64,000 bases of DNA, taken from contig JANJGN010000163.1 of assembly GCA_026770705.1 (NCBI GenBank), forward strand, positions 434,001-498,000. The letters run 5' to 3'. This stretch comes from Isurus oxyrinchus (lineage: Eukaryota). The notes beneath the pieces were generated by a model. That model worked only from the letters and a program-made list of their open reading frames with translations. It was not told the DNA's origin and made no database searches. Shown here one piece after another: positions 1 through 64,000 of this stretch. The position numbers were made by a program, and so were the translations under genes. The stretch's first letter is position 1; every line of letters starts with the position of its first letter.

Positions 1-3000
1 TTGGAATTGACAATCTAATTAGATATCAGACTTGGGATGTCAATGTGGAATTGACAATCTAATTAGATATCAGACTTGGGATGTCAACCTGGAATTGACA
101 ATCTAATTAGATATCACTCTTGGGATATCAACCTGGAATTGACAATCTAATTAGATATCAGACTTGGGATGTCAACCTGGAATTGACAATCTAATTAGAT
201 ATCAGACTTGGGATCTCAACCTGGAATTGACAATCTAATTAGAAATCAGACTTGGGATGTCAACTTGGAATTGACAATCTAATTAGATATCAGACTTGGG
301 ATGTCAATGTGGAATTGACAATCTAATTAGATATCAGACTTGGGATGTCAACTTGGAATTGACAATCTAATTAGATATCAGACTTGGGATGTCAACCTGG
401 AATTGACAATCTAATTAGATATCAGACTTGGGATGTCAACTTGGAATTGACAAACTAATTAGATATCACTCCTGGGATGTCAACCTGGATTTGACAATCT
501 AATTAGATATCAGACTTGGGATGTCAACTTGGAATTGACAATCTAATTAGATATCAGACTTGGGATGTCAACCTGGAATTGACAATCTAATTAGAAATCA
601 GACTTGGGATGTCGACTTGGAATTGACAATCGAATTAGATATCAGACTTGGGATGTCAATCTGGAATTGACAATCTAATTAGATATCAGACTTGGGATGT
701 CAACCAGCTATTGACAATCTAATTAGATATCAGACTTGGGATGTCAACTTGGAATTGACAATCTAATTAGATATCAAACTTGGGATGTCAACCTGGAATT
801 GACAATCTAATTAGATATCAAACTTGGGATGTCAACTTGGAATTGACAATCTAATTAGATATCAGACTTGGGATGTCAACCTGGAATTGACAATCTAATT
901 AGATATCAAAATTGGGATGTCAACCTAGAATTGACAATCTAATTAGATATCAGACTTGGGATGTCAACCTGGAATTGACAATCTAATTAGATATCACACT
1001 TGGGATATCAACCTGGAATTGACAATCTAATTAGATATCAGACTTGGGATTTCAACCTGGAATTGACAATCTAATTAGATATCAGACTTGGGATGTCAAC
1101 CTGGAATTGACAATCTCATTAGATATCAGACTTGGGATGTCAAACTGGAATTGACAATCTAATTAGATATCAGACTTGGGATGTCAACCTGGAATTGACA
1201 ATCTAATTAGATATCAGACTTGGGATGTCAACTTGGAATTGACAATCTAATTAGATATCAGACTTGGCATGTCAACCTGGAATTGACGATCTAATTAGAT
1301 ATCAGACTTGGGATGTCAACCTGGAATTGACAATCTAATTAGATATCACACTTGGGATGTCAACCTGGATTTGACAATCTAATTAGATATCAGACTTGGG
1401 ATGTCAAACTGGAATTGACAATCTAATTAGATATCAGACTTGGGATGTCAACCTGGAATTGACAATCTCATTTGATATCAGACTTGGGATGTCAACCTGG
1501 AATTGACAATCTAATTAGATATCAGACTTGGGATGTCAACTTGGAATTGACAATCTAATTAGCTATCAAACTTGGGATGTCAACCTGGAATTGACAATCT
1601 AATTAGATATCAGACTTGGGATGTCAATCTGGAATTGACAATCTAATTAGATATCAGACTTGGAGTGTCAACTTGGAATTGACAATCTAATTAGATATCA
1701 CACTTGGGATGTCAACCTGGATTTGACAATCTAATTAGATATCAGACTTGGGATGTCAACCTGGAATTGACAATCTCATTAGATATCAAACTTGGGATGT
1801 CAACCTGGAATTGACAATCTAATTAGATATCAGACTTGGGATGTCAACCTGGAATTGACAATCTAATTAGATATCAGACTTGGGATGTCAACCAGGAATT
1901 GACAATCTAATTAGATATCAGACTTGGGATGTCAACCTGGAATTGACAATCTAATTAGATATCAGACTTGGGATGTCAACCTGGAATTGACAATCTAATT
2001 AGATATCAAACTTGGGATGTCAACCTGGAATTGACGATCGAATTAGATATCACACTTGGGATGTCAACCTGGAATTGACAATCTAATTAGATATCAGACT
2101 TGGGATGTCAACCTGGATTTGACAATCTAATTAGATATCAGACTTGGGATGTCAACCTGGAATTGACAATCTCATTAGATATCAGACTTGGGATGTCAAC
2201 CTGGAATTGACAATCTCATTAGATATCAGACTTGGGATGTCAACCTGGAATTGACAATCTAATTAGATATCAGACTTGGGATGTCAACTTGGAATTGACA
2301 ATCTAATTAGATATCAAACTTGGGATGTCAACCTGGAATTGACAGTCTAATTAGATATCAGACTTGGGATGTCAATCTGGAATTGACAATCTAATTAGAT
2401 ATCAAACTTGGGATGTCAACCTGGAATTGACAATCTAATTAGATATCAAACTTGGGATGTCAACTTGGAATTGACAATCTAATTAGATATCAGACTTGGG
2501 ATGTCAACCTGGAATTGACAATCTAATTAGATATCAAAATTGGGATGTCAACCTAGAATTGACATTCTAATTAGATATCAGACTTGGGATGTCAACCTGG
2601 AATTGACAATCTAATTAGATATCACACTTGGGATATCAACCTGGAATTGAAAATCTAATTAGATATCAGACTTGGGATGTCAACCTGGAATTGACAATCT
2701 AATTAGATATCAGACTTGGGATGTCAACCTGGAATTGACAATCTCATTAGATATCAGACTTGGGATGTCAACCTGGAATTGACAATCTAATTAGATATCA
2801 AACTTGGGATGTCAACCTGGAATTAACAATCTAATTAGATATCAGACTTGGGATGTCAACCTGGAATTGACAATCTAATTAGATATCACACTTGGGATGT
2901 CAACCTGGATTTGACAATCTAATTAGATATCAGACTTGGGATGTCAACCTGGAATTGACAATCTAATTAGATATCAGACTTGGGATGTCAACCTGGAATT

Positions 3001-6000
3001 GACAATCTCATTAGATATCAGACTTGGGATGTCAACCTGGAATTGACAATCTAATTAGATATCAGACTTGGGATGTCAACTTGGAATTGACAATCTAATT
3101 AGATATCAAACTTGGGATGTCAACCTGGAATTGACAATCTAATTAGATATCAGACTTGGGATGTCAATCTGGAATTGACAATCTAATTAGATATCAGACT
3201 TGGGGTGTCAACTTGGAATTGACAATCTAATTAGATATCAAACTTGGGATGTCAACCTGGAATTGACAATCTAATTCGATATCAAACTTGGGATGTCAAC
3301 TTGGAATTGACAATCTAATTAGATATCAAACTTGGGATGTCAACCTTGAATTGACAATCTAATTAGATATCAAACTTGGGATGTCAACCTGGAATTGACA
3401 ATCTAATTAGATATCAGACTTGGGATGTCAACCTGGAATTGACAATCTAATTAGATATCAAAATTGGGATGTCAACCTAGAATTGACAATCTAATTAGAT
3501 ATCAGACTTGGGATGTCAACCTGGAATTGACAATCTAATTAGATATCACTCTTGGGATATCAACCTGGAATTGACAATCTAATTAGATATCAGACTTGGG
3601 ATGTCAACCTGGAATTGACAATCTAATTAGATATCAGACTTGGGATCTCAACCTGGAATTGACAATCTAATTAGAAATCAGACTTGGGATGTCAACTTGG
3701 AATTGACAATCTAATTAGATATCAGACTTGGGATGTCAATGTGGAATTGACAATCTAATTAGATATCAGACTTGGGATGTCAACTTGGAATTGACAATCT
3801 AATTAGATATCAGACTTGGGATGTCAACCTGGAATTGACAATCTAATTAGATATCAGACTTGGGATGTCAACTTGGAATTGACAAACTAATTAGATATCA
3901 CTCCTGGGATGTCAACCTGGATTTGACAATCTAATTAGATATCAGACTTGGGATGTCAACTTGGAATTGACAATCTAATTAGATATCAGACTTGGGATGT
4001 CAACCTGGAATTGACAATCTAATTAGAAATCAGACTTGGGATGTCGACTTGGAATTGACAATCGAATTAGATATCAGACTTGGGATGTCAATCTGGAATT
4101 GACAATCTAATTAGATATCAGACTTGGGATGTCAACCAGCTATTGACAATCTAATTAGATATCAGACTTGGGATGTCAACTTGGAATTGACAATCTAATT
4201 AGATATCAAACTTGGGATGTCAACCTGGAATTGACAATCTAATTAGATATCAAACTTGGGATGTCAACTTGGAATTGACAATCTAATTAGATATCAGACT
4301 TGGGATGTCAACCTGGAATTGACAATCTAATTAGATATCAAAATTGGGATGTCAACCTAGAATTGACAATCTAATTAGATATCAGACTTGGGATGTCAAC
4401 CTGGAATTGACAATCTAATTAGATATCACACTTGGGATATCAACCTGGAATTGACAATCTAATTAGATATCAGACTTGGGATTTCAACCTGGAATTGACA
4501 ATCTAATTAGATATCAGACTTGGGATGTCAACCTGGAATTGACAATCTCATTAGATATCAGACTTGGGATGTCAACCTGGAATTGACAATCTAATTAGAT
4601 ATCAGACTTGGGATGTCAACCTGGAATTGACAATCTAATTAGATATCAGACTTGGGATGTCAACTTGGAATTGACAATCTAATTAGATATCAGACTTGGC
4701 ATGTCAACCTGGAATTGACAATCTAATTAGATATCAGACTTGGGATGTCAACCTGGAATTGACAATCTCATTAGATATCAGACTTGGGATGTCAACCTGG
4801 AATTGACAATCTAATTAGATATCAGACTTGGGATGTCAACCTGGAATTGACAATCTAATTAGATATCAGACTTGGGATGTCAACTTGGAATTGACAATCT
4901 AATTAGAAGTCAGACTTGGGATGTCAACTTGGAATTGACAATCTCATTAGATATCAGACTTGGGATGTCAACCTGGAATTGACAATCTAATTAGATATCA
5001 GACTTGGGATGTCAACTTGGAAGTGACAATCTAATTAGATATCAGACTTGGGATGTCAACCTGGAATTGACAATCTAATTAGATATCAGACTTGGGATGT
5101 CAACTTGGAATTGACAATCTAATTAGATATCACACTTGGGATGTCAACCTGGATTTGACAATCTAATTAGATATCAGACTTGGGATGTCAACCTGGAATT
5201 GACAATCTAATTAGATATCAGACTTGGGATGTCAACCTGGAATTGACAATCTAATTAGATATCAGACTTGGGATGTCAACCTGGAATTGACAATCTAATT
5301 AGAAATCAGACTTGGGATGTCGACTTGGAATTGCCAATCTAATTAGATATCAGACTTGGGATGTCAATCTGGAATTGACAATCTAATTAGATATCAGACT
5401 TGGGATGTCAACCTGCTATTGAAAATCTAATTAGATATCAGACTTGGGATGTCAACTTGGAATTGACAATCTAATTAGATATCAAACTTGGGATGTCAAC
5501 CTGGAATTGACAATCTAATTAGATATCAAACTTGGGATGTCAACTTGGAATTGACAATCTAATTAGATATCAGACTTGGGATGTCAACCTAGAATTGACA
5601 ATCTAATTAGATATCACACTTGGGATGTCAACCTGGATTTGACAATCTAATTAGATATCAGACTTGGGATGTCAACTTGGAATTGACAATCTAATTAGAT
5701 ATCACACTTGGGATGTCAACCTGGATTTGACAATCTAATTAGATATCAGACTTGGGATGTCAACCTGGAATTGACAATCTAATTAGATATCAAACTTGGG
5801 ATGTCAACCTGGAATTGACAATCTAATTAAATATCAGACTTGGGATGTTAACCTGGAATTGACAATATAATTAGATATCACACTTGGGATGTCAACCTGG
5901 ATTTGACAATCTAATTAGATATCAGACTTGGGATGTCAACCTGGAATTGACAATCTAATTAGATATCAGACTTGGGATGTCAACCTGGAATTGACAATCT

Positions 6001-9000
6001 CATTAGATATCAGACTTGGGATGTCAACCTGGAATTGACAATCTAATTAGATATCAGACTTGGGATGTCAACTTGGAATTGACAATCTAATTAGATATCA
6101 AACTTGGGATGTCAACCTGGAAATGACAATCTAATTAGATATCAGACTTGGGATGTCAATCTGGAATTGACAATCTAATTAGATATCAGACTTGGGGTGT
6201 CAACTTGGAATTGACAATCTAATTAGATATCAAACTTGGGATGTCAACCTGGAATTGACAATCTAATTAGATATCAAACTTGGGATGTCAACTTGGAATT
6301 GACAATCTAATTAGATATCAAACTTGGGCTGTCAACCTGGAATTGACAATCTAATTAGATATCAAACTTGGGATGTCAACCTGGAATTGACAATCTAATT
6401 AGATATCAGACTTGGGATGTCAACCTGGAATTGACAATCTAATTAGATATCAAAATTGGGATGTCAACCTAGAATTGACAATCTAATTAGATATCAGACT
6501 TGGGATGTCAACCTGGAATTGACAATCTAATTAGATATCAGACTTGGGATATCAACCTGGAACTGACAATCTAATTAGATATCAGACTTGGGATGTCAAC
6601 CTGGAATTGACAATCTAATTAGATATCAGACTTGGGATGTCAACCTGGAATTGACAATCTCATTAGATATCAGACTTGGGATGTCAACCTGGAATTGACA
6701 ATCTAATTAGATATCAGACTTGGGATGTCAACCTGGAATTGACAATCTAATTAGATATCAGACTTGGGATGTCAACTTGGAATTGACAATCTAATTAGAT
6801 ATCAGACTTGGCATGTCAACCTGGAATTGACAATCTAATTAGAAATCAGACTTGGGATGTCAACTTGGAATTGACAATCTAATTAGATATCAGACTTGGG
6901 ATGTCAACCTGGAATTGACAATCTAATTAGATATCAGACTTGGGATGTCAACTTGGAATTGACAATCTAATTAGATATCAGACTTGGGATGTCAACCTGG
7001 AATTGACAATCTAATTAGATATCAGACTTGGGATGTCAACTTGGAATTGACAATCTAATTAGATATCACACTTGGGATGTCAACCTGGATTTGACAATCT
7101 AATTAGATATCAGACTTGGGATGTCAACTTGGAATTGACAATCTAATTAGATATCAGACTTGGGATGTCAACCTGGAATTGACAATCTAATTAGAAATCA
7201 GACTTGGGATGTCGACTTGGAATTGACAATCTAATTAGATATCAGACTTGGGATGTCAATCTGGAATTGACAATCTAATTAGATATCAGACTTGGGATGT
7301 CAACCTGCTATTGACAATCTAATTAGATATCAGACTTGGGATGTCAAGTTGGAATTGACAATCTAATTAGATATCAAACTTGGGATGTCAACCTGGAATT
7401 GACAATCTAATTAGATATCAAAATTGGGATGTCAACTTGGAATTGACAATCTAATTAGATATCAGACTTGGGATGTCAACCTGGAATTGACAATCTAATT
7501 AGATATCAAACTTGGGATGTCAACCTGGAATTGACAATCTAATTAGATATCAGACTTGGGATGTCAACCTGGAATTGACAATCTAATTAGATATCAGACT
7601 TGGGATGTCAACCTGGAATTGACAATCTAATTAGATATCAAACTTGGGATGTCAACCTAGAATTGACAATCTAATTAGATATCAGACTTGGGATGTCAAC
7701 CTAGAATTGACAATCTAATTAGATAACAGACTTGGGATGTCAACCTGGAATTGACAATCTAATTAGATATCACACTTGGGATGTCAACCTGGATTTGACA
7801 ATCTAATTAGATATCAGACTTGGGATGTCAACCTGGAATTGACAATCTAATTAGATATCAGACTTGGGATGTCAACCTGGAATTGACAATCTCATTAGAT
7901 ATCACACTTGGGATATCAACCTGGAATTGAAAATCTAATTAGATATCAGACTTGGGATGTCAACCTGGAATTGACAATCTAATTAGATATCAGACTTGGG
8001 ATGTCAACCTGGAATTGACAATCTCATTAGATATCAAACTTGGGATGTCAACCTGGAATTGACGATCTAATTAGATATCAGACTTGGGATGTCAACCTGG
8101 AATTGACGATCTAATTAGATATCAGACTTGGGATGTCAACCTGGAATTGACAATCTAATTAGATGTCACACTTGGGATGTCAACCTGGATTTGACAATCT
8201 AATTAGATATCAGACTTGGGATGTCAACCTGGAATTGACAATCTAATTAGATATCAGATTTGGGATGTCAACCTGGAATTGACAATCTCATTAGATATCA
8301 GACTTGGGATGTCAACCTGGAATTGACAATCTAATTAGATATCACACTTGGGATGTCAACTTGGAATTGACAATCTAATTAGATATCAAACTTTGGATGT
8401 CAACCTGGAATTGACAATCTAATTAGATATCAGACTTGGGATGTCAATCTGGAATTGACAATCTAATTAGATATCAGACTTGGAGTGTCAACTTGGAATT
8501 GACAATCTAATTAGATATCACACTTGGGATGTCAACCTGGATTTGACAATCTAATTAGATATCAGACTTGGGATGTCAACCTGGAATTGACAATCTAATT
8601 AGATATCAAACTTGGGATGTCAACCTGGAATTGACAGTCTAATTAGATATCAGACTTGGGATGTCAACCTGGAATTGACAATCTAATTAGATATCAGACT
8701 TGGGATGTCAACCTGGAATTGACAATCTAATTAGATATCAGACTTGGGATGTCAACCTGGAATTGACAATCTAATTAGATATCAGACTTGGGATGTCAAC
8801 CTGGAATTGACAATCTAATTAGATATCAAACTTGGGATGTCAACCTGGAATTGACGATCTAATTAGATATCAGACTTGGGATGTCAACCTGGAATTGACA
8901 ATCTAATTAGATATCACACTTGGGATGTCAACCTGGATTTGACAATCTAATTCGATATCAGACTTGGGATGTCAACCTGGAATTGACAATCTCATTAGAT

Positions 9001-12000
9001 ATCAGACTTGGGATGTCAACCTGGAATTGACAATCTAATTAGATATCAGACTTGGGATGTCACCCTGGAATTGACAATCTCATTAGATATCAGACTTGGG
9101 ATGTCAACCTGGAATTGACAATCTAATTAGATATCAGACTTGGGATGTCAACTTGGAATTGACAATCTAATTAGATATCAAACTTGGGATGTCAACCTGG
9201 AATTGACAATCTAATTAGATATCAGACTTGGGATGTCAATCTGGAATTGACAATCTAATTAGATATCAGACTTGGGATGTCAACCTGGAATTGACAATCT
9301 AATTAGATATCAAACTTGGGATGTCAACCTGGAATTGACAATCTAATTAGATATCAGACTTGGGATGTCAACCTGGAATTTACAATCTAATTAGATATCA
9401 AACTTGGGATGTCAACCTAGAATTGACAATCTAATTAGATATCATACTTGGGATGTCAACCTGGAATTGACAATCTAATTAGATATGAAACTTGGGATGT
9501 CAACCTGGAATTGACAATATAATTAGATATCAGACTTGGGATGTCAACCTGGAATTGACAATCTAATTAGATATCAGACTTGGGATGTCAACCTGGAATT
9601 GAGAATCTAATTAGATATCAGTCTTGGGATGTCAACTTTGAATTGACAATCTAATTAGATATCAAACTTGGGATGTCAACCTGGAATTGACGATCTAATT
9701 AGATATCAGACTTGGGATGTCGACTTGGAATTGACAATCGAATTAGATATCAGACTTGGGATGTCAATCTGGAATTGACAATCTAATTAGATATCAGACT
9801 TGGGATGTCAACCAGCTATTGACAATCTAATTAGATATCAGACTTGGGATGTCAACTTGGAATTGACAATCTAATTAGATATCAAACTTGGGATGTCAAC
9901 CTGGAATTGACAATCTAATTAGATATCAAACTTGGGATGTCAACTTGGAATTGACAATCTAATTAGATATCAGACTTGGGATGTCAACCTGGAATTGACA
10001 ATCTAATTAGATATCAAAATTGGGATGTCAACCTAGAATTGACAATCTAATTAGATATCAGACTTGGGATGTCAACCTGGAATTGACAATCTAATTAGAT
10101 ATCACACTTGGGATATCAACCTGGAATTGACAATCTAATTAGATATCAGACTTGGGATTTCAACCTGGAATTGACAATCTAATTAGATATCAGACTTGGG
10201 ATGTCAACCTGGAATTGACAATCTCATTAGATATCAGACTTGGGATGTCAACCTGGAATTGACAATCTAATTAGATATCAGACTTGGGATGTCAACCTGG
10301 AATTGACAATCTAATTAGATATCAGACTTGGGATGTCAACTTGGAATTGACAATCTAATTAGATATCAGACTTGGCATGTCAACCTGGAATTGACAATCT
10401 AATTAGATATCAGACTTGGGATGTCAACCTGGAATTGACAATCTCATTAGATATCAGACTTGGGATGTCAACCTGGAATTGACAATCTAATTAGATATCA
10501 GACTTGGGATGTCAACCTGGAATTGACAATCTAATTAGATATCAGACTTGGGATGTCAACTTGGAATTGACAATCTAATTAGAAGTCAGACTTGGGATGT
10601 CAACTTGGAATTGACAATCTCATTAGATATCAGACTTGGGATGTCAACCTGGAATTGACAATCTAATTAGATATCAGACTTGGGATGTCAACTTGGAAGT
10701 GACAATCTAATTAGATATCAGACTTGGGATGTCAACCTGGAATTGACAATCTAATTAGATATCAGACTTGGGATGTCAACTTGGAATTGACAATCTAATT
10801 AGATATCACACTTGGGATGTCAACCTGGATTTGACAATCTAATTAGATATCAGACTTGGGATGTCAACCTGGAATTGACAATCTAATTAGATATCAGACT
10901 TGGGATGTCAACCTGGAATTGACAATCTAATTAGATATCAGACTTGGGATGTCAACCTGGAATTGACAATCTAATTAGAAATCAGACTTGGGATGTCGAC
11001 TTGGAATTGACAATCTAATTAGATATCAGACTTGGGATGTCAATCTGGAATTGACAATCTAATTAGATATCAGACTTGGGATGTCAACCTGCTATTGAAA
11101 ATCTAATTAGATATCAGACTTGGGATGTCAACTTGGAATTGACAATCTAATTAGATATCAAACTTGGGATGTCAACCTGGAATTGACAATCTAATTAGAT
11201 ATCAAACTTGGGATGTCAACTTGGAATTGACAATCTAATTAGATATCAGACTTGGGATGTCAACCTAGAATTGACAATCTAATTAGATATCACACTTGGG
11301 ATGTCAACCTGGATTTGACAATCTAATTAGATATCAGACTTGGGATGTCAACTTGGAATTGACAATCTAATTAGATATCACACTTGGGATGTCAACCTGG
11401 ATTTGACAATCTAATTAGATATCAGACTTGGGATGTCAACCTGGAATTGACAATCTAATTAGATATCAAACTTGGGATGTCAACCTGGAATTGACAATCT
11501 AATTAAATATCAGACTTGGGATGTTAACCTGGAATTGACAATATAATTAGATATCACACTTGGGATGTCAACCTGGATTTGACAATCTAATTAGATATCA
11601 GACTTGGGATGTCAACCTGGAATTGACAATCTAATTAGATATCAGACTTGGGATGTCAACCTGGAATTGACAATCTCATTAGATATCAGACTTGGGATGT
11701 CAACCTGGAATTGACAATCTAATTAGATATCAGACTTGGGATGTCAACTTGGAATTGACAATCTAATTAGATATCAAACTTGGGATGTCAACCTGGAAAT
11801 GACAATCTAATTAGATATCAGACTTGGGATGTCAATCTGGAATTGACAATCTAATTAGATATCAGACTTGGGGTGTCAACTTGGAATTGACAATCTAATT
11901 AGATATCAAACTTGGGATGTCAACCTGGAATTGACAATCTAATTAGATATCAAACTTGGGATGTCAACTTGGAATTGACAATCTAATTAGATATCAAACT

Positions 12001-15000
12001 TGGGCTGTCAACCTGGAATTGACAATCTAATTAGATATCAAACTTGGGATGTCAACCTGGAATTGACAATCTAATTAGATATCAGACTTGGGATGTCAAC
12101 CTGGAATTGACAATCTAATTAGATATCAAAATTGGGATGTCAACCTAGAATTGACAATCTAATTAGATATCAGACTTGGGATGTCAACCTGGAATTGACA
12201 ATCTAATTAGATATCAGACTTGGGATATCAACCTGGAACTGACAATCTAATTAGATATCAGACTTGGGATGTCAACCTGGAATTGACAATCTAATTAGAT
12301 ATCAGACTTGGGATGTCAACCTGGAATTGACAATCTCATTAGATATCAGACTTGGGATGTCAACCTGGAATTGACAATCTAATTAGATATCAGACTTGGG
12401 ATGTCAACCTGGAATTGACAATCTAATTAGATATCAGACTTGGGATGTCAACTTGGAATTGACAATCTAATTAGATATCAGACTTGGCATGTCAACCTGG
12501 AATTGACAATCTAATTAGAAATCAGACTTGGGATGTCAACTTGGAATTGACAATCTAATTAGATATCAGACTTGGGATGTCAACCTGGAATTGACAATCT
12601 AATTAGATATCAGACTTGGGATGTCAACTTGGAATTGACAATCTAATTAGATATCAGACTTGGGATGTCAAGCTGGAATTGACAATCTAATTAGATATCA
12701 GACTTGGGATGTCAACTTGGAATTGACAATCTAATTAGATATCACACTTGGGATGTCAACCTGGATTTGACAATCTAATTAGATATCAGACTTGGGATGT
12801 CAACTTGGAATTGACAATCTAATTAGATATCAGACTTGGGATGTCAACCTGGAATTGACAATCTAATTAGAAATCAGACTTGGGATGTCGACTTGGAATT
12901 GACAATCTAATTAGATATCAGACTTGGGATGTCAATCTGGAATTGACAATCTAATTAGATATCAGACTTGGGATGTCAACCTGCTATTGACAATCTAATT
13001 AGATATCAGACTTGGGATGTCAAGTTGGAATTGACAATCTAATTAGATATCAAACTTGGGATGTCAACCTGGAATTGACAATCTAATTAGATATCAAAAT
13101 TGGGATGTCAACTTGGAATTGACAATCTAATTAGATATCAGACTTGGGATGTCAACCTGGAATTGACAATCTAATTAGATATCAAACTTGGGATGTCAAC
13201 CTGGAATTGACAATCTAATTAGATATCAGACTTGGGATGTCAACCTGGAATTGACAATCTAATTAGATATCAGACTTGGGATGTCAACCTGGAATTGACA
13301 ATCTAATTAGATATCAAACTTGGGATGTCAACCTAGAATTGACAATCTAATTAGATATCAGACTTGGGATGTCAACCTAGAATTGACAATCTAATTAGAT
13401 AACAGACTTGGGATGTCAACCTGGAATTGACAATCTAATTAGATATCACACTTGGGATGTCAACCTGGATTTGACAATCTAATTAGATATCAGACTTGGG
13501 ATGTCAACCTGGAATTGACAATCTAATTAGATATCAGACTTGGGATGTCAACCTGGAATTGACAATCTCATTAGATATCACACTTGGGATATCAACCTGG
13601 AATTGAAAATCTAATTAGATATCAGACTTGGGATGTCAACCTGGAATTGACAATCTAATTAGATATCAGACTTGGGATGTCAACCTGGAATTGACAATCT
13701 CATTAGATATCAAACTTGGGATGTCAACCTGGAATTGACGATCTAATTAGATATCAGACTTGGGATGTCAACCTGGAATTGACGATCTAATTAGATATCA
13801 GACTTGGGATGTCAACCTGGAATTGACAATCTAATTAGATGTCACACTTGGGATGTCAACCTGGATTTGACAATCTAATTAGATATCAGACTTGGGATGT
13901 CAACCTGGAATTGACAATCTAATTAGATATCAGATTTGGGATGTCAACCTGGAATTGACAATCTCATTAGATATCAGACTTGGGATGTCAACCTGGAATT
14001 GACAATCTAATTAGATATCACACTTGGGATGTCAACTTGGAATTGACAATCTAATTAGATATCAAACTTTGGATGTCAACCTGGAATTGACAATCTAATT
14101 AGATATCAGACTTGGGATGTCAATCTGGAATTGACAATCTAATTAGATATCAGACTTGGAGTGTCAACTTGGAATTGACAATCTAATTAGATATCACACT
14201 TGGGATGTCAACCTGGATTTGACAATCTAATTAGATATCAGACTTGGGATGTCAACCTGGAATTGACAATCTAATTAGATATCAAACTTGGGATGTCAAC
14301 CTGGAATTGACAGTCTAATTAGATATCAGACTTGGGATGTCAACCTGGAATTGACAATCTAATTAGATATCAGACTTGGGATGTCAACCTGGAATTGACA
14401 ATCTAATTAGATATCAGACTTGGGATGTCAACCTGGAATTGACAATCTAATTAGATATCAGACTTGGGATGTCAACCTGGAATTGACAATCTAATTAGAT
14501 ATCAAACTTGGGATGTCAACCTGGAATTGACGATCTAATTAGATATCAGACTTGGGATGTCAACCTGGAATTGACAATCTAATTAGATATCACACTTGGG
14601 ATGTCAACCTGGATTTGACAATCTAATTCGATATCAGACTTGGGATGTCAACCTGGAATTGACAATCTCATTAGATATCAGACTTGGGATGTCAACCTGG
14701 AATTGACAATCTAATTAGATATCAGACTTGGGATGTCACCCTGGAATTGACAATCTCATTAGATATCAGACTTGGGATGTCAACCTGGAATTGACAATCT
14801 AATTAGATATCAGACTTGGGATGTCAACTTGGAATTGACAATCTAATTAGATATCAAACTTGGGATGTCAACCTGGAATTGACAATCTAATTAGATATCA
14901 GACTTGGGATGTCAATCTGGAATTGACAATCTAATTAGATATCAGACTTGGGATGTCAACCTGGAATTGACAATCTAATTAGATATCAAACTTGGGATGT

Positions 15001-18000
15001 CAACCTGGAATTGACAATCTAATTAGATATCAGACTTGGGATGTCAACCTGGAATTTACAATCTAATTAGATATCAAACTTGGGATGTCAACCTAGAATT
15101 GACAATCTAATTAGATATCATACTTGGGATGTCAACCTGGAATTGACAATCTAATTAGATATGAAACTTGGGATGTCAACCTGGAATTGACAATATAATT
15201 AGATATCAGACTTGGGATGTCAACCTGGAATTGACAATCTAATTAGATATCAGACTTGGGATGTCAACCTGGAATTGAGAATCTAATTAGATATCAGACT
15301 TGGGATGTCAACCTAGAATTGACAATCTAATTAGATAACAGACTTGGGATGTCAACCTGGAATTGACAATCTAATTAGATATCACACTTGGGATGTCAAC
15401 CTGGATTTGACAATCTAATTAGATATCAGACTTGGGATGTCAACCTGGAATTGACAATCTAATTAGATATCAGACTTGGGATGTCAACCTGGAATTGACA
15501 ATCTCATTAGATATCACACTTGGGATATCAACCTGGAATTGAAAATCTAATTAGATATCAGACTTGGGATGTCAACCTGGAATTGACAATCTAATTAGAT
15601 ATCAGACTTGGGATGTCAACCTGGAATTGACAATCTCATTAGATATCAAACTTGGGATGTCAACCTGGAATTGACGATCTAATTAGATATCAGACTTGGG
15701 ATGTCAACCTGGAATTGACGATCTAATTAGATATCAGACTTGGGATGTCAACCTGGAATTGACAATCTAATTAGATGTCACACTTGGGATGTCAACCTGG
15801 ATTTGACAATCTAATTAGATATCAGACTTGGGATGTCAACCTGGAATTGACAATCTAATTAGATATCAGATTTGGGATGTCAACCTGGAATTGACAATCT
15901 CATTAGATATCAGACTTGGGATGTCAACCTGGAATTGACAATCTAATTAGATATCACACTTGGGATGTCAACTTGGAATTGACAATCTAATTAGATATCA
16001 AACTTTGGATGTCAACCTGGAATTGACAATCTAATTAGATATCAGACTTGGGATGTCAATCTGGAATTGACAATCTAATTAGATATCAGACTTGGAGTGT
16101 CAACTTGGAATTGACAATCTAATTAGATATCACACTTGGGATGTCAACCTGGATTTGACAATCTAATTAGATATCAGACTTGGGATGTCAACCTGGAATT
16201 GACAATCTAATTAGATATCAAACTTGGGATGTCAACCTGGAATTGACAGTCTAATTAGATATCAGACTTGGGATGTCAACCTGGAATTGACAATCTAATT
16301 AGATATCAGACTTGGGATGTCAACCTGGAATTGACAATCTAATTAGATATCAGACTTGGGATGTCAACCTGGAATTGACAATCTAATTAGATATCAGACT
16401 TGGGATGTCAACCTGGAATTGACAATCTAATTAGATATCAAACTTGGGATGTCAACCTGGAATTGACGATCTAATTAGATATCAGACTTGGGATGTCAAC
16501 CTGGAATTGACAATCTAATTAGATATCACACTTGGGATGTCAACCTGGATTTGACAATCTAATTCGATATCAGACTTGGGATGTCAACCTGGAATTGACA
16601 ATCTCATTAGATATCAGACTTGGGATGTCAACCTGGAATTGACAATCTAATTAGATATCAGACTTGGGATGTCACCCTGGAATTGACAATCTCATTAGAT
16701 ATCAGACTTGGGATGTCAACCTGGAATTGACAATCTAATTAGATATCAGACTTGGGATGTCAACTTGGAATTGACAATCTAATTAGATATCAAACTTGGG
16801 ATGTCAACCTGGAATTGACAATCTAATTAGATATCAGACTTGGGATGTCAATCTGGAATTGACAATCTAATTAGATATCAGACTTGGGATGTCAACCTGG
16901 AATTGACAATCTAATTAGATATCAAACTTGGGATGTCAACCTGGAATTGACAATCTAATTAGATATCAGACTTGGGATGTCAACCTGGAATTTACAATCT
17001 AATTAGATATCAAACTTGGGATGTCAACCTAGAATTGACAATCTAATTAGATATCATACTTGGGATGTCAACCTGGAATTGACAATCTAATTAGATATGA
17101 AACTTGGGATGTCAACCTGGAATTGACAATATAATTAGATATCAGACTTGGGATGTCAACCTGGAATTGACAATCTAATTAGATATCAGACTTGGGATGT
17201 CAACCTGGAATTGAGAATCTAATTAGATATCAGTCTTGGGATGTCAACTTTGAATTGACAATCTAATTAGATATCAAACTTGGGATGTCAACCTGGAATT
17301 GACGATCTAATTAGATATCAGACTTGGGATGTCAACCTGGAATTGACAATCTAATTAGATATCACACTTGGGATGTCAACCTGGATTTGACAATCTAATT
17401 AGATATCAGACTTGGGATGTCAACCTGGAATTGACAATCTAATTAGATATCAGACTTGGGATGTCAACCTGGAATTGACAATCTCATTAGATATCAGACT
17501 TGGGATGTCAACCTGGAATTGACAATCTAATTAGATATCAGACTTGGGATGTCAACTTGGAATTGACAATCTAATTAGCTATCAAACTTGGGATGTCAAC
17601 CTGGAATTGACAATCTAATTAGATATCAGACTTGGGATGTCAATCTGGAATTGACAATCTAATTAGATATCAGACTTGGAGTGTCAACTTGGAATTGACA
17701 ATCTAATTAGATATCACACTTGGGATGTCAACCTGGATTTGACAATCTAATTAGATATCAGACTTGGGATGTCAACCTGGAATTGTCAATCTCATTAGAT
17801 ATCAAACTTGGGATGTCAACCTGGAATTGACAATCTAATTAGATATCAGACTTGGGATGTCAACCTGGAATTGACAATCTAATTAGATATCAGACTTGGG
17901 ATGTCAACCAGGAATTGACAATCTAATTAGATATCAGACTTGGGATGTCAACTTGGAATTGACAATCTAATTAGATATCAGACTTGGGATGTCAACCTAG

Positions 18001-21000
18001 AATTGACAATCTAATTAGATATCACACTTGGGATGTCAACCTGGATTTGACAATCTAATTAGATATCAGACTTGGGATGTCAACTTGGAATTGACAATCT
18101 AATTAGATATCACACTTGGGATGTCAACCTGGATTTGACAATCTAATTAGATATCAGACTTGGGATGTCAACCTGGAATTGACAATCTAATTAGATATCA
18201 AACTTGGGATGTCAACCTGGAATTGACAATCTAATTAAATATCAGACTTGGGATGTTAACCTGGAATTGACAATATAATTAGATATCACACTTGGGATGT
18301 CAACCTGGATTTGACAATCTAATTAGATATCAGACTTGGGATGTCAACCTGGAATTGACAATCTAATTAGATATCAGACTTGGGATGTCAACCTGGAATT
18401 GACAATCTCATTAGATATCAGACTTGGGATGTCAACCTGGAATTGACAATCTAATTAGATATCAGACTTGGGATGTCAACTTGGAATTGACAATCTAATT
18501 AGATATCAAACTTGGGATGTCAACCTGGAAATGACAATCTAATTAGATATCAGACTTGGGATGTCAATCTGGAATTGACAATCTAATTAGATATCAGACT
18601 TGGGGTGTCAACTTGGAATTGACAATCTAATTAGATATCAAACTTGGGATGTCAACCTGGAATTGACAATCTAATTAGATATCAAACTTGGGATGTCAAC
18701 TTGGAATTGACAATCTAATTAGATATCAAACTTGGGCTGTCAACCTGGAATTGACAATCTAATTAGATATCAAACTTGGGATGTCAACCTGGAATTGACA
18801 ATCTAATTAGATATCAGACTTGGGATGTCAACCTGGAATTGACAATCTAATTAGATATCAAAATTGGGATGTCAACCTAGAATTGACAATCTAATTAGAT
18901 ATCAGACTTGGGATGTCAACCTGGAATTGACAATCTAATTAGATATCAGACTTGGGATATCAACCTGGAACTGACAATCTAATTAGATATCAGACTTGGG
19001 ATGTCAACCTGGAATTGACAATCTAATTAGATATCAGACTTGGGATGTCAACCTGGAATTGACAATCTCATTAGATATCAGACTTGGGATGTCAACCTGG
19101 AATTGACAATCTAATTAGATATCAGACTTGGGATGTCAACCTGGAATTGACAATCTAATTAGATATCAGACTTGGGATGTCAACTTGGAATTGACAATCT
19201 AATTAGATATCAGACTTGGCATGTCAACCTGGAATTGACAATCTAATTAGAAATCAGACTTGGGATGTCAACTTGGAATTGACAATCTAATTAGATATCA
19301 GACTTGGGATGTCAACCTGGAATTGACAATCTAATTAGATATCAGACTTGGGATGTCAACTTGGAATTGACAATCTAATTAGATATCAGACTTGGGATGT
19401 CAAGCTGGAATTGACAATCTAATTAGATATCAGACTTGGGATGTCAACTTGGAATTGACAATCTAATTAGATATCACACTTGGGATGTCAACCTGGATTT
19501 GACAATCTAATTAGATATCAGACTTGGGATGTCAACTTGGAATTGACAATCTAATTAGATATCAGACTTGGGATGTCAACCTGGAATTGACAATCTAATT
19601 AGAAATCAGACTTGGGATGTCGACTTGGAATTGACAATCTAATTAGATATCAGACTTGGGATGTCAATCTGGAATTGACAATCTAATTAGATATCAGACT
19701 TGGGATGTCAACCTGCTATTGACAATCTAATTAGATATCAGACTTGGGATGTCAAGTTGGAATTGACAATCTAATTAGATATCAAACTTGGGATGTCAAC
19801 CTGGAATTGACAATCTAATTAGATATCAAAATTGGGATGTCAACTTGGAATTGACAATCTAATTAGATATCAGACTTGGGATGTCAACCTGGAATTGACA
19901 ATCTAATTAGATATCAAACTTGGGATGTCAACCTGGAATTGACAATCTAATTAGATATCAGACTTGGGATGTCAACCTGGAATTGACAATCTAATTAGAT
20001 ATCAGACTTGGGATGTCAACCTGGAATTGACAATCTAATTAGATATCAAACTTGGGATGTCAACCTAGAATTGACAATCTAATTAGATATCAGACTTGGG
20101 ATGTCAACCTAGAATTGACAATCTAATTAGATAACAGACTTGGGATGTCAACCTGGAATTGACAATCTAATTAGATATCACACTTGGGATGTCAACCTGG
20201 ATTTGACAATCTAATTAGATATCAGACTTGGGATGTCAACCTGGAATTGACAATCTAATTAGATATCAGACTTGGGATGTCAACCTGGAATTGACAATCT
20301 CATTAGATATCACACTTGGGATATCAACCTGGAATTGAAAATCTAATTAGATATCAGACTTGGGATGTCAACCTGGAATTGACAATCTAATTAGATATCA
20401 GACTTGGGATGTCAACCTGGAATTGACAATCTCATTAGATATCAAACTTGGGATGTCAACCTGGAATTGACGATCTAATTAGATATCAGACTTGGGATGT
20501 CAACCTGGAATTGACGATCTAATTAGATATCAGACTTGGGATGTCAACCTGGAATTGACAATCTAATTAGATGTCACACTTGGGATGTCAACCTGGATTT
20601 GACAATCTAATTAGATATCAGACTTGGGATGTCAACCTGGAATTGACAATCTAATTAGATATCAGATTTGGGATGTCAACCTGGAATTGACAATCTCATT
20701 AGATATCAGACTTGGGATGTCAACCTGGAATTGACAATCTAATTAGATATCACACTTGGGATGTCAACTTGGAATTGACAATCTAATTAGATATCAAACT
20801 TTGGATGTCAACCTGGAATTGACAATCTAATTAGATATCAGACTTGGGATGTCAATCTGGAATTGACAATCTAATTAGATATCAGACTTGGAGTGTCAAC
20901 TTGGAATTGACAATCTAATTAGATATCACACTTGGGATGTCAACCTGGATTTGACAATCTAATTAGATATCAGACTTGGGATGTCAACCTGGAATTGACA

Positions 21001-24000
21001 ATCTAATTAGATATCAAACTTGGGATGTCAACCTGGAATTGACAGTCTAATTAGATATCAGACTTGGGATGTCAACCTGGAATTGACAATCTAATTAGAT
21101 ATCAGACTTGGGATGTCAACCTGGAATTGACAATCTAATTAGATATCAGACTTGGGATGTCAACCTGGAATTGACAATCTAATTAGATATCAGACTTGGG
21201 ATGTCAACCTGGAATTGACAATCTAATTAGATATCAAACTTGGGATGTCAACCTGGAATTGACGATCTAATTAGATATCAGACTTGGGATGTCAACCTGG
21301 AATTGACAATCTAATTAGATATCACACTTGGGATGTCAACCTGGATTTGACAATCTAATTCGATATCAGACTTGGGATGTCAACCTGGAATTGACAATCT
21401 CATTAGATATCAGACTTGGGATGTCAACCTGGAATTGACAATCTAATTAGATATCAGACTTGGGATGTCACCCTGGAATTGACAATCTCATTAGATATCA
21501 GACTTGGGATGTCAACCTGGAATTGACAATCTAATTAGATATCAGACTTGGGATGTCAACTTGGAATTGACAATCTAATTAGATATCAAACTTGGGATGT
21601 CAACCTGGAATTGACAATCTAATTAGATATCAGACTTGGGATGTCAATCTGGAATTGACAATCTAATTAGATATCAGACTTGGGATGTCAACCTGGAATT
21701 GACAATCTAATTAGATATCAAACTTGGGATGTCAACCTGGAATTGACAATCTAATTAGATATCAGACTTGGGATGTCAACCTGGAATTTACAATCTAATT
21801 AGATATCAAACTTGGGATGTCAACCTAGAATTGACAATCTAATTAGATATCATACTTGGGATGTCAACCTGGAATTGACAATCTAATTAGATATGAAACT
21901 TGGGATGTCAACCTGGAATTGACAATATAATTAGATATCAGACTTGGGATGTCAACCTGGAATTGACAATCTAATTAGATATCAGACTTGGGATGTCAAC
22001 CTGGAATTGAGAATCTAATTAGATATCAGACTTGGGATGTCAACCTAGAATTGACAATCTAATTAGATAACAGACTTGGGATGTCAACCTGGAATTGACA
22101 ATCTAATTAGATATCACACTTGGGATGTCAACCTGGATTTGACAATCTAATTAGATATCAGACTTGGGATGTCAACCTGGAATTGACAATCTAATTAGAT
22201 ATCAGACTTGGGATGTCAACCTGGAATTGACAATCTCATTAGATATCACACTTGGGATATCAACCTGGAATTGAAAATCTAATTAGATATCAGACTTGGG
22301 ATGTCAACCTGGAATTGACAATCTAATTAGATATCAGACTTGGGATGTCAACCTGGAATTGACAATCTCATTAGATATCAAACTTGGGATGTCAACCTGG
22401 AATTGACGATCTAATTAGATATCAGACTTGGGATGTCAACCTGGAATTGACGATCTAATTAGATATCAGACTTGGGATGTCAACCTGGAATTGACAATCT
22501 AATTAGATGTCACACTTGGGATGTCAACCTGGATTTGACAATCTAATTAGATATCAGACTTGGGATGTCAACCTGGAATTGACAATCTAATTAGATATCA
22601 GATTTGGGATGTCAACCTGGAATTGACAATCTCATTAGATATCAGACTTGGGATGTCAACCTGGAATTGACAATCTAATTAGATATCACACTTGGGATGT
22701 CAACTTGGAATTGACAATCTAATTAGATATCAAACTTTGGATGTCAACCTGGAATTGACAATCTAATTAGATATCAGACTTGGGATGTCAATCTGGAATT
22801 GACAATCTAATTAGATATCAGACTTGGAGTGTCAACTTGGAATTGACAATCTAATTAGATATCACACTTGGGATGTCAACCTGGATTTGACAATCTAATT
22901 AGATATCAGACTTGGGATGTCAACCTGGAATTGACAATCTAATTAGATATCAAACTTGGGATGTCAACCTGGAATTGACAGTCTAATTAGATATCAGACT
23001 TGGGATGTCAACCTGGAATTGACAATCTAATTAGATATCAGACTTGGGATGTCAACCTGGAATTGACAATCTAATTAGATATCAGACTTGGGATGTCAAC
23101 CTGGAATTGACAATCTAATTAGATATCAGACTTGGGATGTCAACCTGGAATTGACAATCTAATTAGATATCAAACTTGGGATGTCAACCTGGAATTGACG
23201 ATCTAATTAGATATCAGACTTGGGATGTCAACCTGGAATTGACAATCTAATTAGATATCACACTTGGGATGTCAACCTGGATTTGACAATCTAATTCGAT
23301 ATCAGACTTGGGATGTCAACCTGGAATTGACAATCTCATTAGATATCAGACTTGGGATGTCAACCTGGAATTGACAATCTAATTAGATATCAGACTTGGG
23401 ATGTCACCCTGGAATTGACAATCTCATTAGATATCAGACTTGGGATGTCAACCTGGAATTGACAATCTAATTAGATATCAGACTTGGGATGTCAACTTGG
23501 AATTGACAATCTAATTAGATATCAAACTTGGGATGTCAACCTGGAATTGACAATCTAATTAGATATCAGACTTGGGATGTCAATCTGGAATTGACAATCT
23601 AATTAGATATCAGACTTGGGATGTCAACCTGGAATTGACAATCTAATTAGATATCAAACTTGGGATGTCAACCTGGAATTGACAATCTAATTAGATATCA
23701 GACTTGGGATGTCAACCTGGAATTTACAATCTAATTAGATATCAAACTTGGGATGTCAACCTAGAATTGACAATCTAATTAGATATCATACTTGGGATGT
23801 CAACCTGGAATTGACAATCTAATTAGATATGAAACTTGGGATGTCAACCTGGAATTGACAATATAATTAGATATCAGACTTGGGATGTCAACCTGGAATT
23901 GACAATCTAATTAGATATCAGACTTGGGATGTCAACCTGGAATTGAGAATCTAATTAGATATCAGTCTTGGGATGTCAACTTTGAATTGACAATCTAATT

Positions 24001-27000
24001 AGATATCAAACTTGGGATGTCAACCTGGAATTGACGATCTAATTAGATATCAGACTTGGGATGTCAACCTGGAATTGACAATCTAATTAGATATCACACT
24101 TGGGATGTCAACCTGGATTTGACAATCTAATTAGATATCAGACTTGGGATGTCAACCTGGAATTGACAATCTAATTAGATATCAGACTTGGGATGTCAAC
24201 CTGGAATTGACAATCTCATTAGATATCAGACTTGGGATGTCAACCTGGAATTGACAATCTAATTAGATATCAGACTTGGGATGTCAACTTGGAATTGACA
24301 ATCTAATTAGCTATCAAACTTGGGATGTCAACCTGGAATTGACAATCTAATTAGATATCAGACTTGGGATGTCAATCTGGAATTGACAATCTAATTAGAT
24401 ATCAGACTTGGAGTGTCAACTTGGAATTGACAATCTAATTAGATATCACACTTGGGATGTCAACCTGGATTTGACAATCTAATTAGATATCAGACTTGGG
24501 ATGTCAACCTGGAATTGTCAATCTCATTAGATATCAAACTTGGGATGTCAACCTGGAATTGACAATCTAATTAGATATCAGACTTGGGATGTCAACCTGG
24601 AATTGACAATCTAATTAGATATCAGACTTGGGATGTCAACCAGGAATTGACAATCTAATTAGATATCAGACTTGGGATGTCAACCTGGAATTGACAATCT
24701 AATTAGATATCAGACTTGGGATGTCAACCTGGAATTGACAATCTAATTAGATATCAAACTTGGGATGTCAACCTGGAATTGACGATCTAATTAGATATCA
24801 GACTTGGGATGTCAACCTGGAATTGACAATCTAATTAGATATCAGACTTGGGATGTCAACCTGGATTTGACAATCTAATTAGATATCAGACTTGGGATGT
24901 CAACCTGGAATTGACAATCTCATTAGATATCAGACTTGGGATGTCAACCTGGAATTGACAATCTCATTAGATATCAGACTTGGGATGTCAAGCTGGAATT
25001 GACAATCTAATTAGATATCAGACTTGGGATGTCAACTTGGAATTGACAATCTAATTAGATATCAAACTTGGGATGTCAACCTGGAATTGACAATCTAATT
25101 AGATATCAGACTTGGGATGTCAATCTGGAATTGACAATCTAATTAGATATCAAACTTGGGATGTCAACCTGGAATTGACAATCTAATTAGATATCAAACT
25201 TGGGATGTCAACTTGGAATTGACAATCTAATTAGATATCAAACTTGGGCTGTCAACCTGGAATTGACAATCTAATTAGATATCAAACTTGGGATGTCAAC
25301 CTGGAATTAACAATCTAATTAGATATCAGACTTGGGATGTCAACCTGGAATTGACAATCTAATTAGATATCAAAATTGGGATGTCAACCTAGAATTGACA
25401 ATCTAATTAGATATCAGACTTGGGATGTCAACCTGGAATTGACAATCTAATTAGATATCAGACTTGGGATATCAACCTGGAACTGACAATCTAATTAGAT
25501 ATCAGACTTGGGATGTCAACCTGGAATTGACAATCTAATTAGATATCAGACTTGGGATGTCAACCTGGAATTGACAATCTCATTAGATATCAGACTTGGG
25601 ATGTCAACCTGGAATTGACAATCTAATTAGATATCAGACTTGGGATGTCAACCTGGAATTGACAATCTAATTAGATATCAGACTTGGGATGTCAACTTGG
25701 AATTGACAATCTAATTAGATATCAGACTTGGCATGTCAACCTGGAATTGACAATCTAATTAGAAATCAGACTTGGGATGTCAACTTGGAATTGACAATCT
25801 AATTAGATATCAGACTTGGGATGTCAACCTGGAATTGACAATCTAATTAGATATCAGACTTGGGATGTCAACTTGGAATTGACAATCTAATTAGATATCA
25901 GACTTGGGATGTCAACCTGGAATTGACAATCTAATTAGATATCAGACTTGGGATGTCAACTTGGAATTGACAATCTAATTAGATATCACACTTGGGATGT
26001 CAACCTGGATTTGACAATCTAATTAGATATCAGACTTGGGATGTCAACTTGGAATTGACAATCTAATTAGATATCAGACTTGGGATGTCAACCTGGAATT
26101 GACAATCTAATTAGAAATCAGACTTGGGATGTCGACTTGGAATTGACAATCTAATTAGATATCAGACTTGGGATGTCAATCTGGAATTGACAATCTAATT
26201 AGATATCAGACTTGGGATGTCAACCTGCTATTGACAATCTAATTAGATATCAGACTTGGGATGTCAAGTTGGAATTGACAATCTAATTAGATATCAAACT
26301 TGGGATGTCAACCTGGAATTGACAATCTAATTAGATATCAAAATTGGGATGTCAACTTGGAATTGACAATCTAATTAGATATCAGACTTGGGATGTCAAC
26401 CTGGAATTGACAATCTAATTAGATATCAAACTTGGGATGTCAACCTGGAATTGACAATCTAATTAGATATCAGACTTGGGATGTCAACCTGGAATTGACA
26501 ATCTAATTAGATATCAGACTTGGGATGTCAACCTGGAATTGACAATCTAATTAGATATCAAACTTGGGATGTCAACCTAGAATTGACAATCTAATTAGAT
26601 ATCAGACTTGGGATGTCAACCTAGAATTGACAATCTAATTAGATAACAGACTTGGGATGTCAACCTGGAATTGACAATCTAATTAGATATCACACTTGGG
26701 ATGTCAACCTGGATTTGACAATCTAATTAGATATCAGACTTGGGATGTCAACCTGGAATTGACAATCTAATTAGATATCAGACTTGGGATGTCAACCTGG
26801 AATTGACAATCTCATTAGATATCAGACTTGGGATGTCAACCTGGAATTGACAATCTAATTAGATATCAGACTTGGGATGTCAACCTGGAATTGACAATCT
26901 AATTAGATATCAGACTTGGGATGTCAACCTGGAATTGACAATCTAATTAGATATCAGACTTGGGATGTCAACCTGGAATTGACAATCTAATTAGATATCA

Positions 27001-30000
27001 GACTTGGGATGTCAACCTGGAATTGACAATCTAATTAGATATCAAACTTGGGATGTCAACCTGGAATTGACGATCTAATTAGATATCAGACTTGGGATGT
27101 CAACCTGGAATTGACAATCTAATTAGATGTCACACTTGGGATGTCAACCTGGATTTGACAATCTAATTAGATATCAGACTTGGGATGTCAACCTGGAATT
27201 GACAATCTAATTAGATATCAGATTTGGGATGTCAACCTGGAATTGACAATCTCATTAGATATCAGACTTGGGATGTCAACCTGGAATTGACAATCTAATT
27301 AGATATCACACTTGGGATGTCAACTTGGAATTGACAATCTAATTAGATATCAAACTTTGGATGTCAACCTGGAATTGACAATCTAATTAGATATCAGACT
27401 TGGGATGTCAATCTGGAATTGACAATCTAATTAGATATCAGACTTGGAGTGTCAACTTGGAATTGACAATCTAATTAGATATCACACTTGGGATGTCAAC
27501 CTGGATTTGACAATCTAATTAGATATCAGACTTGGGATGTCAACCTGGAATTGACAATCTAATTAGATATCAAACTTGGGATGTCAACCTGGAATTGACA
27601 GTCTAATTAGATATCAGACTTGGGATGTCAACCTGGAATTGACAATCTAATTAGATATCAGACTTGGGATGTCAACCTGGAATTGACAATCTAATTAGAT
27701 ATCAGACTTGGGATGTCAACCTGGAATTGACAATCTAATTAGATATCAGACTTGGGATGTCAACCTGGAATTGACAATCTAATTAGATATCAAACTTGGG
27801 ATGTCAACCTGGAATTGACGATCTAATTAGATATCAGACTTGGGATGTCAACCTGGAATTGACAATCTAATTAGATATCACACTTGGGATGTCAACCTGG
27901 ATTTGACAATCTAATTCGATATCAGACTTGGGATGTCAACCTGGAATTGACAATCTCATTAGATATCAGACTTGGGATGTCAACCTGGAATTGACAATCT
28001 AATTAGATATCAGACTTGGGATGTCACCCTGGAATTGACAATCTCATTAGATATCAGACTTGGGATGTCAACCTGGAATTGACAATCTAATTAGATATCA
28101 GACTTGGGATGTCAACTTGGAATTGACAATCTAATTAGATATCAAACTTGGGATGTCAACCTGGAATTGACAATCTAATTAGATATCAGACTTGGGATGT
28201 CAATCTGGAATTGACAATCTAATTAGATATCAGACTTGGGATGTCAACCTGGAATTGACAATCTAATTAGATATCAAACTTGGGATGTCAACCTGGAATT
28301 GACAATCTAATTAGATATCAGACTTGGGATGTCAACCTGGAATTTACAATCTAATTAGATATCAAACTTGGGATGTCAACCTAGAATTGACAATCTAATT
28401 AGATATCATACTTGGGATGTCAACCTGGAATTGACAATCTAATTAGATATGAAACTTGGGATGTCAACCTGGAATTGACAATATAATTAGATATCAGACT
28501 TGGGATGTCAACCTGGAATTGACAATCTAATTAGATATCAGACTTGGGATGTCAACCAGGAATTGAGAATCTAATTAGATATCAGTCTTGGGATGTCAAC
28601 TTTGAATTGACAATCTAATTAGATATCAAACTTGGGATGTCAACTTGGAATTGACGATCTAATTAGATATCAGACTTGGGATGTCAACCTGGAATTGACA
28701 ATCTAATTAGATATCACACTTGGGATGTCAACCTGGATTTGACAATCTAATTAGATATCAGACTTGGGATGTCAACCTGGAATTGACAATCTAATTAGAT
28801 ATCAGACTTGGGATGTCAACCTGGAATTGACAATCTCATTAGATATCAGACTTGGGATGTCAACCTGGAATTGACAATCTAATTAGATATCAGACTTGGG
28901 ATGTCAACTTGGAATTGACAATCTAATTAGCTATCAAACTTGGGATGTCAACCTGGAATTGACAATCTAATTAGATATCAGACTTGGGATGTCAATCTGG
29001 AATTGACAATCTAATTAGATATCAGACTTGGAGTGTCAACTTGGAATTGACAATCTAATTAGATATCACACTTGGGATGTCAACCTGGATTTGACAATCT
29101 AATTAGATATCAGACTTGGGATGTCAACCTGGAATTGACAATCTCATTAGATATCAAACTTGGGATGTCAACCTGGAATTGACAATCTAATTAGATATCA
29201 GACTTGGGATGTCAACCTGGAATTGACAATCTAATTAGATATCAGACTTGGGATGTCAACCAGGAATTGACAATCTAATTAGATATCAGACTTGGGATGT
29301 CAACCTGGAATTGACAATCTAATTAGATATCAGACTTGGGATGTCAACCTGGAATTGACAATCTAATTAGATATCAAACTTGGGATGTCAACCTGGAATT
29401 GACGATCTAATTAGATATCAGACTTGGGATGTCAACCTGGAATTGACAATCTAATTAGATATCAGACTTGGGATGTCAACCTGGATTTGACAATCTAATT
29501 AGATATCAGACTTGGGATGTCAACCTGGAATTGACAATCTCATTAGATATCAGACTTGGGATGTCAACCTGGAATTGACAATCTCATTAGATATCAGACT
29601 TGGGATGTCAACCTGGAATTGACAATCTAATTAGATATCAGACTTGGGATGTCAACTTGGAATTGACAATCTAATTAGATATCAAACTTGGGATGTCAAC
29701 CTGGAATTGACAATCTAATTAGATATCAGACTTGGGATGTCAATCTGGAATTGACAATCTAATTAGATATCAAACTTGGGATGTCAACCTGGAATTGACA
29801 ATCTAATTAGATATCAAACTTGGGATGTCAACTTGGAATTGACAATCTAATTAGATATCAGACTTGGGATGTCAACCTGGAATTGACAATCTAATTAGAT
29901 ATCAAAATTGGGATGTCAACCTAGAATTGACATTCTAATTAGATATCAGACTTGGGATGTCAACCTGGAATTGACAATCTAATTAGACATCACACTTGGG

Positions 30001-33000
30001 ATATCAACCTGGAATTGAAAATCTAATTAGATATCAGACTTGGGATGTCAACCTGGAATTGACAATCTAATTAGATATCAGACTTGGGATGTCAACCTGG
30101 AATTGACAATCTCATTAGATATCAGACTTGGGATGTCAACCTGGAATTGACAATCTAATTAGATATCAAACTTGGGATGTCAACCTGGAATTGACAATCT
30201 AATTAGATATCAGACTTGGGATGTCAACCTGGAATTGACAATCTAATTAGATATCACACTTGGGATGTCAACCTGGATTTGACAATCTAATTAGATATCA
30301 GACTTGGGATGTCAACCTGGAATTGACAATCTAATTAGATATCAGACTTGGGATGTCAACCTGGAATTGACAATCTCATTAGATATCAGACTTGGGATGT
30401 CAACCTGGAATTGACAATCTAATTAGATATCAGACTTGGGATGTCAACTTGGAATTGACAATCTAATTAGATATCAAACTTGGGATGTCAACCTGGAATT
30501 GACAATCTAATTAGATATCAGACTTGGGATGTCAATCTGGAATTGACAATCTAATTAGATATCAGACTTGGGGTGTCAACTTGGAATTGACAATCTAATT
30601 AGATATCAAACTTGGGATGTCAACCTGGAATTGACAATCTAATTCGATATCAAACTTGGGATGTCAACTTGGAATTGACAATCTAATTAGATATCAAACT
30701 TGGGATGTCAACCTTGAATTGACAATCTAATTAGATATCAAACTTGGGATGTCAACCTGGAATTGACAATCTAATTAGATATCAGACTTGGGATGTCAAT
30801 CTGGAATTGACAATCTAATTAGATATCAAAATTGGGATGTCAACCTAGAATTGACAATCTAATTAGATATCAGACTTGGGATGTCAACCTGGAATTGACA
30901 ATCTAATTAGATATCACTCTTGGGATATCAACCTGGAATTGACAATCTAATTAGATATCAGACTTGGGATGTCAACCTGGAATTGACAATCTAATTAGAT
31001 ATCAGACTTGGGATCTCAACCTGGAATTGACAATCTAATTAGAAATCAGACTTGGGATGTCAACTTGGAATTGACAATCTAATTAGATATCACTCCTGGG
31101 ATGTCAACCTGGATTTGACAATCTAATTAGATATCAGACTTGGGATGTCAACTTGGAATTGACAATCTAATTAGATATCAGACTTGGGATGTCAACCTGG
31201 AATTGACAATCTAATTAGAAATCAGACTTGGGATGTCGACTTGGAATTGACAATCGAATTAGATATCAGACTTGGGATGTCAATCTGGAATTGACAATCT
31301 AATTAGATATCAGACTTGGGATGTCAACCAGCTATTGACAATCTAATTAGATATCAGACTTGGGATGTCAACTTGGAATTGACAATCTAATTAGATATCA
31401 AACTTGGGATGTCAACCTGGAATTGACAATCTAATTAGATATCAAACTTGGGATGTCAACTTGGAATTGACAATCTAATTAGATATCAGACTTGGGATGT
31501 CAACCTGGAATTGACAATCTAATTAGATATCAAAATTGGGATGTCAACCTAGAATTGACAATCTAATTAGATATCAGACTTGGGATGTCAACCTGGAATT
31601 GACAATCTAATTAGATATCACACTTGGGATATCAACCTGGAATTGACAATCTAATTAGATATCAGACTTGGGATTTCAACCTGGAATTGACAATCTAATT
31701 AGATATCAGACTTGGGATGTCAACCTGGAATTGACAATCTCATTAGATATCAGACTTGGGATGTCAACCTGGAATTGACAATCTAATTAGATATCAGACT
31801 TGGGATGTCAACCTGGAATTGACAATCTAATTAGATATCAGACTTGGGATGTCAACTTGGAATTGACAATCTAATTAGATATCAGACTTGGCATGTCAAC
31901 CTGGAATTGACAATCTAATTAGAAGTCAGACTTGGGATGTCAACTTGGAATTGACAATCTCATTAGATATCAGACTTGGGATGTCAACCTGGAATTGACA
32001 ATCTAATTAGATATCAGACTTGGGATGTCAACTTGGAAGTGACAATCTAATTAGATACCAGACTTGGGATGTCAACCTGGAATTGACAATCTAATTAGAT
32101 ATCAGACTTGGGATGTCAACTTGGAATTGACAATCTAATTAGATATCACACTTGGGATGTCAACCTGGATTTGACAATCTAATTAGATATCAGACTTGGG
32201 ATGTCAACCTGGAATTGACAATCTAATTAGATATCAGACTTGGGATGTCAACCTGGAATTGACAATCTAATTAGATATCAGAATTGGGATGTCAACCTGG
32301 AATTGACAATCTAATTAGAAATCAGACTTGGGATGTCGACTTGGAATTGACAATCTAATTAGATATCAGACTTGGGATGTCAATCTGGAATTGACAATCT
32401 AATTAGATATCAGACTTGGGATGTCAACCTGCTATTGAAAATCTAATTAGATATCAGACTTGGGATGTCAACTTGGAATTGACAATCTAATTAGATATCA
32501 AACTTGGGATGTCAACCTGGAATTGACAATCTAATTAGATATCAAACTTGGGATGTCAACTTGGAATTGACAATCTAATTAGATATCAGACTTGGGATGT
32601 CAACCTAGAATTGACAATCTAATTAGATATCACACTTGGGATGTCAACCTGGATTTGACAATCTAATTAGATATCAGACTTGGGATGTCAACTTGGAATT
32701 GACAATCTAATTAGATATCACACTTGGGATGTCAACCTGGATTTGACAATCTAATTAGATATCAGACTTGGGATGTCAACCTGGAATTGACAATCTAATT
32801 AGATATCAAACTTGGGATGTCAACCTGGAATTGACAATCTAATTAAATATCAGACTTGGGATGTTAACCTGGAATTGACAATATAATTAGATATCACACT
32901 TGGGATGTCAACCTGGATTTGACAATCTAATTAGATATCAGACTTGGGATGTCAACCTGGAATTGACAATCTAATTAGATATCAGACTTGGGATGTCAAC

Positions 33001-36000
33001 CTGGAATTGACAATCTCATTAGATATCAGACTTGGGATGTCAACCTGGAATTGACAATCTAATTAGATATCAGACTTGGGATGTCAACTTGGAATTGACA
33101 ATCTAATTAGATATCAAACTTGGGATGTCAACCTGGAAATGACAATCTAATTAGATATCAGACTTGGGATGTCAATCTGGAATTGACAATCTAATTAGAT
33201 ATCAGACTTGGGGTGTCAACTTGGAATTGACAATCTAATTAGATATCAAACTTGGGATGTCAACCTGGAATTGACAATCTAATTAGATATCAAACTTGGG
33301 ATGTCAACTTGGAATTGACAATCTAATTAGATATCAAACTTGGGCTGTCAACCTGGAATTGACAATCTAATTAGATATCAAACTTGGGATGTCAACCTGG
33401 AATTGACAATCTAATTAGATATCAGACTTGGGATGTCAACCTGGAATTGACAATCTAATTAGATATCAAAATTGGGATGTCAACCTAGAATTGACAATCT
33501 AATTAGATATCAGACTTGGGATGTCAACCTGGAATTGACAATCTAATTAGATATCAGACTTGGGATATCAACCTGGAATTGACAATCTAATTAGATATCA
33601 GACTTGGGATGTCAACCTGGAATTGACAATCTAATTAGATATCAGACTTGGGATGTCAACCTAGAATTGACAATCTCATTAGATATCAGACTTGGGATGT
33701 CAACCTGGAATTGACAATCTAATTAGATATCAGACTTGGGATGTCAACCTGGAATTGACAATCTAATTAGATATCAGACTTGGGATGTCAACTTGGAATT
33801 GACAATCTAATTAGATATCAGACTTGGCATGTCAACCTGGAATTGACAATCTAATTAGAAATCAGACTTGGGATGTCAACTTGGAATTGACAATCTAATT
33901 AGATATCAGACTTGGGATGTCAACCTGGAATTGACAATCTAATTAGATATCAGACTTGGGATGTCAACTTGGAATTGACAATCTAATTAGATATCAGACT
34001 TGGGATGTCAACCTGGAATTGACAATCTAATTAGATATCAGACTTGGGATGTCAACTTGGAATTGACAATCTAATTAGATATCACACTTGGGATGTCAAC
34101 CTGGATTTGACAATCTAATTAGATATCAGACTTGGGATGTCAACTTGGAATTGACAATCTAATTAGATATCAGACTTGGGATGTCAACCTGGAATTGACA
34201 ATCTAATTAGAAATCAGACTTGGGATGTCGACTTGGAATTGACAATCTAATTAGATATCAGACTTGGGATGTCAATCTGGAATTGACAATCTAATTAGAT
34301 ATCAGACTTGGGATGTCAACCTGCTATTGACAATCTAATTAGATATCAGACTTGGGATGTCAAGTTGGAATTGACAATCTAATTAGATATCAAACTTGGG
34401 ATGTCAACCTGGAATTGACAATCTAATTAGATATCAAAATTGGGATGTCAACTTGGAATTGACAATCTAATTAGATATCAGACTTGGGATGTCAACCTGG
34501 AATTGACAATCTAATTAGATATCAAACTTGGGATGTCAACCTGGAATTGACAATCTAATTAGACATCAGACTTGGGATGTCAACCTGGAATTGACAATCT
34601 AATTAGATATCAGACTTGGGATGTCAACCGGGAATTGACAATCTAATTAGATATCAAACTTGGGATGTCAACCTAGAATTGACAATCTAATTAGATATCA
34701 GACTTGGGATGTCAATCTAGAATTGACAATCTAATTAGATAACAGACTTGGGATGTCAACCTGGAATTGACAATCTAATTAGATATCACACTTGGGATGT
34801 CAACCTGGATTTGACAATCTAATTAGATATCAGACTTGGGATGTCAACCTGGAATTGACAATCTAATTAGATATCAGACTTGGGATGTCAACCTGGAATT
34901 GACAATCTCATTAGATATCAGACTTGGGATGTCAACCTGGAATTGACAATCTAATTAGATATCAGACTTGGGATGTCAACCTGGAATTGACAATCTAATT
35001 AGATATCAGACTTGGGATGTCAACCTGGAATTGACAATCTAATTAGATATCAGACTTGGGATGTCAACCTGGAATTGACAATCTAATTAGATATCAGACT
35101 TGGGATGTCAACCTGGAATTGACAATCTAATTAGATATCAAACTTGGGATGTCAACCTGGAATTGACGATCTAATTAGATAACAGACTTGGGATGTCAAC
35201 CTGGAATTGACAATCTAATTAGATGTCACACTTGGGATGTCAACCTGGATTTGACAATCTAATTAGATATCAGACTTGGGATGTCAACCTGGAATTGACA
35301 ATCTAATTAGATATCAAAATTGGGATGTCAACCTAGAATTGACAATCTAATTAGATATCAGACTTGGGATGTCAACCTGGAATTGACAATCTAATTAGAT
35401 ATCACTCTTGGGATATCAACCTGGAATTGACAATCTAATTAGATATCAGACTTGGGATGTCAACCTGGAATTGACAATCTAATTAGATATCAGACTTGGG
35501 ATCTCAACCTGGAATTGACAATCTAATTAGAAATCAGACTTGGGATGTCAACTTGGAATTGACAATCTAATTAGATATCAGACTTGGGATGTCAATGTGG
35601 AATTGACAATCTAATTAGATATCAGACTTGGGATGTCAACTTGGAATTGACAATCTAATTAGATATCAGACTTGGGATGTCAACCTGGAATTGACAATCT
35701 AATTAGATATCAGACTTGGGATGTCAACTTGGAATTGACAAACTAATTAGATATCACTCCTGGGATGTCAACCTGGATTTGACAATCTAATTAGATATCA
35801 GACTTGGGATGTCAACTTGGAATTGACAATCTAATTAGATATCAGACTTGGGATGTCAACCTGGAATTGACAATCTAATTAGAAATCAGACTTGGGATGT
35901 CGACTTGGAATTGACAATCGAATTAGATATCAGACTTGGGATGTCAATCTGGAATTGACAATCTAATTAGATATCAGACTTGGGATGTCAACCAGCTATT

Positions 36001-39000
36001 GACAATCTAATTAGATATCAGACTTGGGATGTCAACTTGGAATTGACAATCTAATTAGATATCAAACTTGGGATGTCAACCTGGAATTGACAATCTAATT
36101 AGATATCAAACTTGGGATGTCAACTTGGAATTGACAATCTAATTAGATATCAGACTTGGGATGTCAACCTGGAATTGACAATCTAATTAGATATCAAAAT
36201 TGGGATGTCAACCTAGAATTGACAATCTAATTAGATATCAGACTTGGGATGTCAACCTGGAATTGACAATCTAATTAGATATCAGACTTGGGATGTCAAC
36301 CTGGAATTGACAATCTAATTAGATATCAGAATTGGGATGTCAACCTGGAATTGACAATCTAATTAGAAATCAGACTTGGGATGTCGACTTGGAATTGACA
36401 ATCTAATTAGATATCAGACTTGGGATGTCAATCTGGAATTGACAATCTAATTAGATATCAGACTTGGGATGTCAACCTGCTATTGAAAATCTAATTAGAT
36501 ATCAGACTTGGGATGTCAACTTGGAATTGACAATCTAATTAGATATCAAACTTGGGATGTCAACCTGGAATTGACAATCTAATTAGATATCAAACTTGGG
36601 ATGTCAACTTGGAATTGACAATCTAATTAGATATCAGACTTGGGATGTCAACCTAGAATTGACAATCTAATTAGATATCACACTTGGGATGTCAACCTGG
36701 ATTTGACAATCTAATTAGATATCAGACTTGGGATGTCAACTTGGAATTGACAATCTAATTAGATATCACACTTGGGATGTCAACCTGGATTTGACAATCT
36801 AATTAGATATCAGACTTGGGATGTCAACCTGGAATTGACAATCTAATTAGATATCAAACTTGGGATGTCAACCTGGAATTGACAATCTAATTAAATATCA
36901 GACTTGGGATGTTAACCTGGAATTGACAATATAATTAGATATCACACTTGGGATGTCAACCTGGATTTGACAATCTAATTAGATATCAGACTTGGGATGT
37001 CAACCTGGAATTGACAATCTAATTAGATATCAGACTTGGGATGTCAACCTGGAATTGACAATCTCATTAGATATCAGACTTGGGATGTCAACCTGGAATT
37101 GACAATCTAATTAGATATCAGACTTGGGATGTCAACTTGGAATTGACAATCTAATTAGATATCAAACTTGGGATGTCAACCTGGAAATGACAATCTAATT
37201 AGATATCAGACTTGGGATGTCAATCTGGAATTGACAATCTAATTAGATATCAGACTTGGGGTGTCAACTTGGAATTGACAATCTAATTAGATATCAAACT
37301 TGGGATGTCAACCTGGAATTGACAATCTAATTAGATATCAAACTTGGGATGTCAACTTGGAATTGACAATCTAATTAGATATCAAACTTGGGCTGTCAAC
37401 CTGGAATTGACAATCTAATTAGATATCAAACTTGGGATGTCAACCTGGAATTGACAATCTAATTAGATATCAGACTTGGGATGTCAACCTGGAATTGACA
37501 ATCTAATTAGATATCAAAATTGGGATGTCAACCTAGAATTGACAATCTAATTAGATATCAGACTTGGGATGTCAACCTGGAATTGACAATCTAATTAGAT
37601 ATCAGACTTGGGATATCAACCTGGAATTGACAATCTAATTAGATATCAGACTTGGGATGTCAACCTGGAATTGACAATCTAATTAGATATCAGACTTGGG
37701 ATGTCAACCTAGAATTGACAATCTCATTAGATATCAGACTTGGGATGTCAACCTGGAATTGACAATCTAATTAGATATCAGACTTGGGATGTCAACCTGG
37801 AATTGACAATCTAATTAGATATCAGACTTGGGATGTCAACTTGGAATTGACAATCTAATTAGATATCAGACTTGGCATGTCAACCTGGAATTGACAATCT
37901 AATTAGAAATCAGACTTGGGATGTCAACTTGGAATTGACAATCTAATTAGATATCAGACTTGGGATGTCAACCTGGAATTGACAATCTAATTAGATATCA
38001 GACTTGGGATGTCAACTTGGAATTGACAATCTAATTAGATATCAGACTTGGGATGTCAACCTGGAATTGACAATCTAATTAGATATCAGACTTGGGATGT
38101 CAACTTGGAATTGACAATCTAATTAGATATCACACTTGGGATGTCAACCTGGATTTGACAATCTAATTAGATATCAGACTTGGGATGTCAACTTGGAATT
38201 GACAATCTAATTAGATATCAGACTTGGGATGTCAACCTGGAATTGACAATCTAATTAGAAATCAGACTTGGGATGTCGACTTGGAATTGACAATCTAATT
38301 AGATATCAGACTTGGGATGTCAATCTGGAATTGACAATCTAATTAGATATCAGACTTGGGATGTCAACCTGCTATTGACAATCTAATTAGATATCAGACT
38401 TGGGATGTCAAGTTGGAATTGACAATCTAATTAGATATCAAACTTGGGATGTCAACCTGGAATTGACAATCTAATTAGATATCAAAATTGGGATGTCAAC
38501 TTGGAATTGACAATCTAATTAGATATCAGACTTGGGATGTCAACCTGGAATTGACAATCTAATTAGATATCAAACTTGGGATGTCAACCTGGAATTGACA
38601 ATCTAATTAGACATCAGACTTGGGATGTCAACCTGGAATTGACAATCTAATTAGATATCAGACTTGGGATGTCAACCGGGAATTGACAATCTAATTAGAT
38701 ATCAAACTTGGGATGTCAACCTAGAATTGACAATCTAATTAGATATCAGACTTGGGATGTCAATCTAGAATTGACAATCTAATTAGATAACAGACTTGGG
38801 ATGTCAACCTGGAATTGACAATCTAATTAGATATCACACTTGGGATGTCAACCTGGATTTGACAATCTAATTAGATATCAGACTTGGGATGTCAACCTGG
38901 AATTGACAATCTAATTAGATATCAGACTTGGGATGTCAACCTGGAATTGACAATCTCATTAGATATCAGACTTGGGATGTCAACCTGGAATTGACAATCT

Positions 39001-42000
39001 AATTAGATATCAGACTTGGGATGTCAACCTGGAATTGACAATCTAATTAGATATCAGACTTGGGATGTCAACCTGGAATTGACAATCTAATTAGATATCA
39101 GACTTGGGATGTCAACCTGGAATTGACAATCTAATTAGATATCAGACTTGGGATGTCAACCTGGAATTGACAATCTAATTAGATATCAAACTTGGGATGT
39201 CAACCTGGAATTGACGATCTAATTAGATAACAGACTTGGGATGTCAACCTGGAATTGACAATCTAATTAGATGTCACACTTGGGATGTCAACCTGGATTT
39301 GACAATCTAATTAGATATCAGACTTGGGATGTCAACCTGGAATTGACAATCTAATTAGATATCAAAATTGGGATGTCAACCTAGAATTGACAATCTAATT
39401 AGATATCAGACTTGGGATGTCAACCTGGAATTGACAATCTAATTAGATATCACTCTTGGGATATCAACCTGGAATTGACAATCTAATTAGATATCAGACT
39501 TGGGATGTCAACCTGGAATTGACAATCTAATTAGATATCAGACTTGGGATCTCAACCTGGAATTGACAATCTAATTAGAAATCAGACTTGGGATGTCAAC
39601 TTGGAATTGACAATCTAATTAGATATCAGACTTGGGATGTCAATGTGGAATTGACAATCTAATTAGATATCAGACTTGGGATGTCAACTTGGAATTGACA
39701 ATCTAATTAGATATCAGACTTGGGATGTCAACCTGGAATTGACAATCTAATTAGATATCAGACTTGGGATGTCAACTTGGAATTGACAAACTAATTAGAT
39801 ATCACTCCTGGGATGTCAACCTGGATTTGACAATCTAATTAGATATCAGACTTGGGATGTCAACTTGGAATTGACAATCTAATTAGATATCAGACTTGGG
39901 ATGTCAACCTGGAATTGACAATCTAATTAGAAATCAGACTTGGGATGTCGACTTGGAATTGACAATCGAATTAGATATCAGACTTGGGATGTCAATCTGG
40001 AATTGACAATCTAATTAGATATCAGACTTGGGATGTCAACCAGCTATTGACAATCTAATTAGATATCAGACTTGGGATGTCAACTTGGAATTGACAATCT
40101 AATTAGATATCAAACTTGGGATGTCAACCTGGAATTGACAATCTAATTAGATATCAAACTTGGGATGTCAACTTGGAATTGACAATCTAATTAGATATCA
40201 GACTTGGGATGTCAACCTGGAATTGACAATCTAATTAGATATCAAAATTGGGATGTCAACCTAGAATTGACAATCTAATTAGATATCAGACTTGGGATGT
40301 CAACCTGGAATTGACAATCTAATTAGATATCACACTTGGGATATCAACCTGGAATTGACAATCTAATTAGATATCAGACTTGGGATTTCAACCTGGAATT
40401 GACAATCTAATTAGATATCAGACTTGGGATGTCAACCTGGAATTGACAATCTCATTAGATATCAGACTTGGGATGTCAACCTGGAATTGACAATCTAATT
40501 AGATATCAGACTTGGGATGTCAACCTGGAATTGACAATCTAATTAGATATCAGACTTGGGATGTCAACTTGGAATTGACAATCTAATTAGATATCAGACT
40601 TGGCATGTCAACCTGGAATTGACAATCTAATTAGAAGTCAGACTTGGGATGTCAACTTGGAATTGACAATCTCATTAGATATCAGACTTGGGATGTCAAC
40701 CTGGAATTGACAATCTAATTAGATATCAGACTTGGGATGTCAACTTGGAAGTGACAATCTAATTAGATATCAGACTTGGGATGTCAACCTGGAATTGACA
40801 ATCTTATTAGATATCAGACTTGGGATGTCAACTTGGAATTGACAATCTAATTAGATATCACACTTGGGATGTCAACCTGGATTTGACAATCTAATTAGAT
40901 ATCAGACTTGGGATGTCAACCTGGAATTGACAATCTAATTAGATATCAGACTTGGGATGTCAACCTGGAATTGACAATCTAATTAGATATCAGAATTGGG
41001 ATGTCAACCTGGAATTGACAATCTAATTAGAAATCAGACTTGGGATGTCGACTTGGAATTGACAATCTAATTAGATATCAGACTTGGGATGTCAATCTGG
41101 AATTGACAATCTAATTAGATATCAGACTTGGGATGTCAACCTGCTATTGAAAATCTAATTAGATATCAGACTTGGGATGTCAACTTGGAATTGACAATCT
41201 AATTAGATATCAAACTTGGGATGTCAACCTGGAATTGACAATCTAATTAGATATCAAACTTGGGATGTCAACTTGGAATTGACAATCTAATTAGATATCA
41301 GACTTGGGATGTCAACCTAGAATTGACAATCTAATTAGATATCACACTTGGGATGTCAACCTGGATTTGACAATCTAATTAGATATCAGACTTGGGATGT
41401 CAACTTGGAATTGACAATCTAATTAGATATCACACTTGGGATGTCAACCTGGATTTGACAATCTAATTAGATATCAGACTTAGGATGTCAACCTGGAATT
41501 GACAATCTAATTAGATATCAAACTTGGGATGTCAACCTGGAATTGACAATCTAATTAAATATCAGACTTGGGATGTTAACCTGGAATTGACAATATAATT
41601 AGATATCACACTTGGGATGTCAACCTGGATTTGACAATCTAATTAGATATCAGACTTGGGATGTCAACCTGGAATTGACAATCTAATTAGATATCAGACT
41701 TGGGATGTCAACCTGGAATTGACAATCTCATTAGATATCAGACTTGGGATGTCAACCTGGAATTGACAATCTAATTAGATATCAGACTTGGGATGTCAAC
41801 TTGGAATTGACAATCTAATTAGATATCAAACTTGGGATGTCAACCTGGAAATGACAATCTAATTAGATATCAGACTTGGGATGTCAATCTGGAATTGACA
41901 ATCTAATTAGATATCAGACTTGGGGTGTCAACTTGGAATTGACAATCTAATTAGATATCAAACTTGGGATGTCAACCTGGAATTGACAATCTAATTAGAT

Positions 42001-45000
42001 ATCAAACTTGGGATGTCAACTTGGAATTGACAATCTAATTAGATATCAAACTTGGGCTGTCAACCTGGAATTGACAATCTAATTAGATATCAAACTTGGG
42101 ATGTCAACCTGGAATTGACAATCTAATTAGATATCAGACTTGGGATGTCAACCTGGAATTGACAATCTAATTAGATATCAAAATTGGGATGTCAACCTAG
42201 AATTGACAATCTAATTAGATATCAGACTTGGGATGTCAACCTGGAATTGACAATCTAATTAGATATCAGACTTGGGATATCAACCTGGAATTGACAATCT
42301 AATTAGATATCAGACTTGGGATGTCAACCTGGAATTGACAATCTAATTAGATATCAGACTTGGGATGTCAACCTGGAATTGACAATCTCATTAGATATCA
42401 GACTTGGGATGTCAACCTGGAATTGACAATCTAATTAGATATCAGACTTGGGATGTCAACCTGGAATTGACAATCTAATTAGATATCAGACTTGGGATGT
42501 CAACTTGGAATTGACAATCTAATTAGATATCAGACTTGGCATGTCAACCTGGAATTGACAATCTAATTAGAAATCAGACTTGGGATGTCAACTTGGAATT
42601 GACAATCTAATTAGATATCAGACTTGGGATGTCAACCTGGAATTGACAATCTAATTAGATATCAGACTTGGGATGTCAACTTGGAATTGACAATCTAATT
42701 AGATATCAGACTTGGGATGTCAACCTGGAATTGACAATCTAATTAGATATCAGACTTGGGATGTCAACTTGGAATTGACAATCTAATTAGATATCACACT
42801 TGGGATGTCAACCTGGATTTGACAATCTAATTAGATATCAGACTTGGGATGTCAACTTGGAATTGACAATCTAATTAGATATCAGACTTGGGATGTCAAC
42901 CTGGAATTGACAATCTAATTAGAAATCAGACTTGGGATGTCGACTTGGAATTGACAATCTAATTAGATATCAGACTTGGGATGTCAATCTGGAATTGACA
43001 ATCTAATTAGATATCAGACTTGGGATGTCAACCTGCTATTGACAATCTAATTAGATATCAGACTTGGGATGTCAAGTTGGAATTGACAATCTAATTAGAT
43101 ATCAAACTTGGGATGTCAACCTGGAATTGACAATCTAATTAGATATCAAAATTGGGATGTCAACTTGGAATTGACAATCTAATTAGATATCAGACTTGGG
43201 ATGTCAACCTGGAATTGACAATCTAATTAGATATCAAACTTGGGATGTCAACCTGGAATTGACAATCTAATTAGATATCAGACTTGGGATGTCAACCTGG
43301 AATTGACAATCTAATTAGATATCAGACTTGGGATGTCAAGCTGGAATTGACAATCTAATTAGATATCAAACTTGGGATGTCAACCTAGAATTGACAATCT
43401 AATTAGATATCAGACTTGGGATGTCAACCTAGAATTGACAATCTAATTAGATAACAGACTTGGGATGTCAACCTGGAATTGACAATCTAATTAGATAACA
43501 CACTTGGGATGTCAACCTGGATTTGACAATCTAATTAGATATCAGACTTGGGATGTCAACCTGGAATTGACAATCTAATTAGATATCAGACTTGGGATGT
43601 CAACCTGGAATTGACAATCTCATTAGATATCAGACTTGGGATGTCAACCTGGAATTGACAATCTAATTAGATATCAGACTTGGGATGTCAACCTGGAATT
43701 GACAATCTAATTAGATATCAGACTTGGGATGTCAACCTGGAATTGACAATCTAATTAGATATCAGACTTGGGATGTCAACCTGGAATTGACAATCTAATT
43801 AGATATCAGACTTGGGATGTCAACCTGGAATTGACAATCTAATTAGATATCAAACTTGGGATGTCAACCTGGAATTGACGATCTAATTAGATATCAGACT
43901 TGGGATGTCAACCTGGAATTGACAATCTAATTAGATGTCACACTTGGGATGTCAACCTGGATTTGACAATCTAATTAGATATCAGACTTGGGATGTCAAC
44001 CTGGAATTGACAATCTAATTAGATATCAGATTTGGGATGTCAACCTGGAATTGACAATCTCATTAGATATCAGACTTGGGATGTCAACCTGGAATTGACA
44101 ATCTAATTAGATATCACACTTGGGATGTCAACTTGGAATTGACAATCTAATTAGATATCAAACTTTGGATGTCAACCTGGAATTGACAATCAAATTAGAT
44201 ATCAGACTTGGGATGTCAATCTGGAATTGACAATCTAATTAGATATCAGACTTGGAGTGTCAACTTGGAATTGACAATCTAATTAGATATCACACTTGGG
44301 ATGTCAACCTGGATTTGACAATCTAATTAGATATCAGACTTGGGATGTCAACCTGGAATTGACAATCTAATTAGATATCAAACTTGGGATGTCAACCTGG
44401 AATTGACAGTCTAATTAGATATCAGACTTGGGATGTCAACCTGGAATTGACAATCTAATTAGATATCAGACTTGGGATGTCAACCTGGAATTGACAATCT
44501 AATTAGATATCAGACTTGGGATGTCAACCTGGAATTGACAATCTAATTAGATATCAGACTTGGGATGTCAACCTGGAATTGACAATCTAATTAGATATCA
44601 AACTTGGGATGTCAACCTGGAATTGACGATCTAATTAGATATCAGACTTGGGATGTCAACCTGGAATTGACAATCTAATTAGATATCACACTTGGGATGT
44701 CAACCTGGATTTGACAATCTAATTCGATATCAGACTTGGGATGTCAACCTGGAATTGACAATCTCATTAGATATCAGACTTGGGATGTCAACCTGGAATT
44801 GACAATCTAATTAGATATCAGACTTGGGATGTCACCCTGGAATTGACAATCTCATTAGATATCAGACTTGGGATGTCAACCTGGAATTGACAATCTAATT
44901 AGATATCAGACTTGGGATGTCAACTTGGAATTGACAATCTAATTAGATATCAAACTTGGGATGTCAACCTGGAATTGACAATCTAATTAGATATCAGACT

Positions 45001-47450
45001 TGGGATGTCAATCTGGAATTGACAATCTAATTAGATATCAGACTTGGGATGTCAACCTGGAATTGACAATCTAATTAGATATCAAACTTGGGATGTCAAC
45101 CTGGAATTGACAATCTAATTAGATATCAGACTTGGGATGTCAACCTGGAATTTACAATCTAATTAGATATCAAACTTGGGATGTCAACCTAGAATTGACA
45201 ATCTAATTAGATATCATACTTGGGATGTCAACCTGGAATTGACAATCTAATTAGATATGAAACTTGGGATGTCAACCTGGAATTGACAATCTAATTAGAT
45301 ATCAGACTTGGGATGTCAACCTGGAATTGACAATCTAATTAGATATCAGACTTGGGATGTCAACCTGGAATTGAGAATCTAATTAGATATCAGTCTTGGG
45401 ATGTCAACTTTGAATTGACAATCTAATTAGATATCAAACTTGGGATGTCAACCTGGAATTGACGATCTAATTAGATATCAGACTTGGGATGTCAACCTGG
45501 AATTGACAATCTAATTAGATATCACACTTGGGATGTCAACCTGGATTTGACAATCTAATTAGATATCAGACTTGGGATGTCAACCTGGAATTGACAATCT
45601 AATTAGATATCAGACTTGGGATGTCAACCTGGAATTGACAATCTCATTAGATATCAGACTTGGGATGTCAACCTGGAATTGACAATCTAATTAGATATCA
45701 GACTTGGGATGTCAACTTGGAATTGACAATCTAATTAGCTATCAAACTTGGGATGTCAACCTGGAATTGACAATCTAATTAGATATCAGACTTGGGATGT
45801 CAATCTGGAATTGACAATCTAATTAGATATCAGACTTGGAGTGTCAACTTGGAATTGACAATCTAATTAGATATCACACTTGGGATGTCAACCTGGATTT
45901 GACAATCTAATTAGATATCAGACTTGGGATGTCAACCTGGAATTGACAATCTCATTAGATATCAAACTTGGGATGTCAACCTGGAATTGACAATCTAATT
46001 AGATATCAGACTTGGGATGTCAACCTGGAATTGACAATCTAATTAGATATCAGACTTGGGATGTCAACCAGGAATTGACAATCTAATTAGATATCAGACT
46101 TGGGATGTCAACCTGGAATTGACAATCTAATTAGATATCAGACTTGGGATGTCAACCTGGAATTGACAATCTAATTAGATATCAAACTTGGGATGTCAAC
46201 CTGGAATTGACAATCTAATTAGATATCAAACTTGGGATGTCAACCTGGAATTGACGATCTAATTAGATATCAGACTTGGGATGTCAACCTGGAATTGACA
46301 ATCTAATTAGATATCAGACTTGGGATGTCAACCTGGATTTGACAATCTAATTAGATATCAGACTTGGGATGTCAACCTGGAATTGACAATCTCATTAGAT
46401 ATCAGACTTGGGATGTCAACCTGGAATTGACAATCTCATTAGATATCAGACTTGGGATGTCAACCTGGAATTGACAATCTAATTAGATATCAGACTTGGG
46501 ATGTCAACTTGGAATTGACAATCTAATTAGATATCAAACTTGGGATGTCAACCTGGAATTGACAATCTAATTAGATATCAGACTTGGGATGTCAATCTGG
46601 AATTGACAATCTAATTAGATATCAGACTTGGGGTGTCAACTTGGAATTGACAATCTAATTAGATATCAAACTTGGGATGTCAACCTGGAATTGACAATCT
46701 AATTACATATCAAACTTGGGATGTCAACTTGGAATTGACAATCTAAGTAGATATCAGACTTGGGATGTCAACCTGGAATTGACAATCTAATTAGATATCA
46801 AACTTGGGATGTCAACCTGGAATTGACAATCTAATTAGATATCAGACTTGGGATGTCAACCTGGAATTGACAATCTAGTTAGATATCAAACTTGGGATGT
46901 CAACCTAGAATTGACAATCTAATTAGATATCAGACTTGGGATGTCAACCTGGAATTGACAATCTAATTAGATATCAAACTTGGGATGTCAACCTGGAATT
47001 GACAATCTAATTAGATATCAGACTTGGGATGTCAACCTGGAATTGACAATCTAATTAGATATCAGACTTGGGATGTCAACCTGGAATTGAGAATCTAATT
47101 AGATATCAGTCTTGGGATGTCAACTTTGAATTGACAATCTAATTAGATATCAAACTTGGGATGTCAACCTGGAATTGACGATCTAATTAGATATCAGACT
47201 TGGGATGTCAACCTGGAATTGACAATCTAATTAGATATCAGACTTGGGATGTCAACCTGGAATTGACAATCTAATTAGATATCAGACTTGGGATGTCAAC
47301 CTGGAATTGACAATCTAATTAGATATCAGACTTGGGATGTCAACCTGTAATTGACAATCTAATTAGATATCAGACTTGGGATGTCAACTTGGAATTGACA
47401 ATCTAATTAGATATCACACTTGGGATGTCAACCTGGAATTGACAATCTAA
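1..47450. repeat. 44-bp satellite DNA array (1078 monomers + 18 bp; open at the left window edge)
   Basis: Monomer CTGGAATTGACAATCTAATTAGATATCAGACTTGGGATGTCAAC repeats from position 1. Phase recurs every 660 bp (15 units) through 46861. The last monomer starts at 47433 = 1+44x1078 and breaks off after ...GACAATCTAA at 47450. Only substitutions were seen, and the ORF track has no ORFs here. Confidence 0.99.
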
Positions 47451-47679
47451 CGATGACTATGAATCCAATATCGATTGTCGTAAAACCCCATCTGCCTCAC
47501 CAATGTCCCTTGAGGGAGGGAAATCTGCTGTCCTTACCCCGGTCTGGCCTACATGTGACTCCAGACCCACAGCAATGTGGTTAACTGTTAGAAATGCTCT
47601 CTGAACAAGGGCGGTTATGGATGGGTAAGAAATGCTGGCCTAGCCAGTGACGCCCACATCCCATCAATGAATAGGAAAA
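47433..47679 (+). mobile_element. 3' body and tail of a chondrichthyan SINE-like interspersed repeat (5' head absent, replaced by the satellite)
   Basis: CGATTGTCGTAAAACCCCATCTG...GGAAATCTGCTGTCCTTACC...GGTCTGGCCTACATGTGACTCCAGACCCACAGCAATGTGG...AAATGCTGGCCTAGCCAGTGACGCCCACATCCCATCAATGAATAGGAAAAG resembles an abundant shark SINE as I recall it and ends in an A-rich tail. The family assignment is not database-verified. Confidence 0.65.
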
Positions 47680-47689
47680 GGATTACTCA

Positions 47690-48230
47690 CTGGCCACGCC
47701 TGCATCTGCTGTTCATTCCTGGTCGCCACTGGGGAGGGCGGGCTCAGGTTCCGCTTCTAGGTGGTAGGGACCGTGCGATTCGCAAGTGTGACTGAAGGAG
47801 CCTTGGTGGATTGTTTCTATGCATCTTGTATATTGTAGTGACTGTGTCCGTGTGTTGAATGTTGAAGGCGGCGGGTGCACTCACCATCCTGTTGGTCCGC
47901 TTTATCCTTCATTGCGCAGAGCTCCTGGAGAATAATTGGGATCTGCACTTATCGGTGCAAATGGAGTGTGAGCCATCACAGTGATGCCTTTTGTCTTGTA
48001 GTTGGAGGACAGGCTTTTTGAGTGCAGAATCCCCAGGCCCTGACCTGCTCCTGTAGCAGCAGCATTTACACGGATAGGCCAGTCCAGTTTCTGGTGAACG
48101 GTAACCCCTAGGGCGTTAGTGGCAGGGTTTAACTGATGTTCCTGTTGTTGAATATCTAGGTGCAATGGTTAGATTCTGTCTGTTGCAGACCATGGCCCAT
48201 TGCCTGGGACATGTGTGTGCATGTGTCACC
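47690..48230 (-). mobile_element. Decayed LINE (L2/CR1-clade) fragment, C-terminal RT region
   Basis: Minus-strand ORF 47902-48165 contains NALGVTVHQKLDWPIRVNAAATGAGQGLGIL...SLSSNYKT, a degenerate form of the LGVxxDxxLxWxxHI...LxxxYK motif that follows the RT domain of L2/CR1-group LINEs. Boundaries are approximate. Confidence 0.7.
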
Positions 48231-48616
48231 AGGCCAGGAAATGACCATTGTCCTACCGGTGCCGTGTTTGGGGGAAGGTTTGATGCATCTTCCTGGGTGA
48301 AGAGGCAGGTGTGGTTTTGCCTTGTGCTGCTGTAGGAAGCAATTCAGTCAGTTAAAAGCTAAATGCGGCAGATGCTGGAAACCTGAAACATGCTTTTCCA
48401 GCTGGTCCACCGACCTCGGGTACTGAGGCCAATTGCATGGCTGTCGTGCTGCTACAATAGAATTGGAGGGACCCTGAGGGTCCAGGAATTACAGCTCTGT
48501 AGCTTCAGCCAGTTGAGTGCGCACCGTGAGGTTTGACAGGGGAGTTTCTCACTGTCCTTATTCTGGCTGTGCTTATATGATCCGTTCTCTCTCTCATCTT
48601 TTCCTTTCCTCCTCAG

Positions 48617-48917
48617 ACACTTGCAGGAGCGCCTCCTTACCCAGTGGGGGGTCCGGCTGTCTGTTGTACAGGGGCAGACGGCGGAGATGCACTGTTACCA
48701 GAACGACACTGAGCATATCAACATGTCCTGGTACTGTCAGCACCCCGGGGCAGGGCTGCAGCTCATGGTCACCTCGGTGGGTACCTCAGAGCCCAGGCCT
48801 GAAGAGGGGTTCAAGGAGAGGTTTGAAGTGACGAGACACAACACCAAGTGGTGCAGCCTGAAAATACTGAGCGTGGAGCTGACTGACACTGCGGTTTATT
48901 ACTGCGCTGCTGGTGAA
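48617..48917 (+). pseudogene. TRBV: TCR beta-type V exon V1, frameshifted, no recognisable leader
   Basis: A polypyrimidine acceptor ...TTCCTCCTCAG ends at 48616. The phase-1 reading gives DTCRSA and then shifts frame (GCCTCCTTACC is one base short relative to the paralogs). The downstream frame has the V hallmarks C-YQND, WYCQ..GLQLM, RF, SLKI and DTAVYYCAAGE. No hydrophobic leader exon was found upstream. Confidence 0.85.
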
Positions 48918-48956
48918 CACAGAGACTCAAACAGGTGTAGATCTTGTTCAAAAACA
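48918..48956 (+). other. Recombination signal sequence (23-RSS) of V1
   Basis: CACAGAG (48918-48924) + 23 bp + TCAAAAACA (48948-48956); consensus is CACAGTG-23-ACAAAAACC. Confidence 0.92.
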
Positions 48957-49060
48957 TCCCCACTCTGTTCTACTGGGAGCTAAAACCTCTGTAAACTCCA
49001 GTAAGTGGTGGTGCTGCAACCACCTGGATATTGGTGACGATCTATGTGGTTTTTACTGCA

Positions 49061-49341
49061 ACCTTCCCAGTGGATAAAATGTCCCAACGCCTCTCAGTCT
49101 GTCCTGAATGACAAGTCCAAACCTACCTCCCACAGCAAATCCTTTCCATAATGAAGACCAATAAAAACAAAGAGGCTGGAATAAGCGGCGGATTATACAG
49201 GGCAGCGCCCTCCCCCCGGCCTATCGCACCTATTTGAAACTGTTCTAAGGGTTCATCTCATTCCAACAGTGACTAATCTGTGCTTTTCCAATGTTCCCAC
49301 AGACACTGCGGCTTGTCCCTGCGCTGCTGGTGTTCACAGGG
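49061..49341 (+). pseudogene. Highly degenerate V-segment relic with heptamer but no nonamer
   Basis: The 3' end ACAGACACTGCGGCTTGTCCCTGCGCTGCTGGTGTT-CACAGGG-ACTC parallels ACTGACACTGCGGTTTATTACTGCGCTGCTGGTGAA-CACAGAG-ACTC (TDTAACPCAAGV vs TDTAVYYCAAGE). Faint FR1-like TCCCAGTGG and CGCCTCTCAGTC (SQW, RLSV) lie near 49065-49099. The 5' boundary is uncertain. Confidence 0.65.
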
Positions 49342-49638
49342 ACTCGGACATGAAATCAGGAGCCAGTCCTGATAGGGCTGTGAGCTGGTCAGCTCCAAAT
49401 CTCCATGAAGAATCCATCATTAACCGCTCTCTCTCCTTTACCAAATTACCTCATTGTGAAATGGTAAAATCCAGCTGGCCAATCAAAAATAATATTAACA
49501 AATCCAACCAGAATAATAATCACCTTCCAAATGAGATATAAGCTGGCGCGTTAACACTTCAAATAAGAAGCGCAAGTCCTTTCGGGGAGGTTTGTGTGAA
49601 GCAAATCTTCATACACAGGCTGGAGGGAAACTAGCAAA

Positions 49639-49893
49639 CTCTCTCTCTCTCTCTACACCCCCCACTCCCCCCACCCCCCCACTCCCCCCTCCCCACTCCC
49701 CCCACACCCCACTGCCCCCAATACCCCCACACCCCTCCCCCACCCCCCAGTCCCTGCTACCCCCTCCAACCACTCACCCTCCCTCCCACTGCCCCCACTC
49801 ACTCTCCCCATTCTCCCACTCACTGCACCCTGCCCCCACTCCCTCCCCCCTCCCCCTCCCCTTCTCCGTCCCCCCTCCTTCCACTCCCCCCTT
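49639..49893. repeat. (CT)8 plus C-rich low-complexity tract
   Basis: CTCTCTCTCTCTCTCT followed by about 240 bp of C-runs with almost no G; it abuts the Penelope-like element. Confidence 0.9.
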
Positions 49894-51692
49894 CCCGCTG
49901 ACATGGGTGGTGCTGTTGTTGTCTGGCGCACTGACCTCTACCTCACAGAGGCTCTGCGTCAACTCGCAGACACTTCCTCCTACCTCTCCCTGGACCATGA
50001 CCCCACCACTGAACATCAAGCCATTGTTTCCAGGACTGTCACTGACCTCATCTCCTCTGGGGATCTTCCTCCCACAGCTTCCAACCTGATAGTCGCCCAA
50101 CCTCGGACGGCCCGCTTCTATCTCCTACCCAAAATCCACAAACAGAACTGCCCCGGTAGACCGATCGTCTCAGCTTGCTCCTGCCCCACAGAACTCATTT
50201 CTCGTTATCTTGCCTCCCTTCTCTCTCCCCTTGTCCAGTCCCTTCCCACCTACATCCGTGATTCCTCTGACACCTTACGTCACATCAACAATTTCCAGTT
50301 CCCTGGCCCCAACCGCTTCCTCTTCACCATGGACGTCCAATCCCGCTACACCTCCATCCCCCACCAGGATGGTCTGAGGGCCCTTAGCTTCTTCCTCGAA
50401 CAGAGGCCCGAACAATCCCCATCCACCACTACTCTCCTCCGTCTGGCTGAACTTGTTCTCATACTGAACAATTTCTCCTTCAACTCCTCTCACTTCCTCC
50501 AAATAAAAGGTGTGGCTATGGGTACCCACATGGGCCCCAGCTATGCCTGTCTCTTTATGGGGTATGTGGAACATTCCTTGTTCCAGTCCTACTCCGGCCC
50601 CCTTCCACAACTCTTTCTCCGGTACATCGATGATTACTTCGGTGCTGCTTCATGCTCTCGTCGGGACTTGGAAAAATTTATTAATTTTGCTTCCAATCTC
50701 CATCCCTCCATCATTTTCACGTGGTCCATCTCTGACACTTCCTTTCCCTTCCTTGACCTTTCTGTCTCAATCTCTGGTGATAGACTGTCCACCAATATCC
50801 ATTAGAAACCCACCGACTCCCACAGCTACCTTGACTACAGCTCCTCACACCCCGCTTCCTGTAAGGACTCCATCCCATTCTCCCAGTTCCTTCGCCTTCG
50901 TCGCATCTGTTCCGATGATGCTACCTTCAAAAACAGTTCCTCTGACATGTCCTCCTTCTTCCTTAACCGAGGTTTTCCACCCACTGTTGTTGACAGGGCC
51001 CTCAACTGTGTCCGGCCCATCTCCCGCACATCCGCCCTCACACCTTCTCCTCCCTCCCAGAAACATGATAGTGTCCCCCTTGTCCTCACTTATCACCCCA
51101 CCAGCCTCCGCATTCAAAGGATCATCCTCCGCCATTTCCGCCAACTCCAGCATGATGCCCCCACCAAACACATCTTCACTTTCACTCCCACGGTGGCATT
51201 CCGCAGGGATTGTTCCCTCCGGGACACCCTGGTCCACTCCTCCATCACCCCCTACTCCTCAACCCCCTCCTATGGCACCACCCCATGCCCACGCAAAAAT
51301 TGTAACACCTGCCCCTTCACTTCCTCTCTCCTCACCGTCCAAGGGCCCAAACATTCCTTTCAAGTGAAGCAGCATTTCACTTGCATTTCCACAACTTAGT
51401 CTACTGCATTCGATGCTCCCAATGTGGTGTCCTCTACATTGGAGAGACCAAACGTAAACTGGGCGACCGCTTTGCAGAACACCTGCGGTCTGTCCGCAAG
51501 AATGACCCAGACCACCCTGTCGCTTGCCATTTTAACACTCCACCCTGCTCTCTTGCCCACATGTCTGTCCTTGGCTTACTGCATTGTTCCAGTGAAGCCC
51601 AACGCAAACTGGAGGAACAGCACCTCATCTTCCGACTAGGCACCTTACAGCCTTCCGGTCTGAATATTGAATTCAATAACTTTAGGTCGTGA
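49894..51692 (+). pseudogene. Disrupted RT + GIY-YIG endonuclease ORF of Penelope-like element A (5'-truncated)
   Basis: In-frame TAG at 50803-50805 (IH*KPTD). The same frame resumes (ORF 50947-51399), then a frameshift near 51390 leads into the GIY-YIG frame (51381-51692). Confidence 0.9.
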
Positions 51693-52101
51693 GCTCCCTC
51701 CCCCATCCCCACCCCCTTTCTGTTTCTTCCCCCTTCCTTTTGTTTTTTTTCCAATAAATTATATAGATTTGTCTTTTTACCAGCTATTTCCATTATTTTT
51801 AAATATTTTTAAATCTTTTATGCTCCCCCACCCCCACTAGAGCTATATCTTGAGTGCCCTACCATTCATTCTTAATTAACACATTCGTTTAGATAATATC
51901 ACCAACTTTAATACCTATGTGTTCTTTTGTTCTGTTGTCTGTGACATCTTTTGTTGATCTGCTTCAATCGCTGCTTGTTGGTCCCTACAACCACACCACC
52001 CCCCTCCACTTCTCTCCCCCCACCCAACCCACACCTCTCCCCCCAACCCCCCACCCCCACCTTAAACCAGCTTATATTTCACCCCTTCCTTGGATTCACC
52101 T

Positions 52102-52140
52102 AGTTCTGTCGAAGGGTCATGAGGACTCGAAACGTCAACT
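52102..52140 (+). ncRNA. Minimal type I hammerhead ribozyme-like motif (variant core) in the PLE terminal region, copy A
   Basis: AGTT-CTGTCGA-A-GGGTC(ATGAG)GACTC-GAAA-CGTC-AACT. Stem I is AGTT/AACT, stem II has 5 bp with one G-U, then GAAA, a palindromic ACGT mini stem III and a GUC cleavage triplet. The core is CUGUCGA instead of CUGANGA. Confidence 0.8.
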
Positions 52141-52214
52141 CTTTTCTACTCCCCCGATGCTGGCAGTTTTTTGTTTTTATCTGTGATTAATTGACTGCCC
52201 CTGCTCTTCCAGAA

Positions 52215-53344
52215 ATGCCTACCTCCTTGAAGAAGTTCTGTTCGTCTCTGCGACACGATGTACATATCTCTCTGTTGCCTTGTTCACCTTCATTGCTTTC
52301 CATTTCTCTCCTGGTGTTTGACAAGGTGTTTATTAAAACCCGCTTTCACAGCCATATCTCCTTTCTCAGTGACTGTCTCCGTCTCCGAATTACCCCACGT
52401 GGATTTCAACTGAAATTCCACCCCTCATGGTTTCGAACCCACCCAGGATTAGAGATATTTCCGGGACATAAAACGTTTCTCAGACTGGTGTTCCCGTCAC
52501 ATTCTGAAATCCACACTCAGTGCCATGCGCCGCCATATGAACACACTCGACCTCTCCCTCCAGCAGCACCGCCGTACCCTTTTTCAAAGTTGCGCGTGCC
52601 CCCAGTTTCATTTTATTCTTCGTCCTATCCGATGCCTCAACAAGAAACTTTTTCTCTTTCTCTCAAGTGCTAAGGAACGCAAGCTCCAACAACTCATCGA
52701 CCGTCACAGCCATCTAGGACCCTCCACCCCTGCCCGTCCCTCCGTCCCCACCCCATCTTCCAATCCCAAGCCCAGCCGTGTATTCACTATACCCCTGACC
52801 TTCCCCTCTCCGATGCTGAACGTTCAGTGCTCAGCAAAGGACTTAGTTTCATACCCTTACGCCCTCACCGCAATGAATTTCGGGCTTGGCACGATGCTGA
52901 ACTCTTCTTCCGCCGTCTTCGTCTCCGGGCTCACTTCATTGGGCAGGAGTCCTCTCCCAGTTCAACGGATCCTTTTACCCATCTCCAATATTCTCCCTCC
53001 ACCTGGACCCCTCCCTCTGGATTCTTACCTTCTCTTGAACTTTTCATTGAGAACAGTCGGCGCGACATTAGTCGTCTCAATTTCTCTGCTCCTCTCACCC
53101 ATTCTAACCTGTCTCTCTCTGAACTTAGTTCACTCCATTCTCTCAGGTCCAACCCTGACATTGTCATCAAACCCGCTGACAAGTGTGGTGCTGTTGTTGT
53201 CTGGCGCACTGACCTCTACCTCGCGGAGGCTGAGCGTCAACTCGCAGACACTTCCTCCTACCTCTCCCTGGACCATGACCCCACCACTGAACATCAAGCC
53301 ATTGTTTCCAGGACTGTTACTGACCGCATCTCCTCTGGGGATCT
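52215..53344 (+). pseudogene. Frameshifted N-terminal part of the PLE ORF (second, 3'-truncated tandem unit), copy A
   Basis: Three overlapping ORFs (52191, 52525, 52827) stitch into a PLE N-terminus that ends at ...ISSGDL, where homology stops at 53344. Confidence 0.82.
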
Positions 53345-54480
53345 GGTAAAAGTCACCAGATCATTGATGAAGGGTGTCCGATTTCCCACAAGATTGTGAC
53401 TGGCTAGAACAATGTCTCAGCTTCTCAACAGTTCGGAACCCCAAACTCAGCACCTCCCAGAGCGGAGGGAATTAGCTCGAGTGAAAGGTGAAGGTTAACA
53501 CGGGGACAGTGTTCAGTTCAAACTGCTTCATATCCCTTCTCAGTAATTCCATTCCCTCAAAGCGACAGGGAAATAATGTTCCATTCAAATCTCTTCTCAA
53601 AGTTCCCGCTGTATCTGCTTCCTGTAACCTCTTAATAACACAATCAGTTAGAATTAAAAATCACCTGAATCTCCCCTGTCGGCCGTTTATGAATCCACTT
53701 TAATCGGCGACCCCCGTTCCCTTAGATTATTGTCAAGGGGAAAAGCTTCAGTCCTAAATCTAACCATGGCCCTAATGTGGAACATATCTATCAGATCGGC
53801 ACTCAGCTTGATCTGGCTGAATAATGGCTGTCCGTGTTTCCTCGCTGCTACTTATACTGTCGGGTAAGAGCAATAGCTTGTTATGGGACGTCAAAGTCAG
53901 TTCCCTGTGCAGAGAGCCTGAGCTGCCGAGTGGAGACATTAGACCAACTCGAGAGGATTGGACAGGGTTTCCACATGAACTATCTCTCCACAGGCCACAT
54001 GCGGCCAACTGGTTCCAATCTTTGCAACCAATCATCTGTAACACAATGCACATTGCCAGGCAGCCGGACCACCTGTATTGTTAACCCCACCCAGTGACCA
54101 GGCAGGAAAGAGTCATCTGCCTTGTTTGGAGGGACAATGGGGGAGGGGGTTTTCTCTGGACCTCCATGATATGCAGCCACTTCCACAGCCAAGCGAAAGG
54201 CGGGGCGACATTCAACAACCGAGGCAGGACCTTCCTAGGGCGCTTTGACTGGAACATTCCTTCCCAGTTAGGAACGGGCTATAATTGCTGGGCTGGGCCA
54301 GTGAAGGCCACATCCCGGGAACAAATAAGGAAACAAAAGCCCCTGAGTAAATTCCGGCCATGGATCCAATTTCCACATGGCAGTCAGAGCTGGATATTCA
54401 TCCTTCTCACCTGGCCGGCTACGGAAGGGCCACCTGCTGTGCTTTGGTCAGCAAGGACCTGTCCTGTTGAGTGAGCTTCC

Positions 54481-54532
54481 AATGACATCACTTCCGCACG
54501 CAGCCATATCACGAGGCGCAGCGGCAGTATAA
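54481..54532 (+). promoter_or_regulatory. V-beta promoter: CRE-like decamer, adjacent Ets core, TATA-like motif
   Basis: AATGACATCA (54481-54490) is one mismatch from the TCR V-beta decamer AGTGAYRTCA. ACTTCC follows immediately, and TATAA is at 54528-54532. The decamer starts 113 bp upstream of the leader ATG. Confidence 0.75.
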
Positions 54533-54593
54533 CTCCAGTCTGTGAAAGCGGGCGGAGCTGCGAGTTTGAGAGAGCGTGTGAAAGTCCCGCATC

Positions 54594-55523
54594 ATGGGCT
54601 GGACAGTGAATCTCTCTGCACTGTTGCTGCTGCTGCTACCAGGTTACAATGAATATTTGTAAGGGGGAATGGGCTCCCTGTTGCTGAAGCGACAATTCAT
54701 TCAGTTGGATCATTTGTAGAATTGGATATTGTTGAGCTCGGTGTTGCCAGTCATAGTGCGGAAGTTGCATTCTGCCAAAGTAACTGGGAACAATAGACGG
54801 GCGGGGAATATCTGCTGGACAAAGGGTTGAGGGAAAGGGGATAGGACTACATACAAATGCAAAGCCCCTTGGCAGCCGAGCTGGGGAGGTGAGCAGCCTC
54901 ACTGAGCAGGAAGAGTCCGTCTCACTGGAGAGTTAAAGTGTGTGGGGCGCGGCGAACGCGGCTGAGTTAGCGGTGTGGGGTATGGGAAGCTGCTGGGCAG
55001 GAGTATTGCACACAAATCTGCACCCAGGACAAGTATCTCCAGAGAGCGCCGCTACCACTGAGCTGGGGCGACACTGGGCACCCAGACATTATGGTTCTGT
55101 TTCTGGGTGAAGGGAGCTGAGCGACCGAGAGCTGCGCTGTGAGATTCGACAATAGCTTTCTCCACATCCTGATGGTGCCAGTTCATTTCTGATCCGCTCT
55201 GTCTCTCACCTCCCTCCTCAGCCTCCTGCAGGAGCGCCCTGGTTTCCCAGTGGCCGAGCCGTCTGTCCGTTAGAGAGGGGGACACGGTGGAGATGGGCTG
55301 TTACCAGAACGATACCAGCGAGAGCTACATGTACTGGTATCGGCAGCACCCCGGAGCAGGGCTGCAGCTCATGGTCACCTCGGTGGGTACCTCAGAGCCC
55401 AGGCCTGAAGATGGTTTCAAGAAGAGGTTTAATGTGACCAGACCCGAGATTAAGTTGTTCAGCCTGAAAATACTGAGCGTGGAGCTGACTGACACTGCGG
55501 TTTATTACTGCGCTGCGAGTGAA
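54594..55523 (+). CDS. TRBV: TCR beta-type V gene segment V2, apparently intact (leader exon 54594-54642, V exon 55222-55523)
   Basis: The 49-nt leader MGWTVNLSALLLLLLP-G|GT splices in phase 1 to CCTCAG|CC, giving ASCRSALVSQWPSRLSVREGDTVEMGCYQNDTSESYMYWYRQHPGAGLQLMVTSVGTSEPRPEDGFKKRFNVTRPEIKLFSLKILSVELTDTAVYYCAASE. It has the canonical C/W/C, a 23-RSS and a decamer promoter. The beta assignment rests on CxQ..MYWYRQ, RF..TR, CAAS and the decamer. Confidence 0.9.
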
Positions 55524-55562
55524 CACAGAGACTCAAACTGCTGCCGGGCTGGGTCTAAAACC
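55524..55562 (+). other. 23-RSS of V2
   Basis: CACAGAG (55524-55530) + 23 bp + TCTAAAACC (55554-55562). Confidence 0.9.
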
Positions 55563-55859
55563 TTTAAATTAACCCTTTAAAGCGCATCACTCACCAAACT
55601 CCAACTTAAGCACTCTAATGCAACCCAAAGCTGCACTCCTACACTGACCAGTGTCTGGTTTTCCAAAAGAAAACTTACGATTTGATAAAACAATCCTTTC
55701 CAACACTGCCTGAGTGACAATTCAAAATTGACAGCATCGCTTCAATACTTTTCAACGCAGTAGAAATATCCTGGGGTGAATCGTGGACTCTTACAGGACA
55801 GAGTATTCATTTATTTCTATTGTGCCTCTTTGAATCGGCTCCATACTTCATTTCACTAC

Positions 55860-56150
55860 TTATTTCCTCAAAGCGCCTCCGATAAACCTTGTTCCAAGAC
55901 ATTGCCAAATATCTCCTCAAAGTTCCCATTCAATCTGCTTCCTGCATCATTTCAGACAATACAATCCAACTAATAATAGCTTCAATGAGATATAAGTACC
56001 ATCCTTTTAATCTCCCCTGTTGTACGTTTGTGAATCACCTTTAGGGCTGTGCCCTCTGTTCCCCAAATACTATCAAAGTGACCTGCTTCCCCTTATTTAC
56101 CCCATCCAAACCGGACATCATTGTGAACAGACACATCCCGTCTATTCTAA
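55860..56150 (-). mobile_element. Possible very old CR1-like LINE 3' fragment
   Basis: Loose resemblance (AATCACCTTTAGGGCTGTGCCCTCTG...CCCCTTATTTACCCCATCCAAACC...ATTGTGAACA) to antisense CR1 3' ends as recalled; no motif-bearing ORF. Confidence 0.3.
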
Positions 56151-56623
56151 GCATTCTCTGGCCAATGATGTCCGGCACCTTTCCTTCACTGCTGCTGGGA
56201 CTGGTCTCTGAAGGAAATAACTGGGAACAGTGCTAATGGAGTCCTCCTGAGATGCCGTTGGAGAAATGAGGGGAGCTCCGACAGGTTTAACAATCGCCTC
56301 AGGTGAGATATCTCTCCCTACGCTTCACATAGGCAATCGGTACGAATCTTTATACACAGCCCCCATCAGATGCAATGTCCTGCACCTTGCCAGACAACGC
56401 CATGTACTTATCATTCTGCTATCCACAGACAGGAAAAGGGGTGGCTGTTTGTCTCGGGTAAGAAACGGGCCAGTAAACACCTTGTGGGTGTTGCTGAAAT
56501 GTTGTCGTCTCCACACCCCCAAACCCGAGAGGTGTGACAGCGGATTTGGAGCTGCAGTGTGTCTGTCTGAGAGCTGGGATGGAGCAGAAGGATTGACCCA
56601 GGGTGGTTCATGATTCCAGCACC

Positions 56624-57423
56624 ATGCTGCACAGTGCTTTCCTGTACCTCATGTTTCTGCTGCTCCCAGGTTACTTTTCATCCTTTGTAGGCCAACCCTG
56701 GCCGCTCTAAACCTGCTTTTGGGGGGAAACTTCAATTCTTGGAGCATTAGAAGCTGCAGAAAGGCTTCGGTCAGTGAAGAGATTGAGCAGGTTCCTTACT
56801 GACTGAAGCAGTGAGTGGCTGTGGTCTGGAGAATACATTGCATGAGAGGCTGGGGAAGCAGCTGCAACTTGTGCCCCACACAAGGGACAGGGTAAATTTC
56901 CAAATGGGGTAATATTGCTCGGGCTGACGGTAAAGGGCACGGGAGTGGGGGTTTAATTGGAAATGGCCTCGCCAGAGATGGGCAGGCACGGTTCCCCTAT
57001 CCAATTCTACGGATTCTAGTGGTTTAAAATGTACAGAACCGGCCCCATCACCAGAAAGTTGATGTTTGACCCGATGTGCCTGTGGTTTGTTTTTTAATGT
57101 AATAAAAGTGTTTCTCTGTAGCTGTCTGCAGGAGCGCTCTCATTACCCAGTGGCCCAAGAGATTGTCCGTGGGAAAAGGGGAGATGGTGGAGATGGGCTG
57201 TTACCAGAACGACAGCAGTGACAGCTCCATGTCCTGGTACCGTCAGCACCACCGGGCAGGGCTGCAGCTCATGGTCACCTCGCTGGGTACCTCAGAGCCC
57301 AGGCCTGAAGAGGGGTTCAAGGAGAGGTTTGAAGTGACGAGACACAACACCAAGTGGTGCAGCCTGAAAATACTGAGCGTGGAGCTGACTGACACTGCGG
57401 TTTATTACTGCGCTGCTGGTGAA
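56624..57423 (+). CDS. TRBV: TCR beta-type V gene segment V3, open frame (leader exon 56624-56669, V exon 57122-57423)
   Basis: ACCATG leader MLHSAFLYLMFLLLP-G|GT (46 nt, phase 1) joins TCTCTGTAG|CT, giving AVCRSALITQWPKRLSVGKGEMVEMGCYQNDSSDSSMSWYRQHHRAGLQLMVTSLGTSEPRPEEGFKERFEVTRHNTKWCSLKILSVELTDTAVYYCAAGE. Confidence 0.88.
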
Positions 57424-57462
57424 CACAGAGACTCAAACAGGTGTAGATCTTGTTCAAAAATA
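57424..57462 (+). other. 23-RSS of V3
   Basis: CACAGAG + 23 bp + TCAAAAATA. Confidence 0.9.
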
Positions 57463-57566
57463 TCCCCACTCTGTTCTACTGGGAGCTAAAACCTCTGTAA
57501 ACTCCAGTAAGTGGTGGTGCTGCAACCACCTGGATATTGGTGAAGATCTATGTGGTTTTTACTGCA

Positions 57567-57847
57567 ACCTTCCCAGTGGATAAAATGTCCCAAAGCCTTT
57601 CAGTCTGACCTGAATGACAAGTCCAAACCTACCTCCCACAGCAAATCCTTTCCATAATGAAGACCAATAAAAACAAAGAGGCTGGAATAAGCGGCGGATT
57701 ATACAGGGCAGCGCCCTCCCCCCGGCCTATCGCACCTATTTGAAACTGTTCTAAGGGTTCATCTCATTCCAACAGTGACTAATCTGTGCTTTTCCAATGT
57801 TCCCACAGACACTGCGGCTTGTCCCTGCGCTGCTGGTGTTCACAGGG
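57567..57847 (+). pseudogene. Degenerate V relic, duplicate copy
   Basis: Copy of 49061-49341 at +8506. Confidence 0.65.
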
Positions 57848-58144
57848 ACTCGGACATGAAATCAGGAGCCAGTCCTGATAGGGCTGTGAGCTGGTCAGCT
57901 CCAAATCTCCATGAAGAATCCATCATTAACCGCTCTCTCTCCTTTACCAAATTACCTCATTGTGAAATGGTAAAATCCAGCTGGCCAATCAAAAATAATA
58001 TTAACAAATCCAACCAGAATAATAATCACCTTCCAAATGAGATATAAGCTGGCGCGTTAACACTTCAAATAAGAAGCGCAAGTCCTTTCGGGGAGGTTTG
58101 TGTGAAGCAAATCTTCATACACAGGCTGGAGGGAAACTAGCAAA

Positions 58145-58399
58145 CTCTCTCTCTCTCTCTACACCCCCCACTCCCCCCACCCCCCCACTCCCCCCTCCCC
58201 ACTCGCCCCACACCCCACTGCCCCCAATACCCCCACACCCCTCCCCCACCCCCCAGTCCCTGCTACCCCCTCCAACCACTCACCCTCCCTCCCACTGCCC
58301 CCACTCACTCTCCCCATTCTCCCACTCACTGCACCCTGCCCCCACTCCCTCCCCCCTCCCCCTCCCCTTCTCCGTCCCCCCTCCTTCCACTCCCCCCTT
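58145..58399. repeat. (CT)8 plus C-rich tract, duplicate copy
   Basis: Copy of 49639-49893 with one C>G at 58205. Confidence 0.9.
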
Positions 58400-61300
58400 C
58401 CCGCTGACATGGGTGGTGCTGTTGTTGTCTGGCGCACTGACCTCTACCTCACAGAGGCTCTGCGTCAACTCGCAGACACTTCCTCCTACCTCTCCCTGGA
58501 CCATGACCCCACCACTGAACATCAAGCCATTGTTTCCAGGACTGTCACTGACCTCATCTCCTCTGGGGATCTTCCTCCCACAGCTTCCAACCTGATAGTC
58601 GCCCAACCTCGGACGGCCCGCTTCTATCTCCTACCCAAAATCCACAAACAGAACTGCCCCGGTAGACCGATCGTCTCAGCTTGCTCCTGCCCCACAGAAC
58701 TCATTTCTCGTTATCTTGCCTCCCTTCTCTCTCCCCTTGTCCAGTCCCTTCCCACCTACATCCGTGATTCCTCTGACACCTTACGTCACATCAACAATTT
58801 CCAGTTCCCTGGCCCCAACCGCTTCCTCTTCACCATGGACGTCCAATCCCGCTACACCTCCATCCCCCACCAGGATGGTCTGAGGGCCCTTAGCTTCTTC
58901 CTCGAACAGAGGCCCGAACAATCCCCATCCACCACTACTCTCCTCCGTCTGGCTGAACTTGTTCTCATACTGAACAATTTCTCCTTCAACTCCTCTCACT
59001 TCCTCCAAATAAAAGGTGTGGCTATGGGTACCCACATGGGCCCCAGCTATGCCTGTCTCTTTATGGGGTATGTGGAACATTCCTTGTTCCAGTCCTACTC
59101 CGGCCCCCTTCCACAACTCTTTCTCCGGTACATCGATGATTACTTCGGTGCTGCTTCATGCTCTCGTCGGGACTTGGAAAAATTTATTAATTTTGCTTCC
59201 AATCTCCATCCCTCCATCATTTTCACGTGGTCCATCTCTGACACTTCCTTTCCCTTCCTTGACCTTTCTGTCTCAATCTCTGGTGATAGACTGTCCACCA
59301 ATATCCATTAGAAACCCACCGACTCCCACAGCTACCTTGACTACAGCTCCTCACACCCCGCTTCCTGTAAGGACTCCATCCCATTCTCCCAGTTCCTTCG
59401 CCTTCGTCGCATCTGTTCCGATGATGCTACCTTCAAAAACAGTTCCTCTGACATGTCCTCCTTCTTCCTTAACCGAGGTTTTCCACCCACTGTTGTTGAC
59501 AGGGCCCTCAACTGTGTCCGGCCCATCTCCCGCACATCCGCCCTCACACCTTCTCCTCCCTCCCAGAAACATGATAGTGTCCCCCTTGTCCTCACTTATC
59601 ACCCCACCAGCCTCCGCATTCAAAGGATCATCCTCCGCCATTTCCGCCAACTCCAGCATGATGCCCCCACCAAACACATCTTCACTTTCACTCCCACGGT
59701 GGCATTCCGCAGGGATTGTTCCCTCCGGGACACCCTGGTCCACTCCTCCATCACCCCCTACTCCTCAACCCCCTCCTATGGCACCACCCCATGCCCACGC
59801 AAAAATTGTAACACCTGCCCCTTCACTTCCTCTCTCCTCACCGTCCAAGGGCCCAAACATTCCTTTCAAGTGAAGCAGCATTTCACTTGCATTTCCACAA
59901 CTTAGTCTACTGCATTCGATGCTCCCAATGTGGTGTCCTCTACATTGGAGAGACCAAACGTAAACTGGGCGACCGCTTTGCAGAACACCTGCGGTCTGTC
60001 CGCAAGAATGACCCAGACCACCCTGTCGCTTGCCATTTTAACACTCCACCCTGCTCTCTTGCCCACATGTCTGTCCTTGGCTTACTGCATTGTTCCAGTG
60101 AAGCCCAACGCAAACTGGAGGAACAGCACCTCATCTTCCGACTAGGCACCTTACAGCCTTCCGGTCTGAATATTGAATTCAATAACTTTAGGTCGTGAGC
60201 TCCCTCCCCCATCCCCACCCCCTTTCTGTTTCTTCCCCCTTCCTTTTGTTTTTTTTCCAATAAATTATATAGATTTGTCTTTTTACCAGCTATTTCCATT
60301 ATTTTTAAATATTTTTAAATCTTTTATGCTCCCCCACCCCCACTAGAGCTATATCTTGAGTGCCCTACCATTCATTCTTAATTAACACATTCGTTTAGAT
60401 AATATCACCAACTTTAATACCTATGTGTTCTTTTGTTCTGTTGTCTGTGACATCTTTTGTTGATCTGCTTCAATCGCTGCTTGTTGGTCCCTACAACCAC
60501 ACCACCCCCCTCCACTTCTCTCCCCCCACCCAACCCACACCTCTCCCCCCAACCCCCCACCCCCACCTTAAACCAGCTTATATTTCACCCCTTCCTTGGA
60601 TTCACCTAGTTCTGTCGAAGGGTCATGAGGACTCGAAACGTCAACTCTTTTCTACTCCCCCGATGCTGGCAGTTTTTTGTTTTTATCTGTGATTAATTGA
60701 CTGCCCCTGCTCTTCCAGAAATGCCTACCTCCTTGAAGAAGTTCTGTTCGTCTCTGCGACACGATGTACATATCTCTCTGTTGCCTTGTTCACCTTCATT
60801 GCTTTCCATTTCTCTCCTGGTGTTTGACAAGGTGTTTATTAAAACCCGCTTTCACAGCCATATCTCCTTTCTCAGTGACTGTCTCCGTCTCCGAATTACC
60901 CCACGTGGATTTCAACTGAAATTCCACCCCTCATGGTTTCGAACCCACCCAGGATTAGAGATATTTCCGGGACATAAAACGTTTCTCAGACTGGTGTTCC
61001 CGTCACATTCTGAAATCCACACTCAGTGCCATGCGCCGCCATATGAACACACTCGACCTCTCCCTCCAGCAGCACCGCCGTACCCTTTTTCAAAGTTGCG
61101 CGTGCCCCCAGTTTCATTTTATTCTTCGTCCTATCCGATGCCTCAACAAGAAACTTTTTCTCTTTCTCTCAAGTGCTAAGGAACGCAAGCTCCAACAACT
61201 CATCGACCGTCACAGCCATCTAGGACCCTCCACCCCTGCCCGTCCCTCCGTCCCCACCCCATCTTCCAATCCCAAGCCCAGCCGTGTATTCACTATACCC

Positions 61301-61850
61301 CTGACCTTCCCCTCTCCGATGCTGAACGTTCAGTGCTCAGCAAAGGACTTAGTTTCATACCCTTACGCCCTCACCGCAATGAATTTCGGGCTTGGCACGA
61401 TGCTGAACTCTTCTTCCGCCGTCTTCGTCTCCGGGCTCACTTCATTGGGCAGGAGTCCTCTCCCAGTTCAACGGATCCTTTTACCCATCTCCAATATTCT
61501 CCCTCCACCTGGACCCCTCCCTCTGGATTCTTACCTTCTCTTGAACTTTTCATTGAGAACAGTCGGCGCGACATTAGTCGTCTCAATTTCTCTGCTCCTC
61601 TCACCCATTCTAACCTGTCTCTCTCTGAACTTAGTTCACTCCATTCTCTCAGGTCCAACCCTGACATTGTCATCAAACCCGCTGACAAGTGTGGTGCTGT
61701 TGTTGTCTGGCGCACTGACCTCTACCTCGCGGAGGCTGAGCGTCAACTCGCAGACACTTCCTCCTACCTCTCCCTGGACCATGACCCCACCACTGAACAT
61801 CAAGCCATTGTTTCCAGGACTGTTACTGACCGCATCTCCTCTGGGGATCT
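58400..61850 (+). mobile_element. Penelope-like retroelement (Neptune-type), copy B
   Basis: Same ORF fragments, stop and frameshifts as copy A at +8506, so it was copied by the segmental duplication and not by transposition. Confidence 0.93.
60608..60646 (+). ncRNA. Minimal hammerhead ribozyme-like motif, copy B
   Basis: Identical to 52102-52140. Confidence 0.8.
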
Positions 61851-62986
61851 GGTAAAAGTCACCAGATCATTGATGAAGGGTGTCCGATTTCCCACAAGAT
61901 TGTGACTGGCTAGAACAATGTCTCAGCTTCTCAACAGTTCGGAACCCCAAACTCAGCACCTCCCAAAGCGGAGGGAATTAGCTCGAGTGAAAGGTGAAGG
62001 TTAACACGGGGACAGTGTTCAGTTCAAACTGCTTCATATCCCTTCTCAGTAATTCCATTCCCTCAAAGCGACAGGGAAATAATGTTCCATTCAAATCTCT
62101 TCTCAAAGTTCCCGCTGTATCTGCTTCCTGTAACCTCTTAATAACACAATCAGTTAGAATTAAAAATCACCTGAATCTCCCCTGTCGGCCGTTTATGAAT
62201 CCACTTTAATCGGCGACCCCCGTTCCCTTAGATTATTGTCAAGGGGAAAAGCTTCAGTCCTAAATCTAACCATGGCCCTAATGTGGAACATATCTATCAG
62301 ATCGGCACTCAGCTTGATCTGGCTGAATAATGGCTGTCCGTGTTTCCTCGCTGCTACTTATACTGTCGGGTAAGAGCAATAGCTTGTTATGGGACGTCAA
62401 AGTCAGTTCCCTGTGCAGAGAGCCTGAGCTGCCGAGTGGAGACATTAGACCAACTCGAGAGGATTGGACAGGGTTTCCACATGAACTATCTCTCCACAGG
62501 CCACATGCGGCCAACTGGTTCCAATCTTTGCAACCAATCATCTGTAACACAATGCACATTGCCAGGCAGCCGGACCACCTGTATTGTTAACCCCACCCAG
62601 TGACCAGGCAGGAAAGAGTCATCTGCCTTGTTTGGAGGGACAATGGGGGAGGGGGTTTTCTCTGGACCTCCATGATATGCAGCCACTTCCACAGCCAAGC
62701 GAAAGGCGGGGCGACATTCAACAACCGAGGCAGGACCTTCCTAGGGCGCTTTGACTGGAACATTCCTTCCCAGTTAGGAACGGGCTATAATTGCTGGGCT
62801 GGGCCAGTGAAGGCCACATCCCGGGAACAAATAAGGAAACAAAAGCCCCTGAGTAAATTCCGGCCATGGATCCAATTTCCACATGGCAGTCAGAGCTGGA
62901 TATTCATCCTTCTCACCTGGCCGGCTACGGAAGGGCCACCTGCTGTGCTTTGGTCAGCAAGGACCTGTCCTGTTGAGTGAGCTTCC

Positions 62987-63038
62987 AATGACATCACTTC
63001 CGCACGCAGCCATATCACGAGGCGCAGCGGCAGTATAA
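62987..63038 (+). promoter_or_regulatory. V-beta promoter decamer/Ets/TATA-like, duplicate copy
   Basis: AATGACATCACTTCC at 62987; copy of 54481-54532. Confidence 0.75.
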
Positions 63039-63099
63039 CTCCAGTCTGTGAAAGCGGGCGGAGCTGCGAGTTTGAGAGAGCGTGTGAAAGTCCCGCATC

Positions 63100-64000
63100 A
63101 TGGGCTGGACAGTGAATCTCTCTGCACTGTTGCTGCTGCTGCTACCAGGTTACAATGAATATTTGTAAGGGGGAATGGGCTCCCTGTTGCTGAAGCGACA
63201 ATTCATTCAGTTGGATCATTTGTAGAATTGGATATTGTTGAGCTCGGTGTTGCCAGTCATAGTGCGGAAGTTGCATTCTGCCAAAGTAACTGGGAACAAT
63301 AGACGGGCGGGGAATATCTGCTGGACAAAGGGTTGAGGGAAAGGGGATAGGACTACATACAAATGCAAAGCCCCTTGGCAGCCGAGCTGGGGAGGTGAGC
63401 AGCCTCACTGAGCAGGAAGAGTCCGTCTCACTGGAGAGTTAAAGTGTGTGGGGCGCGGCGAACGCGGCTGAGTTAGCGGTGTGGGGTATGGGAAGCTGCT
63501 GGGCAGGAGTATTGCACACAAATCTGCACCCAGGACAAGTATCTCCAGAGAGCGCCGCTACCACTGAGCTGGGGCGACACTGGGCACCCAGACATTATGG
63601 TTCTGTTTCTGGGTGAAGGGAGCTGAGCGACCGAGAGCTGCGCTGTGAGATTCGACAATAGCTTTCTCCACATCCTGATGGTGCCAGTTCATTTCTGATC
63701 CGCTCTGTCTCTCACCTCCCTCCTCAGCCTCCTGCAGGAGCGCCCTGGTTTCCCAGTGGCCGAGCCGTCTGTCCGTTAGAGAGGGGGACACGGTGGAGAT
63801 GGGCTGTTACCAGAACGATACCAGCGAGAGCTACATGTACTGGTATCGGCAGCACCCCGGAGCAGGGCTGCAGCTCATGGTCACCTCGGTGGGTACCTCA
63901 GAGCCCAGGCCTGAAGATGGTTTCAAGAAGAGGTTTAATGTGACCAGACCCGAGATTAAGTTGTTCAGCCTGAAAATACTGAGCGTGGAGCTGACTGACA
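63100..64000 (+). CDS. TRBV: TCR beta-type V gene segment V4 (duplicate of V2; leader 63100-63148, V exon from 63728, cut by window end)
   Basis: Sequence matches V2 at +8506 through ...SVELTD at the window edge. Confidence 0.88.

Follow-up and report, generated by a model that had tools for sequence, protein, structure and literature searches.

The window analysed here, a 64,000-nucleotide stretch of a shark assembly (G000:C163:434,001-498,000), contains the right-hand part of a large tandem array, the 5'-truncated SINE into which the array reads, the remnant of an older LINE and four V exons resembling those of TCR-beta, the beta chain of the T-cell receptor. Features are given in window coordinates:

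1..47450, plus strand: right 47.5 kb of the 44-bp monomer array, detected by TRF with ends mapped
47402..47411, no strand: 10-bp palindrome on a monomer-to-monomer joint, holding 2 bases that are absent from both array ends
47409..47432, plus strand: non-SINE 24 bp of the last monomer; at the left array end the same 24 bp adjoin unique flank
47414..47428, minus strand: 15-bp stretch similar to an older antisense LINE at its 3' tip (12/15 in the first monomer of the array)
47426..47444, no strand: inverted repeat with a 6-bp stem and 7-nt loop across the SINE 5' junction, from sequence and folding
47433..47450, plus strand: SINE-derived 18 bp of the monomer, departing from the SINE consensus at 47441, 47443 and 47445
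47451..47679, plus strand: body and A-rich tail of the 5'-truncated SINE, 199 of 225 aligned bases as in the consensus (88%)
47687..48100, minus strand: old, diverged antisense LINE remnant that begins right after the SINE tail; 65-73% to the majority of the dispersed copies and 42/66 to the end of the element, of which another copy has the RT-like frame described below
48633..48917, plus strand: TCR-beta-like V exon with an open frame and, behind it, a heptamer, a 23-bp spacer and a nonamer-like motif; the leftmost of the window's four
55241-55523, 57136-57423 and 63747-64000: three further TCR-beta-like V exons whose frames are open; of all four, the three complete exons are followed by a heptamer and a 23-bp spacer, and their nonamers are non-canonical

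The V exons of the locus match solved TCR beta chains and bear motifs like recombination signals with a 23-bp spacer. The exon at 57136-57423, a close paralog of that at 48633..48917, gave a V-set match and aligns at 59% to a sawshark protein labelled TCR beta chain-like. Scoring the best 150 of 853 candidates gave at least 57 relatives of one V on the unplaced scaffolds C163, C1134 and C1481; more distant V relatives sit on the 25-Mb C31, 0.86-1.6 Mb from its start. A C1-set search detected no TCR-beta constant exon on C163 or C31 among the best 150 of 973 candidates. Window segments 48622-55494 and 57127-64000 form a tandem duplication with an 8.5-kb period, 99.4% identical over 6.9 kb, whose block contains V exons and a retroelement. 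The retroelement (49894-53344, and again from 58400) has an RT-like frame and a GIY-YIG-like motif, is broken by stops and is a partial tandem with a repeated 173-bp piece; by its features it is probably Penelope-like. Elsewhere, V exons at G000:C163:322,634 and 513,088 and at C1134:9,248 and 49,099 are cut at the same residue (83 of 96) and continue into the same unrelated sequence, a shared break copied along with the cassettes. A local duplication of 2.5 kb involves the upstream V gene at G000:C163:796,631-799,392, where one copy has a stop and the break falls between the C-rich tract and the 22-bp tandem array described below.

End mapping showed that the complete 44-bp array measures 104,454 bp and 2,374 units (G000:C163:376,997-481,450), its left end lying in non-SINE DNA 57 kb beyond the left edge of the window. 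Not one of the 2,374 blocks is out of frame, and the mean distance from the monomer consensus is 2.7%. Monomer position 1 opens the array and position 42 closes it, leaving its two ends 2 bp apart in phase. Its right end thus stops 2 bp short of a complete unit, at the centre of a 10-bp palindrome that is present at every internal monomer joint. A reading made from the sequence alone had described an array that ends mid-monomer and mid-palindrome with no spacer or decayed zone, and the letters of 47433-47679 read as it claimed. That reading had also proposed, by comparison with a common shark SINE, that the first 18 bp of the monomer are themselves SINE sequence. The proposal held: 47433-47450 match the SINE consensus at 15/18 positions, ungapped and in register, placing the start of SINE homology before 47451, already within the array. 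Only 3 of 20,000 shuffled monomers, taken in any phase or strand, reached 15/18 at the junction register, and 9 of 1,000 did so anywhere in the SINE. Among 22 dispersed SINE copies, 21 match the 18-mer at 11-16 of 18 positions and the remaining one is truncated there. A genome-wide search with a 25-bp junction pattern (at most one mismatch) returned 19 matches, comprising eight array sites and 11 unrelated SINE copies; the latter place the 18-mer within the variation of the SINE family. The satellite-to-SINE junction is confirmed as real. Of the three positions at which the 18-mer departs from the SINE consensus, two provide stem pairs of the junction-spanning hairpin at 47426..47444, whose fold is weak overall (17/200 and 6/200 shuffles fold equally well on the two strands). 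Strong hairpin folding of a monomer dimer was likewise rejected, the folding being only weak (z of -1.7 and -2.25).

The 229-bp element at 47451..47679 belongs to a high-copy dispersed repeat (4,185 first-look candidates, the best 40 of which were scored), and its consensus was built from the 22 dispersed copies in the same genome. Its tail shares 74 of 76 positions with the 3' terminus of a LINE-like repeat; in one copy of that repeat, a frame shows 81% identity to a protein with an RT domain (PF00078). By copy number, size and LINE-shared tail, the element is a SINE. As for a tRNA-derived head, box A- and B-like motifs can be seen by eye in full-length copies, and Rfam tRNA hits at E<=1 were obtained in 0/5 loci. 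The family may be HE1, a V-SINE of sharks and rays. Independent 5'-truncated copies break near the same A-rich linker (L012, L021, L026; L093-L096). The L093-L096 group (one copy on C121, two on C150, one on C557) represents near-identical copies of another 5'-truncated insertion, from a longer subfamily, inside a segmental duplication on unplaced scaffolds. These four near-matches to the junction were rejected as array sites, being an unrelated 5'-truncated SINE copy that carries no array.

The sequence-only reading placed the array inside a SINE copy, between the two halves of a full-length element, and predicted that the 5' head would sit at the far left end. No head is present at C163:376,997 or at any of the nine paralogous left ends (9/9), and ~700 bp of left flank gave no meaningful BLAST match to the consensus. 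No shared target-site duplication was found either; comparing 30 bp immediately ahead of the 18-mer with 43 bp at the SINE tail gave a longest common word of 4 bp. The predicted placement is supported on neither count, and the unit instead straddles the 5' junction of a truncated SINE, because 24 of its 26 non-SINE bases are found at the left end directly ahead of the first 18-mer. The suggested make-up of 18 bp of SINE plus 26 bp of other sequence is therefore right for the 18 bp, and the rest is not detectably sense-strand SINE, but the 26 bp divide into 24 bp from the left side and 2 bp at the joint; the SINE share of the monomer is 41%.

As to the source of the 24 bp, 15 of them (47414..47428) resemble the 3' tip of the older antisense LINE whose remnant lies just behind the SINE tail. 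The match is short and its test post hoc: it was equalled by 117/20,000 shuffles and 214/14,654 locus 30-mers, or by 60/20,000 shuffles and 133/24,424 locus 30-mers when limited by register. The piece lies near the register expected had the SINE split that LINE. Pfam gave no match for two LINE fragments, and comparison of the left flank with the flanks of the old LINE gave no signal of continuation in 7/7 copies. These similarities suggest that the 24 bp may be the SINE's target site, the tip of the old LINE, a reading limited by the fact that the 15 letters can equally be read as the SINE's own tail reversed.

The same structure recurs at nine paralogous TCR-beta V cassettes. The junction from left flank to first monomer is identical at all nine, and the right junction with the SINE is identical at 8/8 complete sites, the ninth array running off its contig. 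At eight of the nine a V exon was mapped ~760-1,000 bp upstream, with further V exons downstream. The sites hold 10, 11, 20, at least 18, 49, 64, 94, 1,991 and 2,374 units, and each of the eight complete arrays measures n x 44 - 2 bp. No out-of-frame block occurs in any of the nine arrays; one consensus is common to all, from which they differ by 1.1-2.9%. No monomer was found in the assembly outside these sites, a search that unassembled arrays would escape. Allowing two mismatches, the 24-bp part has 4,570 matches genome-wide (4,531 forward and 39 reverse), which equals exactly the number within the nine arrays (4,531 on C163 and 39 on C1134 and C1481). Since all 4,570 matches fall in these arrays, the satellite was likely born here, as the sequence-only reading had supposed, though not inside a complete SINE. 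A left-flank search of the shark's own genome yielded no empty or single-unit site (9/9 candidates hold an array); nor did a right-flank search, in which the best 40 of 1,559 candidates were scored and the eight close matches were all array sites, or inspection of three more distant V relatives. The ancestral state is thus reconstructed rather than seen in the assembly.

Flank comparisons revealed how the arrays may have grown. Right-flank divergence is 0.9-1.9% among seven sites, 5-6% for one outlier site and 0.2% between the two giant arrays of 1,991 and 2,374 units. The giants are sisters (100/99 support) and join the 10- and 20-unit sites (98/98) in a left-flank tree whose alignment includes low-complexity DNA. 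Their first 40 monomers are exactly alike, and they are collinear over 1,789 of 1,991 units, differing by whole-unit blocks of 5 to ~240 units. Each also holds near-perfect tandem block duplications of 87-153 units. In this comparison, the pattern fits one expansion followed by block gains and losses and would be consistent with unequal exchange, which is part of established satellite models. Measured by flank divergence, the rise above 2,000 units is placed between ~1.4% and 0.2%. A 22-bp tandem array lies on the upstream side of the same V gene (G000:C163:368,298-375,502, L037/L036) and at paralogs, with 137, 146, 153, 171, 328, 328 and >558 copies at seven sites and 54 and >445 at a site with a doubled V; it was not detected at the 10-unit site. 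A SINE origin of the 22-bp array was rejected (765/2,000 shuffles). Because this non-SINE array also varies, from 54 to >558 copies, the V cassette seems permissive to tandem expansion in general.

Six sequencing runs, of 24 listed, were compared under the coded species labels A, also that of the assembly, and B, a second species; the flanks of the two are 6-10% diverged. In two organism B runs, contigs continue from left-flank sequence into the monomer, with 16-17 differences over ~201 bases; they extend 30 bases beyond the junction, where the bridging rule asks 31. Two organism B runs contain 44-bp back-joints. Organism B contigs of the right flank show 11-13 differences of 136, and none among the contigs listed bridges the right junction. 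The tandem unit likely predates the split between the two species, and its presence in organism B makes a short array likely older than that split. In one other organism A individual, two runs of raw reads at 0.38-fold each gave ~62 and ~42 array reads, counts that may omit reads lost to filtering, against 547 expected from the assembly. The implied copy numbers are ~525 and ~360, against 4,631 in the assembly. The few flank reads from organism A carry short-array alleles (3/3 at two left-flank sites and 1/1 at the sole giant-specific site). These reads suggest that the giant alleles may be polymorphic between individuals. The depth of Logan contigs was set aside as a quantitative measure of copy number, as overlapping contigs are summed.

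Taken together, the monomer spans the boundary at which a 5'-truncated SINE begins within a TCR-beta V cassette, and we consider it probable that the satellite arose there by one small tandem duplication and was amplified by unequal exchange. In the proposed course of events, the SINE would have inserted, 5'-truncated, into the tip of the older antisense LINE; the head is missing, and the 24 bp are not sense-strand SINE. The first duplication may have been made by fold-back (snap-back) repair, which we infer from the two new bases, as with them the joint becomes the centre of a 10-bp palindrome, an argument that rests on those 2 bases; the monomer make-up and the n x 44 - 2 lengths are direct observations. 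A short array was likely in place before the second species split off, given that species' tandem unit. The cassette, with V gene, array and SINE, was copied to nine sites, which now carry 10-94 units except for two sisters near 2,000. Unequal crossing-over or gene conversion could then have driven the jump to ~100 kb, leaving the observed block duplications and whole-unit block differences. The satellite is most likely neutral or nearly neutral DNA.

Other origins can be envisaged for the unit. The array could have arisen within a full-length SINE whose head was later deleted or decayed past recognition. A weak 40-bp anchored similarity to the SINE upstream of the 18-mer, equalled by 1/400 shuffles, would fit such a history; yet 39/400 random genomic segments score as well, the score is 10 as against 37-84 in the 18 of 22 SINE copies that retain that part, and the alignment rests partly on a base present in only 4/9 paralogs. 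Moreover, the 24 bp before the first 18-mer contain no SINE head by anchored alignment, being no better than shuffles (141/400 score as well), and a head would have vanished from ~700 bp of flank beside a body that is 88% intact, so we regard this history as very unlikely. Somewhat less improbable, but still unlikely, is that the 24 bp are filler made at SINE insertion, for example from an inverted piece of the SINE tail plus templated bases, in which case the monomer would be almost wholly SINE-derived. The tail whose reverse complement the 15-bp match could equally be is itself nearly identical to the LINE end, and the hairpin spans the SINE 5' junction, both as filler would have it; the antisense LINE remnant, however, resumes behind the SINE tail near the register where the 15-bp piece ends and offers a simpler source. 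That a satellite already present elsewhere invaded the site, recombining with a SINE that happened to resemble it at 15/18 positions, is very unlikely. A chance match somewhere in the SINE is rare yet possible at the 9/1,000 noted above, and assemblies can miss satellite arrays, but the monomer is absent outside the nine sites, and array ends 2 bp apart in phase and identical across sites are what an in-place duplication is expected to leave.

A separate doubt concerns size and not origin. The two giants may equally be two alleles of one site stacked by the assembler, and some block duplications could be assembly errors; that one or both of these account for the giants is a possibility we take seriously while judging it on balance unlikely. 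The scaffold is unplaced, the giants' flanks share 98.8% identity across 29.7 kb and differ by 0.2% immediately beside the array, the block duplications include almost exact ones (152 units at lag 153), and the array reads of the other individual fall far below the number expected. On the other side, the collinear order of 156 and 152 monomer types, together with the substitutions that separate the arrays, would be hard to fabricate, and one sample per species has monomer word depth in the tens of thousands against ~20-120 for the flank. Under duplication at the SINE junction, our preferred origin, a bolder and rather doubtful extension is that the entire life history of a satellite is kept in one locus, from one SINE-junction duplication through copies of the V cassette to a ladder of 10 to ~2,400 units. 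The 100-kb state would then be a recent, individually polymorphic jump that stretches the TCR-beta V cluster by ~190 kb and alters V-segment spacing and usage between individuals.

Satellite growth from a single duplication is usually inferred from end states. Here common flanks link the birth junction with seven short and two giant sister arrays, so growth can be placed on a tree and the transition from minisatellite to satellite becomes testable at one site. The locus also shows that bases counted as 'unknown' in a SINE-derived unit can originate at the insertion junction. If the giant alleles segregate, the length of a shark T-cell-receptor locus varies by 100-200 kb between individuals.

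A search of the literature, covering titles and abstract openings with subscription papers mostly outside its scope, found no shark SINE-derived satellite and no satellite arrays in a shark TCR locus; shark satellites mentioned in the accessible part of PMC11406177 are Y-linked only. HE1 is named in PMC4824008 as a shark V-SINE, and the SINE described here, tentatively assigned to it, resembles it in being a very abundant shark SINE with a Pol III box-like head and a LINE-shared tail. Human and mouse Alu- and B1-derived minisatellites, as listed in part of PMC9659126, are similar in that a VNTR arises at a SINE copy and expands in place; the listed ones derive from within the SINE or its tail, and that part describes no 100-kb array or paralog size series. 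The closest parallel is with the squamate reptile SINE-derived satellites sSat1-3, which, as described in PMC10702118, consist of tandem units that include a portion of a tRNA-SINE; one terminal unit continues to the end of the SINE. Some sSat units hold 14-44 nt of unknown origin, and unit numbers vary between orthologous loci, with single loci of 320 to >1,200 units. The shark satellite likewise has SINE-bearing tandem units with extra bases, a terminal unit that runs on to the SINE end at 8/8 complete sites, and at least four homogeneous head-to-tail middle units. It differs in that reptile units are ~70-290 nt and mostly SINE, whereas the shark unit is 44 bp with 18 bp of SINE, and in that the abundant reptile families occupy up to thousands of loci, often subtelomeric (PMC10702118), whereas the shark satellite is confined to nine paralogous antigen-receptor cassettes. 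This confinement also sets it apart from classical dispersed or centromeric satellites, which occur at several unlinked loci. Unlike the reptile sSat of PMC10702118, the shark satellite has an extra part traced to an insertion junction, reaches up to 2,374 units in the assembly and resides in a cartilaginous fish. Thus, the satellite is a variant of the known SINE-derived satellites, unusual in its paralog size series and its immune-locus setting.
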